A stretch of DNA of 64,000 nucleotides from Candidatus Poribacteria bacterium (GCA_965198235.1 OZ240248.1:4032001-4096000); one strand, 5' to 3'. Numbered from the stretch's first letter, positions 1 through 64,000 are shown. The notes: generated from the letters alone by a model not told the origin. Made by a program: numbers and translations.

Positions 1-2
1 TT

Positions 3-161
3 GGGATCCTGTTAGGTCCCTTCCTTGGAGGTATCTCAGCGGACTCATCATTGGGCGTTCAGAGTCCTTACCTACTCTGTGCGGTAGCGATTGCTATCGC
101 GATCCTCATAGAGATTTTCATTCTGTTTAAGAATTTTCGACATCAAGCAGATTCGCCTTGA
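3..161 (+). CDS. C-terminal end of an MFS-type membrane transporter (partial, window edge)
   Basis: Manual translation GILLGPFLGGISADSSLGVQSPYLLCAVAIAIAILIEIFILF...SP*; the GPxLGG motif plus a last TM helix is typical of MFS C-termini; overlaps the convergent next gene by 35 bp. Confidence 0.6.
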   Translation, partial: GILLGPFLGGISADSSLGVQSPYLLCAVAIAIAILIEIFILFKNFRHQADSP

Positions 162-1257
162 TGTAGTCTTCATCAGGCGTAACACCGAGACCTGGACCGT
201 CCGGGACCGTGACGACGTGGTCGTGGATTTCGACACCGCTCACTGCCATGGTTTCCAGAAAAGCAGGGGCGTTGAGTTCAGCCGGGAGAGCAAGGTCCAA
301 AGTTGAAAAGAGGTGGACGCTTGCGATGAACCCGATTCCTGCTTCTGTCAATCCACTGCCGAGAAGTTCAAGTGAATTGGCTTCGGCGATAGGCACGCTC
401 TTAAGACATTCGTTTAACCCGCCAGATTTGCACACCTTCAAAACAACAGCATCTGCACATTCCAAGCGTGCGATCTTCGCTAAATCGAAGTAGGTGAAGC
501 AACCCTCGTCAATGGCGATCGGGATAGAAGCATCTTCTCGAACTCGCTTCATACCGAACCAATCCTGACTTGCGACGGGTTGTTCCATACAGTAAATTTC
601 ACGGATGTCTGCGACTCGCTTCAGCAATTCAAGGGCATTCGATGGCGTGTAAGACTGATTCGCATCAATCCAGAGTTTAGCATCTGGTGCGGCTTCATGC
701 ACTGCGCGCAGGCGTTCTTCATCTTCCGCTGGCATTCCAGCGACCTTCACTTTGAAACAGGAACACGGGGACAGGGCTTTTGCTTTCAATCCCATTATCT
801 CTGGCGTATCAATGCTCAGCGCATAGCAGAGAGGTAGCGTATCGTGGCGTTTTCCGCCGAAGAGGGTATGTAGTGGGATGTCAAGGATTCGTCCACGGAG
901 GTCCTGCAAAGCGATATCAACGGCGGCTTTCGCAAAAGGATGTCCATTGCTAACGGCAGGTTTCAATGCCTGATAAATTGCCTCATGGATTTGGTTGAAA
1001 TTTAATGGATTACGTCCGAGCAGCAATGGAGCAATGTGATGTTGAACGGTGGTTGTGATAGATTCGGTGGTTTCGTAACTCCATGAAGGGAGCGCGCGTT
1101 GTTCACCCCAACCGATGTAGCCATCGTCTGTTGTAATTTTGACAAAAACATGGTCGCCTGCGGATCCAGGGTCTCCGACAAAGCCGGTCCCGATATTAAA
1201 GATGTCTTTCATCCCGACAGCAGTGGGATAAACGTCTACGTGGGCTATTTTGGACAT
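127..1257 (-). CDS. Mandelate racemase/muconate lactonizing enzyme family protein (enolase superfamily)
   Basis: GWGE, AKAAVDIALQDL, FKVKV, metal ligands IDAN/MEQP/IDE, LKVCK, PDGPGLG. Confidence 0.9.
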   Translation of the reverse strand: MSKIAHVDVYPTAVGMKDIFNIGTGFVGDPGSAGDHVFVKITTDDGYIGWGEQRALPSWSYETTESITTTVQHHIAPLLLGRNPLNFNQIHEAIYQALKPAVSNGHPFAKAAVDIALQDLRGRILDIPLHTLFGGKRHDTLPLCYALSIDTPEIMGLKAKALSPCSCFKVKVAGMPAEDEERLRAVHEAAPDAKLWIDANQSYTPSNALELLKRVADIREIYCMEQPVASQDWFGMKRVREDASIPIAIDEGCFTYFDLAKIARLECADAVVLKVCKSGGLNECLKSVPIAEANSLELLGSGLTEAGIGFIASVHLFSTLDLALPAELNAPAFLETMAVSGVEIHDHVVTVPDGPGLGVTPDEDYIKANLLDVENS

Positions 1258-1403
1258 GTGTGAATAGGTTACTCCATTATTGGAAAGTGTCTCTGTATTT
1301 TAGCACACATCTAAGCAATTTATCAAACATATAGGGCAAAAGTAAAGGGCATTCAGTTTTAAAAATTTACTGGATTGTATGGTTTGCCAACCATGAGTGA
1401 GTC

Positions 1404-1430
1404 CGTTCGTAGTAGTGCGATTCATCGCAC
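1404..1430. repeat. GTAG-type REP-like palindrome, identical 27-bp copy at 57067-57093
   Basis: cgttcgtagtagtgcgattcatcgcac occurs at both sites; internal hairpin gtgcgat-tc-atcgcac. Confidence 0.8.
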
Positions 1431-1515
1431 GTTCTAAAGGTGTATAGCGGGCAATAATGGGAAACCTCGCCAGTGTCGGTTGAGCGTTTAATGCCCATCA
1501 AGCACAGAATTTCCG

Positions 1516-1544
1516 TTGACATGTTCCCAACTATCCGCTATAGT
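1516..1544 (+). promoter_or_regulatory. Sigma-70-like promoter
   Basis: TTGACA-17 bp-TATAGT upstream of the 1589-3922 operon. Confidence 0.65.
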
Positions 1545-1588
1545 AATAGGAACACCGGTTGCTCTATGTCGTTATAAGGAAACTATGC

Positions 1589-1855
1589 ATGCTATTTATT
1601 ATTTTTGTAATTCTTACACCTATCACCGTTTGGTTGATTTTGCACTTCATGTCCCGGCGGAAAGCCGGCACGGAAACGACTGAACCGGGAGCACTCATGG
1701 AAGTCTGTGCGATCTGTCAAAACGAATTTACAATGACCGAATTGCTCGAAAAAGAGGTCGGTGGATACAGCAGGGTCTACTGTTTCTGCGGACAATGTAT
1801 TGAAAACCTCTATAACGAATACAGGAACAAAACAGACACCAACACAGGAGAATGA
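1589..1855 (+). CDS. Small membrane-anchored protein with a Cys-rich (zinc-finger-like) domain
   Basis: N-terminal TM helix, then CAIC...CFCGQC; 3 bp before the next gene, which has a GGAG RBS. Confidence 0.7.
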   Translation: MLFIIFVILTPITVWLILHFMSRRKAGTETTEPGALMEVCAICQNEFTMTELLEKEVGGYSRVYCFCGQCIENLYNEYRNKTDTNTGE

Positions 1856-1858
1856 ACT

Positions 1859-2902
1859 ATGTACGATTTAGTTACGTTTGGGGAAGCGATGATCCGACTC
1901 ACCGCCCCGGAATATATGCGCCTTGAGCAGGTGTCATCGCTCTCAATCACAGCAGGCGGTGCGGAGATGAACGTCGCCGTCAATGCTGCACAACTCGGAT
2001 TGCGGAGTGCATGGGTATCACGACTCGTAGACAACTGGTCGGGTTGGTATATCCGCAACAAGGGGCGCGAACTCGGTGTGGATATGTCGAACATTGTTTG
2101 GGTCGATTTCGACGGGGTCGGCTTGGAGCGCAACGGATTCTATCACCTTGAGTTAGGCGCAGGACCGCGTGCAAGCAGCGTCACCTATGATCGCGGGTAT
2201 TCTGCGATTTCTAACGTGCAACTTGGAGAGATTGATTGGGCATCTATTTTTAGCGATGCGCGCTGGTTTCATCTTAGCGGTATTACGCCTGCGTTGTCAG
2301 AATCCGCGGCGGCTGTCTCGGCAGAAGCACTCAAAGCAGCACGCGCTGCAGGGGTCAAAACCAGCTATGACCTGAACTTCCGATCCAAATTGTGGAGTGC
2401 AGAGGAAGCGCAAGCGGCAAATCAACCAATGATGGAGCATGTCTCTGTTCTTATCGGTAATGAAGAGGATTTTGAGAAATCCCTCGGTTTCGCAGCGGAA
2501 GGGGCAACCGAATCCTATAGCAGTCTTGAACCTGACAGCTACAAGGCGGTTGCACAACGTGTCAAGGACGCTTTCCCGAACGTTGAGATGATCGGTACGA
2601 CGTTGCGTGATGCCAAAACGGGTTGGTTGAACGATTGGCGGACACTCCTGTTTGATGGTGAAGAATTCTATTTGTCACGTATCTATGAGAATCTGGAACT
2701 GGTAGATAGGGTCGGCGGCGGGGATAGTTTCTCGTCGGGGCTCATCTATAGCCTACTGAACGGAAAATCACTGCAGGAAGCCGTTGATTTCGCAGGTGGG
2801 TATTCCGCCTTAGCGCATACCTTCCCCGGTGACTTCAACTGGGCAACAGCAGAAGAAGCAGAAAAAGCGATGGAAGCGGGGAGCGTGCGTATCAGCCGCT
2901 AA
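1859..2902 (+). CDS. kdgK: PfkB-family sugar kinase, 2-dehydro-3-deoxygluconokinase-like
   Basis: TFGEAMIRL, GGAEMNVA, FHLSGITPA, YDLNFRSKLW, GNEED, DRVGGGDSF. Confidence 0.85.
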   Translation: MYDLVTFGEAMIRLTAPEYMRLEQVSSLSITAGGAEMNVAVNAAQLGLRSAWVSRLVDNWSGWYIRNKGRELGVDMSNIVWVDFDGVGLERNGFYHLELGAGPRASSVTYDRGYSAISNVQLGEIDWASIFSDARWFHLSGITPALSESAAAVSAEALKAARAAGVKTSYDLNFRSKLWSAEEAQAANQPMMEHVSVLIGNEEDFEKSLGFAAEGATESYSSLEPDSYKAVAQRVKDAFPNVEMIGTTLRDAKTGWLNDWRTLLFDGEEFYLSRIYENLELVDRVGGGDSFSSGLIYSLLNGKSLQEAVDFAGGYSALAHTFPGDFNWATAEEAEKAMEAGSVRISR

Positions 2903-2914
2903 ACGGATAAATCT

Positions 2915-3922
2915 ATGGAAAAAATTTTTCTCTCTCCTATTTTTGAAAATACCGAGTTTGATTCTGCGGAACGCCGAGCGGCGTTGGCAGATTTGCAGCA
3001 ATTCGGTGAGTTGAGCATCCACCCACGGGAACTGACTGAGGAACATGCTGATGGCGTTATTGGTGTGATCGCAGGGGGGGTGCCTTGTCATGAAAGCTTC
3101 TACCAAGCGGCAGAATCGCTCCGAATCATTGCGCGTTGGGGTGTGGGATATGAAACCGTTAACGTTGATTTAGCGACGGAGTATGGTGTTATTGTCACGA
3201 TTGCCCCTGAACACATGGTGACTGTTGCTGAATATGCGATTGCACAGTGGTTCGCGACCATGAAGCGCGTCTATACGCTAAACAACGCCTCCCATAACGG
3301 GAATTTCGGGCTTATCAAGACCCATGAGGTGATGGGTTCTACGCTCGGTTTGTACGGTTTTGGTCGGATAGGTCAAGAGGTAGCGCGCCGTGCTCGTCCG
3401 CTTCTCGGTGAGCAAGGGAGCCTCTTGGTTTATGATATTCGTCCAGATATCGCTGAACTCGCCGCGCAATTTGGTGCGGAGACTGTCGATACGCCGCTGA
3501 CGCTCTTCCAAGAGAGCGATACTGTATCCCTACACCTATCAGGTGCGGATACTGTTGTCGGCTATGAGGAACTTTGCGCCATGAAACCGCATGCGTCTCT
3601 CATCAATCCATCGCGTGGGAACCTCGTTAACGATGAAGCAGCCAACCGCGCTGTTAGCGAAAATCGGCTCTGGTATTATGTCGTGGATGATCCTGTTAAT
3701 GGACCGCGGGCGATCCACAAAGACCATCCGCGCATTATCTGTACGAATCACAACGCGGGCATGACTGTTGAATCTGGTATTCGGTTGGATCTTCGGACAA
3801 TTGGGCAGGTTACGGATGCGATTCAGGGACGCGCACCCGCTTATGTTCTGAACCCGGAAGTCCTGGAGCATCCAAGGGTTAAGGCGTTTTGCAAGGATAC
3901 TTCTCAAGCACTTAAGCTGTAA
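2915..3922 (+). CDS. D-isomer-specific 2-hydroxyacid dehydrogenase family protein
   Basis: RWGVGYETVN, VAEY, GLYGFGRIG, INPSRG, TNHNAG. Confidence 0.85.
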   Translation: MEKIFLSPIFENTEFDSAERRAALADLQQFGELSIHPRELTEEHADGVIGVIAGGVPCHESFYQAAESLRIIARWGVGYETVNVDLATEYGVIVTIAPEHMVTVAEYAIAQWFATMKRVYTLNNASHNGNFGLIKTHEVMGSTLGLYGFGRIGQEVARRARPLLGEQGSLLVYDIRPDIAELAAQFGAETVDTPLTLFQESDTVSLHLSGADTVVGYEELCAMKPHASLINPSRGNLVNDEAANRAVSENRLWYYVVDDPVNGPRAIHKDHPRIICTNHNAGMTVESGIRLDLRTIGQVTDAIQGRAPAYVLNPEVLEHPRVKAFCKDTSQALKL

Positions 3923-3924
3923 CT

Positions 3925-5046
3925 TTAGTTTTTTTCAAGAAGGAAAAGGAATTCACGGTTCGGTGCTTCAGCAGCGTTCACCCACTTATGTGTCCATCTC
4001 ATACCTGCCATGACGTTCTTTTTGTAGTCAAGTTCAAGGACAGCAAGGAGTTTTCCGTTGTCTTGCATGACTCCGTTCAATTGTTGAGCAGTCGCGCGAC
4101 CGCCGGAACTGTAAGAGAGCAGAATCCAGCGGGCTTGTATCTCTTGGATTAACTTCGCAATGGCTTGGACAGCAATGAATTGTCCGTCATCGTTGCGGCG
4201 GAATTCCTCAAATATAGAAGCGGCGAGGGGATCTGATGTATCCTTTCGCCGTTTTGCTTTGCCGAAAAGGGTGGGTTTGTCGAAGAGGACAACGCTTTGC
4301 CAGAGATGGTAATAAGCGGCATACCTGACACGGGACGGCGGCATTTTCTCGTTGTTTGAACCATAAGGCGGATCGAAATACGCGAGATCTACGGAGACAC
4401 GCGGCACGAGTTCAAAAATGTCGGTTTGATGGACCTGGTGATCTCCTTCTGACCTGAAAACATTAGGCACTTTAAGCACTAATTCTTTGTAGGCACGGGG
4501 TGCCCACTCTTTGAGATAAGCCGAAAAATGACCGAGGGTGCTGTCAACACGGTCAAGTGCGAGCATCAGGCTTGTGAGTGCCACAGCTTTTTCGATCAGA
4601 TCGAGTTTGAGGGTTTCGATTTCCTGCCGAATCGCATCCAGTTTACGAGTATTGTGAAGCTGCCACGGTTTCTTGAGTCCATCTTCCTGAATTGCGCAGC
4701 CACTGTTGGCGTGTCCGCCGTAATGTTCCGTAAACCAACCGTCAACGGGTGGAACAGCCTTGAGATGATCGATGAGCGGTTGGTATGCTTCCTTCGGTTT
4801 TGTGTTGAGGAGATAGCAGGTACCGAAGATTTTTGACCAAGGGGCAACATCGTTGCAGATAACAGTATAACCGAGCTTGGCGAGTGCTTGCGAGACACGG
4901 GTCGTGCCTGAGAATCCATCCAGAATTGTCTCAGGGTTGACTTTTTTGACGAGTTCCAGGACCTGTGGGATAAGTTTCAACTTGGAACCGATGTATTTGA
5001 TGCTTTCTGTGGGAGGAGTGTGGAGGTGTGGGAGTTTTTGTTTCAC
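3925..5046 (-). CDS. D12-class N6-adenine DNA methyltransferase (orphan)
   Basis: KYIGSK, DGFSGTTRVS (SAM-binding), YFDPPY catalytic motif. Confidence 0.88.
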   Translation of the reverse strand: MKQKLPHLHTPPTESIKYIGSKLKLIPQVLELVKKVNPETILDGFSGTTRVSQALAKLGYTVICNDVAPWSKIFGTCYLLNTKPKEAYQPLIDHLKAVPPVDGWFTEHYGGHANSGCAIQEDGLKKPWQLHNTRKLDAIRQEIETLKLDLIEKAVALTSLMLALDRVDSTLGHFSAYLKEWAPRAYKELVLKVPNVFRSEGDHQVHQTDIFELVPRVSVDLAYFDPPYGSNNEKMPPSRVRYAAYYHLWQSVVLFDKPTLFGKAKRRKDTSDPLAASIFEEFRRNDDGQFIAVQAIAKLIQEIQARWILLSYSSGGRATAQQLNGVMQDNGKLLAVLELDYKKNVMAGMRWTHKWVNAAEAPNREFLFLLEKN

Positions 5047-5055
5047 AAGCTTATG

Positions 5056-5565
5056 TCATCCGTTTGCTTGGGAATTGTGAGGTTTGCGAGTTAGGCGGTA
5101 GACCATCACCGTTTTAGCAACAGGTTCAATCACCCAGACGAGACGCGTCCCTGCTTTCAGGTAGGCTAACGCCTTTTCGGTGACATCGTAGTGTTTATCT
5201 GTCGGGGAGACTATCTCAACAGCGAGATCTGGCGGAACAGGCGACCCCTTACGCCTATTTTCCGGCAGCCGTTCCGTCAACACAAACGCAACATCCGGCT
5301 TTACCAACCTGTCACCCAAGTGAAAAGTCGTCTCTGCGGTGTACAAACGTCCTAACTGGTTTTCACGGACATACAAACCTAAAGCTAAAATAATATTAAT
5401 ACTGATTTCACCATGTTCCATGGATGGCGGTGACAGCGGTACTAACTCTCCTTTTACATATTCATAACCTTCTAAGTCGTTTTCAAGAAATTCCTCCAGC
5501 GTTATTGGCGTTCTGTGTGCCGCTACCTCTTGAATAGATTCAGAGTTTGTTTGTGGATTAAGCAT
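5056..5565 (-). CDS. Uma2-family (PD-(D/E)XK) endonuclease, C-terminus apparently truncated
   Basis: YEYVKGEL, KPDVAFV, PDLAVEIVSP, YLKAGTRLVWVIEP; the usual final LPGF segment is absent. Confidence 0.8.
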   Translation of the reverse strand: MLNPQTNSESIQEVAAHRTPITLEEFLENDLEGYEYVKGELVPLSPPSMEHGEISINIILALGLYVRENQLGRLYTAETTFHLGDRLVKPDVAFVLTERLPENRRKGSPVPPDLAVEIVSPTDKHYDVTEKALAYLKAGTRLVWVIEPVAKTVMVYRLTRKPHNSQANG

Positions 5566-5619
5566 CAATTTCTCCCTCCCCATCTGGTGTGAGATGTCGC
5601 TTCTACAGGCATCCAAAAT

Positions 5620-6858
5620 TTACGTATGACGGATGGCATCAATAGGAGTCATTTTGGAGGCTTGGCTGGCGGGGTAGTAGCCGAAGAAGATACCTATTGC
5701 TGTGCCCGCAGCAACGGAAATCAGCACGGCTTCGGGTGTAATAACAGAGGGCCAGGCAAGTCCTTTAAAGAATTGACTCACCACCCATGCGAATCCTTTT
5801 CCAACGACAGCACCAAAAGCGATACCGATCAGACTCCCAATCAGACATAAGAGTACTGATTCTGTGAGGAACTGTAAACGGATGTCAAAACTCTTTGCCC
5901 CCACCGCTTTTCGGAGTCCAATCTCTGGGATCCGCTCCGTCACCGAAACGAGCATGATGTTCAGAATACCGATGCCGGCTACGATCAACGCAACAGACGC
6001 AATGACGACGAGAACCATCTCTATAATGAAAATGATCCTTCTTCCGCCTTCAATTCCCTTTTTTGCGTTCCACGTTCGGAAAAAGGTGTCATCATCACCG
6101 TGATTACGCATGATGACGGTTTTTACCTCTTTGAGTGCCTGCTCAACTAACTCGATGTTCTTGGCACGCGCCATAATAGCCCCAACCCGATTACGTCCCC
6201 CAAAGCGGGTTTGTGCGGTTGTAATGGGAATGAAGATCATATTATCGTCGCTTTTGCCCATCTCTAACCCATCGCCACGGCTCTCCATAATGCCAATAAC
6301 GGTAAAGCGTTTGTTATCGATACCGACTTCCTTGCCAATGGGGTCCTGTCCTTTAAATTGCTCTTTCCAGACCTTTGCCCCGATGACACAGACCTTATTC
6401 CAGAAATCCATGTCGGTATCGGCGATGAACCTACCGTATTCAGTCTGCCATCGTCGGACGGCTTGATATTCATTGGTTGTTGCACGCATGTAGGTCCGTT
6501 GATGTTTGCCCTCGACTTCAAAGTCTATCGAGTGACTTCTTTCCACGGTGGCGACTTCAACAGATGGACAGCTCGCCAGAATGTCGTGCAGATCCCGCAT
6601 TTCCAGATAATGTGGGCTGGTGTTGCGTTGCCAACGGTTGTTCTTTTCGATATAACCGGGTCGGTAAACGCCGAACATACTGGGTCCACCGATACTTTCA
6701 ATTTGCGTCATCATGAGTTTTTCGGCACCCGCCCCGAAAGACATCATCGCTATCACTCCCGCAATACCGATCGTAATCCCCAAGAGTGTGAGGATCGTGC
6801 GGAGCTTACTGCCGCGAAGCACAGAAAATGCTGAGATGAGATTCTCTAATATTTGCAC
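5620..6858 (-). CDS. MacB/FtsX-type ABC transporter permease
   Basis: RTILTLLGITIGIAGVI, GIGILNIMLVSVTERIPEIGLRKAVGA, FFGYYPA. Confidence 0.92.
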   Translation of the reverse strand: MQILENLISAFSVLRGSKLRTILTLLGITIGIAGVIAMMSFGAGAEKLMMTQIESIGGPSMFGVYRPGYIEKNNRWQRNTSPHYLEMRDLHDILASCPSVEVATVERSHSIDFEVEGKHQRTYMRATTNEYQAVRRWQTEYGRFIADTDMDFWNKVCVIGAKVWKEQFKGQDPIGKEVGIDNKRFTVIGIMESRGDGLEMGKSDDNMIFIPITTAQTRFGGRNRVGAIMARAKNIELVEQALKEVKTVIMRNHGDDDTFFRTWNAKKGIEGGRRIIFIIEMVLVVIASVALIVAGIGILNIMLVSVTERIPEIGLRKAVGAKSFDIRLQFLTESVLLCLIGSLIGIAFGAVVGKGFAWVVSQFFKGLAWPSVITPEAVLISVAAGTAIGIFFGYYPASQASKMTPIDAIRHT

Positions 6859-6911
6859 GTTTGTCCTCTATGTTAGCGGTATGTAGTTTTTGGTTTCGTA
6901 TCAGATCTGTG

Positions 6912-6936
6912 GTCGGGATTCGGAGATCCCTCCTAC
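6912..6936 (-). repeat. GTAGGAG-type REP-like element (related copies at 19321-19345, 54681-54705, 57024-57047)
   Basis: Reverse complement GTAGGAGGGATCTCCGAATCCCGAC; copy at 54681 reads GTAGGAGGGAACTCCGATTCCCGAC. Confidence 0.75.
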
Positions 6937-6956
6937 AAGGGAGTTCATCCCTATCT

Positions 6957-8207
6957 TTATGTATGACGGATGGCATCAATGGGAGCCATTTTCGCGGCTT
7001 GGCTGGCGGGATAGTAACCGAAGAAGATGCCCACTGCAGCACCCGCTCCCACGGAAATGAGCACGGCTTCTGGGGTCAGGACAGAGGGCCACGCCATTTC
7101 TTCTAAAAACTTACCGACTATCCATGCGAAGCCTTTTCCAACGATAGCACCGAACGCAATGCCGAGCAGACTGCCAATCAGACACAACAACACAGATTCG
7201 GTGAGGAACTGTAAACGGATGTCAAAGCTTTTCGCACCAACGGCTTTTCGCAGTCCAATTTCTGGGATCCGCTCTGTCACCGAGACGAGCATGATGTTCA
7301 GGATACCGATACCGGCTACAATCAAGGATACGGAAGCGATAACGACGAGCACTGTCTCTATGATAAAGATCATTCTTTTCGCATGCGCGATTCCCTTTTT
7401 TGCCGACCACGTTCGGAAGAAGGTATCATCGCCACCGTGGTTACGCATGATGATAGTCTTTACTTCTTTGAGTGCTTGATCTACGAGGAGCGGACTCTTG
7501 GCACGTACCATGATGTGCCCGACGTGATCGTGTCCCCAAAACCGTTTTTGTGCGGTTGTAATCGGAATGAAGAGCATATTGTCATCACTTCTACCTCGCT
7601 CCAGTCCGTCTCCCCGGCTCTCCATGATTCCGATAACAGTGAAACGTTTGTTGTTTCCATGATTGTTGATTATAACTTCCTTACCGATAGGGTCCTGCCC
7701 TTTAAACTGTTCTTTCCAGATTTTTGAGCCGATGACACAAACCTTCGTCCAAGTGTCCATATCGGTATCAGCGAGGAATCTGCCGTATTGCGTGCGCCAT
7801 TCCCGAACGGCTTGGTATTCATTCGTCGTCGCACGGAGATAGGTTCGTTGAAATTTCCCGTCAACACCAAGGCTGATGTAGTAGCTACCCTCGACGGTGG
7901 CAACTTCAACGGAGGGACATTCTGCCAGAACGTCTCGAAGGTCGTCCATCTCTAAATGGTGTGGGCTGGTGTTGCGTTGCCAACGTCCGTTCTTGCGAAC
8001 ATACCCGGGCCGATAAACACCAAACATATTGGGTCCACCGATCTGGTTAACCTCCGCCATCAGTAGTCTTTCGGCACCCGCGCCAAAAGACATCATGGCT
8101 ATTACACCCGCAATACCGATCGTAATTCCCAAGAGTGTAAGAACTGTGCGGAGTTTGCTTCCGCGAAGCACAGAAAACGCTGAGATAAAATTTTCAAGGA
8201 GGTTCAT
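6957..8207 (-). CDS. MacB/FtsX-type ABC transporter permease (tandem paralog)
   Basis: Same motifs and long stretches identical to 5620-6858. Confidence 0.92.
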   Translation of the reverse strand: MNLLENFISAFSVLRGSKLRTVLTLLGITIGIAGVIAMMSFGAGAERLLMAEVNQIGGPNMFGVYRPGYVRKNGRWQRNTSPHHLEMDDLRDVLAECPSVEVATVEGSYYISLGVDGKFQRTYLRATTNEYQAVREWRTQYGRFLADTDMDTWTKVCVIGSKIWKEQFKGQDPIGKEVIINNHGNNKRFTVIGIMESRGDGLERGRSDDNMLFIPITTAQKRFWGHDHVGHIMVRAKSPLLVDQALKEVKTIIMRNHGGDDTFFRTWSAKKGIAHAKRMIFIIETVLVVIASVSLIVAGIGILNIMLVSVTERIPEIGLRKAVGAKSFDIRLQFLTESVLLCLIGSLLGIAFGAIVGKGFAWIVGKFLEEMAWPSVLTPEAVLISVGAGAAVGIFFGYYPASQAAKMAPIDAIRHT

Positions 8208-8418
8208 TTCGATTCTTTTTGATGTAGCGTTTGCTCAAGGCTTAGGCATAGATTGGACAAAAACTTTTGATTGCATCAATTCTCAAGGTATGCTAAACTT
8301 TTTAACATTATAGGATGGAGGGAACTCGAGAATCTTTACCCTTCCGTTGGTGTTAAAAGTATACCACAAACGTTTAAGCGTTGCAAATCTTTTAGGTTAA
8401 AATTAGGAGCGGAAAATT

Positions 8419-10272
8419 GTGCAGACGGTTACTTTTGACGCAGGAAGCACGCTGTCGTGGCGCAGCATGCAAGAAGCAACAGTGCATCGAGCAGAATTAA
8501 CCCGTTTGTTGCGGCGCGGGGAACGCGCATGGGTTTCTCTACCGTCTGAGCTGTTAGAAACGCGGTATCAATTGAACGCTGTGGAACAGTCCTTTGGCGA
8601 CACCGAACCAGCGACAGCGATTCAGGGGAAACTCCGCCAATCTCATCCGCAGAACCGAGCAGAATACAATCAGCACCACTTAATTGCGCAACCCCACGCG
8701 GATGCCCCCTGCTATAATATTAGTGACTATGTTCAGCGATGCATAGCAGGCGACCTTCCAATTGCAGAACGGCTTCGCGGACGAACCGTGATTCATCTTT
8801 ACCAGACGGAAACGGCAGCGGAAGATCTTTTGAACGGTACAGGGGTTTCGGGGTTCGTAGAACGCGTGCTGGTAGACTATTTAAAGGCTTATGGCAAAAA
8901 GCATCTTATCGGTTTTACCTGTGAACTACCGAGATTTTTGTCTTTAGTAAGCGTTTTGGGAAGTGGTATAACGTCGGTGCCGTGGAGTCCTACACTGTTA
9001 GAAACGACAGCGGAGACACTTACAACATATCTGCCCTTAGTCTTTTATGAGACTTACAACTCGGCGGCAGTCAGGAACACATTTTGGAACGAACTGACAA
9101 CGCGATTCGCAACCTGCTTTCTTAGAGGTGTACGCGATTTCTGTCATCAGGAAAGACTACAGTTTGCTTTAAGTCTCCCCGCAAGTGCAAAGGCACTGGA
9201 GTTTGAGTTAGGGGCAATGCTGGCACAAGTCGACTGCCCTATTCTAAACGCCACCGAAATAGATACACCGAAGCGACTCGTCATTGCGAAATGGGTCTGT
9301 AGCGATACACAGTATGCCGGTATTTCACGAAAGGCATCCCAGAAAACGGATAGACGGACAGTGCTTGAAGATGCGAGCCTCGGTTTTAATCTGTGGATAA
9401 ATAGAGATCAGGCAACAGTCCCGAAATCCTCTACTCTAACGCAAAAATTATCACGCGGTTATCCAAAGAGACCGCTCCTTATGGTCGCACCAACACAGAG
9501 CCTCTGGACGAAACCTGATGAGAAGCAGTGGAATGGATTGACAAAAGCATGGGGACGGTTGTGTCAGAGCGTGTGGGAATTGGGCTACGACTTCAGGATT
9601 GTCTCAGAGCAGGAACTGGGTTCAGCAGAAATATCGCAAGCCTATAGAGGAAACCTGCGGGACAATGCTGACGGCACAGGAAAACGGGGCAATAGGAGCG
9701 GTGGACTCAGTTTCCCGAACGACCGAGTAGACATCAAGGAGATTTATAACGTTATTCTGCTTCCGAGTTGTATCTCGCTTCAAGAAGAGACTGTTAAACG
9801 TCTGAGCGGATTCACGAAAGCGAAGGGAAGATTGATAGCAGACGAGCCGATTCCGTATTTGCTCAACGGCAGGATTGGACTTGAGCCGTATCCCCTGGAA
9901 CAACTTCTCTTCGGGCGGCGGACAACTATTTTACGAGGTCCGCAAAACGAGAAAATCGCGAAGCTCGAAAAATGCCTCCGAAAATGGGTGAACCCTTCCA
10001 TATCGGTGTATGTAAAGCCCAACAACGAGGAGGCAGATACCGTTCAGGTACACCACCGGGGCGCGGAAAAATCTGAACGTTTTTATCTCTTCAATCGAGG
10101 CAGTGAACCGATTGATGCCTTGATTGAGATACCCGGTAAGGCATCGCACGTTACGGAATGGGATTTGTTTAAGGGAACGGAAGAGACTGTTGATTTTTGG
10201 CACGCAAATGGAAGGACATACCTCAATAGTACATTTACAGTTAAACAGGGACGGCTTTTTGCGGTTTCGTAA
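8419..10272 (+). CDS. Hypothetical protein, divergent GH106/beta-galactosidase-like fold
   Basis: C-terminal GYDFRIVSEQEL...YNVILLPSC...GRLI resembles a class-I GATase-like trimerisation domain; N-terminal catalytic region looks degenerate. Confidence 0.5.
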   Translation: MQTVTFDAGSTLSWRSMQEATVHRAELTRLLRRGERAWVSLPSELLETRYQLNAVEQSFGDTEPATAIQGKLRQSHPQNRAEYNQHHLIAQPHADAPCYNISDYVQRCIAGDLPIAERLRGRTVIHLYQTETAAEDLLNGTGVSGFVERVLVDYLKAYGKKHLIGFTCELPRFLSLVSVLGSGITSVPWSPTLLETTAETLTTYLPLVFYETYNSAAVRNTFWNELTTRFATCFLRGVRDFCHQERLQFALSLPASAKALEFELGAMLAQVDCPILNATEIDTPKRLVIAKWVCSDTQYAGISRKASQKTDRRTVLEDASLGFNLWINRDQATVPKSSTLTQKLSRGYPKRPLLMVAPTQSLWTKPDEKQWNGLTKAWGRLCQSVWELGYDFRIVSEQELGSAEISQAYRGNLRDNADGTGKRGNRSGGLSFPNDRVDIKEIYNVILLPSCISLQEETVKRLSGFTKAKGRLIADEPIPYLLNGRIGLEPYPLEQLLFGRRTTILRGPQNEKIAKLEKCLRKWVNPSISVYVKPNNEEADTVQVHHRGAEKSERFYLFNRGSEPIDALIEIPGKASHVTEWDLFKGTEETVDFWHANGRTYLNSTFTVKQGRLFAVS

Positions 10273-10316
10273 AATTGGAAGTCGCCTCTCATGTTAACAC
10301 TATGAAAGGAGTCATT

Positions 10317-11876
10317 ATGACAGGTGGAGATCTTTTTGTCGAATGTTTAAAGGCACAAGGTATTAGTGTCATTTTCGGTTTGCCAGGCAACCATTTAGAC
10401 ACGGTTTATGAATCGTTATACAACAATCAGGACAGCATCCGGCACTATGTCACACGACATGAAGGTGGTGCATCATTTATGGCGGATGGCTACGCGCGCG
10501 CGACAGGCGAAGTTGGTGTCTGTATGACCGTCCCGGGGCCCGGTTCAAACAACGCTTCTATTGGTATTGGCGAATCAAATACAGCGTCTTCGCCGGTACT
10601 TTGGATTACTGGGCAGAACCCATCCTACTTAGCACCACAGGATCCGAAGAAGAGTTTTCACGGACTGGATCAGAAAGCTGCCTTCACATCGATGACGAAA
10701 CATCTGGAAATTGTGCATCGGGTAGACCAGATTCCGGGTGCCATCAATCGGAGTTTCAGTGCCTTACGTTCTGGTAGACCTGGACCCGTGCTGATCGAGT
10801 TAGCAAAAGATGCGTTGGATGCCGAAGCCGACTTTCCAATCCCACCACGGAACAACGGTATTCAGACGACCGCAAGTCCACAAGATGTAGATGCCGCGCT
10901 GGCATTGTTGAGCACCTCAGAACGTCCATTTATTATCGCAGGCGGTGGTATTAACCATACACGCGCAACTGCAGAAATACTTGAGTTCGCGGAGCTGCTG
11001 GACGCACCAATCGTGATGACAGGTTTTGGCAAAGGTTCCGTGCCAGAAGATTCGCCGTATTCCATCGGTGTCTTCCGAGATGGCGTTTCCCAAGCAGCGA
11101 TGGAAGCATCCGACCTCATCGTTGCCGTCGGCACCCGGTTTAACTATCGTGATACCGGTAACTGGAGCCTCAAGATTCCGCAACCTTTGTTGCATATTGA
11201 AGCGGATCCAGAGGAGATTCACAAAGAATATCCTGCCACTGTCGGTATCGGTGCGAATCCGAAATTGGTTTTGCGCCAGTTGAATGCCGCGCTACGCGAC
11301 GAGAAACCGACAGGTGGCTGGGGTGAAGGATTACGCGAATTACGCCGGCGATGGACAGCGATTGAACACCCGCGGATCCTCCAAGAGATGCGCGATGTGA
11401 TGCCCCGCGATGCGATCTTGTCGGTTGACGTTAACATTACGGGCTATGGCGCGCTGGCACATTTCCCGTGTTATCACCCGGGGAGTTACATCTTCTCCGG
11501 TGTATCTGTTGCAATGGGAATCGGATTGACAGGTGCCATCGGTGCGCAGGTCGCTTACCCAGAGCGGAAAGTCGTCGCCCTGAGTGGTGATGGTGGATTT
11601 TTAATGACGTGCCCGGACTTCGCAACCGCGGTGATGTATAACCTGCCCGTTGTGACGCTTGTGATGAACGACAACCAGTATACTTCGATCGAACGCGGAC
11701 AACTCCGCCGCTTCGGCAAACGGATCGGTGTTGAACTCGTCAACCCGGACTTCGTGCAGTTTGCGGAATCGTTCGGTGCGATCGGGCTACGCGTCGAAGA
11801 TCCAAGTGATTTTAAGCCGACGTTTGAAAAGGCACTCGCTTTGGATAAACCGGTTCTTCTTGAAGTCGTCAAGTAG
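10317..11876 (+). CDS. Thiamine-pyrophosphate-binding protein (acetolactate synthase large-subunit-like)
   Basis: IFGLPG, RHEGGASFMADGYAR, PGPG, GRPGPV, SGDGGF...NDN TPP motif. Confidence 0.9.
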   Translation: MTGGDLFVECLKAQGISVIFGLPGNHLDTVYESLYNNQDSIRHYVTRHEGGASFMADGYARATGEVGVCMTVPGPGSNNASIGIGESNTASSPVLWITGQNPSYLAPQDPKKSFHGLDQKAAFTSMTKHLEIVHRVDQIPGAINRSFSALRSGRPGPVLIELAKDALDAEADFPIPPRNNGIQTTASPQDVDAALALLSTSERPFIIAGGGINHTRATAEILEFAELLDAPIVMTGFGKGSVPEDSPYSIGVFRDGVSQAAMEASDLIVAVGTRFNYRDTGNWSLKIPQPLLHIEADPEEIHKEYPATVGIGANPKLVLRQLNAALRDEKPTGGWGEGLRELRRRWTAIEHPRILQEMRDVMPRDAILSVDVNITGYGALAHFPCYHPGSYIFSGVSVAMGIGLTGAIGAQVAYPERKVVALSGDGGFLMTCPDFATAVMYNLPVVTLVMNDNQYTSIERGQLRRFGKRIGVELVNPDFVQFAESFGAIGLRVEDPSDFKPTFEKALALDKPVLLEVVK

Positions 11877-11900
11877 TTATGTAGGCAGGCACAAGAGCTG

Positions 11901-11956
11901 GGGAAACACCCAAGCACAAACACCCACCTCACCGAACCGCAAGGAATAATTAAAAA
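11901..11956 (+). repeat. Intergenic repeat: GGAAACACCCAAGCA(A/C)AAACAC module plus AACCGCAAGG..ATTAAAAA module
   Basis: First module recurs at about 22466-22487 and reversed at about 18139-18160; second module recurs reversed at 31805-31825 and 43434-43455. Confidence 0.7.
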
Positions 11957-11967
11957 AGGAGTTGGAT

Positions 11968-13170
11968 ATGGCGAAAAAGATCGGTGTTCTAACAGGTGGA
12001 GGCGATACAAGTGCTCTTAACGCCACCCTTAAAGGTATTGCGTTGAAAGCCGAGGAACTCGGTTTTGAACTCATCGGATTCATGGAAGGGTGGCGCGGTG
12101 TTCTGAAGGGTGGACGTTACTTTACGCTAACGCCTGACCTGATTGATGAAAACCGGGGTGGGACGCTGTTAAAGAGTTCACGCACGAACCTGATTAAAGA
12201 TGGCAAATTAGATGAAGCCGTCAGTAATCTGAAAAAACTGGACATCAGCGGTCTTATTCCGATAGGTGGTGATGATACTTTAACAGTTGGCACAGCACTG
12301 TCGGATCAATTCACAACCACATTCGTCACCAAAACAATCGATAACGACGTGGGTATCAATCCGCCTGAAGGGGATGCCGTCGATTACTCTAAGATGGTTA
12401 ACTATTTCTGCCCCGGCTTCCCTTCATCTGCGAACAGCGTCATCAACGCCATCCGAGATCTACGGACGACTACCTACTCCCACGATCGCGTGATTGTTGT
12501 TGAAGCGATGGGACGAGATGCGGGTTGGCTGACACTGTCTGCCGCCTACGGGCAGGCGGATCTTATCGTTGTCCCAGAGGTGCCGTATCAACCGGAGAAA
12601 CTGGCGGAAGCGATTCGCGAAAAACACGCAGAACAGGGGAACGTCATCGTTGTTGTATCGGAAGGTATCAGAAATGACAATGGGGAATTGATGATTACTT
12701 CACAGGTGGAACTCGATGCTTTTGGGCATACGAAACCTGGCGGTTGTTCAGAAATTATCGTTGAGGCGATGAAGAAACTCCTTCCCGAAATTTCGAGTTC
12801 AGCGTTTCGCGCATTGATACTCGGCTATCTCCAGAGATGCGGTAGCCCGATCCCGATGGATAGAGACATTGCTATGAAGGCAGGTGCCATGGCGGTGCAG
12901 GCACTCTCAGACGGGATGTTCAATGGCGTTGCGACTATTACACGGACGGATGCAGGCATTGAACCGACCCTGTTACCTTTAGAACAGGTGCTAAAGCGGG
13001 ATGCGTCCGGACATGTGATTCGGAGAAGTCTCGATCTGCGGTTCTACGATGCAGAACGGTATCAGATGTCACCAGCGGGTGCTGGATATTTCCGTCCGCT
13101 GTTCGGGGACTTGCCGCGTCCGGAGCGGTCATTGGACGATCGATTGATTGAGATTGGTGAGATTGGGTGA
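11968..13170 (+). CDS. pfkA: 6-phosphofructokinase family, PPi-dependent signature
   Basis: GGGDTSALN, GGDDT, TKTIDND, EAMGRDAGW, LGYLQRCG. Confidence 0.88.
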   Translation: MAKKIGVLTGGGDTSALNATLKGIALKAEELGFELIGFMEGWRGVLKGGRYFTLTPDLIDENRGGTLLKSSRTNLIKDGKLDEAVSNLKKLDISGLIPIGGDDTLTVGTALSDQFTTTFVTKTIDNDVGINPPEGDAVDYSKMVNYFCPGFPSSANSVINAIRDLRTTTYSHDRVIVVEAMGRDAGWLTLSAAYGQADLIVVPEVPYQPEKLAEAIREKHAEQGNVIVVVSEGIRNDNGELMITSQVELDAFGHTKPGGCSEIIVEAMKKLLPEISSSAFRALILGYLQRCGSPIPMDRDIAMKAGAMAVQALSDGMFNGVATITRTDAGIEPTLLPLEQVLKRDASGHVIRRSLDLRFYDAERYQMSPAGAGYFRPLFGDLPRPERSLDDRLIEIGEIG

Positions 13171-13244
13171 TATAGACTATTGCGCGCCCGGACAGACACC
13201 GAGCGCGCAGCAGTATAAAACTCTCAATTAGAGGAAAACAAATT

Positions 13245-13460
13245 ATGAAAAAAGAACAAATTATGTCCCAGAATCCACGTGTGATGCACGGGGCTTTAGT
13301 TTTTGCTGGCACCCGAGTGCCAGTTGAAACTCTGATCCAGTATCTTGTATCAGGAGATTCAATTGATACATTTCTCGCCGACTTCCCAACAGTTTCACAC
13401 GAGCAAGCGGTTGCTTATCTGGAGATGACTCTGGAGTACGCCAATGCGCGTGTTGCTTGA
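13245..13460 (+). CDS. DUF433-type antitoxin
   Basis: PRVMHGALVFAGTRVPV...FLADFPTV. Confidence 0.85.
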   Translation: MKKEQIMSQNPRVMHGALVFAGTRVPVETLIQYLVSGDSIDTFLADFPTVSHEQAVAYLEMTLEYANARVA

Positions 13461-13665
13461 CGAAAATCTCCCCCATAAACTGCGAACACTCTTTCCCGAT
13501 TCAATTGAAGTTATTACGGTCGACTATCGCGGTTGGAAAGGGAAAGAGAACGGAGAACTCTTGCAAATGGCTGCTGCGGAATTTGATGCCTTTGTCACAA
13601 CAGACAGAGGGATTTTGTATGAGCAGAACTTGGAGGAAATTCAACAAAATCATCAATACCAATAG
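13444..13665 (+). pseudogene. DUF5615 PIN-like toxin, C-terminally truncated
   Basis: MRVLLDENLP...GWKGKENGELL...FVTTDRG; runs into an hsdR remnant on the opposite strand. Confidence 0.75.
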
Positions 13666-14851
13666 TGCCTGCGTTGTATTCTGCGATCACCTGCTCAAAT
13701 TTCTGTTGATAATCCATCCGACTTCTGTTGAGGCGAATCATCGCGGCGAGTTTGCCATTGATTGCGCCTCTTGAGTCTCTCCGCCTCGACGCGTTTGTGT
13801 TCCGTTTGAAATTGTTCACTTAGCTGCTCAAAGTCGATTTGGCTTAAATCTACCTGATGCATATCGTAACTGTCAGGCGGTATCTGAATAAGATAACCTT
13901 CGGGTGCGATTGACTCGTCCAGCAGATTTTCAACTTCTGTCATTACACCAGAGATGTCAGCGGGTGGCGTTAAATTCCTGATTTTCTGTGCGATGACATT
14001 GATAAGTTGGCAAATTCTGGTAAACTCATGCGCATCAGGGTCGGGCAGAATCGCTTTGTATAGTTTAATGACGTTCGTTGCGAATTGTAGATAAAGTTCT
14101 CAACAACATCAAGTAACCGCTTGGGTGTGCATAGTGCTTGCAATATCGTCTCTAAAGAGACCTTGAGGGATTCATCCTCACTGTGAACGCGTTTCCACTC
14201 GGCGAAGTGCTCCCAACTGGCGGTGAGGCTCCCGACTTTGCTGTCCGTGCCGTTAGAGAGAAGAATGAAGGCGTTATACCAAAAGAGATGTGGGATGGTG
14301 TCTTTGTAATCCCTGATGTTGTGGGTGTAGGCATCGTGAAGGTTGACATCAATCCGCTTGAACTCCATCAGAACTAAGGGAATCCCGTTGACGAAGCAGA
14401 TGAGATCCGGACGTTTGGTATACATCTCACCGGTGACCGAGAATTGAGATGCGGCAAAGAAATCATTATTCTCTGGATTTTCCCAGTCAATCACCTGAAG
14501 TACTTCAGTGGTTTCACTGTCGCCACTTCGATCACTAACAGTGACCCGTACGCCGTCTTTTAGGAGGGTGTAGATTTCACGGTTGGCTTCGACCAGGCTC
14601 ATGAGTGCGCGGGAATCGGTGAGTTGCTCGATTGCTTTGGTAATCGCATCTTGGGTTGCGGTCGGATTGAGTCGTTCTAATGCGGGTTGAAGACGAGAGG
14701 TTAAGACAACTTCGGATTTTGTTTGCCTGCCAAGGGGACTTCCATCTCTCTGATCGAATTCACTATAACAGTTTCGCGTCTCCCACCCCATTTCTGCAAG
14801 GAGTGCAATGGCGGGTTGTTCGATGAGTTCATCTTCACTGTATGGGTTCAT
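13620..14851 (-). pseudogene. hsdR: Type I restriction subunit HsdR with the helicase core deleted
   Basis: N-terminal nuclease domain (SEDELIEQPAI, RPDLICFVNGIPLVLMEFK) joined out of frame to C-terminal segments LYKAILPDP...VENLLDESI and RLNRSRMDYQQKFEQVIAEYNAG. Confidence 0.85.
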
Positions 14852-15161
14852 TTGTTCGGATTGGATTTGTGAAGGCTTTTTATGAGAGAAACTCCCGCTT
14901 TCAACGTTTCTGCTGAATCAACATCAACAATTTTTAAGATACCTTTTTCTGCCAAAGCCTCTTCAAACTCAAAACGATGGATCCCTGCTAACTCAGCAGC
15001 TCTGCCAAGTGTTACTTCGCTTCTTGATATAGCAGAATTGCAGCATCTAACTGTGATTCGTTTTCAAGAGATTTACGCAGCCGCTCCCGCTCAGCTTTGG
15101 GCAGCTTCTGTATTAATGGCAACAGTTTTTCAAGCGTTATCGGTTCAGAAATTTGAATCAT
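14848..15161 (-). pseudogene. UPF0175-family antitoxin-like gene with a 1-bp frameshift
   Basis: MIQISEP...AAILLYQE then, in the adjacent frame, EVTLGRAAELAGIHRFEF; stop codon overlaps the hsdR ATG (ATGA). Confidence 0.7.
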
Positions 15162-15196
15162 TACAATTTACCTTTTTTGCATTTCCTTTCCGATTT

Positions 15197-15739
15197 TCAG
15201 GTTCGTTCACGTCTCACCTCTGCAAGTGCTTCCTCAAAATCGCGTATCACTTCCTCCTCTGGAATATCGGCAAACGCATTGTGGAAGTGTGCTACGGTCC
15301 TATCCCATTCTTCCCGAAGCCGTTTGCGCTCACTTTCAACTTCGGTGCGGAAACGCGAAACGATCCGCTGCCACTCGGTTGGTACGGATGAACTCCATTC
15401 CTGAAGGTCCGGTAGGAAAAAGACTTTCTCAGCAAAATCGGAATCTTTGACGATTTGTTTAACCTCATTGACGAGTGGACTTGACTTTTGCTGTCGTTGC
15501 TGGTCGGAATCAACAACAAAAATAATATAATCATCTTGCGCAAGGTAGTGCTGAAGGGTCTTCCTCAAGTCGCTGCTCACAGGAACCCCCTTTCTATGAC
15601 ACTTACGGAGCGCACTTCTTCCAGTTGTCCGAATAGCCAATTGTCCAAGTTGCCTAAATTTTACAAATTCATCTTCCAAAAATTTGACTGCTTGAGTATC
15701 ATAATCAGATTCCAAATTCCAGGCTCTCGCGCTTAGCAT
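15197..15739 (-). CDS. DUF4276/TOPRIM-like ATPase partner with a chimeric C-terminus
   Basis: ESDYD and FVVDSD acidic motifs; overlaps the ATPase stop; C-terminus FADIPEEEVIRDFEEALAEVR is antitoxin-like. Confidence 0.5.
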   Translation of the reverse strand: MLSARAWNLESDYDTQAVKFLEDEFVKFRQLGQLAIRTTGRSALRKCHRKGVPVSSDLRKTLQHYLAQDDYIIFVVDSDQQRQQKSSPLVNEVKQIVKDSDFAEKVFFLPDLQEWSSSVPTEWQRIVSRFRTEVESERKRLREEWDRTVAHFHNAFADIPEEEVIRDFEEALAEVRRERT

Positions 15740-16905
15740 ACCGGTTCCTCCATGAGGTCTTGCAGAAGTCCACTATCAAAAACGGCACTGCCCATTCCGA
15801 AATCAGCGATCCAACTGTCCAATGCTTCGCGTTTACCGCGAATCTCCTCAAGATTGAGTGCTTCTGTGCCGAGTCCAGGGCGGTTGCGTAAGAGCAAAAC
15901 ACCAAGGGAATTCGATAGACTTTCAGATTTGAGGTTGTCCAAGAGTTGTGAACTATGCGTCGTGATAATCACCTGCGTTCGTTCGGCGATACGCTCAAGT
16001 ATGTACGCAATATCCTTCAGTGCACCAGGGTGTAGACTTCGCTCCGGTTCTTCAATGGCAATAAGCGGCGGTAATTCAGATTGATTGAGCAAGGTGTTAT
16101 ATGCAAGAAGACGCAATGTTCCATCAGACGCGCCCTCCAAAGGGATCGGATTCTCGTACCCTTCTAAAAGGCATAGTTTGTCATTTCCATTAATTGAGCG
16201 GTGCTCTATGCTAATATTTGTACAGGCTGCCAAAGATTCACTAACGTTACGGAAATCCTCTGGAGCATTTCCATGCCAATCTGAGAGCACTTCTGCCAAT
16301 CCGAAGCCATAAGTATCAAGTTTTGGAGATTCACGGAGTTCTTTTGTAACATGTGAAAATGTCGCTAGACGATTTCGTATGAATTCCGGTTGAAAGTCAT
16401 AAATTTCCCAACTCTTAATAAATTCTGTTAAAGTACTTGTAATTGGCTTATCCCCATAATCGCCAGCGGATTTCAAGGCGAGTTTATTGGACGTGTATGT
16501 TGTCTTATTCGTGCCGTTTTCATCTTGAACCTCACCTTTTCCGTTTTCAACCGATATGACTTTTACACCTGCAACCGATAATTCCTCGGCAACAAAAGGA
16601 TTGTTAACATCCGCCTTAAATTTCAATTCGTATATAGCTGGAGCTTCTTTCACCTCGGCTTGCAATTGGAAAGTAATGTGACTTGCTTTACCTGCCCAAA
16701 GGTAACCTTGAACTAATTCAACTGGCGGCAGTTTTTCATCAGTCATCATTGACCTGAGACTGTACAAAGCACTCAAAACATTGGACTTCCCACTCGCGTT
16801 GGGACCAACAAGAACTGTCAGAGGTTTTAGTGGAAGTATAATGTTCCGTAAACTCAGGAAGTTTTTGATATGAATTTCCTCTAAGGATGATTCCCGTTCG
16901 GACAT
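15733..16905 (-). CDS. AAA_21/AAA_15-type ABC ATPase (defence-associated)
   Basis: IKNFLSL, GPNASGKSN Walker A, SDGTLR signature, IEEPERSLHP Walker B, ITTHS. Confidence 0.88.
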   Translation of the reverse strand: MSERESSLEEIHIKNFLSLRNIILPLKPLTVLVGPNASGKSNVLSALYSLRSMMTDEKLPPVELVQGYLWAGKASHITFQLQAEVKEAPAIYELKFKADVNNPFVAEELSVAGVKVISVENGKGEVQDENGTNKTTYTSNKLALKSAGDYGDKPITSTLTEFIKSWEIYDFQPEFIRNRLATFSHVTKELRESPKLDTYGFGLAEVLSDWHGNAPEDFRNVSESLAACTNISIEHRSINGNDKLCLLEGYENPIPLEGASDGTLRLLAYNTLLNQSELPPLIAIEEPERSLHPGALKDIAYILERIAERTQVIITTHSSQLLDNLKSESLSNSLGVLLLRNRPGLGTEALNLEEIRGKREALDSWIADFGMGSAVFDSGLLQDLMEEPVC

Positions 16906-16945
16906 GGGTTCCGCCTTTATGTTTGGATTAAACCTTCGGTGCTAC

Positions 16946-17224
16946 TCAGTTTTCAAGGTTCAAGAGGGCATGTGTAAACTCATCAATATTTGATGCGCGT
17001 GCGGCGACGCGGTGTAACTGATCCAGACGTTGTAGGTCGTCAATGGCTCCAAGAAAAGGCTTTAGTTTCTCTGCGACATCGGTCTGAAATCGGACCTCCA
17101 GCACTGTGAGTATCGCTTCAACAGCGTGCTGTTTCTTTCCTTGTTCGATCCCTTTCTCAGTGAAGTATTGGATGATAGAAGATTCTTGCACGATGACCTC
17201 CGATAATGTTTGTATCATAAACAA
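16946..17224 (-). CDS. C-terminal fragment of an Rpn/transposase_31-like protein
   Basis: ESSIIQYFTEKGIEQG...ILTVLEVRF...DLQRLDQL; no nuclease domain. Confidence 0.55.
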   Translation of the reverse strand: MFMIQTLSEVIVQESSIIQYFTEKGIEQGKKQHAVEAILTVLEVRFQTDVAEKLKPFLGAIDDLQRLDQLHRVAARASNIDEFTHALLNLEN

Positions 17225-17773
17225 CTACCGGGCGCATTCACGATCCTCGTGGATGAGATCGTCGACAAAATTTTCACGCTCGGTTTCAGTCATCGTGTCC
17301 CAATCTAAACCGCGCGAGGCACATAACTGTCGAAACCGCGTTTCGGCAGAGTCCATACGTTTTACTCGATCGGGATCTTCAATCCCCAGATGCGCTCTCC
17401 ACAACCGAGCTTCAAGTTCCTGAACACCCAGCGCGAAAAACACTTTGCCAGCGAAATCGGGGTCCACAACGACCTGTTTAATTTGTTCAATAAGTGCTCC
17501 TGCCTTTTGTGGACAAGGACGTGCAGACACTGAACCCTTGCTATCAGCGAGGAAAATAACATAGTCATCTTGCCCGAGGTAGTACCGAATTGCCTTTTTC
17601 AGCTCGCCATTCAAAGATTCATCGCTCCCATTGGACAGCAGGAATGCTTTGCTGCCAACTGTTTGGATAGACAAATCATCAAGTTTCAAGTTTGTCGTTA
17701 AACGATCTGCCAGGGATTTGAGTGCTTCTGCCTTATAATCGGATTCCACAGTCCAGATCCTTATGCTTGCCAT
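17225..17773 (-). CDS. Paralog of 15197-15739 (DUF4276/TOPRIM-like N-terminus, different C-terminus)
   Basis: IWTVESDY, YLGQDDYVIFLADS, DFAGKVFF, VQELEA align with the other copy. Confidence 0.5.
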   Translation of the reverse strand: MASIRIWTVESDYKAEALKSLADRLTTNLKLDDLSIQTVGSKAFLLSNGSDESLNGELKKAIRYYLGQDDYVIFLADSKGSVSARPCPQKAGALIEQIKQVVVDPDFAGKVFFALGVQELEARLWRAHLGIEDPDRVKRMDSAETRFRQLCASRGLDWDTMTETERENFVDDLIHEDRECAR

Positions 17774-17793
17774 GTTGGCACCTCCATTGCTTA

Positions 17794-17994
17794 TCAGTCA
17801 TCCTTTATCAAGTCAGCTCGGATGTCTTGATAGTCGCGAAAATCGGTTTCGGTCCGGACAGCAGCATCCATCTCCAATATGTCCTCTAAATCTTCGAGGC
17901 GTTGTATGAGAAGTCGATATTCCTGGATTGACAAGAAAGCAGCAGTTTTTTCGCCCTTGTCATCAACAAGATACTAGGGGTTGATATCGAGCAT
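17794..17994 (-). pseudogene. Small antitoxin-like gene with an internal stop codon
   Basis: MLDINP*YLVDDKGEKTAAFLSIQEYRLLIQRLEDLED; GGAGG RBS; TAG at codon 7. Confidence 0.6.
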
Positions 17995-18088
17995 AAGTGT
18001 CCTCCTAATTACCTTGCTGCAATTATACACTGTCGCGTTGCGTATGTCAATAGGTGTGTAAATATTTTGTCAAACGCTTGAGTTGAAA

Positions 18089-18342
18089 GGGGTGTGTAAA
18101 TATTTTGGCACAAACCGTCTGTTTCTCTTGTGGGAGGGGTGTTTTTGCTTGGGTGTTTCCCCGATTGCAGAGGTGAAACCTAACTTCCGACGAAAGACCT
18201 TGAACACACAGAACCTCCAAAATCCGCGAAATTTGTGTAATCCGTGTCATCCGCGATTCAGACGAGAGACACCCCTAAATCCTACAAAGGATGGATGCAT
18301 TTTCTAAAATTGACACCTATGGATAAATATTTTACACACCCC
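18089..18342. mobile_element. MITE-like element bounded by imperfect inverted repeats
   Basis: GGGGTGTGTAAATATTTT ... AAATATTTTACACACCCC, enclosing other repeat modules; a partial direct copy of the left end lies at 18053. Confidence 0.5.
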
Positions 18343-18395
18343 AACAGCACTTATTTTCAGACGATAAGGGAACTGTGTCCACCTCTGGCATACAG

Positions 18396-18827
18396 TTAGG
18401 GTTTGTCAGTATCGAGGTCAAGTTCGGATACGTCAATCTCGCCAGAAATGAGTTTGGGAAGGAGGAGGTCACGGGTTTTTCGGAGGGCTTTATTCTGAAA
18501 GATTAGGTTCTGAATTTTGCCAACGACTTCGCAAGTAAAACTACTAAAACGTTGAATGATTTGATCTGGGGGAATCACAATCTGGTACTCGGCAAGCACG
18601 TTCCATTCAGCTCTTGGCATTTTTGATCCTTGAGCAGTCGTCGTTGCATACGCAATAAAATGTTCACTGGAAACACATGCAAGGGTTATTGCAAAACATT
18701 CATTTCTTTTGGGACGTATCACGATTGTGTCTGATGAACAAATCCCGTCTAAGGGGGCAACACCAAGATCAAGGCTTGATGTGTCTTCGGTTGTTGAGGG
18801 TAAATTCGGTTTCTTTTCGTCAGACAT
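18396..18827 (-). pseudogene. hsdS: Type I specificity subunit HsdS, C-terminal part only
   Basis: GICSSDTIVIRPK, QGSKMPRAEW, IVIPP, LRKTRDLLLPKLISGEIDV; the first ~20 aa look unrelated. Confidence 0.85.
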
Positions 18828-18850
18828 TATGAAAGCCTTATTTTGGATAG

Positions 18851-19050
18851 TTACGTTTTATTCTCTTGTGAGCATTCGGATTGCTCTGAGGTCTCATGTT
18901 CGCTTAGAGCCTTGTTCTGCTTTGATTTTAGGTTACCCTGAAATCCCACTTCGTGGGTTTCGTCCCAATAATCGGCAAGGCTATGTGTATCCCAAAATTC
19001 GCCGATTTCCTCTGGTGCTGCATTCGGAGGCGGTATTGGATCCCGTTTTT
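18851..19050 (-). pseudogene. CopG-like antitoxin fragment
   Basis: Manual translation RDPIPPPNAAPEEIGEFWDTHSLADYWDETHEV; no clear start codon. Confidence 0.55.
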
Positions 19051-19179
19051 TACCTTCTTTTTTATAATTTTTTTCGCTTTTCGGATTAGGTAGAATCGCT
19101 ACAGTTTTCCCGGTTATTTTCCGTATAACACTATATCATATTCTCCAGAATCTTTGTCATATTGTTTCCGATGCGTTAG

Positions 19180-19650
19180 GGAGATTTCGCTTTCTACACA
19201 GATGCCGCCCTTACAAGGCTAAAGATAGGAGGAACCAACATGCTGCTATAAACATATCGTCCCTATGGGACTAAAGACAAGCAGGATGACATCTTTCAAC
19301 ACATACGACTATCGGAAAGCGTCGCGATCGGGAGATCGCTCCTACAAGTGTTTGCTATTCAGTACAGTTAGGAAACCGCACCATAGGTGTCAATTTAGCG
19401 TGTCAATTGTGCCACAGGGTAATAGGTGCGGTCGTTCAGGATTTCTTAAAATCCGCGCAATCCGCGTCATCCGCGACAATCCGTGATTCAGACGAACAAC
19501 GCTTATCAGCTATCAGCGGCAGCAGTCAATCATGAGGTGTCTATAGTCCTGAAAATCCGCGAATCCCGTGAATCCCGGTTCAGACAATTAACACCGCACA
19601 TTACCGAATTAAATACTTAATCTTCATAAAACCGCACCTACCAATTTCGG
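19180..19650. repeat. Mosaic cluster of several intergenic repeat families
   Basis: GTAGGAG REP, AAACCGCACC x2, CCATAGGTGTCAATTT (inverted copy near 18307), AATCCGCG tandem units ending TTCAGAC, heptamer GCTATCA units. Confidence 0.7.
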
Positions 19651-19664
19651 GGTAAGGTTTGTTG

Positions 19665-20837
19665 TTACGGATTAACGACTTTATAGAGCTCTATCCCACC
19701 GTCACGAATCGTGTAGAGCGTCAGACCTTTGAGAGGATGTCGATTTTCATCAAAACGGGAGATAGCGGACGCGCCTTGATAATCGGTCGTGTTTGCCAAG
19801 GCATTCCGAACTGCATCGGGTTCCAGCGTCCCGGCATTCTTGATGGCGAGTGCCAGCAGTGCCATCGCATCGTAACCCCACGCCGAGGGACCGTCCGGCG
19901 GTTCCATATACATCGCGGTGTAAGCTGCAACAAAGGGTACCGCATCAGGAGAGTCTATACTGAAATCTCTGGTGAAGTAAGATTCCTCTAAAGGGGTATT
20001 GTCATCTAAAGTGCCGAGGAGTTTGTCCGGTTCATCCCAACCGTTGGTACCGATAAAGGTCGCGTCAATACCCATACGCCTCGCTTGTAATGCGAACAAG
20101 GGAATCTCTGGACTGAAACCGGCGATTAAGAGGACATCCGGTGCTCCAGCTTTAATCTTTGTCAACTGCGCGGTGAAGTCTCTATCACCGTGTTGATAGA
20201 TTTCACTGGCGACGAGTTCCCCACCGAGTTTCTGGAAATTCTCTTCAAAGGCATCTGCAACAGCACCGGAATATACATCACCGAATTGACGGATTGTTGC
20301 GGCGGTTTTGGCGTTCAGTTCGTCGGGGTTCAACGAGAATTGTGCTGTCGTCGCGCCCTGAACTGAAGAGGGAGCAACCGTAATAAACACGAATTCACCG
20401 GTAGACGTTACCTTCTCACCCGATGAACCCGTGATTATGGGTCGCCGAAGCTCGGTTACGACGGGTCCGATCTGCATGGAATTCGTCGAGAGTAGGGGAC
20501 CCAAGATAGCAACAACCCCTTCCTGCTCAATGAGTGTTCTGGCAATGCGGACGCTCTCCGTCGCATCTGGAAATTCACGTTCTCCTTGATTGTCCATAAC
20601 GATAAATTCGATCTGCATTCCGAGCAGTCCGCCACTGTTATTGACTTGCGCTTTTGCGAGTTCCGCACCTTTGGTGAAATTGGGGGCAAGTCCTGAGGGT
20701 TGAATCACACCGATTTTGATGGTAGACATAGCATCTGAGGTGGACGTACCGGGTGTGATGACGTGCTGGACTCGTTCGCATCCTGAAAGAGATATGACTA
20801 AGATTGCGATAAAAAGTAGAAAAGTTTTCGTGTTCAT
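19665..20837 (-). CDS. Branched-chain amino acid-type ABC substrate-binding lipoprotein
   Basis: Lipobox LSGC, IKIGVIQPSG, VNNSGGLLG, DFTAQLTKIK, GYDAM. Confidence 0.88.
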   Translation of the reverse strand: MNTKTFLLFIAILVISLSGCERVQHVITPGTSTSDAMSTIKIGVIQPSGLAPNFTKGAELAKAQVNNSGGLLGMQIEFIVMDNQGEREFPDATESVRIARTLIEQEGVVAILGPLLSTNSMQIGPVVTELRRPIITGSSGEKVTSTGEFVFITVAPSSVQGATTAQFSLNPDELNAKTAATIRQFGDVYSGAVADAFEENFQKLGGELVASEIYQHGDRDFTAQLTKIKAGAPDVLLIAGFSPEIPLFALQARRMGIDATFIGTNGWDEPDKLLGTLDDNTPLEESYFTRDFSIDSPDAVPFVAAYTAMYMEPPDGPSAWGYDAMALLALAIKNAGTLEPDAVRNALANTTDYQGASAISRFDENRHPLKGLTLYTIRDGGIELYKVVNP

Positions 20838-21385
20838 TACTGATTCCTTGTTTGAAAGGGAAACTGTTCGGCAACTACAAACCGGTCATCTGTTTCAGAT
20901 GAGCGATAGATGAGACTGATCGCTTCTATTTCACACCGGACCGGTTGCCATTCGGTTTGAAGTCGCTGCTGTTCGGTCCGAAGGGATCGGTGTTGGAATT
21001 GTCCAACCGAGAGGTGTGGATGAAATCCGCCAGCAAATCGCGCCGTGTCGTCATAATCCGGAAGATGCGTCATTAGCGTGGTGTGTAACTGCACGATTTC
21101 GTCTTCGGGTTCTGGAACTAAGAACATGGTACACGACTTTCGGTGGCGGAAAGCATCAAAGCGAGCGAGTTCAACAGAGAAAGGTGATACCTGTTGTGCG
21201 GCTTGTGTGAGAGCAGGGATAACCGATGCGAAATCGCGCCGCTCCGCGAATGGATAGAGCAGCGTTATGTGTGGCATCCATCGCACGAAGTTACGGTCGT
21301 GGGTTCGGCGGATGTCTTGGATAGGAGGCTGTACGGATTCCGGTGGGATGAGGACAACGGCAGTGGTGTGGGTTTTGTTGGGCAT
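20837..21385 (-). CDS. 2H phosphoesterase (2'-5' RNA ligase family)
   Basis: Two HxT/S motifs: PHITL and PHLSV. Confidence 0.85.
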   Translation of the reverse strand: MPNKTHTTAVVLIPPESVQPPIQDIRRTHDRNFVRWMPHITLLYPFAERRDFASVIPALTQAAQQVSPFSVELARFDAFRHRKSCTMFLVPEPEDEIVQLHTTLMTHLPDYDDTARFAGGFHPHLSVGQFQHRSLRTEQQRLQTEWQPVRCEIEAISLIYRSSETDDRFVVAEQFPFQTRNQ

Positions 21386-21397
21386 AAATGAAATAAT

Positions 21398-21475
21398 GGC
21401 TGTCAGCGGTCAGCAGTCAGCAGTCAGCAAAGAGGGATTCTTAAACGAAAACCCTCTTCTCTGAAAGCCAATGGA
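21398..21475. repeat. Heptamer tandem repeat (GCAGTCA/GCTATCA type) around a hairpin
   Basis: gctgtca gcggtca gcagtca gcagtca gca; related arrays near 22372, 54710, 55706-55798 and 56908. Confidence 0.7.
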
Positions 21476-21548
21476 AACAGACGATCATTATGGAAATAAA
21501 CGAAGGTACGGTTGGGAAACCGCACCGACAGTGATTAGCAGTTAACAA

Positions 21549-22349
21549 TCATCGACCGACGGACATCCCCCATCGTCCGCCGTCTACATGTATCGTTTGC
21601 CCTGTGATGTAAGAGGCATCCTTACTGAGAAGGAAAGCGATCGCTGATGCTATCTCTTCCGGTCCACAGCGGCGTTTCATAATGCAGGAATTGATCGGAG
21701 TCTCCTCCAATTCCTTCTTACGTGCGGCAGGATCGGGTGCTCTCCCGAAGTGCATCTCTGTGACAACCCAGCCAGGTGCGACGGCGTTAACGCGAATACC
21801 GTATTCGACGAATTCATAAGCCATTGTCTTCGTGAGAGAGACCAATGCGGATTTAATCGCATCGTAGACCCATCCGCCGGGTCTGCCGAGAAAACCACCC
21901 TCTGATGAGAGATTGACGATAGCAGCCCCTTCCTGTTTCAAAAGCGGTAACAGGTGCTGCGTAATCAGTACCCAGCCTCGGAGCCCGATCGCGGTTTCGG
22001 GTTGCCAATTTCGGATCCATGCGCCGTCTTCTATTGTGCCACCGCGCGCGATAGCGGCATTATTGACGAGGATGTGAAGCGCGGAAAACTTTTCGGCGAC
22101 AGCATGCGCGGCAACTTGGACGCTTTCATCATCAGCGAGATCAACTTCTACAAAAAGTGCCTTCCCACCTGCCTCTTGGATTTTGGAGACTGTTTGATGC
22201 GCCATTTCGGCGTTGTTATCGGCGATGATGACGTGCGCGCCTTCAGCTGCGAGACGGTTCGCCGTTGCTCTGCCGATGCCGGAGGCACCGCCTGTGATCA
22301 AGGCAACCTTATCTGTAAAACGGATTGTTCCCCATGGATTTGTTTGCAT
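21549..22349 (-). CDS. Short-chain dehydrogenase/reductase
   Basis: TGGASGIG, NNAA, YDAIK, VNAVAPG. Confidence 0.92.
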   Translation of the reverse strand: MQTNPWGTIRFTDKVALITGGASGIGRATANRLAAEGAHVIIADNNAEMAHQTVSKIQEAGGKALFVEVDLADDESVQVAAHAVAEKFSALHILVNNAAIARGGTIEDGAWIRNWQPETAIGLRGWVLITQHLLPLLKQEGAAIVNLSSEGGFLGRPGGWVYDAIKSALVSLTKTMAYEFVEYGIRVNAVAPGWVVTEMHFGRAPDPAARKKELEETPINSCIMKRRCGPEEIASAIAFLLSKDASYITGQTIHVDGGRWGMSVGR

Positions 22350-22513
22350 TATGTTGTTAGTCCTTTTATTTAGCCGTTAGCAATCAGCCATCGGCGGTCA
22401 GCAACCCCCCTTATCAGGGGGACAGAAGGCATGTCGTCAGGAGTCAGAAAAAATCGCGAGCATGAGGAAACACCCAAGCAAAAACACTCGCTTCTACACA
22501 GAAAGAGCAGTTT

Positions 22514-23287
22514 TTACACACCTGCGACGAATCCGCCATCAACGAGCAGAGAAGCACCGGTGATCCATTCGGCATCGTCGGAGGCGAGGAAGACCGAGGC
22601 TCGCCCGATGTCTCTGGGAAGACCGAAACGTGGCAAAGCGGTTTTTTCTAATGCTTCCTCAATTTGTTCGGGGGTGAGGTAGTCCTGAATTGCTGTCTCG
22701 ATGTAGCCGGGACAGATGGCATTGACGGTTATGCCGAATTGCCCGATTTCCAAGGCGGTATCTCGAACCATGTTGACGACAGCAGCTTTCGCCGGAGCAT
22801 ACGCAGGTCCTGCCCCCCCGCCATACGCGTGGACGGAGGCGATCTGAATAATTCTTCCAAATTTCGATTGTTTCAGGTGCGGAATGGCGAGTTTTGTAGC
22901 AACAAAGACCCCACGGAGGTTGACACCAACGACCCTGTCCCAATCAGCGATTGAGAGTTCCTGCACGCCACCGGGGATATGGATACCGGCGTTATTGACG
23001 AGAATGTCAAGCCCACCAAAATGTTCGACGGTTCGCTGAATTACGCGTGCGACCTGCGCTTCGTCAGCGACATCGGCTTGGAGGAATAGTCCCTCTGCGC
23101 CGAGCTTTTCGACTTCCGTGACAGTCGGGGTTGTGGTATCGGTTTCGTGGTATTTGCCACGGAGGGGTGTCTCCTGTTTATCGACGACAGCGACCCGCGC
23201 GCCCTCGCGGGCAAATTCGAGTGCGATGCCGCGCCCGATGCCTGAACTCCCGCCTGTTACAATGCAGATGCGATCCTCGAGTACCAT
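22514..23287 (-). CDS. Short-chain dehydrogenase/reductase
   Basis: TGGSSGIG, NNAG, YAPAK, VNAICPG. Confidence 0.92.
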   Translation of the reverse strand: MVLEDRICIVTGGSSGIGRGIALEFAREGARVAVVDKQETPLRGKYHETDTTTPTVTEVEKLGAEGLFLQADVADEAQVARVIQRTVEHFGGLDILVNNAGIHIPGGVQELSIADWDRVVGVNLRGVFVATKLAIPHLKQSKFGRIIQIASVHAYGGGAGPAYAPAKAAVVNMVRDTALEIGQFGITVNAICPGYIETAIQDYLTPEQIEEALEKTALPRFGLPRDIGRASVFLASDDAEWITGASLLVDGGFVAGV

Positions 23288-23298
23288 AAAACTCTACC

Positions 23299-23625
23299 TT
23301 AAGTTGCAATGACCTGCAGGTGCCCAACTTTTTCATCCGAAGGTGTGATATGAATTTCAATATTGCGGTTCAACTGATTTAGAATTGTGAACAGTTGGTC
23401 CACATTAAAATCAAAATCGCCTTTCAGTATTCGGGACACATCGGACGGATCGAGTCCAAAGCGTTTTTCTGCTGTTGCAGGAGTCAGTTTTAGTTCTTCA
23501 AGAAGGCGATAGATTTTAATCACAAGATCCACTCTTAGCTGCTCGCGTTCAGCTTCTGCTTTGGAGAAACCCATATCCAGAAATACGTTGCCAGAGCTCT
23601 CCTCAATTTTGACTTCTTCACTCAT
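23299..23625 (-). CDS. XRE-family HTH protein (HigA-like antitoxin, no adjacent toxin)
   Basis: SSGNVFLDMGF N-terminus, helix-turn-helix DVSRILKG. Confidence 0.8.
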   Translation of the reverse strand: MSEEVKIEESSGNVFLDMGFSKAEAEREQLRVDLVIKIYRLLEELKLTPATAEKRFGLDPSDVSRILKGDFDFNVDQLFTILNQLNRNIEIHITPSDEKVGHLQVIAT

Positions 23626-23681
23626 TTTTTCCTCTTCACATTTCTCATCGATTGATCCAAAATTCTACCTTTTTGTTGATA

Positions 23682-24208
23682 TTATACCCTATCCTCCAAA
23701 ATCCTTGCAACATTTTCAGCGATGCGTTCTTCAAGTTGGCGTGCTTCGGCATTTAAGACTTCTAATTCCTCGTTGAGTTCGCTAAACCGTTCTGCGAAGT
23801 CGAAATCATCAGGTGCTTGTTCGGCGACTCCGACATAACGCCCAGGGTTCAGACTCCATCAACTTGAGGGTTTTCCTCTTCTATTGCCTTCATAGCGTCA
23901 GTAATAGCTTGCCCAATGTTCTCGCTCTCTGGCAAACTGAGGAGGTACTGGAAACGAGCATTCTCTGGCAGGTAAAACACCCCGCGCGCTTGGTATTGTG
24001 TTCTTGGATCGGTCCGTCTGCGCCTGCTCGTAGAGGCTTCGCTGCTGATTTCTTGCTCAGCCTGCGTAAATTTATGATCAGCGTATCGTAGAAAAATAAG
24101 CCCGAGCACAGGTGTTGAGTATTCTGATGCCCGAAGGCGTGAATTGGCTCTGAGTTCATCGGCGGCACTCCAGAGTCTGTTTTCGATTTCTGCGAGGTTA
24201 GTGTTCAT
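23682..24208 (-). pseudogene. hsdM: Type I methyltransferase HsdM with the catalytic core deleted
   Basis: N-terminus [36 protein letters not shown] joined out of frame to the C-terminus [11 protein letters not shown]...LEERIAENV; no NPPF or SAM motif. Confidence 0.88.
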
Positions 24209-24278
24209 AATGTTCCTTTTCCGATGAAAATTGCTATAGGCGAGGTTAGAAACCTCGCCAGCAAGCATGAGCGAAAAC

Positions 24279-27200
24279 TTAGAAGTAAGATCTGCCGAGT
24301 GAGTTTCCAACACCGAATGCGTTGTAAGGCGCGCCAGCAGGCAAGGTGCGGAGTCCCCAAGTTTCAGTCGTTGCGTCATAACCGACACCCATCGAAACCG
24401 CAGGCTCCTGAATCAGATTCACCTGGAACGTGAAGTCCTGACGGACGTTGTTGTAGGGTGAGTCTTCGCGCTTAATTCCAATACGGTTCCAAGAGATGCG
24501 GAGGTTCCAATCGTGGAGATTGCGTGTCATACTAATGCGTTGTGAATAAAATTGCCCCTCGATAGGATAATAGATAAGACTCACGTCAAATTCGAGGTCT
24601 TGGCTAAAGCGGTAGCGTCCAGTGGCGGTAATCGCTCGAGAAGTCCGCCTTGAGGTATGCCGTTTGCTAAAAGAGTTTCCGAAACTGATATTCCAAGCCG
24701 GTCGGGTGTAGCGAATATTGGTACGGAACCCGACCATTTTAAATTGCTTTCCATCATCGGGATGTGGATTGGGGTCGTGTGTGAATCGGACGGTCATATT
24801 TAAGTTTCGACTCGGAAGCGGGACGAATGTGAAATCGCTCTCAATGGGTTCATATTTCCGCCTATACAAAGGGTCGAACTCCGTGAAATCGGCGGTGAGC
24901 CGGGTATCAAAATAGAAGACCCGGTGCGCCGACTGGCTCCGTCGGGTCTTGATCTCAAAGTTTGTATTGAAGTTATAGGTGAGTCTCTTCCGTTCATAGA
25001 AATAGGTGCTGGGACCGAAAGGATAGAGGTTCTCATCTTCATCAACAGCAGGCTGATAATTGAATCGAAGTGAGGATTGGATTTCGTGTCTCAACTTTCG
25101 GAGTCCAGGGATATAGTCGACGTTGAAGACACGGAAGAGCGTGTTTGTAGCAGATCCATTAAAGCTGAAAACACCTTTTACAATGTTCCTATTCTTCTCC
25201 TGGTCCTGGTCGTGCCATACCATGTTTGTGTTGAAATCAAGGCTCATTTGAAGTTCCCGCAAAGGCGTAATCAAAAGCGTTGACTGCTTACGGACATCGA
25301 ATCCGAGGTCCAGCGTCTGTAGATATACATCTCTCTCTTCACCCGCTTTACCCTTATAGACTTGTCTAAAGAAGTTACCGAATTCAATATCTAAGTCGAA
25401 ACTTGTGCTTTCAAGGGTTGGAACAGTAAATAGTGAGAGAAAAGGGCTTTCAGTTTTGAACTTTTCAGCAACGCTTTCCATACGTTCATTGAGACTACCA
25501 AAGAGTGGTAACGCACTCACACGCATCCGTGAGAAATTCACAGTGAGTTGTGGCAGTTTCTGTAGCAAGCTTGTGCCTTCATCCGTGAAATCGTGAACGT
25601 GTCGGACTTCGAGTCTACTGGTAATATCTCCGATTGTTTCCCGTGAAAACGTGAGGTTGTCGTTCTCGTCGCGATCCGTTAGAGAATCGGTAGATAAACC
25701 GGTTCCATAGGTGAGTATTCCGAAAGTGTTAAGCCTGGATTCTCCGGGGAGCTCCAGTTCTTCCTTAAAATTACGGGCTTGCAACTCTGTTCTACCGGTG
25801 AAATTGATGGGGCGTCTACCGGCTTCGCGGCTATCCCATGGGGTATAGAAGGATTGGGTGTGCCCCCATCGCATAATCCAACGTCTACCGATGCGTGTAG
25901 CATTCTGCCGCTCGTAGGAGTACCGGTCTGCGCCATAGAAATAGATGTCGCCTCGATAAGTTCGTTTCTTATCAACCTTGATGAGTCGGAACGACTTTTT
26001 GGTTTGAATAGGACGACTACTAAATTCACCGGCGTACAACCTTTGCGCATCTGAGGCCACGGCACTCGGATCTTCCCATCGTCCTCGAAAACCGTGTTTC
26101 CGGTAGACTTTGAGTTCGTCTTCGGCTTCGGCATCTTCTTCAGTGACGGGGTCTTCGGAAGCAACTTCGCCATCGGACTGATCGGAGGTCGTTTCGCCTT
26201 CTGCTTCATTCTCTGACTCGGGCTGCTCTACGCTCTGATTTTTATCAGTATCATCTGCCTCGGGCTGCTCCGCGCTCTGATTTTCATCAGTATCAGGTGT
26301 ACCAGCCTGTTGCGATGGCTCCTCTGATAGGGGAGAAACATCATCAGATTCTTGTGTTTGCGCATCTTCGGGTGTGTCCAGTCCTTCACTATCTTCCTCG
26401 GTTTTTTCCGGTGCAGGGTTCATCACGTCTTCGTAAAAAGCATCCCACTCCACCTCGAACTGTTCAGCGAGTGTCTCGAAAGATGGGGTCTCCTCTTTTT
26501 CAATCAATTGGAAAATGTAAATACCTTCAGGCATGGTGATAGGTCTACGCTCAGTAACGTCTCCCGGACTCTTTAAGCGTCTGACTGAGGGCCGCCATGA
26601 GGATTCCATCTCATTTAAGAGCAAGCCTTTCCCTTCATTAGGTTCGGATAAGGTCGGTTCGGCGATGTCCGCGAATTGATCAGGAACTTGTATAAGTTGT
26701 TCAAAAGGCTCACCTTCGTGGGCACGTTCGAGCATGTCATTTGCTAATTCGCGTAGGACATATTCTGTATCTTCGCTCGCGCTAATAGCAATGTCAATAC
26801 GACGGAGTTTAATTTCACGCTCGCCATAGACATCAACGACCCGCTCTGCTTTAAGGATGTGGAAGGCAGATTCAGTTTGGAGGATAGGGCTAATTTCGCC
26901 CTCTTGTAGTGCGAACACGGCTTCCTCTAAAACCGGATCAAGTTTGGGTTTGCCCTCCTCGTCAACTTCACCGGGAACGAGGAATCCCAGGTCACCGCCA
27001 TCGTAACGGGTGTCGAAGTGGTCAGAATCGCTCTGTGCGATTTGTGCGAAGTCAGCACCTTCTTCTTCGAGCTGCCTGAGGACTTCTTCTGCGCTATCTC
27101 TCGCACGATTGACATCATCGTCAGTGATTTTATATTCAATAAAAATTTGCCGCAGCCAATAGCGGTCGTATTCACCGTCAAGCCGGTCTTGTAATTCCTC

Positions 27201-28202
27201 TGCTTTTTCTTTTAACTTCGTGCGCTGGTTGGGTGTTACATCAGGTGGAATAGGGATATAGATTTCTTGAAACTGCGTATCATTGAATCGGTATTTACCT
27301 TCAAACCCGAACCCTTGTCCGCGTTTTGAACTCCTGTCGTAGAGCAACGCCCCATCATAACGGCGTTTGCGTGCCACAGGTAAGATAATACTGATGTTGG
27401 GACCCTGGTAACTATCCGTCCCAATTTTAACGATAATTTTTGCGATCTTACCTTTCCGTATGTCTCGGCGCATGACCGGAAAATAGAAGAGTGGGAACCC
27501 ACCAATGCGTAAAACGATATTTTTGGCGATCATCTCCTGATCCTTTCGGACAATGACTTCGGAGACACTAAAATAATAGTGCGGATATTTCAGTGAGCAG
27601 GTCGTCAGGGATGCACCGCGGATATAGGAGCGGTCTTCCTGTATTTTAAAGATTTCACTGCCGCCGAAGTACCACGGGTCGCTGAATGTAAACCCATCCC
27701 GAGCGATTCCTTTTTTGGTTTCGAGGTTGAAGATGAGTTCATCAGAGTAAGTTTCTTCGTCCCCCATCTTTAGGTGGACGTTCCCGGATGCGCGCAGCAG
27801 ATTCTCATCAAAGTCTGCCCAGACGTGGTCTGCTCGGAGAATGACATCTTCAAATTTGATAAGGGCATTTCCGTGAATTTGAACGAAATTATCAATCATA
27901 GCCAGATCGTCGCCATCGCCGATTACCATGCCTTCTTCAGGCACATCTGTTTCCGGATTCAACCGCTCTGAGCCAGACCCCTCCTCCTGTGATCCCTCCT
28001 CCTGTGTCTGATCCGTGGATTCGGGGACCTCTGTTTCAGACACCGGTGGTTCAACAGGTTGCGCCTCTTGCGCGACACTGAACCCAACTGGGCAAAGGAG
28101 ACACGCGATGACTAACAGCACCAGTGCTATACACTCAATTCCGGGCATTGGGATAAGGAAGGCGTGATGTTGGTTTTCTAATTTACCTTGCGGATAAGTC
28201 AT
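24279..28202 (-). CDS. lptD: LPS-assembly protein LptD-like with inserted parvulin (PpiC) domains
   Basis: Signal peptide, OstA jellyroll (LRADHV, ASGNVHL, LTTCS..PHYYF, PLFYFP), beta-strand-rich C-terminal half ending YF; internal GGDLGFL...[24 protein letters not shown]. Confidence 0.8.
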
Positions 28203-28358
28203 AGCCTCTGGGAATTTAACGGTTTCCGTGTTCGAGTCGCCTGATCCGTTGTTGCAGGCTTGGGTTTTGGTGCTGTACCATACATATCTTTATTTCAGTT
28301 GCGACTTAACCAGAAACCTGCTCGTAATGAAATGGAGAGCAGCCCAGGGGGCCATAAA

Positions 28359-29666
28359 TTAAAAATCTTTCAGTTCAATTCTAACGTAAGCGTTTTCAAG
28401 AAGTTTGTTGGTATATGCGTCCCATTCCTCTTGGAACCGCTGCTGGCGGAGTATTGAAGTGATCTGTCGTTTTTCTGTCTCACTGAGATTCGGACTATTT
28501 CGCTCATCGACCTTAAAGATGTGAAGACCTGATTCAGTTTCGTGGGGTTGACTGTAAGTATCAGGTTCGAGTGCTTCAATGATTGTCCGAGTCTTAGGAT
28601 TGAGTTCCGTTAAGGAGCGGACCCCGAGGTCCCCACCGTTATCTCGCGTTTCAGTATCGTCGGAATGTGCCACTGCAAGTGTGTTGAAATCTTCGCTGTT
28701 TTCCAGTTTTTTGAAAACTTCAACAATACGCTCGCGTGCCTCCTGCATAGCCTGTGCGCCCGGTGTGAGCGGAACAATGAGATACCGAAATGCAATCATC
28801 TTATCGGTTTTCATTTCGACAATGAAAACATAGAGTCCCTCGTTTCCCTCAACCGGCTCGCTGAGTTTGCCAGCCTCCAAGTTTGTGAGCACGTTTTGAA
28901 ATATCTTTGGAAATCTCTCGAGCTCCTCAGTCGTAGCTTCTATGAGAATTCCTGCTTGTGAACTTGGGTTCTGCTTAGAGGTGTATCGTTGTGCGACCTC
29001 CTCAAACTTCGTGCCATCTGTTGTGATTTCATTGAGAGCTTCATTAACAATTTCAAACGCGGCATCCCGGTCGGCTTGATTCGGTTTAAAGGCGACAAAA
29101 ATGTGCCGCAAATGGACCTTATCTGTTTTAGTGGGCAGTTGGTCCCGATTTTCCTCAAAAAACTTTTGGATCTCGCGCTCTCGCACTTGCAATCGCGGGA
29201 CAATTCTTCCCATGACCAGCTTCTCTGCTTTCAGGTTTCGCTCTGACTGCTCCCGAAACGCTACGAGTGTCATACCCTCTCTGTTTAATTGCTTTTTAAA
29301 CTCCTCATCTGTTTCAATTTCATATCTCTTTTTAAAGTCTTGAATGTACTGCTCAATTTCTACGTCGCTGACGGTAACTTTCAGGGTTAGTGCGGCTTCC
29401 AAAAGGAGCATTTGCCTGATAAGTCGGTCAAGTAACTGAGACCTTTGTCGCTCAGCCTCGTTGAGTGCCTCCCGTTCGCTGAAACGATAAACTTGCTGGA
29501 GTTCCATGGCGCGCTGATTCACTAAGACATCAAGTTCTCGCTTGGTCACGACATCGTCATTAACGTAAGCGATGATTCTGTCAAATGTGCGAGCAACACT
29601 ACTCCGCACACCACTGCCGATGAGTAGTAGAATGAGCATGAAATAGGCAGCTACTTTGTAAGCCAT
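28359..29666 (-). CDS. surA: SurA-like chaperone/peptidyl-prolyl isomerase
   Basis: DRIIAYVNDDVVT SurA N-domain, VHLRHIF, HSDD..NGGDLG parvulin motifs; adjacent to lptD. Confidence 0.85.
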   Translation of the reverse strand: MAYKVAAYFMLILLLIGSGVRSSVARTFDRIIAYVNDDVVTKRELDVLVNQRAMELQQVYRFSEREALNEAERQRSQLLDRLIRQMLLLEAALTLKVTVSDVEIEQYIQDFKKRYEIETDEEFKKQLNREGMTLVAFREQSERNLKAEKLVMGRIVPRLQVREREIQKFFEENRDQLPTKTDKVHLRHIFVAFKPNQADRDAAFEIVNEALNEITTDGTKFEEVAQRYTSKQNPSSQAGILIEATTEELERFPKIFQNVLTNLEAGKLSEPVEGNEGLYVFIVEMKTDKMIAFRYLIVPLTPGAQAMQEARERIVEVFKKLENSEDFNTLAVAHSDDTETRDNGGDLGVRSLTELNPKTRTIIEALEPDTYSQPHETESGLHIFKVDERNSPNLSETEKRQITSILRQQRFQEEWDAYTNKLLENAYVRIELKDF

Positions 29667-29732
29667 GTGAACGCCTCCATTATTGTAGGGATGAGGCGCG
29701 ATCGTCAGATCGCGCCTCAATTACGGAAAAGG

Positions 29733-30767
29733 TTATTCTTCAGGTTCTGCCTCTACAGGCGGATCTTCGGGTTGCTCTTCCGCCGGTGGCTCTTCGGTTT
29801 CTTCAGGTTCTGCCTCTGGAATACGATCTATGTACGTTTTGACCTCGGCGCGTTCGCGAAGTTGAGCAATCCAGTTGTCCATGAGTTCTTGTCGCCTCTC
29901 GCGTTCCGCTTTTCGGACAACGCTCTTACGAACATCCTCCTCCTCAAACGGTTTTTGGTATTCATCGCGAGCTTCGTCTTTTCGGAACATCATATAGTAT
30001 TTTTGCCCCTGAACTTCGACTTCGATGACACCATCGTGCAACTGACCGATCTCCGCAGCAAACGCTGCATCTAAGAAGGGTTCAGTTCCCGCAGGGAAGG
30101 CACTCCGACTAATATAGTCGGTGTCACCCGGAGTGGCTGGATTTGCACCGGGACCGACGAGTTCACCACGATCAGAGAGTTCCTGAGCGATTTCAAGGAT
30201 GGCTTTGCCTTCCTTGATTTGCGCGTAAACTTCATCAGCCCGCTCTTTATTGAGGAGCGTGACACAGGAAAGCCTCACCTGCTCAGGACGAATGTACTCC
30301 TGTTTGTTCGCTTCGTAGTGCTGAACATAGTCGTCTTCAGTCAAAGAGAGTTGGTCGTCGACCTCCTGAGCAGTAATCTTCTTAACCATCAACTCGTGAA
30401 GATAATCCTGAACCTTCTTGAGAATTTCCGGGTCTTCGTTGAGTTTTTCATCTCGGGCAAGACTGAGAATTAGGCGACTCTCCGCCATGAGGACCATATA
30501 GGTTTCCAGCCCCTCTTTGTCCTGATATTGACGCTGTTTGTATTCGGGGAGTTCGCTAATTTCCTGCATCATCTCTTCAAGGGTGATGCGTTGTTTGCCG
30601 TTCCACTCAAATTCAGCGATGACCGTTCCATCGGCACCGATCGCCTTGTCGCCACAACTATAGAAAACAGGATGTGTGACAAGGACTCCGAGTAAAAGTA
30701 ACGGGATAACCGGAAATCCGGACTGATTATTAATTCTGCCCATGAAGCGGGCAACTACTGTGAGCAT
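29733..30767 (-). CDS. PrsA/PpiC-type peptidyl-prolyl isomerase-like lipoprotein
   Basis: Possible lipobox YSCG, YEANKQEYIRPEQVRLS, divergent parvulin core, LRERAEV. Confidence 0.75.
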   Translation of the reverse strand: MLTVVARFMGRINNQSGFPVIPLLLLGVLVTHPVFYSCGDKAIGADGTVIAEFEWNGKQRITLEEMMQEISELPEYKQRQYQDKEGLETYMVLMAESRLILSLARDEKLNEDPEILKKVQDYLHELMVKKITAQEVDDQLSLTEDDYVQHYEANKQEYIRPEQVRLSCVTLLNKERADEVYAQIKEGKAILEIAQELSDRGELVGPGANPATPGDTDYISRSAFPAGTEPFLDAAFAAEIGQLHDGVIEVEVQGQKYYMMFRKDEARDEYQKPFEEEDVRKSVVRKAERERRQELMDNWIAQLRERAEVKTYIDRIPEAEPEETEEPPAEEQPEDPPVEAEPEE

Positions 30768-30834
30768 TTATCTAACTCCTTTTCTCAACCCAGCCCTTTG
30801 GCTGGGGACGTTGCTTCCACAAAATGGGAATAGA

Positions 30835-31803
30835 CTACTGATCTGATTCCTCGGTCTCCGCTTCTTCTATTTTCGGCGGTTCCGGAATATTTTCAGGATA
30901 GGTTTTTAACTTGCCTTTCTCAGTAATTTCGGCGACCCACTCATTGATGCGTGCGCGTTTCTTGGCGCGTTCAACAGTTCTTCGGACATCGTCTTTGACC
31001 TCGTCGAATTCCTGTTGGCGGTCCGGATGATGCTCTTCTTTACGGAAGATGAGGTAGAAGGTCTCCTCATTGACATCAATCTCAAAAAGGGTATCCGTCA
31101 TTTCACCAACTTCTTGGTCAAATACAGCCTCAGTGAATTCCAACCAACGCGGTGATGCGGATTTGGTGAACATGTAGGTATTCCCCGGATCGTCCTCATT
31201 GGTGCCAGGTCCGTTGGCGAGTTTACCTGCCTCAGCGAGCTCCTTTGTCATCTCAACGATGTCTTTGCCTGCGTTGATGGCATCCAGGGTCTCGTTGGCA
31301 AAATCTTCATCATCAAGGGTAATGCAGGTCGCGCGAGCTTTGGCTGCCTCAATGTACTCACTCAAATTCGCTTGATAATACGCCATGAGATCCTCATCGG
31401 TAATGGCGATTTTGGCATCCACTTCTACTTCGGTCAATTTTTCAACCATCAGCTGATGAGTATAGTCCTCAAGCTTTTTGACGTGTTCAGCAAGTGAATC
31501 AAACCCTTCATCCGCAGCACGAAGGATTTGGAGCCGTTCATCTATGAGTTCCTCAAGATACTCGGCTTTGTCTACCCGAGCCTTATAGTTCTGTTGACGA
31601 TAAACCGGCAATTCTGCGATGGCAGCGTTCAAATCTGCCAACGAAACTTGATACGGCTTGCCGTTCCATTTGTACTCCGCCAAAATCACCTTGCTTTCAT
31701 CCATAGCAGACATGGGTTGTTCATGGCCATCGGACTGAACAAACCTCCATGTCAGTAAACAGGTCAGAGTAACAATTACAAAGATAGCAATCGTTTTTTT
31801 CAT
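30835..31803 (-). CDS. PrsA/PpiC-type peptidyl-prolyl isomerase-like protein (paralog of the previous gene)
   Basis: Signal peptide MKKTIAIF, ELPVYRQ, YYQANLSEY, FTEAVF, FDEVK. Confidence 0.75.
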   Translation of the reverse strand: MKKTIAIFVIVTLTCLLTWRFVQSDGHEQPMSAMDESKVILAEYKWNGKPYQVSLADLNAAIAELPVYRQQNYKARVDKAEYLEELIDERLQILRAADEGFDSLAEHVKKLEDYTHQLMVEKLTEVEVDAKIAITDEDLMAYYQANLSEYIEAAKARATCITLDDEDFANETLDAINAGKDIVEMTKELAEAGKLANGPGTNEDDPGNTYMFTKSASPRWLEFTEAVFDQEVGEMTDTLFEIDVNEETFYLIFRKEEHHPDRQQEFDEVKDDVRRTVERAKKRARINEWVAEITEKGKLKTYPENIPEPPKIEEAETEESDQ

Positions 31804-31948
31804 ATTTTTAATGTTCCTTGCGGTTCGGTCAGGTCGGTTTGGGAAATGAAGTGCCTTTCCGTATATCCAGCCCGTCCGTTGGTTAGGCTTACGCGCTTTG
31901 GACACTACGCGTAGCACGTCTTTTTTAGTTGACCCTTCGTTTTTACGA

Positions 31949-34900
31949 TTACGCAACAAACAACCTGAGCGTTTGTTGCAATTCGGTCAACATATTCGCG
32001 CCAGTCACTCCCGGCATGCGAATCTTAAGTTGTGCCGGAGGTTGTAACTGGAGGTTTTTATTTTGGTGGACTATCTCAACGAATTTCTTCACATTAATTC
32101 GTGGTTTTCTTTCATCAAAGGTAACCTTCACCTGTTCCTTTCCAGCAACAATGGCTGTGACACCGAGATGTTGGCTGAGTTGTTTGATGTCAGCGACTTC
32201 CAGTAACATCTCAGCCGGTTCGGGTATCGCACCGTATCGATCTTTCAACTCCTCTCGAAGCTCATTCAGGGCTTCTCGATCCTTCAGCCCAGCAATTTTC
32301 TTATAGATAGAGACCTTTTGACGGCTATCTGGGACGTAGTTATCGGGCAGATAGGCTTCAACGGGTAGGCTGATACGCGTTTCCACGGTTTCCTCAACCT
32401 TTTCACCCTTTAGTGCCATCACCGCTTCTTCAAGAAGTCTACAATACAGTTCATAACCGACAGTGACGATATGTCCATGCTGTTCCGAACCGAGGATATT
32501 TCCAGCACCCCGAATCTCTAAATCTCGGAGGGCTATTTTGAAACCTGAACCAAGGTCTGTGAATTCTTCGATAACGCGGAGCCGCTTCTGCGCGCCTTCC
32601 GTGATTGCCCGGTCCTGTGGATAGAAGAGGTATCCGTAAGCCTGGGCAGTAGCACGTCCGACGCGTCCTCGTAACTGATAGAGTTGCGCCAAACCGAGTG
32701 CATCCGCTCGATTAATGAGGATCGTGTTAACGTTGGGAATATCCAGTCCTGATTCAATAATCATTGTGCAGACAAGGACATCATGTTTATGCCGGACAAA
32801 CTCCAGCATAACGGTCTCTAATTCACGTTCAGGCATCTGTCCATGTGCAACAGCAATGCGTGCATCCGGTGCCAGTTCTTGAATTGCTAAAGCGATACTC
32901 TGGATATCCTGAACGCGGTTGTGGACAAAAAACACTTGCCCGCCGCGCCCTAATTCTGTGGTGATGGCTTCGCGAATCACATCACTGTCATAAGGCATGA
33001 CGTACGTTTGAATCGGCAATCGATCTGCTGGTGGTGTGTTAACGACGCTAAAGTCTCGTATGCCAACAAGCGACATGTGGAGTGTACGTGGAATCGGCGT
33101 AGCGGTTAATGTAAGGACATCAATGGTTTCTTTGAATTGTTTTACTTTCTCTTTATGCTTAACGCCGAAGCGATGTTCTTCGTCAACTATTAAGAGCCCG
33201 AGGTTGTCGAACTCAACCGTTTTGGATAGTAGGCTGTGTGTTCCAATAACAACATCAATAGTACCCTTCGCCAACCCCGCTTTAATCTCTTTTATCTCTC
33301 TCGGTGTGCGGAATCGGTTTAACATTTCAATGTTGACGGGAAAAGGTTGAAAACGTTTTTCAAAAGTGTCGTAGTGTTGGAGAGCGAGAATGGTCGTAGG
33401 GACAAGAATCGCCACTTGCTTTTCGGACATGACCGCTTTGAAAGCGGCACGTAACGCTATCTCAGTTTTTCCGTATCCGACATCTCCACAGACGAGTCTA
33501 TCCATCGGACGTTCATCTTCCATATCTGCTTTGACATCTTCAATTGATTGGAGTTGATCGTCAGTTTCCTGATACGGAAAAAGTGCTTCAAATTCGGTTT
33601 GCCATGGCACTTCAGCAGGAAAACTGAAGCCTTTGCGCGCTTGACGAAGGGCGTATAACTTGAGGAGTTCACCCGCCATTTGTTCGATTGATTTTTTAAC
33701 GCGTCCCTTTCGCCGACTCCAAGCTGTCCCCCCAAGCCGATCCACACGTGGCTTATAGTTGTTATCTTTGCTGCCAATATACTTCTGAACGAGGTCGACT
33801 TGATAGGTCGGTACATAAAGAATGTCATCCGCGTTGTATCTGAGTATCAGAAAATCTTGTGACTTTCCGTCAATTGCCAATCGACGTATCCCATCATAGA
33901 TAGCGATGCCGTGCGAGACGTGTACGACATAATCCCCAACTTTTAGATCGATGAGACTGAGAATTGGTGTTCCGTCTGTAGAAGGGCGGTGTCGGGTGGG
34001 ACGGCGATGACGACGACTGCCAAAGAGTTCATCTTCGGAAATAACAGCGAGATGTAGTGATTCATTGAGAAACCCTTCACTAATTGTTCCGACACTGGTT
34101 TCAATATCTGGAGGAAATAAGTCGCGTTCCGCTAAGATTTCAGATACGCGTTTTGACTGTTGAGGGGTCTCACAGAAAACATGAACCCGCGTTCCCTCCT
34201 CCGTCCAAGTTTTCATCTGATTGATGATCGTTTGATAGTTGCCGGATGGCAGTGCAAGCGGTTTCATCTCGAAATGCAGAGGCGGCATCTTATTGTCCAT
34301 GACCTCACGGGGTGGTGCTAAGGACGACGAGACAACGGAATACTTCTCTAATTCGGTGTTGAGTGTTTCAAAGGAGGCGAGCAGCTTATCCGGCGGGACC
34401 ATGAGGTCAGATCCCTCTAACTTCTTCTGGTACAACTCCTGTATCCGTTCGTGCATTTGCGAGGCTTCGCGCTTCTGCCATTGAGGCTCTATCAAGCAGA
34501 CAATCGTGTCATTGGGCAGATAATCGGGGAGCAATTCGGTTTCTGGAATGAGCATGGGCAAAAAGCCCTCTATCCCATCATTCAGTGGACATTCCTCAAA
34601 CCGATATTGAGAAGATGCCGCTTCTGTTAAACATTGTGTTATCTCCCGAACCGTGTTTATCAGTTGTGGCGTTGCGTGTTCTTGGATGAGGGCATCCGCT
34701 TGGGTTTGCCAATAGTCAACAGATACATCAGCAGAAAGGACTTCCCGCAAGGGCGTAAGCGTAACCGATTCGATGGGTTCAGTCGAACGTTGCGAAATCG
34801 GATCAAAAGCACGGATAGTATCAATTTCATCGCCAAAAAACTCGACGCGCATTGGGGTGTCAGTCGTCAGCGGATAGACATCTAAGATGTCGCCTCTACG

Positions 34901-35455
34901 CGCAAATTCGCCCTTGACTTCTACAAGTTCAACATTTTGGTATCCCCCGCGGATAAGCGTCGCCGCGACATCGTCTGGATCTATCTCATCTCCGAGATTA
35001 AGGACGCTACAAGCATCGGCAAAACGGTGACGTGGTGGGAGTCTATAAAGCATCGCTTGACTTGATGTTACAATGACACTCCGTTCTTTATATATTAAGT
35101 GCTCCAGACATCGAATTCGATCCGCGACGGTTTCCTTGGGAGGCGCGATGCCATCAAAGATTTTTCGGTGCCAGCCGGGAAACAGATTCATCTTGGACTG
35201 TACATCGAGCATATGTGTCGTTTCTGAAGCAGGATACGCCGTGTATGTACATATTTCTTCTAAAACTTGCTCGGCTTCACGTTGTGAAGGAAGGATAATG
35301 AGGAAGGATTTATTTGGAAAATCGTCAATAAGGGTTGCCAAAAGATACGAGGTTGATGCGTTTGCCAATCCTCTGAGCCATGGAAGTTTCTTGCCATCTT
35401 TGAGGCGTGCCACCAATGTTTGATAATTTTCTGTTTTGCGTAAAAACTCTATCAC
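31949..35455 (-). CDS. mfd: Transcription-repair coupling factor
   Basis: RGDILDVYP, CarD/TRCF VVHVSHGI, GDVGYGKTE, DEEHRFGV, QLRGRVGR, RDLEIRGAGN. Confidence 0.97.
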   Translation of the reverse strand: MIEFLRKTENYQTLVARLKDGKKLPWLRGLANASTSYLLATLIDDFPNKSFLIILPSQREAEQVLEEICTYTAYPASETTHMLDVQSKMNLFPGWHRKIFDGIAPPKETVADRIRCLEHLIYKERSVIVTSSQAMLYRLPPRHRFADACSVLNLGDEIDPDDVAATLIRGGYQNVELVEVKGEFARRGDILDVYPLTTDTPMRVEFFGDEIDTIRAFDPISQRSTEPIESVTLTPLREVLSADVSVDYWQTQADALIQEHATPQLINTVREITQCLTEAASSQYRFEECPLNDGIEGFLPMLIPETELLPDYLPNDTIVCLIEPQWQKREASQMHERIQELYQKKLEGSDLMVPPDKLLASFETLNTELEKYSVVSSSLAPPREVMDNKMPPLHFEMKPLALPSGNYQTIINQMKTWTEEGTRVHVFCETPQQSKRVSEILAERDLFPPDIETSVGTISEGFLNESLHLAVISEDELFGSRRHRRPTRHRPSTDGTPILSLIDLKVGDYVVHVSHGIAIYDGIRRLAIDGKSQDFLILRYNADDILYVPTYQVDLVQKYIGSKDNNYKPRVDRLGGTAWSRRKGRVKKSIEQMAGELLKLYALRQARKGFSFPAEVPWQTEFEALFPYQETDDQLQSIEDVKADMEDERPMDRLVCGDVGYGKTEIALRAAFKAVMSEKQVAILVPTTILALQHYDTFEKRFQPFPVNIEMLNRFRTPREIKEIKAGLAKGTIDVVIGTHSLLSKTVEFDNLGLLIVDEEHRFGVKHKEKVKQFKETIDVLTLTATPIPRTLHMSLVGIRDFSVVNTPPADRLPIQTYVMPYDSDVIREAITTELGRGGQVFFVHNRVQDIQSIALAIQELAPDARIAVAHGQMPERELETVMLEFVRHKHDVLVCTMIIESGLDIPNVNTILINRADALGLAQLYQLRGRVGRATAQAYGYLFYPQDRAITEGAQKRLRVIEEFTDLGSGFKIALRDLEIRGAGNILGSEQHGHIVTVGYELYCRLLEEAVMALKGEKVEETVETRISLPVEAYLPDNYVPDSRQKVSIYKKIAGLKDREALNELREELKDRYGAIPEPAEMLLEVADIKQLSQHLGVTAIVAGKEQVKVTFDERKPRINVKKFVEIVHQNKNLQLQPPAQLKIRMPGVTGANMLTELQQTLRLFVA

Positions 35456-35514
35456 TACTTTTTCCTTGACAAACCGTGCTGGCGATTGAAGTTACAAAAT
35501 GTATATTAGGCGTC

Positions 35515-36282
35515 TTAGTCTGTAAATTCGATGTCGGTTAAAGTGACTTTCACTGTCAATTGTCCTATTTTGCTCTCCGCTTTGACAGGTAACCGACGTT
35601 CATCATCCGTGAGCCAAAAGCGGTCGCCTGCTGAAGTTTGCAGGACGAGGGTTTTGACGGCACCCAATGCCTTATTTTTTACCATCTCTCTACGCTCAAC
35701 AGTGAGCGTAACCTTCTGGACTTTTCCCTTCGCGATAATTGGAAAGAAATAAGTTTGACCGAGTTCAAACTTTTTAGAACGTAGAAAGTAGAGCGTTGAC
35801 AGTTCATCCTGTGTGCCAACGGGTATGTCTATGACCTTTGCCTCGCGCTTTTGAGGCGATTTCGGCTTCGGGCGTGAGATTTTTTCATATGCTGCCGTTG
35901 CCTCTCGAAAGTCAACCGTGACAGTAGCGCGATATTTTTGATCCCGCAACTGGTTCCGAAAACGGACGGGTGAGAGGGTCGTCGGATTTAGATACGTTTC
36001 TTCCTGTCTCTGGAAACTATAGACTCTGAAAAGTGCACGAGTTTTCATTTCAGACTGGATATGATAAACGTCCTCCCCGTTCACCGATTCCTCTCTGACA
36101 ATCCAGTCTGTCCGCTGGGCGGCAGGTATTTTTTTCCAACTAATATTATAGGTTAATTTTTCACCGACCCTTAGCGGATTGGGAAAGATATTTGGACTTT
36201 CAACAAGTGAGCGGGAAGCACTATTTACGGCAAGAGTTCCTATGAGTAAAAAGATGAAAATCAGGTGTTTTGCATACTGCAT
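35515..36282 (-). CDS. DUF3108-like exported protein
   Basis: Signal peptide, GEKLTYNISW, DELSTLYFLR, WLTDDERRLPVK. Confidence 0.75.
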   Translation of the reverse strand: MQYAKHLIFIFLLIGTLAVNSASRSLVESPNIFPNPLRVGEKLTYNISWKKIPAAQRTDWIVREESVNGEDVYHIQSEMKTRALFRVYSFQRQEETYLNPTTLSPVRFRNQLRDQKYRATVTVDFREATAAYEKISRPKPKSPQKREAKVIDIPVGTQDELSTLYFLRSKKFELGQTYFFPIIAKGKVQKVTLTVERREMVKNKALGAVKTLVLQTSAGDRFWLTDDERRLPVKAESKIGQLTVKVTLTDIEFTD

Positions 36283-36397
36283 TTTTTAACTATTAAGTTT
36301 CTGTACCGATTTTTCCGTTGTCAAAATCGGGTTTTCGGTGTACTCCGATTGGATTTGAGAATGCTCGAATTTTTCTTTTTTTCAGTACCAGTAGGTG

Positions 36398-37039
36398 TTA
36401 GAACCTATGTGTAAAGATTAGAGAACGGATACCATTATCCCTTTGTTCCACTTGTACGGAAAATCTTTGATTATTATACGCCTCGGCTGTCTTCGGGGCA
36501 TCAAAAATATTCCAAATGTGGATTCCGATGCCTGTTGCGAGAAAAACACCGCTGAGAAACGCGTGGCTCTTCATTCGGGTGCGCCCCTGCTCGTACGTTA
36601 AGAATTCACCCGTTCGGATGTCTTGAAATCCTGTCTCGAAAACACCTTGTTTGTTGTAATGCAGGGCGCGCGCGATGTTATAGCCGGCAAGTGCGAAAGT
36701 CCCTAACTCGGCAGTAAGGAAAAGCGTCGCTTTCGTATAATTGCCGGCGTAAGCTTGTCCCAATCCGGGCATAAACGTTGACAGCCGCGATGCTTTCTTG
36801 AGATCAAGTGCTGGATAGTAGCGTTCTGCATGTGACCGAAACAGCGGATAATCCGATTCAGGTTCAGGCGTACCCAAATAGTTACGCAGAAGCGGTTGCG
36901 TTCTGCGATTTTTCGCGTCGGATTTCTCATCAGTAGGCGCGGTTTCAGCGTTTCCAGTGACGAAAAGAAACAGAAACGCAAGAAGTATGTATAATGGCGG
37001 CACCCATGCCGCCCCAACTTTTTTTAGCATGAAGCGCAC
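36398..37039 (-). CDS. Membrane protein, DUF5683/TM2-like
   Basis: LSTFMPGLGQAYAG, TM helices, WNIFDA, C-terminal Phe. Confidence 0.65.
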   Translation of the reverse strand: MRFMLKKVGAAWVPPLYILLAFLFLFVTGNAETAPTDEKSDAKNRRTQPLLRNYLGTPEPESDYPLFRSHAERYYPALDLKKASRLSTFMPGLGQAYAGNYTKATLFLTAELGTFALAGYNIARALHYNKQGVFETGFQDIRTGEFLTYEQGRTRMKSHAFLSGVFLATGIGIHIWNIFDAPKTAEAYNNQRFSVQVEQRDNGIRSLIFTHRF

Positions 37040-37045
37040 TCCTTA

Positions 37046-37840
37046 TCAAGGGATCTTGAGAGATGGAGCCAATTGTACGTTATCAGGATCGGTTTGGTAT
37101 GCCCAATCAAAGATGACAGCATCATCAGAAAGCTTGCGCACCTGAATCTTGGCGAAGTTCCCATCAGGTGTATAGATGGCATAGATATGCCCCTCAATGA
37201 GTTCAACAAATAGCGTGGTATACCCAAATTCCGGAACAATGTCAACGCCATCAAAGTATTCACGATACCCCAAATCTTGCATGAACGTATCATTGTCGGA
37301 ATAGAGGTAAGTGACGTTTACTTCAGTATCAAAACCAAAATAGACATCGGTTGCGGGTGTGTCCCATGGGATACTTCCCTTTTGCGGTTGTGAGAAATCG
37401 AATCCACTTCTTCCAGGGGACAGATTGTAGTCATCAAGGATGATGTTCCGTCCTTCTGGTCGCGGTGTATCCCAAGCATCTTCGGGACTCAACTCACTCT
37501 CGTTTCCCTCAATGTCATAAGCGGAAACCGCGTAGTAGTAAGTCTCCCCGTTTCGCACCGTCGTATCTGTATAACGCGTGGCACCTTCCGACACCTCTAC
37601 TAATGCATCAAAGTCTGTGCCGTCGCGTCCACGCCACACTGTGTAACCTGCCAAGTCATATTCGCCATTCGGATACCACTCGATGATGACCTGCTCATCG
37701 CCTGTAATGGTTTTGACACCGCGAGGCGTAGCGGGTGGCTCATCATCAGTATCGCTGGTATCAACGTAACATCCACCGATATTACCAAGTAACATAACAA
37801 AGAGTAGTATTGTGAGAATTCCGTTAATCTTGAATAACAT
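37046..37840 (-). CDS. Lipoprotein with a fibronectin type III domain
   Basis: Lipobox IGGC, DLAGYTVWR, YTDTTVRNGETYYYAVSAYD..GNES. Confidence 0.8.
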   Translation of the reverse strand: MLFKINGILTILLFVMLLGNIGGCYVDTSDTDDEPPATPRGVKTITGDEQVIIEWYPNGEYDLAGYTVWRGRDGTDFDALVEVSEGATRYTDTTVRNGETYYYAVSAYDIEGNESELSPEDAWDTPRPEGRNIILDDYNLSPGRSGFDFSQPQKGSIPWDTPATDVYFGFDTEVNVTYLYSDNDTFMQDLGYREYFDGVDIVPEFGYTTLFVELIEGHIYAIYTPDGNFAKIQVRKLSDDAVIFDWAYQTDPDNVQLAPSLKIP

Positions 37841-38028
37841 GTTCTATTTCCTCCAGAGTTTGAATTGTGTTGAACTCTGTAACGGATATCCTCTTAAATG
37901 CGTTGACAAGCTCTTTATAAAATAATATCACAAAAGGCTTGGGAATGCAAGTCAAAATTTTCCTACGTTTGCGTGGTTATCCCTTCCTACAGAAAAACTG
38001 AATAGCCCTGCCCCCATAAATCTCCTAA

Positions 38029-38057
38029 TTGACATTCCATCCCGATTGTGATATGAT
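38029..38057 (+). promoter_or_regulatory. Sigma-70-like promoter
   Basis: TTGACA-17 bp-TATGAT with an extended TG, upstream of sixA. Confidence 0.6.
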
Positions 38058-38094
38058 ACGAACAGATACAAAAGAACTCTACAGAGGGAATATC

Positions 38095-38592
38095 ATGAAA
38101 ACTCTTCTGATTCTGCGACATGCCAAATCGAGTTGGAATTATCCAGAACTCTCTGATTACGGCCGACCTCTTAATGCACGGGGTAAACGGGACGCGCCGC
38201 GCATGGGAGAATTTCTGCGTGAACAAGGGTTAATTCCCGACAGGATCCTCACTTCATCGGCAAAGCGTGCAAGAAAAACGGCGAGTAAAGTTGCAAAAAC
38301 GTGTGGTTATACGGGTAAAGTCAAAAAGGTAGATGCGTTTTATGATAGCGTCGCTGGAGTCTACTATGAAACATTACAAGCACTGCCAGACAAATATCAG
38401 CGCGTCATGGTCGTGGGACATAATCCGACCATGGAACAACTCGTCCGTTCCTTGACGGGAGAGTTCAGACAGATGCCAACCGCAGCACTTGCCCATATCG
38501 AACTTCCCATCCAACGTTGGGAAGCACTGAACGTGGATACAGAGGGAACCTTAGTCAACTTATGGACACCCAAAACGCTTTTCACCGATTGA
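38095..38592 (+). CDS. sixA: SixA-family histidine phosphatase
   Basis: LRHAKSSW, RPLNARG, SSAKRA, VGHNP. Confidence 0.88.
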   Translation: MKTLLILRHAKSSWNYPELSDYGRPLNARGKRDAPRMGEFLREQGLIPDRILTSSAKRARKTASKVAKTCGYTGKVKKVDAFYDSVAGVYYETLQALPDKYQRVMVVGHNPTMEQLVRSLTGEFRQMPTAALAHIELPIQRWEALNVDTEGTLVNLWTPKTLFTD

Positions 38593-39956
38593 TCCAATTG
38601 TTATCAGTGGTGACGCTTCTCCTGCTTGCGGGCTTTTGCACACTATGTAAATCTTCTTCGGCTGAGATCCCAGTTTCGACGGCTAAAGATGGACAATTCC
38701 TCCCATGGGTCGTGGACGATGGTGAGGGTGGCGTTATTGTTATGTGGGAGGATTACCGCACCGGTAAGGATTGGGATGTCTATGCACAGCGCGTTGATAG
38801 TCGTGGCACAACACGTTGGGAAGAAAATGGTGTCGCAATCTGCAGAGCGGATAGGAATCAACGTCGCTTACGAATGATTCGACACGAAGGGCATGCGATC
38901 GTCGTTTGGAACGACAGGCGCGACAGAAGTAATTGGGATATCTATGCACAAGCGGTGAATCTTGAAGGTGAGGTGCTTTGGCAAACAGAGGGTATACCTA
39001 TCTGCGTAAACAGTGCGGACCAATCAACACAAGCGATCTTGAGTGACGGTGAAGGGGGTGCCATCTGCGTTTGGGAAGATGAACGCCGAAGTTCCGAATT
39101 CCAAGATTTGTACATCCAACGGATCAATGCCAGAGGCGAACCGATGTGGGAACCCGACGGAATTCCCGTTTTTCCATCGGAATCCCTCCAGAGCAATCCG
39201 ATTCTGCTTGCAGACAGGGTTGGCGGCTTCTATGTTGTTTGGTGGGATGTCATCGGATATGACGCGTGGCACATCATGGCATACCGACTGAGCTTAGATG
39301 CGAAACCGTTGTGGGACGCGCCGCGCCTCATTTCACCAGCAGAAGGGATACAAGGCGAACCGCGGGTGATTCCCGATGGTGAAGGCGGATTTGTCGTCTT
39401 GTGGCAGATGTACGAAAATTTTATCAACGATCAACTTTACGCCCAACGGGTTGCACCTGACGGTAGCAAATTGTGGGAAGACACAGGGGTTCCTATTTGC
39501 ACTGCACAGGGTATCCAGAAACATGCCTCGGTTGTGAATGACGGAGAAGGCGGTTTCATCGTCGTCTGGAGAGACGAACGCGATGTCTATTCCGATTTAT
39601 ATATGCAGCGTATCCGCGCCGACGGAACCCCCGTCTGGAAGAAAGATGGTATCCCTCTTTGCACAGCCGGTGGACATCAGGACAAGCCTTTCATTGTCCG
39701 AACTGCGGAAAACCGTTTCTCTGTGGTGTGGTTAGATTATCGAGAGGACTTCGGTGAAGAGAGTACCGATGCCATTTACCGCCAGCAAATTGATTTAGAA
39801 GGCAAACCGTTATGGGAAAAAAACGGTGTTGCTATTTCTACAAGTGAGGGAACACATTATCCGCCGTTTGTGGTAACTGTTGAAAAGGGGAAATGGATTG
39901 TTGTTTGGAGTAACACCCAGCAGGACAACGGAGATATCTATCTTGAACAGTTTTAG
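38562..39956 (+). CDS. Exported repeat protein, probable beta-propeller
   Basis: About seven ~60-aa repeats of DGEGG-x-VVW-x-D-x-R...DIYAQR...G-x-x-W-x-x-x-G-V-P-I. Confidence 0.75.
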   Translation: MDTQNAFHRLIQLLSVVTLLLLAGFCTLCKSSSAEIPVSTAKDGQFLPWVVDDGEGGVIVMWEDYRTGKDWDVYAQRVDSRGTTRWEENGVAICRADRNQRRLRMIRHEGHAIVVWNDRRDRSNWDIYAQAVNLEGEVLWQTEGIPICVNSADQSTQAILSDGEGGAICVWEDERRSSEFQDLYIQRINARGEPMWEPDGIPVFPSESLQSNPILLADRVGGFYVVWWDVIGYDAWHIMAYRLSLDAKPLWDAPRLISPAEGIQGEPRVIPDGEGGFVVLWQMYENFINDQLYAQRVAPDGSKLWEDTGVPICTAQGIQKHASVVNDGEGGFIVVWRDERDVYSDLYMQRIRADGTPVWKKDGIPLCTAGGHQDKPFIVRTAENRFSVVWLDYREDFGEESTDAIYRQQIDLEGKPLWEKNGVAISTSEGTHYPPFVVTVEKGKWIVVWSNTQQDNGDIYLEQF

Positions 39957-40118
39957 GCAGCTATCCCCGCTCAAATAGGTAAGAGAAGGGCACTGTTCTC
40001 ATGAATTTGTATCTTTTTTATGAGGAGACCATGACAACTTGACTTAAGTCAAATTGATTCTGGAACCGCTTATGAAATGAACGGTAGCAAGGTATAGAAG
40101 GACCCCACTTAGCCCTAT

Positions 40119-41993
40119 CTACAACTGCGGTCTCATCTCAATGAGATGCGCGCCTTCTAACCCGACGCGGACATCTTCATCATAACTCGTCACAACCACC
40201 TGATGTTCTTCAGCGAGTTGACGGATAAAATCTACCATCAACGCCTTCCGTTCTTCATCTAAGTGGAGCGTTGGATCGTCGAATACAAAGAAGCCGGGGT
40301 TGCCTAATACCTTGGCGAGGGCAACTTTGAAACAGAGGTAGAGGAACATCTTTTCGCTACCACTGAGGAGCATCAAACTCCGATCGACACCATCAATCGT
40401 GAGCGAAGGGAGTAAGTGTTGACGTTGTAAGTCGACGCGAGTTTGTCCCCCGCTCCCGCGAGAAATAGAAAAGAGTTGCATCTTTTCGAGCCAGTGATGC
40501 AACTCCTCTTCAGCGGGTTTGAGGATCTGACGTTGGAGGGTTTCGATGGTTTTGTCAACCCCAGCGCACGCGAGTTCTAAACTCAGGAGCGTCTTTTCAA
40601 TCTTGGCTGCGTCTCTGTTAGTTCGCTGGAGCGCACCAAGCCTATCTAAACGGACAGCCTCTTGCTGCTTGAGTTGCTCCAGACGTTTCCGCTCCTGATC
40701 GATTTGGGCTTTCAACTTCGGTTTATCTAAATCTGTAGGTGTTTCAGAAGACAACTGCTCGTCTTTTTGGATTCCCCTCTCCGTTAATCGGGAAGTCAGA
40801 TTGCTGAGTTCGCTCTGAATTTCCTCAATTTCGCCGGAGTGTTGTTCAAACCGTGTTAAACGTCCCTGCAAAGTCTGGAGCCGTTGTTCAAGCTCACGCC
40901 GACTCTTTAAATTCTCGGTTTCTGTATCCAATGATTGCCTGTGGGTCTCTAATTCGGTGCAGCGTTGAGATTTTTCAGTTTCCTTTTCATCAATAATCTG
41001 TTGCACAACTTCACGCTCAACCTTCTGATAACAGGTTGGACAGTGCTGTTCATCGTTCTCAATTAGAGTGCGGAGGGTGTTACAGACATTTGTCAACGCC
41101 GCAATTTGCGACTCAAGGCTACCAATTTGCTGTATAAGTTTCTCCCGTTTTGTCTCTAATCCGGCGGCTCCCTGAATACTATTTTCGATTTTAGCCATCA
41201 TTTCTCGCAACTGATCGATGCCTTTGAATCCGCTCAATGCCTCGCGTTGCTCGTGTGTGAGCGTGTCCAAACGTTTTTGTAAACGATCCTGGTGCTGTAG
41301 CCATTCTGCGATTAACGCGGTATCCCCCGTTTCAGCACCGTAAGCGGCTTCCAAGCCCTTCAACTTTTCTTCAATTCGTGCGATTTCGGCTTGATCCACA
41401 TTTTGCGCATTGAACCGCAAACTATTTTGATGCGCACGAATTCTCCCCTGTTCACGTTTCGCGATGCGGCGTGTGTCAATGAACCGATCCCGTACTTCAA
41501 TTAGCCTGTCAATACCGAGAAGTGTATGGAGAATATCGCGCCGACTCGTGGATTGACGGGCAAGGAACTCAAAAATCTCGCCTTCGCGGAGGAACGTGGT
41601 AAGGGCAAGCTGCTCGTGCATAATGCCAAATCGCTCCTGTAACAATGTTTCCGTCACCCTAACACGTTTCTCATCAAAGACGATCTGCCACGCGCCGTTT
41701 CTTTCTGAGCGGAGTTGGATACGTTTCCCTGTCGCTCGATAGAGGAGGTAGCGTTCGCCATTCTCAACGAATTGAAGACCCGCCGTGCCGCTATAGGCTT
41801 TGGCATTTTTTATAGCGGAGGTATCCACGCGTGGGACAATCGGTTTTCCGGTTAATGTAAAAAAGATCGCATTGACGAGCGTGCTTTTCCCACTGAAATT
41901 GGGACCGAAAATGAGATTGACACCGTTGTGAAGCTCAAAATCTCGCTGTTGGAAACAGCCGAAAGCCTTAAGGCGGATCCGCTCTAACTGCAT
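40119..41993 (-). CDS. Rad50/SbcC-like SMC ATPase
   Basis: GPNFSGKST, coiled coils, central CPTC zinc hook, LSGSE signature, FDDPTLHLD. Confidence 0.88.
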   Translation of the reverse strand: MQLERIRLKAFGCFQQRDFELHNGVNLIFGPNFSGKSTLVNAIFFTLTGKPIVPRVDTSAIKNAKAYSGTAGLQFVENGERYLLYRATGKRIQLRSERNGAWQIVFDEKRVRVTETLLQERFGIMHEQLALTTFLREGEIFEFLARQSTSRRDILHTLLGIDRLIEVRDRFIDTRRIAKREQGRIRAHQNSLRFNAQNVDQAEIARIEEKLKGLEAAYGAETGDTALIAEWLQHQDRLQKRLDTLTHEQREALSGFKGIDQLREMMAKIENSIQGAAGLETKREKLIQQIGSLESQIAALTNVCNTLRTLIENDEQHCPTCYQKVEREVVQQIIDEKETEKSQRCTELETHRQSLDTETENLKSRRELEQRLQTLQGRLTRFEQHSGEIEEIQSELSNLTSRLTERGIQKDEQLSSETPTDLDKPKLKAQIDQERKRLEQLKQQEAVRLDRLGALQRTNRDAAKIEKTLLSLELACAGVDKTIETLQRQILKPAEEELHHWLEKMQLFSISRGSGGQTRVDLQRQHLLPSLTIDGVDRSLMLLSGSEKMFLYLCFKVALAKVLGNPGFFVFDDPTLHLDEERKALMVDFIRQLAEEHQVVVTSYDEDVRVGLEGAHLIEMRPQL

Positions 41994-41994
41994 A

Positions 41995-42201
41995 TCAGTC
42001 GTCTCTCTTTTGGTGAATAAGGTCGTAAAGCATTTGGGCTCGAACTTTTTCACGCCCGTTCGTCAACGTCAGTTCAAATGCGCGCACAATCGCTTCAAGT
42101 TCAGCGGGACCGAGGGTTTTATACTTCTCTTCCTGCTGAATCAGTGCCTCAATTTCTTTTCTGTAAATATGTTGCGTCTCGTTTTCAAGGGAGATGTCCA
42201 T
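41995..42201 (-). CDS. Small hypothetical protein
   Basis: 68-aa ORF tightly packed between the aminotransferase and the SMC gene. Confidence 0.55.
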   Translation of the reverse strand: MDISLENETQHIYRKEIEALIQQEEKYKTLGPAELEAIVRAFELTLTNGREKVRAQMLYDLIHQKRDD

Positions 42202-42224
42202 AGTAGTGTCTTTCAGGAGCAGAT

Positions 42225-43421
42225 TCAAATTTTCGCTTTAATCCCCATTAGGCGTTCGACGGCTTCGGCGAGGATGTCGTCCGCCATACTAAACATGAAC
42301 CGAAATTTCGTCCTACCGAGGTGTGGACGACTGTAGAAACTCGATCCCGGCACACCGCCTACCCCGATTTCCTTCACCAACCAGTGGGCAAAGGCTGTAT
42401 CATCAGGAAACCCAAAATCGGTGATGTCGGTCATGATGTAATACGCGCCCTCCGGCTCATGACAGTGGAACCCGGCTTTCGTGAGGTTATCAACGAGATA
42501 TTTACGATTCTTGTCATATTTCGCGACCAAGGTTGCATGGTAACTCGGCGGCAAATTGAGCGCAACGACTCCAGCACGCTGCAGTGGATGCGGTGCACCG
42601 ACTGTCAGGAAGTCATGCATTTTGCGGATGGCATCGGTCAAAGTCTCCGGTGCGATGACATAACCTAATCGCCAGCCCGTCATAGAATATGCCTTGCTCA
42701 ATCCCGACACGGTGATCGTCCGATCCCGCATTTGCGGCAGTGAACCGATACTGAGATGGGATTTATCATCATAGATCATGTGCTCGTATATTTCATCGGT
42801 GATAGCGAGGCAGTCGTATTCACAGCAAAGGTTAGCAATCTCTTGAAGCTCGTCTTGGGTAAAAACCTTGCCGAGTGGGTTATTCGGGGTGTTTATGACG
42901 ATCGCTTTTGTGTTGGCAGAGAAGGCATCTCGGAGTTCGGTTGCGTCGTAGGTAAAACGGATAGGGTTTCCGTCAGATGCGGGTGTCTCCTGCAATGCCA
43001 CATAGACGGGTTTTGCACCAGAAATGATGGTATCCGGTCCGTAGTTCTCATAAAAGGGTTCAAAAATAATAATCTCGTCGTCGGGATTGATGATTGCGAG
43101 AAGCGAGGAGAGCATGCCTTCGGTTGAGCCGCAGGTGACAGTCACGTTTCTGTCAGGATCGGTAGGAATGCAGTTGAACGTCGTCATTTTATGAGCGATT
43201 GCTTCACGAAACGCCGGTGCTCCCCAAGTGATGCTGTACTGATTATATCCTTCTTGAATTGCTTCAATCGCTGCGGTTTTGACTTCGGGAGGGGGTTGAT
43301 ATGCTGGTGTGCCTTGGGAGAGATTGATTGCATCATAGCGCAGGCAGAGCTGCGTCATGCCGCGGATGACGGATTCGGTGAAACGGGTGGATTTGTCTGA
43401 AAGTTTAGATTGAACGGAAAT
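42225..43421 (-). CDS. Class I PLP-dependent aminotransferase (start uncertain)
   Basis: FTESVIRGMT, INLSQG, NTPNNPLG, DEIYEH, SKAYSMTGWRLG; first in-frame ATG is at 43358. Confidence 0.88.
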   Translation of the reverse strand: MSVQSKLSDKSTRFTESVIRGMTQLCLRYDAINLSQGTPAYQPPPEVKTAAIEAIQEGYNQYSITWGAPAFREAIAHKMTTFNCIPTDPDRNVTVTCGSTEGMLSSLLAIINPDDEIIIFEPFYENYGPDTIISGAKPVYVALQETPASDGNPIRFTYDATELRDAFSANTKAIVINTPNNPLGKVFTQDELQEIANLCCEYDCLAITDEIYEHMIYDDKSHLSIGSLPQMRDRTITVSGLSKAYSMTGWRLGYVIAPETLTDAIRKMHDFLTVGAPHPLQRAGVVALNLPPSYHATLVAKYDKNRKYLVDNLTKAGFHCHEPEGAYYIMTDITDFGFPDDTAFAHWLVKEIGVGGVPGSSFYSRPHLGRTKFRFMFSMADDILAEAVERLMGIKAKI

Positions 43422-43605
43422 TTTGGATACCTCTTTTTAATTTTACCTTGCGGTTAAACGACATGGTTTGGGGATCGATCGTTCTCCGCTCAAGAGCCTC
43501 CCTCCACTTCGTTACGGGCTAAGTTTTTGGTGGAACGGATTTGATTTTTTTTCATCAGCAACGGCACACGTCTCACCTTCATCAATATTAATGCACTATT
43601 AACAC

Positions 43606-44156
43606 CTATTCTTCGGTTTTATAACTCAAAATGATACCGTCATCTAAAGGAATGTCAACAGAGTGTAGTAGTGGGGTGCTAAAGACGAATTCGACATAGT
43701 CGGGCATTTCATCGCGCATTGTTACGGTGTCATCAGCGACAATCAGACCCCCAGGACGGATGTTAGGCAACGCCAATTCGAGATAACGTCGATACTCATT
43801 TTTCTCCGCATCAAGGAATACAAGATCAAAGGTAGCATCGCATTTCGGTATTTCGTCAAGTGCGTTCCCGATGCGGACATCAACAATGCTGTCTAACCCG
43901 ACTTCCTGAAGATGTGCCTGTGCTTCTTCTGCTCGTTTCCGATCAAACTCAAGGGTAATGAGCCTACCCCCTGTCTCCTTCAACGCGGCAGCGAGCCAGA
44001 TTGTGGAGTAGCCGTTGCTTGTCCCGACTTCGAGCACATTTCGCGCCTGAATGGAACGGATGAGGATGGAGAGCAATTGTCCATTTTCCGGCGCGATATT
44101 GGTATACTCTTTTGCTGTCTTCTCGAGGCGTTTTAAGACGGATTCGTAATTTCCAT
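43606..44156 (-). CDS. O-methyltransferase (CCoAOMT/TrmR-like); 1-bp frameshift just after the ATG at 44156
   Basis: VLEVGTSNGYS, FDLVFLDA, RPGGLIVADD; upstream in-frame NIAPENGQLL is family-like. Confidence 0.82.
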
Positions 44157-44182
44157 AGTGTCCGGTGTCTCGCGGGCTTTCA

Positions 44183-44215
44183 GAAAAGAAAGAGGCGACA
44201 AAAATTGCCGCCTCG
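44183..44215 (-). terminator. Putative intrinsic terminator after the LamG gene
   Basis: Minus strand GAGGCGGCAA-TTT-TTGTCGCCTC followed by TTTCTTTTC. Confidence 0.55.
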
Positions 44216-44221
44216 TTTCAG

Positions 44222-45004
44222 TTAGCGAAGTTTCTTAATTTTGCCCCAAGACGTGGCGAGTTTATCTTTTGGATTCACAGCCAAAAACTCATCAGCCCCC
44301 ATCTCCATACTCTGTTCCATCTCGTCATCAGAGAGTACGCGATTCCAGAGCCGGACCTCGTCAACCATACCGGGCCACGCTTCACCAGCCCATGTGCCGA
44401 TCTGAACTCGGCTCGTAGCACCTGCAGGTGCGACAGGATTGTTAGAATCCTGCTCGTGCGTGACTTTGCCGTCCACGTAAATCTTGACTTTGCCTTTGTT
44501 GTCGCTCGTATGGGTATAGGACAGATAATACCATTTACCGGTATCAAGAGGGGTCTTGTTATCGTTGATGTCCAAGAATCCGCCACCGGCACCATTCGTC
44601 CAGACTTTGATGCCGTTTCCGGGGTTCATCCCATAGCCGAATCCGATGTGTCTTCCACCGCCACCCATGCGTGTGCCAAAAACGATAGCGTGTGCACTCG
44701 GCAGTCGGTCGAGATTAATCCATGCGGCTTGTGTGATTTCGTCTTCGATGTGGAAAGCCCCGTCGTCCTCAACAGCGACGAAATCGCTGGACGCACTGAA
44801 TTTAAGAGCCTTTCCGAATTTACCATCAACCCACTTGGCACCACCATTGAGTTCACCTTTAAAACCGTTTTCTGAAAAGCCCTCAACCTTATTGCCGGCA
44901 CCCTCATCAAGCGGCATGTACAGGACAAGCCCTTCCAGCAAATCGGCAGCGGCAAACGTGCTGCAAACCAGGGCGAGAATTAAAACAATAAACAGTTGTT
45001 TCAC
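44222..45004 (-). CDS. Secreted LamG-like jellyroll protein
   Basis: Signal peptide, LVLYMPLDEG, WVDGKFGKALKF, GMVDEVRLWNRVLS, C-terminal AVNPKDKLATSWGKIK. Confidence 0.88.
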   Translation of the reverse strand: MKQLFIVLILALVCSTFAAADLLEGLVLYMPLDEGAGNKVEGFSENGFKGELNGGAKWVDGKFGKALKFSASSDFVAVEDDGAFHIEDEITQAAWINLDRLPSAHAIVFGTRMGGGGRHIGFGYGMNPGNGIKVWTNGAGGGFLDINDNKTPLDTGKWYYLSYTHTSDNKGKVKIYVDGKVTHEQDSNNPVAPAGATSRVQIGTWAGEAWPGMVDEVRLWNRVLSDDEMEQSMEMGADEFLAVNPKDKLATSWGKIKKLR

Positions 45005-45279
45005 GAGTTACCTCCATCAAATTCTTCAGGCTGGGAACTCCATGCTTCAGTATGGAGGGGAAAGCCTGTTCCTTTAATCAATTATTTTTTTGTAAATTGT
45101 GGTGTACATAAATGCACACCACAATCACAACGTGAGTTTGTAGGGTCCCGCCTTGGCTGACGATATGCTACAATCTCCAGTCTTTAGACTGGAGATACTG
45201 AAAATAGATAGTTATACGTATAATAATACCACAAAATGTAGCACCTGTCAAGGATGTTCCCATTATGAAGTAAACAGGT

Positions 45280-46116
45280 TTACTGGAATAACTGCCAACT
45301 TCTGCCGGGCAGGTCGGCGCGGAACACTTCTACATTCCCCCTGTCTGCCATCGTGACGTAACAGGTGTGTCCGTCTAGACCGCCGAAAGCGATATTTGAG
45401 CAGAGCTTACCCGTTAACGGCACTTCCAACAAAACCTCACCTGCGGGTGAGAGTTTCGCGACTGTGCCTTTGCCGTGCCGAGTGACGTAGAGATTGCCTT
45501 CAATATCGCACCGCATTCCGTCCATGTTGAAATCCGGGAACTGAATCAGGAGGCGTTTGTTGCTCACCTCCCCTTCAGGGGACAAGTCATAACCCCAGAT
45601 ATTACGTTGTACGGATTCGTTGACATAAAGCACCTTTTCATCGGGACTCACTTCGATACCATTTGTAGTGCCCATGTCTGCTTCCAGTAAGGTCATCTCT
45701 CCATCTGTATTCACTCTCCAGATTTGTCCGGTTGACGCGCCCCAATTCGGATCGCTCGCGTAGAGAATATCGTTCGCGCCAATAGCAAGATCGTTCGGCT
45801 GATTCATTGTCGGTTCATGGGCATGAACAGTGATGTTCCGTGTGTCCATATCCACCTTGAGAACATTGTGGTTCGTGTAGTCAGCGATGAACATAAAACC
45901 TTCGCTGTTGAAACGGATGCCATTGCCGATGCTACCGGTTGGAAGTTCGACAAAAACGCTGGCTATGCCATCGGGTGTCACCTTGCCGATAGTGTGTTGC
46001 CGCTCGTAGTTAACAGCGTATAGATTGCCTGCTGCGTCACAGGCGGGTCCCTCAATTCCTGATGTAAATCCGTTAGCAGGTGTAAATTCTTGACTGACAA
46101 AAAGCGCCTCGTTCAT
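45280..46116 (-). CDS. SMP-30/gluconolactonase family protein
   Basis: IEGPA, NQPNDL, TNGIEVSPD, DGMRCD..GNLY, SNIAFGG. Confidence 0.9.
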   Translation of the reverse strand: MNEALFVSQEFTPANGFTSGIEGPACDAAGNLYAVNYERQHTIGKVTPDGIASVFVELPTGSIGNGIRFNSEGFMFIADYTNHNVLKVDMDTRNITVHAHEPTMNQPNDLAIGANDILYASDPNWGASTGQIWRVNTDGEMTLLEADMGTTNGIEVSPDEKVLYVNESVQRNIWGYDLSPEGEVSNKRLLIQFPDFNMDGMRCDIEGNLYVTRHGKGTVAKLSPAGEVLLEVPLTGKLCSNIAFGGLDGHTCYVTMADRGNVEVFRADLPGRSWQLFQ

Positions 46117-46133
46117 TTTTTGATTCCTCGAAT

Positions 46134-47315
46134 TCAGTTTGCGGTGCAGAGCACAAACACACCGGTATAGGCATGCGCGAAGTTACGTCCACCGATCGGT
46201 GCGAACTCTGAATTCCCAAAAAATCCGATAACAGGAAGTCCCGGAAATTTCTCTTGGATAACACTAATGTCGTGATTTGCCGCGCCATATAGTCCTTTAC
46301 CACGACCTAAGCAGTTAAAATAGAGTCCGAATGCGGGTGGATGTTGCCGTGTTTTCTCAGCTAATTGTGTGATAATCGCCTGAATTTCTTCTGCGGCGGC
46401 GTTTGGATTTCGCAGATGGAACTGCACCAATTGTCCTTCCGTTACCTCCTCAGATACAGCCAGTGCAGCATGCTGCTCATTGATACCGACAAGATTACGA
46501 ATCAGAAAATCACCCCGGATCGGATTTTTGTTTTCAGGATCCATTGCGATTCCGACAAAAACCGTGCCGCCTGACCGCCGAATATCGTCTTGGGTTAGCA
46601 GTTGCAACGTCCCTTTAAAGTTTTCCAATGCGGGTTCACCATCCAATTCAAAAATAACGCGCCCCTCCGCTCTCGTGATCTTGCGCGGTTTACCGATGGG
46701 TTGACATCCTTGTGCAACGCCGATCTCCGTATTGAAATCACCAGTTAAGAGGATACCCGTCAATCCTCCTTCTGTTGCCTCTTCTCCTTGCCAATGATAC
46801 ATCTGTGCCCCTGTTGCATCGCCAGAAACAGCGGCACCCACGACAGGCAGCGCGGTCCCATCGCTACCAATATGTTCCACGAGTTCTGCTGGGTTCACCG
46901 CTCGAACATCCGGGAAGATTACGAGAAGTGAGTCATCACCGAGTTCAGACTGAATGTCTTTTTGTATCTGCTCGCTCACTTCAGATGCCGTGCCTCGCGC
47001 ACTGAACGATACCGCCGAAAGTTGCTCACTACGGATAACCATTACTGCGAGAGCCGGTTCTTCCTCAAACTCTCCTGCTGAAGTCAGGACGCTCATCCCA
47101 CTACACCCGATGAGTTCATCACAATTGGAGTTAGATTGAACCGCTTGGTACAAGTCCTCATATTCTGTCTGATAGTTGATGGTTGCGAATACGATGGCGA
47201 GATCGGCTTTAGCGATACCTGCGTTCCCCATTGCCATCAGCGTTGCGCGCTCCGCTGCTTCCACAGTTGAGAGGCTTTGGGAATGTCCCACACCTACATG
47301 AATCATCTTTCTCAC
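46134..47315 (-). CDS. FIST-domain sensory protein
   Basis: IGCSG, VAQGCQPIG, ELDGEPAL, FLIRNLVG, FNCLGRG, GFFGNSEFAP. Confidence 0.88.
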   Translation of the reverse strand: MRKMIHVGVGHSQSLSTVEAAERATLMAMGNAGIAKADLAIVFATINYQTEYEDLYQAVQSNSNCDELIGCSGMSVLTSAGEFEEEPALAVMVIRSEQLSAVSFSARGTASEVSEQIQKDIQSELGDDSLLVIFPDVRAVNPAELVEHIGSDGTALPVVGAAVSGDATGAQMYHWQGEEATEGGLTGILLTGDFNTEIGVAQGCQPIGKPRKITRAEGRVIFELDGEPALENFKGTLQLLTQDDIRRSGGTVFVGIAMDPENKNPIRGDFLIRNLVGINEQHAALAVSEEVTEGQLVQFHLRNPNAAAEEIQAIITQLAEKTRQHPPAFGLYFNCLGRGKGLYGAANHDISVIQEKFPGLPVIGFFGNSEFAPIGGRNFAHAYTGVFVLCTAN

Positions 47316-47584
47316 CTACCTTTTTGCGATAATAATACAGTATCCACGAGAAAAGGTCAACAATTACTCCCCGAAAAAACAGTGCCTGAAAACAGAGATA
47401 TATGGTATACTCATTATATAGCATACCATAGTAGAGTACGCTGAAGTATTTGGTTCTCATTTATATTCAGCAGTCTGCTGTTCAGAATGAAGCGTCCTGA
47501 CTCGTCGCCCGTCCTACCGGAGAACCGAATAATTCTGTGATACCACATTGAGTCAAGAGAAGCGTAAATTGGAGGAACAGGGAT

Positions 47585-48418
47585 TTGTCAGCCGAACTCC
47601 TTAATGGCAATCGTCTTGCGAAGCGCGTCCGGAACCAGATCCGGCGAAAAATAAAAAAACTCACATTCACACCAGGCCTCGCTGTTGTTCAAGTAGGCGA
47701 TGATCCTGCATCAACGCTCTATATCAAACACAAACAACGTGATTGTGAAAAGGTGCATTTCCACTCCGAAGTCCATCGCTTACCAGCAGATATTAACCAA
47801 GACACCCTGATTGAGCACGTTGAAGCCTTAAATGAGCGAACGGATATCCATGGCATACTGGTGCAAATGCCGCTACCAGAGGACATAGATAAAGAGGCAG
47901 TCATTGACAAAATTACCCCACATAAAGATGCAGACGGGCTGAATCCAGTCAATTTAGGGAATCTCCTCATCAACCGCGAGGGTGTGACACCTTGTACGCC
48001 GACAGGAATTATCCGCCTGATTGAACTGACAGGTGAACAGATTGAGGGCACACATGCCGTCTGTATCGGTAGAAGTCCGCTGGTCGGCAAATCTGTTGGG
48101 ATGATGCTCCTGAATCGAAATGCTACCGTTACTTATTGCCATTCCCGTACGGTAGACTTGACGGTGGAGGCACAGAAAGCAGATATCCTCGTCGCCGCTG
48201 TCGGTAAGCCGGAGTTTGTAACTGCGGACATGGTGAAGTCCGGTGCTATCGTCATTGATGTCGGTATTAACTATGTCAATGGACATGCTGTCGGGGATGT
48301 TAAATTTGAGGAAGTTAAAGAGGTAGCTGGATTTATTACCCCTGTCCCGGGCGGTGTTGGTCCTATGACACGTGCAATGTTATTAGAAAATACTTTGAAA
48401 TTAGCGATTGGAGGCTAA
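47585..48418 (+). CDS. folD: Methylenetetrahydrofolate dehydrogenase/cyclohydrolase
   Basis: PGLAVVQVGDDPAS, GILVQMPLP, KDADG, PCTP, DVGIN, TPVPGGVGPMT. Confidence 0.96.
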   Translation: MSAELLNGNRLAKRVRNQIRRKIKKLTFTPGLAVVQVGDDPASTLYIKHKQRDCEKVHFHSEVHRLPADINQDTLIEHVEALNERTDIHGILVQMPLPEDIDKEAVIDKITPHKDADGLNPVNLGNLLINREGVTPCTPTGIIRLIELTGEQIEGTHAVCIGRSPLVGKSVGMMLLNRNATVTYCHSRTVDLTVEAQKADILVAAVGKPEFVTADMVKSGAIVIDVGINYVNGHAVGDVKFEEVKEVAGFITPVPGGVGPMTRAMLLENTLKLAIGG

Positions 48419-48421
48419 AAT

Positions 48422-49186
48422 ATGGCGTTTCCAGGATTTGAATTGAAAGATAAGGTAATGTTAATCACAGGTTCCGGCAAAGGCATCGGCAGGGGGATTG
48501 CGCTCGCCGCCGCACAGATGGGTGCGAGAGTCATCTTGAACAGCCGTACCCCGTCTGATCTTGAGGAGGTTGCGAGCGAGATCCGTGCGAACGGAGGTGA
48601 AGCGGAGTCGGTTGTGTTTGACGTTAGCGATATGGCGCAGGTTGCGATAGGGGCTCAAGCGGCACTTGATGTATGGGGTAGAGTAGATATCCTCGTCAAC
48701 AACGCAGGTACGAACCGTCCGAAACCCGCGCTTGAGTTAACCGAGGAGGATTGGGATGCGATCTATGATCTCAATCTTAAAGGACTGTTCTTCCTAACGC
48801 AGGCACTCGTGAAACCGATGATAGAGCGGGAAAACGGGAAGATTATCAATATTTCTTCGACGATGGGCTTGGTAGGCGGTCCATTGCGCACTGCCTATTC
48901 CGGGAGCAAAGGCGGGGTCGTTCTGTTAACCAAAGGGCTCGCTGTTGAATGGGCCCCTCATAACGTCACAGTGAACGCTGTCGCACCGGCGTTTACTCGG
49001 ACCCCGCTCGCCGATGTTCTTTTACAACGCAAGGAATTTTATGAAGACGTTGTCCGCCGTATCCCCATGGGACGTGTCGGTGAAGTGGACGAGGTTGTCG
49101 GCGCGGTACTGTTCTTAGCATCCGATGCGGCAAACTGGGTGACTGGGCAAACAATCGCCGTTGATGGTGGCTGGGTTGCTTGGTAG
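48422..49186 (+). CDS. Short-chain dehydrogenase (gluconate 5-dehydrogenase/KduD-like)
   Basis: TGSGKGIG, NNAG, YSGSK, RIPMGRVG, VDGGW. Confidence 0.88.
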   Translation: MAFPGFELKDKVMLITGSGKGIGRGIALAAAQMGARVILNSRTPSDLEEVASEIRANGGEAESVVFDVSDMAQVAIGAQAALDVWGRVDILVNNAGTNRPKPALELTEEDWDAIYDLNLKGLFFLTQALVKPMIERENGKIINISSTMGLVGGPLRTAYSGSKGGVVLLTKGLAVEWAPHNVTVNAVAPAFTRTPLADVLLQRKEFYEDVVRRIPMGRVGEVDEVVGAVLFLASDAANWVTGQTIAVDGGWVAW

Positions 49187-49208
49187 TTTTCACAGTTCTC
49201 AAAATTGC

Positions 49209-49237
49209 AGGCGCGGTTCGAGCCGCGCCTATTTTCT
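49209..49237 (+). terminator. Putative intrinsic terminator
   Basis: AGGCGCGG-TTCGAG-CCGCGCCT followed by ATTTTCT. Confidence 0.6.
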
Positions 49238-49636
49238 GTACAACACACCCGAAAACACACTATCAGAAAAAAGGACGTGCGTATGGGACTCCGTAAAGAT
49301 TCAAAATTGTGCTATCACAGTGGTTCTACTGCTACCTAAACCCAGAGCCTCATGTAATCCTTTTGTGTAATGGAACATTTTGCAAGAAACAGCATGCAAA
49401 AAACGACTCCATTACACAATTTTTTTGATACCATATACTACAATTTTTGCGTTATATACCACAATTTTCGCACATCCACAGTGGGAAGCAGACTTCGATC
49501 GCTCTCACAGGCGATATTTTTTGAAAAACGAATGCTTTCATGAAGTCAGTGAGCATCTGTATTTTCGGAGAATGCTCATGAAAAACCGCTGAAATTTAAG
49601 CAATTTCGATAGAAATTGTTGGCTCTTTTAAAGGAA

Positions 49637-49679
49637 CTGGCACGAAACTTGCCTAAAATCGCAGCATGCTGCGATTTTA
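49637..49679 (+). promoter_or_regulatory. Sigma-54 (-24/-12) promoter followed by a perfect 26-bp palindrome
   Basis: CTGGCACGAAACTTGC matches TGGCACG-N4-TTGC; then TAAAATCGCAGCA|TGCTGCGATTTTA. Confidence 0.7.
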
Positions 49680-49969
49680 ATTTCAATAGATTTGTTAATT
49701 GAAATCCACTAACCCAACATAATCACAGTTATGCGGTCACAAGACTGCATGTATTGGATATGAACAATCGGAATGATTGAACATTTCGTTTTACTTTTGT
49801 CCGATGCTATAGACATGTTGCTCCGCTGGAGCAAAAGTATACGTTTTGGATGTTGTATTATATCTCACTTTCGTTCAATCGAACCTACACGATGAACCAA
49901 TTTCTTATATCGAACTCACGTTAAAATAACAAAAACAGATAGAGGAAACTCTATTCTGGAGGAATATAA

Positions 49970-52126
49970 ATGAAAACGTTTTTTGTACTGGCAGGTATTG
50001 CTATTGTGGTGCTCTGTCAATTGAGCTGCTCTCCCGATGAAGAACAGACACAACTTGAAAATCCCGTGGCAGGAGACCTAATAACCGGGTTCAGTGCCGC
50101 ACCGCTCTTAGGCGATGTTGTTTTAGAAAACATGTATGAAGATGAAGCGCGGAAACTAACAGATAAAACACCCGTTCAAATCGTTACAGTGCTTGAGGGA
50201 ACGAGCAGAGTCGTGCTTCAGGCTCGGTTCCGGGGCGTTCGGGATTTCGGTTTCGGATTTCCGCTTTACGAGTGCGAACTGATGGACGAATCGGCTGAGG
50301 CTATGGGCGGCATCGCACAAGGGATGTCAGGGAGCCCTGTTGGTCCTCCGGGACGTATCATGGGCGCGCTTGCCTACGGTGACGGCTTCTCAACAGCACC
50401 GACCCGGTTCTGGGTTACATCTATTGATGCGATGGAGGCTGCAATCGATCACCAAACGTTTGGTGAACTCCTTGCGCAAGAGGCTGCCCCTGCTGCCCCC
50501 GCTGCCGGGATCAATGCGACTTACACGCCCGTTAAAACACCTGTGATGATTACCGGAATACAATCACACAGAATTCAAGAACTTTCTTCGTATCTGGCTA
50601 ACTCACGATACAATTTCGTTGAACTCTTTGCTGACATCGGTGGCGCGCCTGGTGCACCTCCGGTAGGGGCTTCACCGACACTCGCACCGGGGGATATGAT
50701 TGGTGCTGCTATAGCAACAGGCGACATCGCCAACGCAATAGGTCTTGGAACCGTCACACAAGTTTATGATAATAAATTTGTAGCGTTCGGGCATCCAATG
50801 TTTGGCAATGGGAAGTCCGCATTACCGGTATATAGAGCCGTTGTCAATGGTATCGTTCCGAACCTTATGATATCCTATAAATCTGCCTCCGCTTACGGTA
50901 ATCCAATCGGGACGATAACAAAAGACCTCACACCAGCGATCGTTGGTGAACTTGGTGCGCCGCCACCAATGATTCCTGTCAAGACCTCTTACCATCCGGC
51001 TAACAGTCCAACAGCGATAGAAAAACACCATCGCGTGGCGTATGGGCAAGAGTGGTATATTCCGCTTGTTGCTGCGATCACTATGGATGCCCTTCGGATG
51101 GAATTAAGCAATGCTACAGTGGACGGCACTGTTACACTCCAGTTTCAGGAAACCGATACCGTCTATACTGAACCATTCAGGAGTGCTTCTCCGGTCCCAT
51201 TCCTGGATGTACTGATAAACGTCGATCGGATTGTTCAGTCTTTTAGCAATACGCTTACAAACAGCGCAGGAAAAGCGACATTGAAAGCGGTATCCATCTC
51301 TATCACAGACAAACCGCAAATCACGAAAGCGGAGGTCGCAGAAGTTATTGCGCCTGAAGAGATTCTACCGGGTGAGAGTGTTACTGTCTCAGTCGTTCTT
51401 GTTCCGCACTGGAGCACCGCTGGAGACGAACGGACGATTCAGCGAGAGGTCACCCTTGAGGTACCTGAAGATTTCCCTGCCGGTGAAGCAAACATCAACG
51501 TTTCTGGAAGTGCGTTAGACTTTTTCTTCCCGGGGGAACTTGGACCACCGCCTGGTGCCATCTTAGATTTCGGATTTGGCGGATTCGGTGACGAAGAGGA
51601 GAGACCCGTACCCAAAAACCTCGACGAACTCATCAAACAGATGGAAGAGGATCAGGTGGATCCGGGTTTAATCACGGTAACTCTAACGCCATCCGGTCCT
51701 GGCGGTGGTTTCCCACCACTACCACCAGGTCTGTTACCACCAGAGGGTCTCTTACCTCCCGAAGGGATTTTACCACCAGAGGATGGTGAAATGCCAGAAG
51801 ACGGTGAGGAGGATGATAATGGTGATGACGAAATGCCAGAAGACGGTGAAGAGGATGATAATGGCGATGACGACGGAGGGGACGACGGTGAAATACCAGG
51901 AGACTTCCCATTGCCCGAAGGTTTCCCACCGTTAGACGGACTTCCGTTTCCAGAAGACATTGGACCACCACCGACTGTTGAGGCAGAACTCACTATCGAT
52001 GGTTTTATTGTAACGGGTTCCAGAGATACAACAGTTACGATAAAAGGCGAAGACATGGGTGATGGCATGATGCCAGCAGAAGCGGAACAACCCATGGAAC
52101 CTGCGGAACCCGTAGAAGAGGAATAA
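49970..52126 (+). CDS. SpoIVB/peptidase S55-domain lipoprotein with a Pro/Asp/Glu-rich tail
   Basis: Lipobox-like LSC, GIAQGMSGSPV, AFGHPMF, low-complexity C-terminus; GGAGG RBS. Confidence 0.8.
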   Translation: MKTFFVLAGIAIVVLCQLSCSPDEEQTQLENPVAGDLITGFSAAPLLGDVVLENMYEDEARKLTDKTPVQIVTVLEGTSRVVLQARFRGVRDFGFGFPLYECELMDESAEAMGGIAQGMSGSPVGPPGRIMGALAYGDGFSTAPTRFWVTSIDAMEAAIDHQTFGELLAQEAAPAAPAAGINATYTPVKTPVMITGIQSHRIQELSSYLANSRYNFVELFADIGGAPGAPPVGASPTLAPGDMIGAAIATGDIANAIGLGTVTQVYDNKFVAFGHPMFGNGKSALPVYRAVVNGIVPNLMISYKSASAYGNPIGTITKDLTPAIVGELGAPPPMIPVKTSYHPANSPTAIEKHHRVAYGQEWYIPLVAAITMDALRMELSNATVDGTVTLQFQETDTVYTEPFRSASPVPFLDVLINVDRIVQSFSNTLTNSAGKATLKAVSISITDKPQITKAEVAEVIAPEEILPGESVTVSVVLVPHWSTAGDERTIQREVTLEVPEDFPAGEANINVSGSALDFFFPGELGPPPGAILDFGFGGFGDEEERPVPKNLDELIKQMEEDQVDPGLITVTLTPSGPGGGFPPLPPGLLPPEGLLPPEGILPPEDGEMPEDGEEDDNGDDEMPEDGEEDDNGDDDGGDDGEIPGDFPLPEGFPPLDGLPFPEDIGPPPTVEAELTIDGFIVTGSRDTTVTIKGEDMGDGMMPAEAEQPMEPAEPVEEE
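51719..51871 (+). repeat. In-frame tandem repeats (18-bp LPPEG-type units; 42-bp EMPEDGEEDDNGDD x2)
   Basis: Seen in both the DNA and the protein. Confidence 0.85.
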
Positions 52127-52322
52127 TTCCGAAGTAAGCGCGATCCTCGATCGCCATACATACATTTTCTGGATAGGTTTCTGTACTTATCCAGAAAATC
52201 GTGTTGTCCTTGATGTCAAGTATAAATGAGGCATCCATGCAATATAATCTCTTAGAAATGGTATAAGCACACAACCGGAAGGGGTCGTTTATGTGTTCAC
52301 GTGCTATGTGCGACTACCCACT

Positions 52323-53441
52323 TTAACATGGAACAGGTTTTCGTTGTACATAGCACCGCACAATGTCAATAATGAGTGCGATATCGTTCCGCGCAGATTC
52401 CAGCGCCGTATAACACGGCTCACCTTCTGTGATACACGCATGGAAATGACGTAACTCCTGTACAAACGCGCTCTCCCATTCGACAGCCGGTGTCTTGCTA
52501 TAGGTCGTGCCATCGGGATCTATCCCGTGTATCGTTACCTCTGACAGGATACCTCGTGAAAAACCGGTCGGATAGGATACGATCACGCGTTTGGTATCGC
52601 TGTAGATTTCCAGCGTCTCTTTAAAGTCCCAGAGATCTGGTAAGTCAACCCATGTCGCGACGCAGCGTGCGCCATTCGGATAGCCAAACACGATCGTCAC
52701 ACCGCGCCCATCAGCCCAGACTTCCGCGCTAACTACCTCGCTTGGTGAACCGAGCATTACCCTCAAGCTGTAGATGTCGTGAATCATGCTACCGGCAAGC
52801 AAGTAGAACACTCGTGCTGCCTTGCTTTGGACATCGCTTTCAAATCCCGTTTGTGATAACAGATCTCCGATGGCTTCTGCCTGTGCTTTCTCACGCGCGA
52901 CACCAGCAGGCTCAAATGCGTCCGATGGAACATCGTCGAACCGTTCGACATCAAATTGGCTCAAGTGTAAGCTATTATTCGGATGGAGATGGTTAATCTG
53001 AACGAAGCGGTAACTTTCCATTGCATCCACTTCACGTTTGGCGAGTTGGAAAGCTGGATCATGCACCTTCATATATCCGGCTTGCGCAACGGTGCCTGCC
53101 TCGCGCTGTGCAGCGAGCATCGCATCCATCTCTTGAAGTGAAAAGCAGACGGGTTTTTCAATAAAAACATGCTTTCCCGCCTTAAATGCAGCGAGTGCGA
53201 CTTCCGTCTTTGGGTCGCCATGGCAAAGCAAAACAGCATCCACATCTGTGCTTAGCAACTCATTGTAATCTGTCACATATTGCGGAACATGGAACCGCTT
53301 TGTGACGGCTTGCGCTGCACCCCGCGAAAGATCACAAACGATAGATACCTCAAATTCTCGATGAAGTGCGGTAAGATTGGGGAGATGATGTACTTGTGCG
53401 ATTGCACCACATCCGATAACACCTATCCGTATACGACTCAT
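52323..53441 (-). CDS. Gfo/Idh/MocA oxidoreductase
   Basis: GVIGCGAIA, AGKHVFIEKP, GYMK, SMIHD. Confidence 0.9.
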   Translation of the reverse strand: MSRIRIGVIGCGAIAQVHHLPNLTALHREFEVSIVCDLSRGAAQAVTKRFHVPQYVTDYNELLSTDVDAVLLCHGDPKTEVALAAFKAGKHVFIEKPVCFSLQEMDAMLAAQREAGTVAQAGYMKVHDPAFQLAKREVDAMESYRFVQINHLHPNNSLHLSQFDVERFDDVPSDAFEPAGVAREKAQAEAIGDLLSQTGFESDVQSKAARVFYLLAGSMIHDIYSLRVMLGSPSEVVSAEVWADGRGVTIVFGYPNGARCVATWVDLPDLWDFKETLEIYSDTKRVIVSYPTGFSRGILSEVTIHGIDPDGTTYSKTPAVEWESAFVQELRHFHACITEGEPCYTALESARNDIALIIDIVRCYVQRKPVPC

Positions 53442-53509
53442 ATCTTTTACCTCCAACAGATAATGCTTTCTATATACGTTTATCGTATCATATACACGAA
53501 ATAGATGCA

Positions 53510-53764
53510 ATGTGTAGTCTTTATGATATAGAGGAGTTATGTCCACGCTTGAGTTCAAAGCACGTCGTCATCCTTGATAATGCGCGTCTTCACAAGACAC
53601 CTCAGACGCGAGAGTTGATAGAAGGTTCAGGGGCGACGTTGATGTTTCTGCCACCGTATTCTCCGGATTACAATCCTATTGAACATGATTTTGCCAACTT
53701 TAAGCGATACCGAGAATATCACCCCGAAAAGTCCCTTGAGAATATTATTCAAATGTCTACTTAA
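53510..53764 (+). mobile_element. IS630-family transposase C-terminal remnant
   Basis: VILDNARLHK and FLPPYSPDYNPIE motifs; N-terminal part absent. Confidence 0.85.
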
Positions 53765-53898
53765 TTCTCAAATCTACCATAAATGACCCTACTGACGACT
53801 GATAACCCCTTGACAAAAAAGCGAATTTCGTTAAAATAAAAAAAATTGTTATTTCACTACATCAATTTGCTCATGCACAGCATGCGAAAGGAAAACTC

Positions 53899-54525
53899 AT
53901 GACACAAACTCCTCCAGAATCCGCAGTCATCCTCTTTGACGGCACAGACCTCAGCAACTGGACAAGTTTAGATGGCAGCGAACCCAGTTGGCAAGTCGAA
54001 GGCGACGCAATGCTCGTCGTCCCACGCTCCGGCGATGTAATAAGCAAGGAAACCTTCACGGATCACTTCGTTCATGTCGAATTCAGGTGCCCCGATATGC
54101 CCGAAGCGACCGGACAGGCAAAAGGCAACAGCGGTGTCTTCCTCCAAGGCAGATATGAAGTCCAAGTCTTAGATTCCTACGGCATCGAAGTCCCTGGGAT
54201 GGGCGATTGCGGCGCAATTTACAACCAGTTCGCGCCTCTCGTCAACGCCTGCAAGCCACCCCTCGAATGGCAGACCTACGATGTCATCTTCCGGGCACCC
54301 CGTTTCAACGACGCAGGTGAGAATGTCGAAGGTCCCCGCATAACCGTTATTCAGAACGGTTTGGTAATCATCAACAACGCGCAGATGGCTGGCACAACAG
54401 GTGGAAGCACCGATCCAGAAGCCGCTACACCGGGGCCACTCCGTCTGCAGGATCACGGCAATGACGTTAGGTACCGGAACATCTGGGCAGTGCCACTCCC
54501 ACTTGAAGGTTCGGACCAGTACTAA
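53899..54525 (+). CDS. DUF1080 (3-keto-disaccharide hydrolase-like) protein
   Basis: LFDGTDLSNW, GNSGVFLQGRYEVQVLDS, WQTYD, LQDHGNDVRYRNIW. Confidence 0.9.
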   Translation: MTQTPPESAVILFDGTDLSNWTSLDGSEPSWQVEGDAMLVVPRSGDVISKETFTDHFVHVEFRCPDMPEATGQAKGNSGVFLQGRYEVQVLDSYGIEVPGMGDCGAIYNQFAPLVNACKPPLEWQTYDVIFRAPRFNDAGENVEGPRITVIQNGLVIINNAQMAGTTGGSTDPEAATPGPLRLQDHGNDVRYRNIWAVPLPLEGSDQY

Positions 54526-54539
54526 ATCGCATTTCGATA

Positions 54540-54750
54540 GGAACTTTCGGTTTCCAGTCGTCAGTGTATTAACCATCAACCGTCAGAGCAGTAATGCGTT
54601 AAGGAACTTCGATTCCCGACTCTTAACTTATTCCCCCCTGATAAGGGGGGTTAGGGGGGTTACTGATAACTGACAACTCTGTAGGAGGGAACTCCGATTC
54701 CCGACTCTTGCTGACCGCTGATGGCTGACTGCTGACCGCTAACTGATAGA
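54540..54750. repeat. Mosaic repeat cluster
   Basis: CCCCCCTGATAAGGGGGG hairpin (reverse-related copy near 22405), GTAGGAGGGA REP, heptamer TGACCGC/TGATGGC array. Confidence 0.7.
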
Positions 54751-54760
54751 GAGGAACTTT

Positions 54761-55708
54761 ATGGCAAATCAAGATCTTCCCACAATTCCGAGGCGACGAC
54801 TCGGAAGAACGGAACTGAGCATCCCCGTTATTCCGTTCGGCACGCAAGGGTTTGGAAACAACTTCGGCTTCGTCTCAGATGAAGAGGCTGTGGATCTCGT
54901 TAAACACGCCGTGTCTATCGGTGTGAACCACTTCGATTGTGCACGCTGTTATGGGGATTCAATGCGGAAACTCGGTTTGGCGTTGAAGGAAATCCCGCGC
55001 GAGGATGTTATCGTCACCGCAAGGCTCTGTTGCCATTCCGCATCAGATTGGGGTGGCTACGGAGAAGGCAGACCCAACTATTCCGCCGAACGCGCAATCG
55101 CCGACCTCGAAGACCAGCTCGAACTCCTCGGCATAGACTACCTCGACGGTATGCTCATCCACGACCCAGGCGAGATTGATCCTACGCTCGAAAAGGGCGG
55201 CACGCTTGACGGTTTGCTCCAGTGTAAAGCGCGCGGACTCGTACGCCACCTCGGATACGGGATGCGTCCCCACGATTTCCATCTCAAGGCGATGGCAACA
55301 GGTGATATAGACCTTATCCTCTGCTTCAACGACTACAATCTCGTTCGGCAGACCGCCGCTGACGACATCCTTCCCGCCGCCGCTGAAGCCGATATCGGAG
55401 TCATGAACGGCTGGTCGATCCTACGCGGTATCCTCACAGGTGTCGATATTGACGCTGAAATCGAGAGGGGACGTTGGCGTAACGACGGCGATGTGCCACG
55501 TGCCAGAGAAATTTGGAAGTGGTGTCTCGAAGAGGACATCAGTCTGTTGCAACTCGCGCTTCAGTTCTGTCTCCGAGAAGAACGGATTCACGGCAACAAC
55601 ATCGGGAATCTCAACGTTGAGCAACTTGAGGCAAACCTCCGAGCCGCCAGTACCCCGCTACCCGATGAGGTATGGGAGAAATACGAGGCACGCTTCGGAT
55701 CAAATTAG
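54761..55708 (+). CDS. Aldo/keto reductase
   Basis: RRRLGRT, GVNHFDCARCYG, LELLGIDYLD, IHDP. Confidence 0.9.
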   Translation: MANQDLPTIPRRRLGRTELSIPVIPFGTQGFGNNFGFVSDEEAVDLVKHAVSIGVNHFDCARCYGDSMRKLGLALKEIPREDVIVTARLCCHSASDWGGYGEGRPNYSAERAIADLEDQLELLGIDYLDGMLIHDPGEIDPTLEKGGTLDGLLQCKARGLVRHLGYGMRPHDFHLKAMATGDIDLILCFNDYNLVRQTAADDILPAAAEADIGVMNGWSILRGILTGVDIDAEIERGRWRNDGDVPRAREIWKWCLEEDISLLQLALQFCLREERIHGNNIGNLNVEQLEANLRAASTPLPDEVWEKYEARFGSN

Positions 55709-55796
55709 CCATCAGGAATCGGCTGTCAGCAGTCGGCTATCAGCAGTCAGTAAGAGGATTCTGATGGCTGATAGCCAATTCGCTGACCGCTGATGG

Positions 55797-56882
55797 CTAT
55801 TCCCCAATTAACTTCCCCAAAAACTTATGCGTCACACGCGGAAGCGGATAATCCTGCAGTGCCGCAACCGCGACCCACTTCGCATCCCGCGGACCCTTCA
55901 GAACCACCTCACCCGCCTGATAATCGCACTGAAACACATCCACAACAACCTTGAAATGGGTGTAGGCGTGCCTGACACGCGTGAGGGACCGCACATTGGT
56001 AACAGAGAGGTTGACGACATCGGTGATGTGCCGAACACAAGCCGCCTCGGCGGTTTCACCCTCGGTAAGCTGCCCACCCGGAAACTCCCAGAGTCCACCG
56101 AGCAGACCGTCCAGTTGCCGCTGCGTGAGTAAAACCTCGTTGTCCCTATAGATAACCCCAACAGCGAGATGGTGTTCCGGGACAGGTTTCGTCTCACGTC
56201 GATACGGAAACTCGTCTTGCCGTGCCGTGTGGAACGCCTCACAAAACGAATTCACAGGACAAACGAGACAAATCGGCGATTGCGGACGACACACAGTCGC
56301 TCCTAACTCCATCATCGCCTGATTGAAAAATCCCGGTGCATTCGGATCCAAAAGTTCATCCGCTTTCTGCTGAAACAGTTTGGCTGACTTGGCATCGTTA
56401 ATCGGTGCCTCCATCAGAAACAGGCGTGCCAGCACGCGTTTGATGTTCCCATCTACAGCCGCATACGGCGCATTAAAAGCGATACTTTGCACCGCCGCCG
56501 CGCTATAATCCCCGACACCCGGCAATTTCCGAAAGGTCCCATAATCCACCGGTATTTCCCCGTCCAGTTCATCCACAATGATCTGCGCTGCTTTGTGGAG
56601 ATTCCGCGCCCTCGCGTAATACCCCAAGCCTTCCCAGACCTTCAGCACATCCTGTAGCGGCGCGGCTGCCAAATGCTGCACATCTGGAAACCGTGCGATG
56701 AATCGCTCATAGTACCCCACAACCTTCTTGACCTGCGTCTGCTGGAGCATCACCTCAGAGACCCAAATCCGGTAGGGATCATCTGTGTGTCGCCACGGCA
56801 TATCGCGTTGATAAACTTTGAACCACGCCAACAACGCCCCTCGAAAATCTTGGTAGTGTTCAACTAACTTCATCTTCTGCAT
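55797..56882 (-). CDS. mutY: A/G-specific adenine glycosylase
   Basis: WVSEVMLQQTQV, WEGLGYYARARNL, LPGVG, VDGN, C-x6-C-x2-C-x5-C cluster, NUDIX-like C-terminus. Confidence 0.96.
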   Translation of the reverse strand: MQKMKLVEHYQDFRGALLAWFKVYQRDMPWRHTDDPYRIWVSEVMLQQTQVKKVVGYYERFIARFPDVQHLAAAPLQDVLKVWEGLGYYARARNLHKAAQIIVDELDGEIPVDYGTFRKLPGVGDYSAAAVQSIAFNAPYAAVDGNIKRVLARLFLMEAPINDAKSAKLFQQKADELLDPNAPGFFNQAMMELGATVCRPQSPICLVCPVNSFCEAFHTARQDEFPYRRETKPVPEHHLAVGVIYRDNEVLLTQRQLDGLLGGLWEFPGGQLTEGETAEAACVRHITDVVNLSVTNVRSLTRVRHAYTHFKVVVDVFQCDYQAGEVVLKGPRDAKWVAVAALQDYPLPRVTHKFLGKLIGE

Positions 56883-56904
56883 ATTGAAATCACAGTATTT
56901 TTGG

Positions 56905-57095
56905 ATACTGACTGCTGATGGCTAATCGCTGACCGCCATTCGCAGTAGGTCAGTTTCCTAACCGCACCGGATTACCCAAACCGCTTCACCCCCGCTGGCG
57001 AGGTTTCTAACCTCGCCCTCTTTGTAGGAGCGAGTTGCGCTCGCGATTTTCCTGTACAAGCTGCTTCGTTCGTAGTAGTGCGATTCATCGCACAT
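56905..57095. repeat. Mosaic repeat cluster
   Basis: Heptamers, AACCGCACC, GGCGAGGTTTCTAACCTCGCC (reverse copy at about 24239-24260), GTAGGAG REP, GTAGTAGTGCG REP. Confidence 0.7.
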
Positions 57096-57118
57096 TGTGA
57101 AGCGCAAGATTACCCAAC

Positions 57119-57838
57119 TTAAAGATCCGTGGCCACCCGAAAACCGACACTATGCAGTCCTCGGATCGGCTCATACGCCGCACGATTGGCAGAGCGCGCA
57201 GCGAACTCCCCACGCGCAATCCACGAACCGCCGCGAATCACCTTACGCCGCCCCTCACTCGCACCCAACGGATTCTCCGCTGGTGAGTACTTATACGTCT
57301 CGGCATGAAACCAGTCGTAGCACCAATCGTAAGCGTTGCCTGCCATGTCATAGCACCCGTAAGGACTCACACCCGATGGATAATTCCCAACAGGCATCAG
57401 CCGCTTATTCCCCGATTCCGATGTGTTCGCTCGACTCGCATCCCACGTATCTCCCCAAGGATACTCCCGAGCATCCGTGCCACGTGCCGCTTTCTCCCAC
57501 TCCGCCTCCGACGGCAAGCGATATTCCACGCCTTCAAATCCGCTGAGCCATCGCAAAAAATTCGTCGCATCGTGCCAACTCACCCCGACGATAGGAAAAT
57601 CGGGCGCGTTGAGATGCGCCTCGTTCCAGAACAGCGGTTGTGGGTTCCCTGTCTCCTCAACAAACTGCGCGTACTGCACATTCGTGACCTGATACGTCCC
57701 GATAGCGTAAGCATCGAGCAGAACACTCCGTTGCGGTTCCTCTGGATCCGTCTTCCGCAATCCAGTCGGAACCGTCCCCATCGTGAACTCACCAGCAGGG
57801 ATATGGATTAAAGGGTAATCAAGTGTATTGATGTGCAT
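57119..57838 (-). CDS. Formylglycine-generating enzyme (SUMF1) family protein, probably non-catalytic
   Basis: GEFTMG, RLPSEAEWEKAARG, DMAGN, RGGSW, GFRV; the FGE Cys pair is absent. Confidence 0.88.
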   Translation of the reverse strand: MHINTLDYPLIHIPAGEFTMGTVPTGLRKTDPEEPQRSVLLDAYAIGTYQVTNVQYAQFVEETGNPQPLFWNEAHLNAPDFPIVGVSWHDATNFLRWLSGFEGVEYRLPSEAEWEKAARGTDAREYPWGDTWDASRANTSESGNKRLMPVGNYPSGVSPYGCYDMAGNAYDWCYDWFHAETYKYSPAENPLGASEGRRKVIRGGSWIARGEFAARSANRAAYEPIRGLHSVGFRVATDL

Positions 57839-57960
57839 GGTAGGTGCGCAGATCCTCTGATAAAAAATTGCAGTAAACTTTCCACTTGCAGTATAACACA
57901 CCTTCTATCTCCAATGCAATCCTCCAACATTATTACATTACTTTCCCAATGACCCATAAT

Positions 57961-57989
57961 TTGACAACGCATCAAGAATATATTATACT
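57961..57989 (+). promoter_or_regulatory. Sigma-70-like promoter of the TA operon
   Basis: TTGACA-17 bp-TATACT. Confidence 0.65.
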
Positions 57990-57992
57990 TAA

Positions 57993-58114
57993 TAGGGCTT
58001 ACGCAGGCTGCTGTTTGTAGCATAACCTGTTAGGTTGTGCCAGGACCCCGTGTGCGCTTTGTGTCGGTTCGCCCTCTCAGAGAGCGTCATATGATCAAAA
58101 TTGCGTAAGTCCTG
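57993..58114. mobile_element. 122-bp MITE with 13-bp imperfect TIRs and a 5-bp target duplication
   Basis: TAGGGCTTACGCA ... TGCGTAAGTCCTG flanked on both sides by CTTAA. Confidence 0.8.
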
Positions 58115-58122
58115 CTTAAGAT

Positions 58123-58230
58123 ATGCAAATCATCGCCAGAGAGGTCCGAAACTATATCACATCAAACGGGCGGAATCCGTTCCGCGAGTGGTTGACACAA
58201 CTTCAAGATGAACATGGAAACTCTACTTAA
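58123..58230 (+). pseudogene. Truncated RelE-like addiction-module killer protein
   Basis: YITSNGRNPFREWLTQLQD is the typical N-terminus; the remainder is missing. Confidence 0.75.
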
Positions 58231-58534
58231 GCAAACGACCAGTTTTAGAGATGACCTTCTGAAAGACCTCGCAGACATGGAGTTCGCGATGTACTACTTG
58301 GAAGTTGCCCTATCAGACTATAAGGAAGATAGTAATACAGAAGCACTCTGGACAGCACTGTATGATGTTGTAGCGGCACAAGGCGGAATAGGAAAACTCG
58401 CTGAAAGGGCAAAGGTTAATCCTGAACATCTCAACGATATACTCGCCTCTAAACCGGACCCGCGCTTAGATAATCTGCAAAACATTCTTTCTAGACTCGG
58501 ATTTCAGATTCGCTTGGAATTCGCCGAAAGCTAA
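58208..58534 (+). CDS. Addiction-module antidote protein (HTH)
   Basis: YYLEVAL, ALYDVVAAQGGIGKLAE, PRLDNLQNILSRLG. Confidence 0.85.
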   Translation: MNMETLLKQTTSFRDDLLKDLADMEFAMYYLEVALSDYKEDSNTEALWTALYDVVAAQGGIGKLAERAKVNPEHLNDILASKPDPRLDNLQNILSRLGFQIRLEFAES

Positions 58535-58569
58535 CCGTGATACCCGTAACTCGCCCCGATCGTTCATTA

Positions 58570-59025
58570 CGAGATGAACCTCGACCTAAATATGATTTGA
58601 GAAACCTACATGTCAAAAAAATAGACCTGAACGCAAGCACTGTGGGAAGTCTGTTGTCTGTTTAGAACCCGACGTTGCTGAGGCATTTCCAGACGCTGCA
58701 TCTGTGAACGAGGTATTGAGATTTTTGATTCAAGCTACCAAAGAAAACAGTACGGCACCACCTCACATAGATGACGGCACTTAACATCCTGCATCAAATA
58801 ACCATCAGGACAAAACACTATTTCAGTCGTGGATAGAATATGGGAAAAAGTGCCAGCGGTGAGCGAAGAAGAAACACAAGCAGATATTGAACAGGCAATT
58901 GCTGAGGAACGCGCAGAGAAAGCAGGTAAAAGGAGTAAGTTGTCTCCCTGATGCGCGTTGTACTGGATACAAACCAGCATATTAGTGCGATTATTCAACC
59001 TCCGATGTCTAATAAATTACTTTAA
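58570..59025 (+). pseudogene. Degraded TA remnants: two antitoxin-like fragments and a truncated PIN toxin start
   Basis: EPDVAEAFPDAASVNEVLRFLI; VSEEETQADIEQAIAEER; MRVVLDTNQHISAII then a stop after 24 codons. Confidence 0.6.
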
Positions 59026-59042
59026 GGGAATTTACATCTCGA

Positions 59043-60218
59043 CTATCCAATCTCTTTATCCAACTCCTCCTGACTCATTTCCTGTACAAATTTGAGAGTA
59101 ATTTCCGAGTCTTTTCCCTCTTCAAAAATCCCCTCTTCAAATGCTCTTATCAACACATTACCGCACCGCTTATTCACGTCTCTCGGTGTTCCGCGTTGCA
59201 AGTTAGACAGGAGTGCCCGGAGTGCCTCTTCCGTAAACGGAAAATAAGGTGTTTTTGGCTTTTCTTGGGGTCTGTAGTAAGAGAGAAGCTCACGGACATA
59301 TTGCAGCATCTTTTCTTGATCTTTCATTTCGTCAAAGAAAACATGTCGAGTAATCCGGTCAGTGAGATAACCTCCAAGAATCAGTTCAATTTCTTCATAC
59401 TCCTCCGGCGAAGTAAGCGTGAAATTCATGAAAAGTGTGAAGAAATAGGGAAGCCGATCTACGAGTTCACGCAATCCTTGTCCAAAAGGCCGGTATTGTG
59501 GCGGTGTAAAATAAATGAAATTCTCCATTTCATCAACCCATAGGCAGAATCGATTGTGCTGGGCTACATCAGTGGATTCAGATAACCCTATAAGACAGTG
59601 AAAAACGCCTGCCAATACCCGAAAATAGTCTTGCGTTTTCGCAATGTTTCGGTTTAAGCCAAGTTTTCGCAATTCCGTAGTCGTGCATTTGCCAAGGAAG
59701 TAGGCACTTAACAGCGAACTAGGCCCCGGAGAGATTGGTGAATCTTCAAATAAATTAAGCAATGCATTCGCGAAATCACCACTCACCATAATTTGACGAA
59801 GGTTTCGTTCAACTATATCCCGCCCAATAGATTCCACATTTTTTTTCACTGCCTCCGCTATTCGATCAAGTCCAATCTGTTCCATGACATCCAAATAAAA
59901 ATCCCTTGCAGGATTCCCAGCTTCGGTAGGTGCCTGAACTCTGAGAACCTCCACATTCTGGACGCTCGGTGATGTCTCAGGAATATTTTTGTCGGAACTA
60001 AAGAAAAGTGAAGCATGTGTTTTACCTCCACCAATAGGACCTCGGCATAACACCACCTGCGTTGGTGACGATGCTTTGGCTTCCCGAAAGACCCTATTAA
60101 ATTCACCTCTGATCACATCCATACCTGCCCAAATTACCTGTTTAGGGTCAGTTGGAGGACTAATCGTAAAGGGGTTTTCCCGTAAACAGGCTATATTCCA
60201 ATCAACCAAGAATTTCAT
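59043..60218 (-). CDS. AAA+-like P-loop ATPase (uncharacterised, probably defence)
   Basis: ENPF, Walker A GPIGGGKT, Walker B LWVDEMEN, DRI arginine-finger candidate, GTPR. Confidence 0.85.
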   Translation of the reverse strand: MKFLVDWNIACLRENPFTISPPTDPKQVIWAGMDVIRGEFNRVFREAKASSPTQVVLCRGPIGGGKTHASLFFSSDKNIPETSPSVQNVEVLRVQAPTEAGNPARDFYLDVMEQIGLDRIAEAVKKNVESIGRDIVERNLRQIMVSGDFANALLNLFEDSPISPGPSSLLSAYFLGKCTTTELRKLGLNRNIAKTQDYFRVLAGVFHCLIGLSESTDVAQHNRFCLWVDEMENFIYFTPPQYRPFGQGLRELVDRLPYFFTLFMNFTLTSPEEYEEIELILGGYLTDRITRHVFFDEMKDQEKMLQYVRELLSYYRPQEKPKTPYFPFTEEALRALLSNLQRGTPRDVNKRCGNVLIRAFEEGIFEEGKDSEITLKFVQEMSQEELDKEIG

Positions 60219-60850
60219 GACTTACCTCGTTTTCTCACAGATGGCAAAACTTTAAGCATACTCTCTAATTCCTTGAGACAATCGCGACACTTACTAAGAC
60301 GCTTCGTCATCTCCTGTTGCGTTCCGGCAATATGAGGATTTATAAGTCGTAAAGCCGAATCAGCCTGAGCGTACGACCACTTTGGAAACATAACAAGATA
60401 GATATGCAGCAGCAACTCCAGCGAAGTCCAAGTTCTTGTTGTTTTGAAGCGATTCTTGTACCAATCAATCAGACCTCGATGTGCCTTCATGTCGTCTGTC
60501 AACATAATAACTTGTCCTGCATATCGTCTCCGAACCAGATAAAGCGCAAGCGCACAGTTATAACGTTCTCCACGATTGTTAGATGGGTTGCCATTTGGCG
60601 AAAATTTGTTAAAAATCAAGTCCTCATAATCCTGCTCATGGGGAAAATATCGCCTCGCTTGACGCACGAATTGTAGCATCGGTTTGTCGTAGCATCCTAA
60701 TTTATTTCTATTTCGCCTGATTTCGTGTGGAATTTCTCGTGAGACTTGCACATTGAACAGTTGATTTAAAATATCAATAATGTGGGATCGGCCTACGTAA
60801 ACCTCATGTATGTTTATGAGCGAAGATGTATCAGGAATCAGAATATCCAT
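60215..60850 (-). CDS. PIN-like domain protein (putative nuclease)
   Basis: ILIPDTSSLI, HEI, RGE..CALA, LTDD acidic set; ATGA coupling to the ATPase. Confidence 0.7.
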   Translation of the reverse strand: MDILIPDTSSLINIHEVYVGRSHIIDILNQLFNVQVSREIPHEIRRNRNKLGCYDKPMLQFVRQARRYFPHEQDYEDLIFNKFSPNGNPSNNRGERYNCALALYLVRRRYAGQVIMLTDDMKAHRGLIDWYKNRFKTTRTWTSLELLLHIYLVMFPKWSYAQADSALRLINPHIAGTQQEMTKRLSKCRDCLKELESMLKVLPSVRKRGKS

Positions 60851-60860
60851 AAGCCTTGGG

Positions 60861-61958
60861 TTAAGTTGGCAAAAAAATAAGATATGACTCATTTTCACGG
60901 TGGGAAAACCGGACTGCATACTGTGTATCAGGCTCTTTAGAACACGCGTCTAGATCCGCATGAAGCTCCTCAAGGTTCACCGCGATTCTGTTATCCCCTG
61001 TGAGAAGGAGTGCCATATAAATGAGTGCCGGATATAAAGAAATCTTCGGCGTAGGTGTGTTCCGGAGCGTTTCAAAGGCTTGAAAAGTGAGTTTGTGAAG
61101 CAGATATTTTTTTTCTAAATCATGTATTTCTGTCCATCGTCGATCAATTGTGCCCATAAGGACCTGTGCAGCAATGCCAAAGAATTGCTCCCGCAACCAC
61201 ACCGGACTTGTGTGAAAAGTCGGCATTCCTTGAATGTTCGGAAGAGACCGAGAAAACTGAATCCCCATCTCTGTTAATCGAGACCGTGTTTCCCCGTCAT
61301 TCTCAACTGAGACCAAACCAAGGTCTGCCAACCAATGAATCCGCGGTGGTACAATATTTTCGATAGAACGTCTTGACCCTTCCTTCCAATGTGACACGCG
61401 GTTCCGGACTGCCAAGATGTCACGTGCTACATGCTCTTCCGCTGTCAGCATACGGGCTTGCAATTGTTGCAGATAAAACGCGGGGAAAGCGTTTTGCAAA
61501 TCGGATAGAGGTTGAGAACGCTTTCCTACCAACATTCTAATAATTGTGAGCAGTTGATCGCTATCCTTCAAAAGAAGCCAATATAGATACGCACAGCGTT
61601 CCGCGTTCGTCAGTTCAAACGGATTTTGATGAGGAGCTCGACACAGAAAAGGGAGCAATGCCTTTCCAAATCGAGTCACACGGTACGCGCCAGCGATTCT
61701 ACCGACGAGGCCCAACGAAACTGCCAAATTAGTGTAGCGTTTTGGACCCGTTTGCCCGCGTGTCGCTTTAATAAAGCCCTGTTGATTCGCGTAAGCCATC
61801 AAATTTTTCTCACGATCAAGGCTCCATTTTTCAAGCCGAGTATAAAGCATAGATTCGCTTAATGTACTATGCTCAAGTAATTGTAGAATTGCAGAGACAT
61901 AACCTAAGCGGCGAACAAGTACATTAATGTCTGTGATTCCAGCTTCATATTTAGGCAT
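60861..61958 (-). CDS. Hypothetical protein with tandem winged-helix-like domains
   Basis: LAVSLGLV...YRVTRFG and RIHWLADLGLV...RLTEMG wing motifs. Confidence 0.65.
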   Translation of the reverse strand: MPKYEAGITDINVLVRRLGYVSAILQLLEHSTLSESMLYTRLEKWSLDREKNLMAYANQQGFIKATRGQTGPKRYTNLAVSLGLVGRIAGAYRVTRFGKALLPFLCRAPHQNPFELTNAERCAYLYWLLLKDSDQLLTIIRMLVGKRSQPLSDLQNAFPAFYLQQLQARMLTAEEHVARDILAVRNRVSHWKEGSRRSIENIVPPRIHWLADLGLVSVENDGETRSRLTEMGIQFSRSLPNIQGMPTFHTSPVWLREQFFGIAAQVLMGTIDRRWTEIHDLEKKYLLHKLTFQAFETLRNTPTPKISLYPALIYMALLLTGDNRIAVNLEELHADLDACSKEPDTQYAVRFSHRENESYLIFLPT

Positions 61959-62381
61959 TTGGCAACCTGCCTGTCAGGGTGTAACCATGAAGAAACTTAG
62001 TCAGACAAAGGGAACAACGACCCACCATTTGGAGGGTCTATCTAACTATTAGTATTGCAGAAGTACGAGGAAACTTCTTAACCACGCGCTACTACAATCA
62101 AGAATAATAGTATACCAAATTTTCCAAACAATCTCAAGAAAAAGATTAATAATCTACGGGCATATAGCTTTCGATCTATAATTCTTAAGTTCAGAGTAGT
62201 GTAATTCCGGCAGTAATGGCAGTGCTACGGAATACTGCTCTCCTGATATTGTGCCTTGAAATACAAATTTACTGTGCCGATGATGCGTTATTTCGCCTCA
62301 TATTCACAGCAGACGCTCGCATTCATCGAAAACGATTTTAAGACTAATTGTTCCTGACACTTCGCGCATGTCCAATGCACG

Positions 62382-62411
62382 TTGACTTCTTTTGAACATA
62401 TAAAGTATAAT
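62382..62411 (+). promoter_or_regulatory. Sigma-70-like promoter, probably leaderless
   Basis: TTGACT-18 bp-TATAAT, ATG 7 bp downstream, no SD sequence. Confidence 0.55.
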
Positions 62412-62418
62412 AAGTTAT

Positions 62419-63357
62419 ATGGAGAATTTCTTAACAACTGAACACATAACTCCACCACAACTGACGAATCCTTCTTTCTCGGGTCATCAGACTTTTCCGT
62501 TTCGGTATACATGGCTGAAAAAAGGTGTTGATGCTGTAATAGAAAATCCGACTGTCTTTTCATCGGAAGATGCCTCCGTTACTTTAGGCGTTGGAAAAAA
62601 CATGGTAAGCTCTATTCGACATTGGTGTACCGTCGCTAGACTCATTAAGGCGGATCCGCACCAGCGTAGAAGGCTTGTTCCGACTGAACTCGGCAAAGCC
62701 ATTTTTAACGACAAAAATGGCTTTGATCCATACCTTGACGATCCAGCAACCCTGTGGCTGATTCACTGGCAGATCACAACGAACATCAACCAAGCAACTG
62801 CATGGTATTGGGCATTTAACGTTTTGAGAAAAAATCAATTCACATCCGATACATTTAAAAAACAAGTGTCCGAGTGGACACAGCAACATAAAGCCTCCGC
62901 GCGACCGGTCTCTGACAACACACTTCAACGGGATATCCATTGCTTTATCCGAACCTACTGCCAGTCACGTCATACCACTGCCGTAGTCGAGGAGAGCTTT
63001 GACTGTCCGCTCGCCGAACTTAACCTAATCGCCGAATCACCAGAAGGTAATGGGTATGAATTCCAACGAGGAGAAAAAGAGACACTATCGTTTGAAGTTT
63101 TTACAGCGACGCTCGTCGCATTTTGGGATCTTTGTTTTTTGGGCAGGGATGCCTTACCATTTTCAGACCTGATGTATGCCCCCTTAAGTCCCGGACGAAT
63201 CTTCAGGTTAGACGAAGACACAATGACAGCATATCTTGAAAACCTTACGCAACTTACTAATGAAGCCCTGCAATACGATGAAACCGCAGGTTTGAAACAG
63301 GTCTATCGACGGGACAATCTAAACCTGATGAAACTCTTAGAGAGGCATTATGGATAA
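62419..63357 (+). CDS. sspB: DUF4007 family protein (SspB-like / BREX type 4-associated)
   Basis: FSGHQTFPFRYTWLKKG, LGVGKNMVSSIRHW, FDPYLDDPATLWLIHW, CPLAELNLI, DETAGLKQ. Confidence 0.85.
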   Translation: MENFLTTEHITPPQLTNPSFSGHQTFPFRYTWLKKGVDAVIENPTVFSSEDASVTLGVGKNMVSSIRHWCTVARLIKADPHQRRRLVPTELGKAIFNDKNGFDPYLDDPATLWLIHWQITTNINQATAWYWAFNVLRKNQFTSDTFKKQVSEWTQQHKASARPVSDNTLQRDIHCFIRTYCQSRHTTAVVEESFDCPLAELNLIAESPEGNGYEFQRGEKETLSFEVFTATLVAFWDLCFLGRDALPFSDLMYAPLSPGRIFRLDEDTMTAYLENLTQLTNEALQYDETAGLKQVYRRDNLNLMKLLERHYG

Positions 63358-64000
63358 CACCCCTTTGTCAAAACTTTTTCAGATTAAGGGTCGTTTTAAG
63401 CGTTCAGTTCATCTGGAACGCGATTTCTACACGGAGAACGCCTTAGATGGGTACATTTTGACCGTTACCGCGCGCGAGATGCTATCGCGTGTCATTGCGA
63501 CGCTTGAAAATGAGACAACATCGAAAGTTTGGTCCCTCACCGGTCCTTACGGGTCAGGAAAATCAGCATTTGCACTTTTCATAGCGAAACTCCTCGGAGA
63601 TCCTAATATTCCCGCAACTCGACAGGCTTTAAAAGTCTTAAAAGATGGAGATACCGCACTACATAAGCAATTTATGGATGCAAAGCTTAACGGAAATTGG
63701 TCGTTATCGGGATTTTGTCCTGTGCTTATCTCTGGAGAGCGCGCCCCACTCTCAATTGCCCTTCTGCGTGGTTTAGAACAAGGACTCAAAACCTCTGAAT
63801 TTCTGTCTGTTGGCTCACTTCAACGGAAGATCAGAAAACTATTGAGAACAGCAGCGAACGGCACACCTCCACAGGCATCTGAAATTACTGCTCTTTTTGA
63901 ATTAGCAACGAGTACTATTGGGGAAAACGGTGGCCAGGGTTTACTATTAGTGATCGATGAACTTGGCAAGTTCCTCGAGTATGCTGCACAAGACCCTGTA
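63350..64000 (+). CDS. SspC/BrxC-like ATPase, N-terminal part (runs off the window)
   Basis: Manual translation RFKRSVHLERD, TGPYGSGKS Walker A, LLVIDELGKFLEYA Walker B; overlaps the DUF4007 stop. Confidence 0.85.
   Translation, partial: MDNTPLSKLFQIKGRFKRSVHLERDFYTENALDGYILTVTAREMLSRVIATLENETTSKVWSLTGPYGSGKSAFALFIAKLLGDPNIPATRQALKVLKDGDTALHKQFMDAKLNGNWSLSGFCPVLISGERAPLSIALLRGLEQGLKTSEFLSVGSLQRKIRKLLRTAANGTPPQASEITALFELATSTIGENGGQGLLLVIDELGKFLEYAAQDPV

Follow-up and report, generated by a model that had tools for sequence, protein, structure and literature searches.

A parvulin module spliced into a barrel turn of LptD in Candidatus Poribacteria

The lptD locus and its product

The window analysed here, a stretch of 64,000 nucleotides from a Candidatus Poribacteria bacterium, carries on its minus strand the gene of a protein (P0001) that combines LptD with an embedded parvulin module (Table 1). 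Upstream on the same strand lie a SurA homologue (P0002), which matches SurA_N, SurA_N_2 and SurA_N_3 in Pfam, and two PrsA/PpiD-like parvulins (P0003 and P0004). A SurA-like reading frame precedes the lptD gene in distant members of the family as well (G002, G004 and G006), and besides SurA and the two PrsA/PpiD-like proteins the genome encodes a further parvulin protein of 653 aa. A preliminary description of this DNA had proposed an operon of lptD with the three SurA/PrsA-like genes. The shared strand and the short gaps agree with it, but a consensus scan of positions 23600-36400 stayed at chance level (16 promoter-like sites with 14.2 expected, 11 terminator-like sites with 13.4 expected). 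The surA-lptD spacer gave zero Rfam matches.

Table 1. Genes and protein features, with positions counted from the first letter of the window; E and H denote strands and helices in model numbering.
Feature	Residues	Position	Strand	Basis
Entire gene (P0001), an LptD with embedded parvulin module	1-1307	24279..28202	-	uninterrupted ORF, 1307 aa
SurA homologue (P0002), upstream neighbour		28359..29720	-	SurA_N and two Rotamase domains; Pfam, NCBIfam
PrsA/PpiD-like parvulins (P0003 and P0004)		29733..31959	-	Pfam Rotamase_2 PF13145, E 8.5e-9 and 2e-7
Signal-peptide-like hydrophobic stretch, then acidic, poorly conserved N-terminus	1-107	27882..28202	-	translation
Beta-jellyroll (beta-taco), LPS-receiving domain	108-247	27462..27881	-	ten strands, pLDDT 81-90
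Barrel strands b1-b4	257-306	27285..27434	-	model E150-156, E160-171, E175-184, E188-210
Pa N-terminal piece: strand b1 continuous with barrel b4, and helix a1	307-343	27174..27284	-	E188-210 unbroken, then H217-235
Parvulin P1, best conserved	347-458	26829..27164	-	Pfam Rotamase PF00639, residues 354-453, E 2.8e-19
Parvulin P2, sequence-degenerate, parvulin-like fold	461-572	26487..26822	-	AF2 order b-a-a-b-a-b-b, pLDDT 73-91
Pa helix a2	575-600	26403..26480	-	H468-487 in full model, H281-300 in insertion model; aligns with ...F..LA..YS helix of relatives
Acidic disordered loop inside Pa (~95 aa)	601-697	26112..26402	-	pLDDT <50, model 494-588; insertion model 306-397
Pa C-terminal piece: b2, a4, b3 and b4, continuous with barrel b5	698-749	25956..26111	-	E593-599, H606-614, E630-654
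Barrel strands b5-b26	750-1263	24414..25955	-	22 strands, E630-654 to E1147-1156
Helical elaboration of turn b10/b11	899-925	25428..25508	-	H792-807 and H815-818 between E774-787 and E826-843
Family-specific conserved C-terminal tail, ending ...GRSYF	1264-1307	24282..24413	-	canonical LptDs stop near b26

LptD is essential, an antibiotic target and the outer-membrane protein that is hardest to assemble in E. coli. P0001 is the genuine and sole LptD of this Poribacteria-type genome, an identity that follows from Pfam, hhalign and the fold. Residues 930-1060 match LptD_2 (PF19838, E 2.5e-5; 23.6 bits, just over the cut-off of 22.5), the single match of this family in the 5.17-Mb genome (96.3% complete); a genome-wide search for PF04453 gave zero matches. 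Aligned by hhalign, the P0001 family and canonical LptDs correspond over 602 columns on both sides of the insertion (Prob 100, E 1.7e-70). The first domain is fainter in sequence, with OstA_2 at residues 105-163 under its cut-off and a weak match of the NCBIfam LptD model PRK03761 at 110-248 (E 1e-4, far under the whole-protein cut-off). We do not base the identity on the search of PDB sequences with the family-only profile A3, where SurA came first and LptD was absent among the best 60 of the 66 matches listed; profile A2, made mostly of canonical LptDs, reaches LptD at E 2.6e-55. Genes for LptA-like, LptE and LpxC proteins lie elsewhere in the same genome. In public databases proteins of the P0001 type are named only “peptidylprolyl isomerase” or “hypothetical”, so that pathway surveys would score Poribacteria as lacking LptD.

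The AF2 model, from which residues 1-107 were left out, has a pLDDT of 78.6, and its top PDB fold matches are all LptD (Foldseek E 2e-16; VIA-align Z 16.8-20.3 against solved LptDs). The jellyroll superimposes on LptA (2r1a_C) with Z 13.4 and rmsd 2.9 over model 11..127. The barrel counts 26 strands, 4 before and 22 after the insertion, and 456 residues superimpose on the barrel-only LptD 9rpt_A with Z 16.8 and rmsd 3.7, model 148..1159 corresponding to chain 228..764. By AF2, Foldseek and VIA-align the C-terminal half has the fold of an LptD barrel, as the reading in the preliminary description required. Besides b10/b11, the periplasmic turns b6/b7 and b8/b9 are also enlarged. Conservation differs sharply between the two ends of the protein: identity over residues 45-107 drops from 66% among close relatives to 11% for the distant clade, and the C-terminal tail, predicted with low certainty (pLDDT 37-65), is the top-conserved segment for close and mid-range relatives (93/84/64/48/33%).

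A Cys pair between the jellyroll and b24/b25 (TTC to LHCW/CC) is a frequent accessory feature of LptD, not a defining one. P0001 does not have it: C202 is kept, position 1231 is Asp, and the mature protein has one Cys. The barrel-side Cys is replaced by D or N in 14 of 27 family members including P0001, and both Cys are kept in 13 of the 27, all of the distant clade.

Anatomy, placement and spread of the insertion

Alignment with canonical LptDs of ~700 aa delimits an insertion of 443 aa (residues ~307-749, window ~27284 down to ~25956). The preliminary description had announced an LptD with a multi-parvulin insertion of ~440 aa after the first barrel strands, at ~27280-25960, and both the architecture and the boundaries are borne out. 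The parts it had listed, namely a clear parvulin, a degenerate second one, an acidic stretch and split halves, can all be seen in the AF2 models, and the Rotamase domain that it placed inside LptD was found by Pfam as P1. The identity of this parvulin to its counterparts in the distant clade is 37%, where the barrel reaches 20-27%. P2 is unseen by Pfam in P0001; in the family profile its region aligns to both SurA parvulins, and P1 and P2 together superimpose on the two-parvulin PPIase 8hm3_B (Z 14.3 over model 239..465, VIA-align). The tandem P1-P2 arrangement of SurA is likewise recovered by the profile, with E 2.3e-17 to both SurA parvulins, and BLASTP aligns P1-P2 of P0001 colinearly with P1-P2 of the neighbouring P0002 (E 2e-7, 20% identity over 285 columns). 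Pfam on P0001 detected neither SurA_N nor a SurA core within the insertion, so that its likeness to SurA is confined to P1-P2.

The third domain, Pa, is split. Its proposed assembly from the two halves around a nested pair fits the order of secondary structures in both AF2 models, and the N-terminal piece recurs in the model of the insertion alone (E4-23, H30-47). In profile searches the C-terminal piece and helix a2 align to Pin1 92-159 only, the C-terminal two thirds of a parvulin, at E ~1e-4 to 1e-5. The pieces probably pack together as one parvulin. P1 and P2 are nested between its helices a1 and a2, colinear with P1-P2 of SurA, and in the models the strands at its two ends, first and last, directly prolong barrel b4 and b5, forming a rigid, continuous ribbon with strands of 23 and 25 residues (pLDDT 81-92). 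This arrangement shows a structural rule: as the first and last strands of a parvulin adjoin, the domain can interrupt a beta-hairpin and itself take up a second parvulin pair.

The acidic stretch is real, but it had been taken for a linker of ~100 aa between domains and is instead a loop within Pa, between a2 and b2. Identity in this loop is 46% in close relatives and 2-3% (gaps) in P0128, P0130 and the distant clade, and it is missing from rows P0128-P0135 of the MAFFT alignment; judged from the alignment, it is specific to the P0001 lineage. A BLASTP match of the loop start to the SurA C-terminal segment of P0002 (...FQEEWDAYTNKL...) was considered as a remnant of the SurA core and attributed to chance, the segment being lineage-specific.

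All three domains qualify as parvulin folds, P1 by Pfam, P1-P2 by VIA-align and Pa by its secondary-structure order in two models. The two His positions, which we take from the motif to lie in the first and last strands, are occupied in P0001 by E313 and R739 in Pa, Q352 and H448 in P1, and R468 and Y562 in P2, so that none of the three has the catalytic His pair. Across the 27 members, E313 is found in 27 and R739 in 25; Q stands at 352 in 23 and H at 448 in 20; residue 468 is R in 13 and H in 9, and 562 is Y in 25. Because no domain retains the pair, the module is unlikely to be a canonical prolyl isomerase, and Pa, P1 and P2 are described here as parvulin folds rather than as demonstrated isomerases. 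Sequence comparison nevertheless suggests that purifying selection acts on the module no less strongly than on the barrel. The earlier suggestion that this LptD carries its own chaperone module is borne out only in part: the parvulin module is conserved at least as well as the barrel, but both the SurA core and the His pair are absent.

In order to place the module relative to the membrane, we compared the model with E. coli LptD on both sides of the insertion. At the N-terminal side VIA-align equates model 148/149 with residues 228/229 of E. coli or Shigella LptD and model 164 with 244; a study of the E. coli protein locates G227 and T236 in b1, and 239 and Y248 in b2 [PMC12644819]. After the insertion, model 643 corresponds to residue 285 of E. 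coli LptD (9p1u_F). D1231 of the LHDW motif lies in turn b24/b25 of the model and aligns with the CC of solved LptD, which in the same study sits in the periplasmic b24-b25 turn of E. coli LptD [PMC12644819]; even-to-odd turns are therefore expected to be periplasmic. From the counted strand parity and the range anchors to E. coli LptD at both barrel ends, we infer that the module sits in the periplasmic turn b4/b5, beside the jellyroll hinge. MAFFT and hhalign put the gap differently near b5, and the insertion point was fixed by strand count and VIA-align ranges. A complex prediction of the jellyroll (100-250) with the module (307-749), both taken out of alignment A3, scored 0.00 in two runs, a value that, with the controls not folded, bears on binding in neither direction.

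The architecture is neither chance nor an assembly error. A 101-aa probe over each junction found exactly one in-frame match in each of 121 phylum genomes, which represent 8 families and 19 genera and include many single-contig assemblies; frames of 1113-1450 aa occur in 120 of them. The best 120 homologues listed measure 1195-1411 aa and lie on contigs of up to 10 Mb. Contigs of other runs bridge both junctions, one of them from an RNA library with 0 differences, and the concern that the junctions were chimeric is thereby answered. In the RNA-library run X3, 2 of 30 bins are uncovered; the run consists of contigs, which do not report transcript ends or expression level, and it may include DNA carry-over. 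One contig of run X5 skips 163 bases, from 25907 to 26071.

Turn b4/b5 holds three parvulin domains in every lineage sampled, and the distant clade has a full fourth one in turn b10/b11 (P0131 and P0132 in alignment A1, with four Rotamase stretches each). Among 22 other long (>=800 aa) LptD-like or parvulin matches examined, none combined LptD with Rotamase, and an Atlas search returned the protein's own two clusters first, then canonical LptD clusters at 0.82-0.83, and no other architecture. Literature searches found no description of an LptD with embedded parvulins.

Possible roles of the module

What is known of SurA frames any functional proposal. One account places the chaperone activity of E. 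coli SurA in its N+C core, with the parvulins largely dispensable, describes the role of these domains as still unsettled, and reports that parvulin P1 binds peptides [PMC3747590]. Since that core is absent from the insertion, its parvulins alone need not chaperone. SurA-type parvulins welded into LptD and retained across a phylum offer a natural construct, open to deletion, swapping and expression, for probing what parvulins do for LptD. We tentatively put first, at rather less than even confidence, a reading in which the module is a tethered, non-enzymatic, SurA-derived peptide-binding unit that aids the biogenesis of LptD in cis. It would fold quickly after export, would either keep the long unfolded barrel soluble or dock it at BAM and at the free SurA of the neighbouring gene, and would stay on the mature translocon after assembly. 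The link to assembly comes from the surA-like gene that adjoins lptD here and in distant members, and from the colinearity of P1-P2 with this neighbour. An independent end-to-end fusion of LptD with SurA, in the Methylococcales record P0298, points the same way. The rigid ribbon, the enlarged neighbouring turns and the fourth parvulin, all features of models and alignments, look more like a permanent periplasmic structure than like a transient folding aid.

E. coli relies on interdomain disulfides and on two lipoproteins, LptY and LptM, for the work at the hinge and the gate. It is possible, if on the doubtful side, that the module does similar work here, as a permanent periplasmic brace or regulator of the jellyroll-barrel hinge and of the mobile b1-b4 side of the lateral gate. 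The Pa sheet is a direct continuation of b4 and b5, the adjoining periplasmic turns are enlarged, with the fourth parvulin of the distant clade in b10/b11, and the catalytic residues are lost, yet the module is conserved at least as well as the barrel. The exchange of the barrel-side Cys for D or N in about half of the family, together with the single Cys of mature P0001, would also suit a brace. For E. coli, published work reports that LptY stabilises the beta-taco, that LptM touches the inner wall of b1-b4, and that the hinge alternates between contracted and extended states [PMC12644819]. However, the distant clade keeps the Cys pair alongside the module, so that the module did not evolve to replace the disulfide; moreover, contact between module and jellyroll is hypothetical, and it is not obvious why a brace would need three peptide-binding folds.

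Both ideas can be joined in a broader picture that we consider unlikely as a whole: a phylum-wide hybrid LPS translocon whose non-catalytic parvulin skirt in the periplasmic turns of LptD would take over, in one polypeptide, the jobs of SurA, the interdomain disulfides and LptM/LptY, and would physically link folding at BAM with control of the hinge between jellyroll and gate. If true, this would be the first case in nature of a barrel that carries within it a chaperone-type module serving that same protein.

Rather improbable is a role in trans, with the module serving as an outer-membrane-anchored parvulin platform for other nascent OMPs or lipoproteins, or as a docking site for BAM or LptA. 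Several parvulin folds side by side at the periplasmic rim, a gene placed among three other periplasmic parvulin genes, and the peptide binding ascribed to P1 of SurA [PMC3747590] would be in keeping with such a platform, but its partner is hypothetical and the genome already has SurA, two PrsA/PpiD-like proteins and the 653-aa parvulin protein. LptD is moreover of low abundance in E. coli according to the same source, and would make a poor general hub [PMC3747590]. A platform of this kind would couple protein assembly with LPS assembly.

We give very little credence to an extracellular loop that displays the module at the cell surface, for instance for host interaction in a sponge. The MAFFT gap falls inside canonical b5 and hhalign is unreliable near the insertion, so that sequence alignment alone cannot fix the parity; nevertheless, the count of 4 strands before and 22 after holds whichever end is taken as the start and is anchored at b1, b2 and the b24-b25 turn of E. 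coli LptD, the second insertion site at b10/b11 is likewise an even-to-odd turn, and the Gram-negative parvulin proteins matched by fold and profile are the periplasmic chaperones SurA and PpiD. It is hardly conceivable that the gene is an assembly chimera, a fused pair or in decay, as nothing but the one X5 contig would speak for it, and both junctions are single, in frame and stop-free in 121 of 121 genomes, homologues of matching length and bridging contigs from other runs exist, and the conservation pattern is that of purifying selection.

Comparison with known systems

The canonical LptDs used for comparison are the solved structures from E. coli, Shigella, Klebsiella, Pseudomonas and Neisseria (4q35, 9rpt, 5iv9, 8h1r and 7omm among them), together with PF19838 and PF04453. 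P0001 shares with them the jellyroll and the 26-strand barrel, as well as TTC...PHY and the Pro-rich b1 region. It differs by the 443-aa module in b4/b5, the enlarged turns, the extra C-terminal tail and the lost barrel-side Cys.

SurA from E. coli (1m5y) resembles the insertion in having a tandem P1-P2 nested in a host domain, and among PDB sequences the family profile matches it best (E 2.3e-17). In SurA, however, the host is the N+C chaperone core, whereas in P0001 it is itself a parvulin and the whole module shares its polypeptide chain with a membrane barrel. The aligned SurA has His at the second His position; the P0001 family has Glu/Arg in Pa, mostly Gln/His in P1, and Arg-or-His/Tyr in P2. 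A likeness of place only is offered by E. coli LptY (YedD) and LptM (YifL), which in the work cited above add periplasmic mass at the jellyroll/b1-b4 side of LptD and have a role in its maturation and gate dynamics [PMC12644819]. Unlike the module, both are separate small lipoproteins, unrelated to parvulins.

Also combining LptD and SurA-type parvulins in one polypeptide, P0298 from a Methylococcales bacterium (1352 aa, labelled LptD) has a whole SurA (SurA_N 929-1065, two Rotamase domains within 1097-1306) that follows a PF04453-type barrel (441-824) and is not inserted into it. Being the single member of its cluster and known from one contig, it could stem from read-through or a frameshift between adjoining genes. 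The insertion alone finds its best structural match in the multi-parvulin PPIase 8hm4/8hm3, solved in complex with BfUbb (Foldseek E 1.6e-9; VIA-align Z 14.0-14.3 for P1-P2, with TM-scores of only 0.34-0.38), a soluble protein with neither a split host parvulin nor a barrel. Finally, the plug of chaperone-usher systems, another barrel family with another fold and a known gating role, is likewise a folded domain placed between two adjoining barrel strands.

Identity and predicted fold of the interrupted LptD

In family databases P0001, the product of the uninterrupted reading frame, resembles LptD faintly. The Pfam model LptD_2 (PF19838) matches residues 930-1060 barely above its gathering score (E 2.5e-5), OstA_2 stays below threshold at 105-163, and the NCBIfam LptD model matches 110-248 weakly. 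The single parvulin detected by Pfam is a Rotamase domain (PF00639) at residues 354-453 (E 2.8e-19), found within LptD as the preliminary description had proposed. P0001 is nevertheless the organism's LptD. Its ORF is the sole match to PF19838 in the 5.17-Mb genome (two contigs, 96.3% complete), in which PF04453 finds no match, and an LptA-like gene, LptE and LpxC are present elsewhere, LptE at G000:C1:3348292-3348630. Aligned by hhalign, the profile of the 27-member family and that of 40 canonical LptDs of ~650-750 aa agree over 602 columns from the jellyroll to the final strands (Prob 100, E 1.7e-70). The family profile alone retrieved only parvulins among the 60 matches listed from the PDB sequences; the sequence link to proteobacterial LptDs is therefore remote and runs via LptD_2-type proteins. 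Homologues carry the public names 'peptidylprolyl isomerase', 'parvulin-like...', 'PpiC domain-containing protein' or 'hypothetical', never LptD, and the Atlas label of the family is 'PpiC domain-containing protein', so that automated surveys would miss LptD in the Poribacteria phylum.

The fold was predicted with AF2 for residues 108-1307, the first being number 1 of the model, from an 85-row alignment (mean pLDDT 78.6, pTM 0.62). Ten jellyroll strands are followed by four barrel strands (E150-156, E160-171, E175-184 and E188-210), the insertion, 22 further strands from E630-654 to E1147-1156, and a low-confidence tail. Four and 22 strands make 26, the number of LptD. All top PDB matches of the model are LptD (Foldseek E 2e-16, TM 0.57-0.59 on the target), and VIA-align scored it at Z 20.3 against an E. 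coli LptD model, Z 18-19 against full-length cryo-EM and crystal structures, and Z 16.8 (456 residues, rmsd 3.7) against the barrel-only chain 9rpt_A. The original reading of an LptD with a ~440-residue insertion inside its barrel is thereby borne out, including the proviso that the C-terminal half fold as an LptD barrel.

The insertion site was located by numbering the strands from both ends of the barrel. At the N-terminal end, VIA-align equates model residues 148/149 with E. coli or Shigella 228/229 and model 164 with 244; as described for E. coli, G227 and T236 lie in b1, and 239 and Y248 in b2 (PMC12644819). At the other end, D1231 of the LHDW motif sits in the three-residue b24-b25 turn of the model and its column matches, in the profile alignment, the CC of solved LptD, whose cysteines are placed in the periplasmic b24-b25 turn of the E. 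coli protein (PMC12644819). The VIA-align alignment with chain 9p1u_F begins at model 643, equivalent to E. coli 285; once the offset of 80 that precedes the insertion is allowed for, some 440 residues of the model are left unmatched in E. coli, and together with the two anchors this means that the insertion replaces the b4/b5 turn. Gap placement differs between MAFFT and hhalign, and neither was used for the site. By strand parity we infer that the module occupies a periplasmic turn, a topological assignment rather than a measured position. In the distant clade of the family a fourth, well-preserved parvulin occupies the b10/b11 turn, likewise even-to-odd, and Pfam finds four Rotamase stretches in each of P0131, P0132, P0289 and P0278.

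Anatomy and conservation of the parvulin module

Both the full model and a model of the insertion alone (pLDDT 77.2) reveal the same architecture. Strand b4 runs unbroken into the strand of Pa-N, which a single helix completes; then come a complete parvulin (P1), a complete parvulin-like domain (P2), a long helix and ~95 acidic disordered residues. The closing piece, Pa-C, consists of a strand, a helix and strands, the last of which continues directly as b5. In these models the segments flanking the P1-P2 pair jointly make a single parvulin, Pa, and the multi-parvulin content with a nested split domain suspected from the sequence is recovered. In the family profile the C-piece of Pa aligns only to Pin1 residues 92-159, a parvulin without its first strand and helix, and in relatives that lack the acidic loop its sequence, ...F..LA..YS....GGD.GY..., is that of an ordinary parvulin. 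Searched by itself, the insertion has the two-parvulin PPIase 8hm4_B as its best match (E 1.6e-9), followed by SurA, PrsA and PpiD, and its P1-P2 part is colinear with the P1-P2 pair of the neighbouring SurA homologue P0002 (E 2e-7, 20% identity). A likeness of the motif ...EWDA(F/Y)... at window 26370-26400 (residues ~588-599) to the C-terminal tail of P0002 was judged to be chance, since the segment starting the acidic loop is lineage-specific.

None of the three parvulin domains of P0001 keeps the catalytic His pair, at the positions that we assign to it from the motif (see table). We read the invariant Glu/Arg combination of Pa as a probable structural replacement. Compared with the distant clade, P0001 is 43% identical in the jellyroll, 37% in P1, 33% in Pa-C, 25% in P2 and 20-27% in the barrel, so conservation of the module equals or exceeds that of the barrel. 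For the acidic loop, which is absent from that clade, the figure is about 2%; judged by this comparison, the loop is a late, fast-evolving addition.

After the last strand the protein ends in YF (...GRSYF), as first read. This tail always co-occurs with the parvulin module and is the best conserved segment of P0001 for close and mid-range relatives, with invariant G1272, G1274, Y1275, D1276, W1282 and P1288; AF2 is unsure of it, and it might serve as a latch, either in the lumen or in the periplasm. The cysteines vary as well. The column of the canonical LHCW Cys holds D or N in 14 of the 27 members including P0001, and C in the other 13, all from the distant clade. All but one of the 27 members retain the jellyroll Cys, which is the single Cys of mature P0001. 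With the barrel-side Cys lost and the jellyroll Cys kept, the interdomain disulfide seems to have been lost in the P0001 lineage.

Features of the lptD locus and of its product (residue counts over 27 family members; His positions as we assign them from the motif)
Feature	Window position	Description
lptD (P0001)	24279..28202, - strand	1307 aa
P0002, SurA homologue	upstream of lptD, same strand	SurA_N and two Rotamase domains (Pfam)
P0003 and P0004	upstream of lptD, same strand	Rotamase_2 proteins
P0005 (mfd)	upstream of lptD, same strand	
Other genes	downstream of lptD	HsdM N-terminal fragment, HTH protein, two short-chain dehydrogenases, unrelated genes
C202	27597-27599	jellyroll Cys (TTC)
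Pa		first-His position E313, 27/27; second-His position R739, 25/27
P1		first-His position Q, 23/27; second-His position H, 20/27
P2		first-His position R 13/27, H 9/27; second-His position Y, 25/27
Site equivalent to the fourth parvulin	25428-25508	two short helices in the AF2 model
D1231	24510-24512	motif LHDW, column of the canonical LHCW Cys
C-terminal tail	24282-24413	residues 1264-1307, family-specific

Distribution, junctions and genomic setting

A word-index search gave 372 matches, the best 120 of which share 68-100% identity over lengths of 1195-1411 aa; the named ones among these belong to Candidatus Poribacteria bacterium, are called 'peptidylprolyl isomerase' or 'hypothetical', and lie on contigs of up to 10 Mb. 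An exhaustive search of 1.84 billion cluster representatives returned 25 matches at E 1e-30 or better. Relatives with the full architecture extend down to 33% identity (P0127, P0128, P0130 and P0131, in each of which Pfam recognises 2-4 Rotamase stretches). Many canonical LptDs of ~650-800 aa match P0001 at the jellyroll only, and none of 22 other long matches (at least 800 aa) examined combines LptD with Rotamase. When P0131 served as the query, 25 relatives sharing the architecture came up, among them one Poribacteria, two 'bacterium' and one partial record labelled Candidatus Gottesmanbacteria (P0135). Gottesmanbacteria are not known to have an outer membrane, and the contig is thus probably mis-binned.

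Within the phylum the gene is present in whole genomes of all 121 sampled species (8 families, 19 genera). Probes of 101 aa across the junctions (residues 270-370 and 700-800) match once per genome without stops in 121/121, which answers the earlier concern about chimeric junctions; 120 of the 121 lie within frames of 1113-1450 aa, the exception (G006) being cut by contig ends. Public sequencing runs, used as contigs only, hold part of the gene in 20 cases from 12 studies, and four runs contain at least half of the sampled words. Among the pieces listed, two contigs span the downstream junction (~25960), one from a sponge metatranscriptome (25412-26362, 0 differences), the RNA library being no proof of transcription, and one from run X5; across the upstream junction (~27280) runs a 376-base contig of run X1, whose 26 differences indicate a related strain. 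One X5 contig, derived from a relative of about 90-95% similarity, leaves out 163 bases (window 25907-26071) in the Pa-C/b5 region, which may represent a replaced stretch rather than a deletion.

Several features surround the gene. A 179-aa ORF on the minus strand (window 23849-24388), with an HsdM N-terminal domain only (E 1.1e-23), shares about 110 bases with the 3' end of lptD and is probably what is left of a methylase gene of a type I restriction-modification system. The surA-lptD spacer (window 28225-28350, core about 28297-28350) contains a short, dispersed repeat: in each of the four runs, bin 28228-28378 has 10-20x the contig depth of neighbouring bins, together with numerous loose ends, and a 126-base probe of the spacer matches the genome at 43 places, chiefly through its final ~45-50 bases. 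An Rfam search with this repeat gave no match, and it resembles an intergenic element of the REP or MITE type. Elsewhere, two adjoining ~1.3-kb copies at window 5619-7974 (74-81% identical; repeat families D1-D3, spacing 1337-1349) look like a tandem gene duplication, and a 42-base unit occurs twice in tandem at 51782-51865 (90% alike).

Possible roles of the module and the nearest fusion

The analysis shows a non-canonical parvulin array, periplasm-facing by topology, that is rigidly spliced into LptD beside the jellyroll hinge and conserved phylum-wide adjoining a free surA. In the account of PMC3747590, LptD is the E. coli client most dependent on SurA, whose chaperone activity resides in the N+C core; P1 serves in peptide binding and regulation of the core, and P2 is the only active isomerase, with a dispensable activity. 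We tentatively prefer, at somewhat less than even chances, that the module would be a tethered, putative peptide-binding assembly aid acting in cis. Its main rival, somewhat unlikely in our estimation, would make the module a permanent hinge brace or regulator; this reading is favoured by the rigid ribbon linking barrel and module, the enlarged neighbouring turns and the loss of the barrel-side Cys. For the E. coli hinge, PMC12644819 describes disulfides at b24/b25 that tie the jellyroll to the barrel, LptY bracing the jellyroll, and LptM lining b1-b4 and loosening the gate. Assembly in cis and bracing are compatible rather than exclusive readings; a putative chaperone platform acting in trans we consider improbable.

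Among the open-access full-text papers listed by the searches, none describes an LptD with embedded parvulins. The nearest thing found is P0298, a 1352-aa protein of a Methylococcales bacterium labelled LptD, which may be a genuine fusion or a read-through of adjacent lptD-surA genes. It differs from P0001 in that a complete SurA is appended, in one frame, behind LptD.

Follow-up and report, generated by a model that had tools for sequence, protein, structure and literature searches.

A three-gene set encoding a triple winged-helix protein, a PIN-fold protein and an ATPase is linked to phosphorothioation genes in Poribacteria and other phyla

Introduction

What is the role of three tightly coupled genes that stand back to back with the phosphorothioation (PT) genes of a Candidatus Poribacteria bacterium, a sponge symbiont? 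The genes are located in a stretch of 64,000 nucleotides (GCA_965198235.1 OZ240248.1:4032001-4096000; the window hereafter) and encode a winged-helix (wHTH) protein, a PIN-fold protein and an ATPase. In a preliminary description of the window it was suggested that this trio could be a new restriction or abortive-infection module tied to the modification genes, or else a stand-alone system in the island. The effectors that act with PT are in themselves a matter of interest. According to the relevant passage of Wang et al. 2021 (PMC8092258), SspE and/or SspFGH are found near only about 16% of 2,678 sspBCD modules. This directs attention to the way in which most PT systems restrict invaders, and to the sensing of PT when only a fraction of the sites is marked.

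Results

Organization of the locus

The features of the locus are listed in Table 1, where L003 denotes 20 kb of the window locus, extended beyond the window end. The coupling of three minus-strand reading frames that had been described before was confirmed on the sequence. The wHTH frame ends with a TAA at 60861 and is separated by a 10-nt gap (CCCAAGGCTT) from the ATG of the PIN gene at 60850. The PIN and ATPase genes overlap in the ATGA at 60215-60218, which provides the stop of the former and the start of the latter. The PIN ORF as called spans 60215-60919(-) and 234 aa; the ATG at 60850 is the conserved start and yields the 211 aa considered here.

The trio is divergent to a complete sspB-sspC-sspD operon, and the intergenic region of 460 bp is indeed shared with a DUF4007 gene and an ATPase gene as described, which PADLOC identified as SspB (8.8e-101; Pfam DUF4007 4.3e-90) and SspC (full length 1165 aa in the extended locus, E=0). 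The PAPS-reductase-like SspD, for which a look downstream of the window had been advised, was present there as the third member of the operon. Two promoter-like sites lie in the divergent region: one on the + strand just before sspB (62382-62411, TTGACT-18-TATAAT, 11/12 consensus match) and one on the - strand that faces the trio (62137-62109, TTGAGA-17-TATACT, 10/12). These are consensus matches only, of which a total of 9 was counted versus 6.7 expected. Four sponge metatranscriptome libraries, all from one study, contain pieces identical to all three trio genes; these are assembled contigs of RNA libraries and do not by themselves prove transcription. The contigs of two runs stop at 62070 and 62073, which is a weak hint, and the intergenic positions 62109-62400, which have no RNA-library cover, are left out of consideration. 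As to the adjacent toxin-antitoxin genes that had been described as decayed, a 108-aa ORF (58208-58534) showed a weak match (E 2.1e-5, below the cut-off) with PF21716, an antidote family. A 36-codon open frame that precedes this ORF matched no family.

Table 1. Features of the trio locus (positions in the window unless indicated otherwise)
Feature	Position	Strand	Description	Basis
wHTH gene, first of trio	60861..61958	(-)	365 aa, predicted DNA-reading subunit	ORF call
PIN gene	60215..60850	(-)	211 aa with C-terminal helical extension, predicted metal-dependent nuclease	
ATPase gene	59043..60218	(-)	391-aa P-loop ATPase (predicted)	ORF call
Divergent intergenic region	61959..62418	.	460 bp; one promoter-like site facing each operon	
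sspB (DUF4007)	62419..63357	(+)	first gene of the sspB-sspC-sspD modification operon	PADLOC SspB, Pfam DUF4007
sspC, 5' part	63350..64000	(+)	runs beyond the window end	PADLOC SspC 2.8e-56 (in-window part)
sspD	L003:8914-9795, outside window		293 aa, 3' of sspC	PADLOC SspD 9.1e-115

The three proteins

The 211-aa protein is predicted by its AF2 model (pLDDT 90.4, pTM 0.87) to adopt a PIN fold. A VIA-align search with the model gave PIN-domain entries, by their titles or as otherwise known, at ranks 1-33 (Z 11.2-7.9), with 1y82 as the best match (Z 11.2, 140 residues aligned), and the best Foldseek match was VapC4 5h4h (E 8.8e-3, prob 1.0). The closest structural matches are the VapC toxins and the RNases Rrp44, Nob1 and Utp24; PIN domains in general are RNases more often than DNases. 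The acidic residues that had been pointed out in the motifs DTS, E, GE and LTDD are present and conserved in 35 homologs. More specifically, D7, E43, G94 and E95 were each kept in 35/35 aligned homologs, position 120 is acidic in 35/35 (27 with D, 8 with E), and T118 was kept in 32/35. D7, E43, E95 and D/E120 are the putative catalytic positions, by analogy with other PIN domains. All 16 homologs scanned (16/16) were without a Pfam family at E<=1e-3, the best curated-family score being that of PIN_4 for the homolog of locus L016 (E 0.0034, below the cut-off).

The AF2 model of the wHTH protein (pLDDT 89.3, pTM 0.91) displays three tandem winged-helix domains, at about residues 19-110, 125-245 and 278-365. 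In VIA-align the model matched the recognition domain of FokI (Z 11.0, 192 aligned), BrxA 7zge (Z 9.8, 171 aligned), N.BspD6I (Z 9.6), SspB 6juf (Z 8.1, 173 aligned) and BpuJI (Z 8.0), and in Foldseek FokI (E 1.6e-4) and SspB (E 1.5e-2). As modelled, the protein fits the triple-wHTH DNA-recognition class of FokI, BpuJI, SspB and BrxA at the level of the fold only; Pfam, PADLOC and NCBIfam provided no family match.

The ATPase carries a Walker A (GPIGGGKT) and a Walker B motif (LWVDEME), a conserved R288 and the motif P345-R346-x-x-N349. In an alignment of 52 sequences G63, G65, K66 and E232 are invariant, and G60, T67, D229 and E230 were kept in at least 90%. Its Pfam matches, to TniB (2.8e-4) and AAA_22, are weak. 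Among 51 homologs TniB scored above the cut-off in 4 and KAP_NTPase in 1, AAA_22 lay at exactly its 27.0-bit cut-off in 1, and BrxC_BrxD stayed below the cut-off in 1. Relatives of the protein form 341 representative clusters at E<=1e-3, and in its nearest ESM Atlas clusters 27-74% of the members carry PF10923 (BrxC_BrxD). The profiles of all three trio proteins gave only weak or spurious scores against solved structures: myosin P-loops, TnsC (E 0.03) and Cdc6 (E 0.08) for the ATPase, and annexin and Rrp44 (0.44) besides. On basis of its sequence the ATPase is predicted to be of the ORC/Cdc6-TniB-AAA_22-BrxC/D kind. A tblastn search with the ATPase in plasmid and phage collections returned no match.

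Comparison with known systems

The statement that the trio resembles no described effector held in PADLOC, where its proteins did not match any named system at E<=0.01, with a library that includes models for SspE, SspF, SspG and SspH. In the host genome (G000, 96.3% complete) the SspE that had been suggested as a possible companion was not found with three models, nor was SspF with PDLC02797 or SspG with PDLC02799; the SspF models do find true SspF in four other loci (L034, L054, L058, L077). In addition, hhalign detected no kinship of the trio to SspB, SspC, SspD, DndD or DndE, with probabilities of 6.7% versus SspB and 9.3% versus SspC. The trio is distinct from SspE, SspFGH, DndFGH and Pbe, where DndFGH is set apart by its make-up.

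There are nevertheless clear parallels. The SspFGH of Vibrio anguillarum FF-93, as presented in the passages on that cassette by Wang et al. 2021 (PMC8092258), likewise consists of three genes beside sspBCD with one Walker A member, and PT is proposed to be the self mark on the DNA. The trio proteins, however, are far smaller (PADLOC model lengths include 525-607 positions for SspF, 476-533 for SspG and 1255-1766 for SspH), do not match any SspF, SspG or SspH model, and include a PIN domain and no recognised FtsK-like protein. A divergent SspH-G-F, our first lead in view of the Walker A motif and the wording 'FtsK-like' in the same passages, was rejected, as true SspFGH is far larger and adjoins the trio. 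SspE resembles the trio in that it is optional and is encoded next to sspBCD (Xiong et al. 2020, as cited in PMC8092258). It consists, however, of one protein with a length of about 750-790 aa, and the trio has no match to GmrSD_N or GmrSD_C. The trio also recalls DndFGH and the neighbourhoods 'Orc/Cdc6 ATPase + DndG-like triple-wHTH + REase' that appear in a part of the work of Rakesh, Aravind and Krishnan 2024 (PMC10853773), in that a triple-wHTH protein of the FokI/SspB/DndG class is combined with a P-loop ATPase and a putative nuclease. It differs from these neighbourhoods in that its nuclease is a stand-alone PIN protein and not a REase, and in having no HerA/FtsK or SNF2 part.

As to BREX, the wHTH model matches BrxA, which according to the section concerned of Rakesh and Krishnan 2026 (PMC12839542) binds DNA through three HTH/wHTH parts and is related to FokI, BpuJI, SspB and DUF4007, and the clusters nearest to the ATPase carry BrxC_BrxD. 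Yet all window proteins remained below the threshold for the BrxA, BrxB, BrxC and BrxD models of PADLOC and Pfam, and BrxB is an inactive STAND NTPase, not a PIN protein, according to the same section. Seven ORFs were scanned across the 20 kb of L003; none matched PglZ, PglX or BrxL, and the sole BrxC and BrxP matches were secondary matches of SspC, SspB and SspD. A search of the literature, supplementary data being outside its scope, yielded no description of the trio, and the portion of the main text of PMC10853773 on which we draw describes neither the trio nor its link to sspBCD.

Conservation and genomic context

The trio is conserved as a unit, and its linkage to sspBCD or dndC(DE) is near-obligate. 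A search for syntenic triads elsewhere had been advised. Of 44 unique genome loci, 33 have the intact trio in the order wHTH-PIN-ATPase, and another 3 have it in broken or truncated form; among 80 metagenome contigs, 45 carry the full trio. The record titles place the loci in Poribacteria, Cyanobacteria, Acidobacteriota, Chloroflexota, Nitrospirota, Bacteroidota, Myxococcota, Verrucomicrobiota, Pseudomonadota, Chlorobiota and Thermodesulfobacteriota; Pseudanabaena sp. 'Roaring Creek' is the only carrier whose record title does not indicate a MAG. The supposed tie to the modification genes was borne out as well: PT genes are present in 34 of the 44 genome loci (24 Ssp, 9 Dnd and 1 with the PAPS-reductase only) and on 34 of the 45 full-trio contigs, the other 11 contigs all being cut no more than 1.3 kb away on one or both sides. 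Six of the 10 genome loci without PT genes are cut by contig ends, and for 7 of the 10 sspB, dndC or dndD was found elsewhere in the genome. Four loci with full flanks have no PT gene nearby (L013, L044, L048, L060).

The gene order varies and includes B-C-D-trio, D-trio-B-C, B-C-trio-D, dndC-dndD...trio and arrangements divergent from sspB or dndC; on the contigs of one whole clade the trio lies between sspD and sspB-sspC. A stand-alone system in the island is disfavoured, as the trio intermingles with sspB, sspC and sspD in more than one arrangement. In 19 genome loci the PT gene nearest to the wHTH gene is that of the PAPS-reductase, which is co-directional and abutting in 11. If frames are counted from stop to stop, there are 11 genome loci in which that of the PAPS-reductase runs into the wHTH frame or ends no more than 30 nt away; with the called starts the two genes are up to about 210 nt apart. 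Two 361-aa genes that follow Dnd-type trios were considered as further members and rejected, as they encode GFO/IDH/MocA oxidoreductases.

Among 176 Poribacteria genomes the ATPase was found in 22, sspB in 107 and dndC in 64. With the ATPase in only 22 genomes versus 107 with sspB, most Poribacteria that have sspB are without the trio, which implies that it is not needed for modification. In one Poribacteria clade the partner has switched to dndCDE, and the Dnd-type Poribacteria loci mostly have no dndB beside dndC. Decay was also observed: L010 has a complete sspBCD beside a trio that lost the PIN gene, and in L078 ATPase fragments alone remain beside dndCDE. Reduced sets are formed by DndC-trio-HNH in L047 and by an SspD-like gene with a broken trio in L043, where neither SspB nor a true DndD was found in the genomes. 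A PAPS-reductase gene plus trio is the sole PT-like gene set found in G181 and G182 (MAGs of unknown completeness). More distant PIN and ATPase pairs occur without wHTH or PT genes (L120, L141, L153).

Other effector candidates share the loci. SspFGH, as judged by PADLOC models, shares an operon with the trio in L034, L054 and L058, and an SspE with Pfam GmrSD_N and GmrSD_C is convergent to it in L042. A conserved protein of ~800 aa is encoded in the trio operon of no fewer than 6 genome loci, and 22 of the 80 contigs have it as well; phmmer found no match for it among PDB sequences. Because the trio coexists with SspFGH, SspE or this protein, it is not simply a 'missing restriction arm'. Sixteen Poribacteria sspBCD loci without trio are flanked by other nuclease candidates, such as an HNH protein of 294-329 aa that adjoins sspB in 6 of them and a PbeA-like protein directly 3' of sspD in 5; in L064 the latter is found beyond sspB.

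Discussion

We estimate the probability at roughly 0.5 that the trio is one module of a PT-defence subtype, and then most likely a nuclease effector in which a DNA reader and an ATPase switch are combined with a PIN nuclease. The effector role is what we infer from the predicted PIN fold with its kept acidic residues, the intact ATPase and the gene context. The triple-wHTH protein would bind DNA and read a target site or the PT state, in the way the triple-wHTH modules of FokI, SspB, DndG and BrxA type are thought to act. The putative ORC/Cdc6-type ATPase may load or oligomerise on the wHTH-bound DNA and so form an ATP-dependent switch, which would license the PIN nuclease to cleave non-self nucleic acid, be it invader DNA (restriction) or RNA (abortive infection). 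In support we count the conservation as a unit, the linkage to PT genes, the varied gene orders in which the cluster is held together, the optional presence, the other nuclease candidates at loci without the trio, the kept catalytic make-up, the library pieces, and the pattern of decay, in which modification genes stay intact while the trio beside them is lost or broken. Against it we count that PIN domains are RNases more often than DNases, and that other candidate or proven effectors frequently accompany the trio. What stands of the earlier proposal of a new PT-tied module is therefore that it is unnamed, syntenic and PT-linked, while its part in restriction or abortive infection is as inferential as before.

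The main rival, unlikely in our view, is that the trio assists modification. It would then act with SspD or DndC as a second DNA-targeting set (triple-wHTH binder, ATPase and nicking nuclease), and either determine the place or frequency of the sulfur or, in minimal systems, take over from SspB/SspC or DndD/DndE. In fact, the pair of wHTH protein and ATPase mirrors SspB, also a triple wHTH, and SspC, which is described as an ORC/Cdc6-type ATPase in a part of PMC10853773. The PAPS-reductase gene as the nearest and often abutting neighbour points the same way, as do the positions of the trio between sspC and sspD or between sspD and sspB-sspC on many contigs and the sets of L047 and L043. The placement between sspD and sspB-sspC and the sets of G181 and G182 fit a modification role just as well as they fit an effector. 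On the other hand, the trio is optional in Poribacteria, has no sequence kinship to SspB or SspC, and has lost its PIN gene in L010 with sspBCD complete; moreover, the two MAGs are of unknown completeness and the trio of L043 is broken. Quite unlikely, we think, is a backup suicide effector, that is a PIN endoRNase restrained by the ATPase and the DNA binder, which would kill or arrest the cell when a phage inhibits the PT system. Such a role was proposed for the PIN and HEPN endoRNases that border Dnd modification loci, as set out in one part of Rakesh et al. 2024 (PMC10853773). It would agree with the toxins and RNases that are structurally closest to the PIN model, although this likeness does not fix the substrate, and with the coexistence of the trio with the primary effectors SspE and SspFGH; in many loci, however, the trio is inside the operon between modification genes and not at the border.

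An independent defence system, or a DndB-like transcriptional regulator of the PT operon, that merely shares the island or the promoter region is very unlikely. The promoter region common to the trio and sspB in the window, the scarcity of dndB beside dndC in Dnd-type Poribacteria loci, the four loci with full flanks and no PT gene, and the distant PIN and ATPase pairs would all be in line with it. Opposed to this are the linkage across phyla, the overlapping reading frames and the several interleaved orders, and a regulator would have no need for an ATPase and a nuclease with four conserved acidic residues. A more far-reaching form of the effector reading, which we regard as quite unlikely, is that the trio is a general reader-effector of the PT mark. 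A paralogue-like 'scanning pair' of triple-wHTH protein and ORC-type ATPase would inspect DNA for PT, arm the PIN nuclease and serve both single-strand Ssp and double-strand Dnd, with the partner switched at least 2 times; together with a PAPS-reductase enzyme alone, as in the L047 type, it might even form a minimal third PT system without SspB/SspC or DndD/DndE.

Whatever its precise role, the trio represents a conserved, compact and unannotated PT partner across many phyla that occurs with Ssp as well as with Dnd chemistry. Its triple winged-helix protein is a small candidate reader of PT or of the site, and its PIN protein a simple putative nuclease. Ssp loci are shown to be modular, with the trio, SspE, SspFGH, the ~800-aa protein, HNH and PbeA-like genes in different mixes, and inclusion of the trio in the catalogues of defence finders would alter the annotation of PT loci. 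The database names of the trio homologs are at present 'hypothetical protein' and, once, 'ExeA-type ATPase'.

Association with phosphorothioation genes

Comparison across genomes shows that the trio of minus-strand genes for a triple winged-helix (wHTH) protein, a PIN protein and a P-loop ATPase is a conserved unit that belongs with the genes for phosphorothioate (PT) modification of DNA, of either the Ssp (sspBCD) or the Dnd (dndCDE) type. The species-representative genome scan yielded 37 loci, 14 of which duplicated the Poribacteria set. Among the 44 unique loci the trio was intact in 33, complete with broken or cut genes in three and partial in eight. Their PT context was Ssp in 24 cases, Dnd in nine and a PAPS-reductase gene only in one, so that the tie to modification genes proposed in the preliminary description holds for 34 of the 44. 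Contig ends cut off six of the ten loci that have no PT gene, and for seven of the ten a genome-wide search, which excluded L045, located sspB, dndC or dndD elsewhere in the genome. No PT genes were found in the genome of locus L053, in a search that excluded dndC, or in the 73% complete genome of locus L014. No complete genome was seen to carry an intact trio while lacking PT genes, many carriers being represented by MAG-level data only.

An independent metagenome set, with 89 relatives found and 80 contigs kept, gave the full trio on 45 contigs, 34 of which carry PT genes; the other 11 are each cut at most 1.3 kb away on at least one side. The synteny on which the preliminary description had let its proposal depend is thus present in both sets. 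The metagenome gene orders were B-C-D-trio (8 contigs) and D-trio-B-C (7), with truncated forms coming on top of these two counts, B-C-trio-D (1) and dndC-dndD...trio (2). In 11 genome loci the stop-to-stop frame of the PAPS-reductase overlaps the wHTH frame or ends at most 30 nt from it; when called gene starts are used instead, the two genes are up to about 210 nt apart.

Of 176 Poribacteria genomes, 22 carry the trio ATPase, at 26 places, compared with 107 for sspB and 64 for dndC. Twenty of these were fetched, excluding the copy in G000 (the genome carrying the window), four fragments (G065, G066, G102) and one weak match in G007, and tblastn showed the complete trio, its order unchanged, at 18 of the twenty. 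Copies near the window's in sequence are divergent from sspBCD; a more diverged set (wHTH 25-32%, ATPase 42-45% identical) is divergent from dndC-dndD-dndE, PADLOC-confirmed in L016, L018, L019 and L023, and PbeA and PbeC genes often follow there. When 43 ATPases were compared in a quick tree, the eight Dnd-linked ones of the Poribacteria grouped in a single clade (SH-aLRT 99) that is nested within the Ssp-linked sequences. Since the Dnd-linked ATPase of L047 is placed outside this clade, the partner has been switched at least twice. PT genes are unusually common in the 176 Poribacteria genomes, many of which hold both sspB and dndC.

Gene layout and protein families

Inspection of the sequence reproduced the three coupled reading frames noticed earlier, with a 10-nt gap between the wHTH stop and the PIN ATG and an ATGA shared by the PIN stop and the ATPase start. 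The homolog alignments start at that same ATG, with the invariant D7 six residues on, and therefore the PIN protein is probably 211 aa long.

Features of the trio and its neighbourhood, and partners in other loci (L numbers; L003 is a 20-kb stretch of G000 reaching past the window end)
Feature	Position	Strand	Details
Triple-wHTH gene	60861-61958	-	ORF, 365 aa; ends with TAA at 60861
PIN gene	ORF 60215-60919	-	234 aa as ORF; 211-aa form from ATG at 60850
ATPase gene	59043-60218	-	ORF, 391 aa
Spacer, trio to plus-strand operon	61959-62418		460 bp
SspB	plus-strand operon	+	PADLOC 8.8e-101; DUF4007 4.3e-90
SspC	plus-strand operon	+	1165 aa, E=0
SspD	just past window end	+	293 aa, 9.1e-115
Type IIG/ISP-like methylase-specificity protein	L003:10617-13709 (G000:C1 about 4100617-4103709)		1030 aa; after sspD, just past window end
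~800-825-aa protein	L049:11178-13580, L050:11109-13577, L055:11125-13602, L056:11180-13636, L035:524-2941; also L066, L069, L073		beside sspBCD with or without trio
HNH protein	L065, L067, L072-L075		adjoins sspB, trio-less Poribacteria
PbeA-like protein	L065, L067, L072, L074, L075; L064		after sspD; in L064 beyond sspB instead

In line with the earlier impression that the trio does not resemble the described effectors of such loci, the three proteins gave no PADLOC match at E<=0.01, no Pfam match above cut-off and no NCBIfam match of note. The PIN fold and its acidic residues, also part of that first reading, were upheld. The model of the 211-aa protein (pLDDT 90.4) retrieved in VIA-align at ranks 1-33 (Z 11.2-7.9) entries that we take to be PIN domains, partly by title, and Foldseek concurs. 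All 35 of the homologs aligned retain the four acidic positions D7, E43, E95 and D/E120, presumably the catalytic ones.

The 365-aa protein was modelled as three tandem winged helices (pLDDT 89.3, pTM 0.91), with its best structural matches to the FokI recognition domain (Z 11.0), BrxA (9.8), N.BspD6I (9.6), SspB (8.1) and BpuJI (8.0). Despite the fold match to SspB, no paralogy is detectable by sequence (hhalign probability 6.7%). According to two papers (PMC10853773, PMC12839542), proteins of this class are triple-wHTH DNA-recognition modules, common to FokI, SspB, DndG and BrxA/DUF4007.

Across 52 homologs of the ATPase, G63, G65, K66, E232 and R288 are invariant, G60, T67, D229 and E230 are conserved in at least 90%, and a P-R-x-x-N motif is kept. 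Its family assignment is soft: the Pfam matches (TniB, AAA_22, KAP) are all near cut-off, a PDB profile search gave TnsC (0.03) and Cdc6 (0.08), and the nearest ESM Atlas clusters carry a BrxC_BrxD annotation.

Partners and variants

The expected sspD was indeed present downstream of the window, and a look for sspE with three SspE models gave no match in G000 (96.3% complete), nor did one SspF and one SspG model. The 1030-aa protein after sspD combines an ISP coupler, an N6 methylase and a Type_ISP_C specificity domain, and homologs occupy the same place in L004 (94% identical) and L008 (84%).

Identity of the trio with SspFGH was rejected, as had been suspected from the start: PADLOC includes SspF, SspG and SspH models, and these match separate genes in the trio's own operon at three places, namely in Pseudanabaena (sspB-C...D, PDC-S03, sspF-G-H, trio and sspA on one contig), in a Blastocatellia MAG (sspBCD, one gene, trio, sspFGH) and in a decayed locus of Verrucomicrobiae with SspF-G-H and the trio. 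In L042 a genuine SspE is convergent to the trio.

The ~800-825-aa protein is very conserved, with 50-80% identity between phyla. It adjoins the trio in six or more genome loci and on 22 of the 80 metagenome contigs, and in three Poribacteria it lies beside an sspBCD that has no trio; it has no Pfam family at 1e-5, although in L052, where the gene is split, the N-terminal fragment gave a HATPase_c_3 match (5.9e-6). Among 16 trio-less Poribacteria sspBCD loci, a 294-329-aa HNH protein adjoins sspB in six, a PbeA-like protein (703-717 aa) directly follows sspD in five, NsnA/REase-like proteins occur in two and a TIR protein in one. PbeA has been described for Dnd systems. Ssp loci are thus built from interchangeable modules, of which the trio is an optional one.

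The trio itself varies as well. L010 (G132) has intact sspBCD alongside a trio from which the PIN gene has been cleanly lost, leaving the wHTH and ATPase genes on either side; L078 retains ATPase fragments alone beside intact dndCDE, and in L079 an N-terminal wHTH piece is fused to the C-terminal half of the ATPase. In a Chloroflexaceae MAG (L044:6714-11167) PIN and ATPase are preceded by an 869-aa NACHT protein instead of the wHTH protein. A Chloroherpetonaceae MAG (L047:6887-12069) has DndC, the trio and a 328-aa HNH protein in the same direction, and DndD, DndE and SspB were not found in its genome; the set may be a minimal PT-related system.

Function

The trio would act as a nuclease effector of PT systems, a reading to which we give a probability of about one half. 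It is favoured because the trio is optional, the PIN protein looks catalytic and the ATPase is intact, its position is shared with other nucleases, and its decay precedes that of the modification genes. The main rival, that the trio helps the modification step, draws on its location between sspD and sspB/C, on a make-up resembling SspB/SspC and on two MAGs in which a PAPS-reductase plus the trio form the sole PT-like set; we consider it rather unlikely. As a third option the trio might serve as a backup RNase, a role proposed for PINs at Dnd borders by Rakesh et al. (PMC10853773). Full-text searches of the literature yielded no published description of the trio; supplementary neighbourhood tables may list it.

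A hint of expression comes from four sponge metatranscriptome libraries of one study, where each trio gene, and sspB too, is matched in part by short contigs at full identity and one contig spans the PIN/ATPase junction, an RNA-library origin not being proof of transcription.

The stretch 58120-58534 near the trio may be what is left of a toxin-antitoxin pair: it contains a 36-codon open frame without match, followed by a 108-aa ORF (58208-58534) with a weak, below-cut-off match (E 2.1e-5) to PF21716, a family of addiction-module antidotes. A 624-aa protein encoded outside the window (L003:17423-19297) joins ankyrin repeats to an aminoglycoside 3-N-acetyltransferase domain (PF02522, 4.4e-39).
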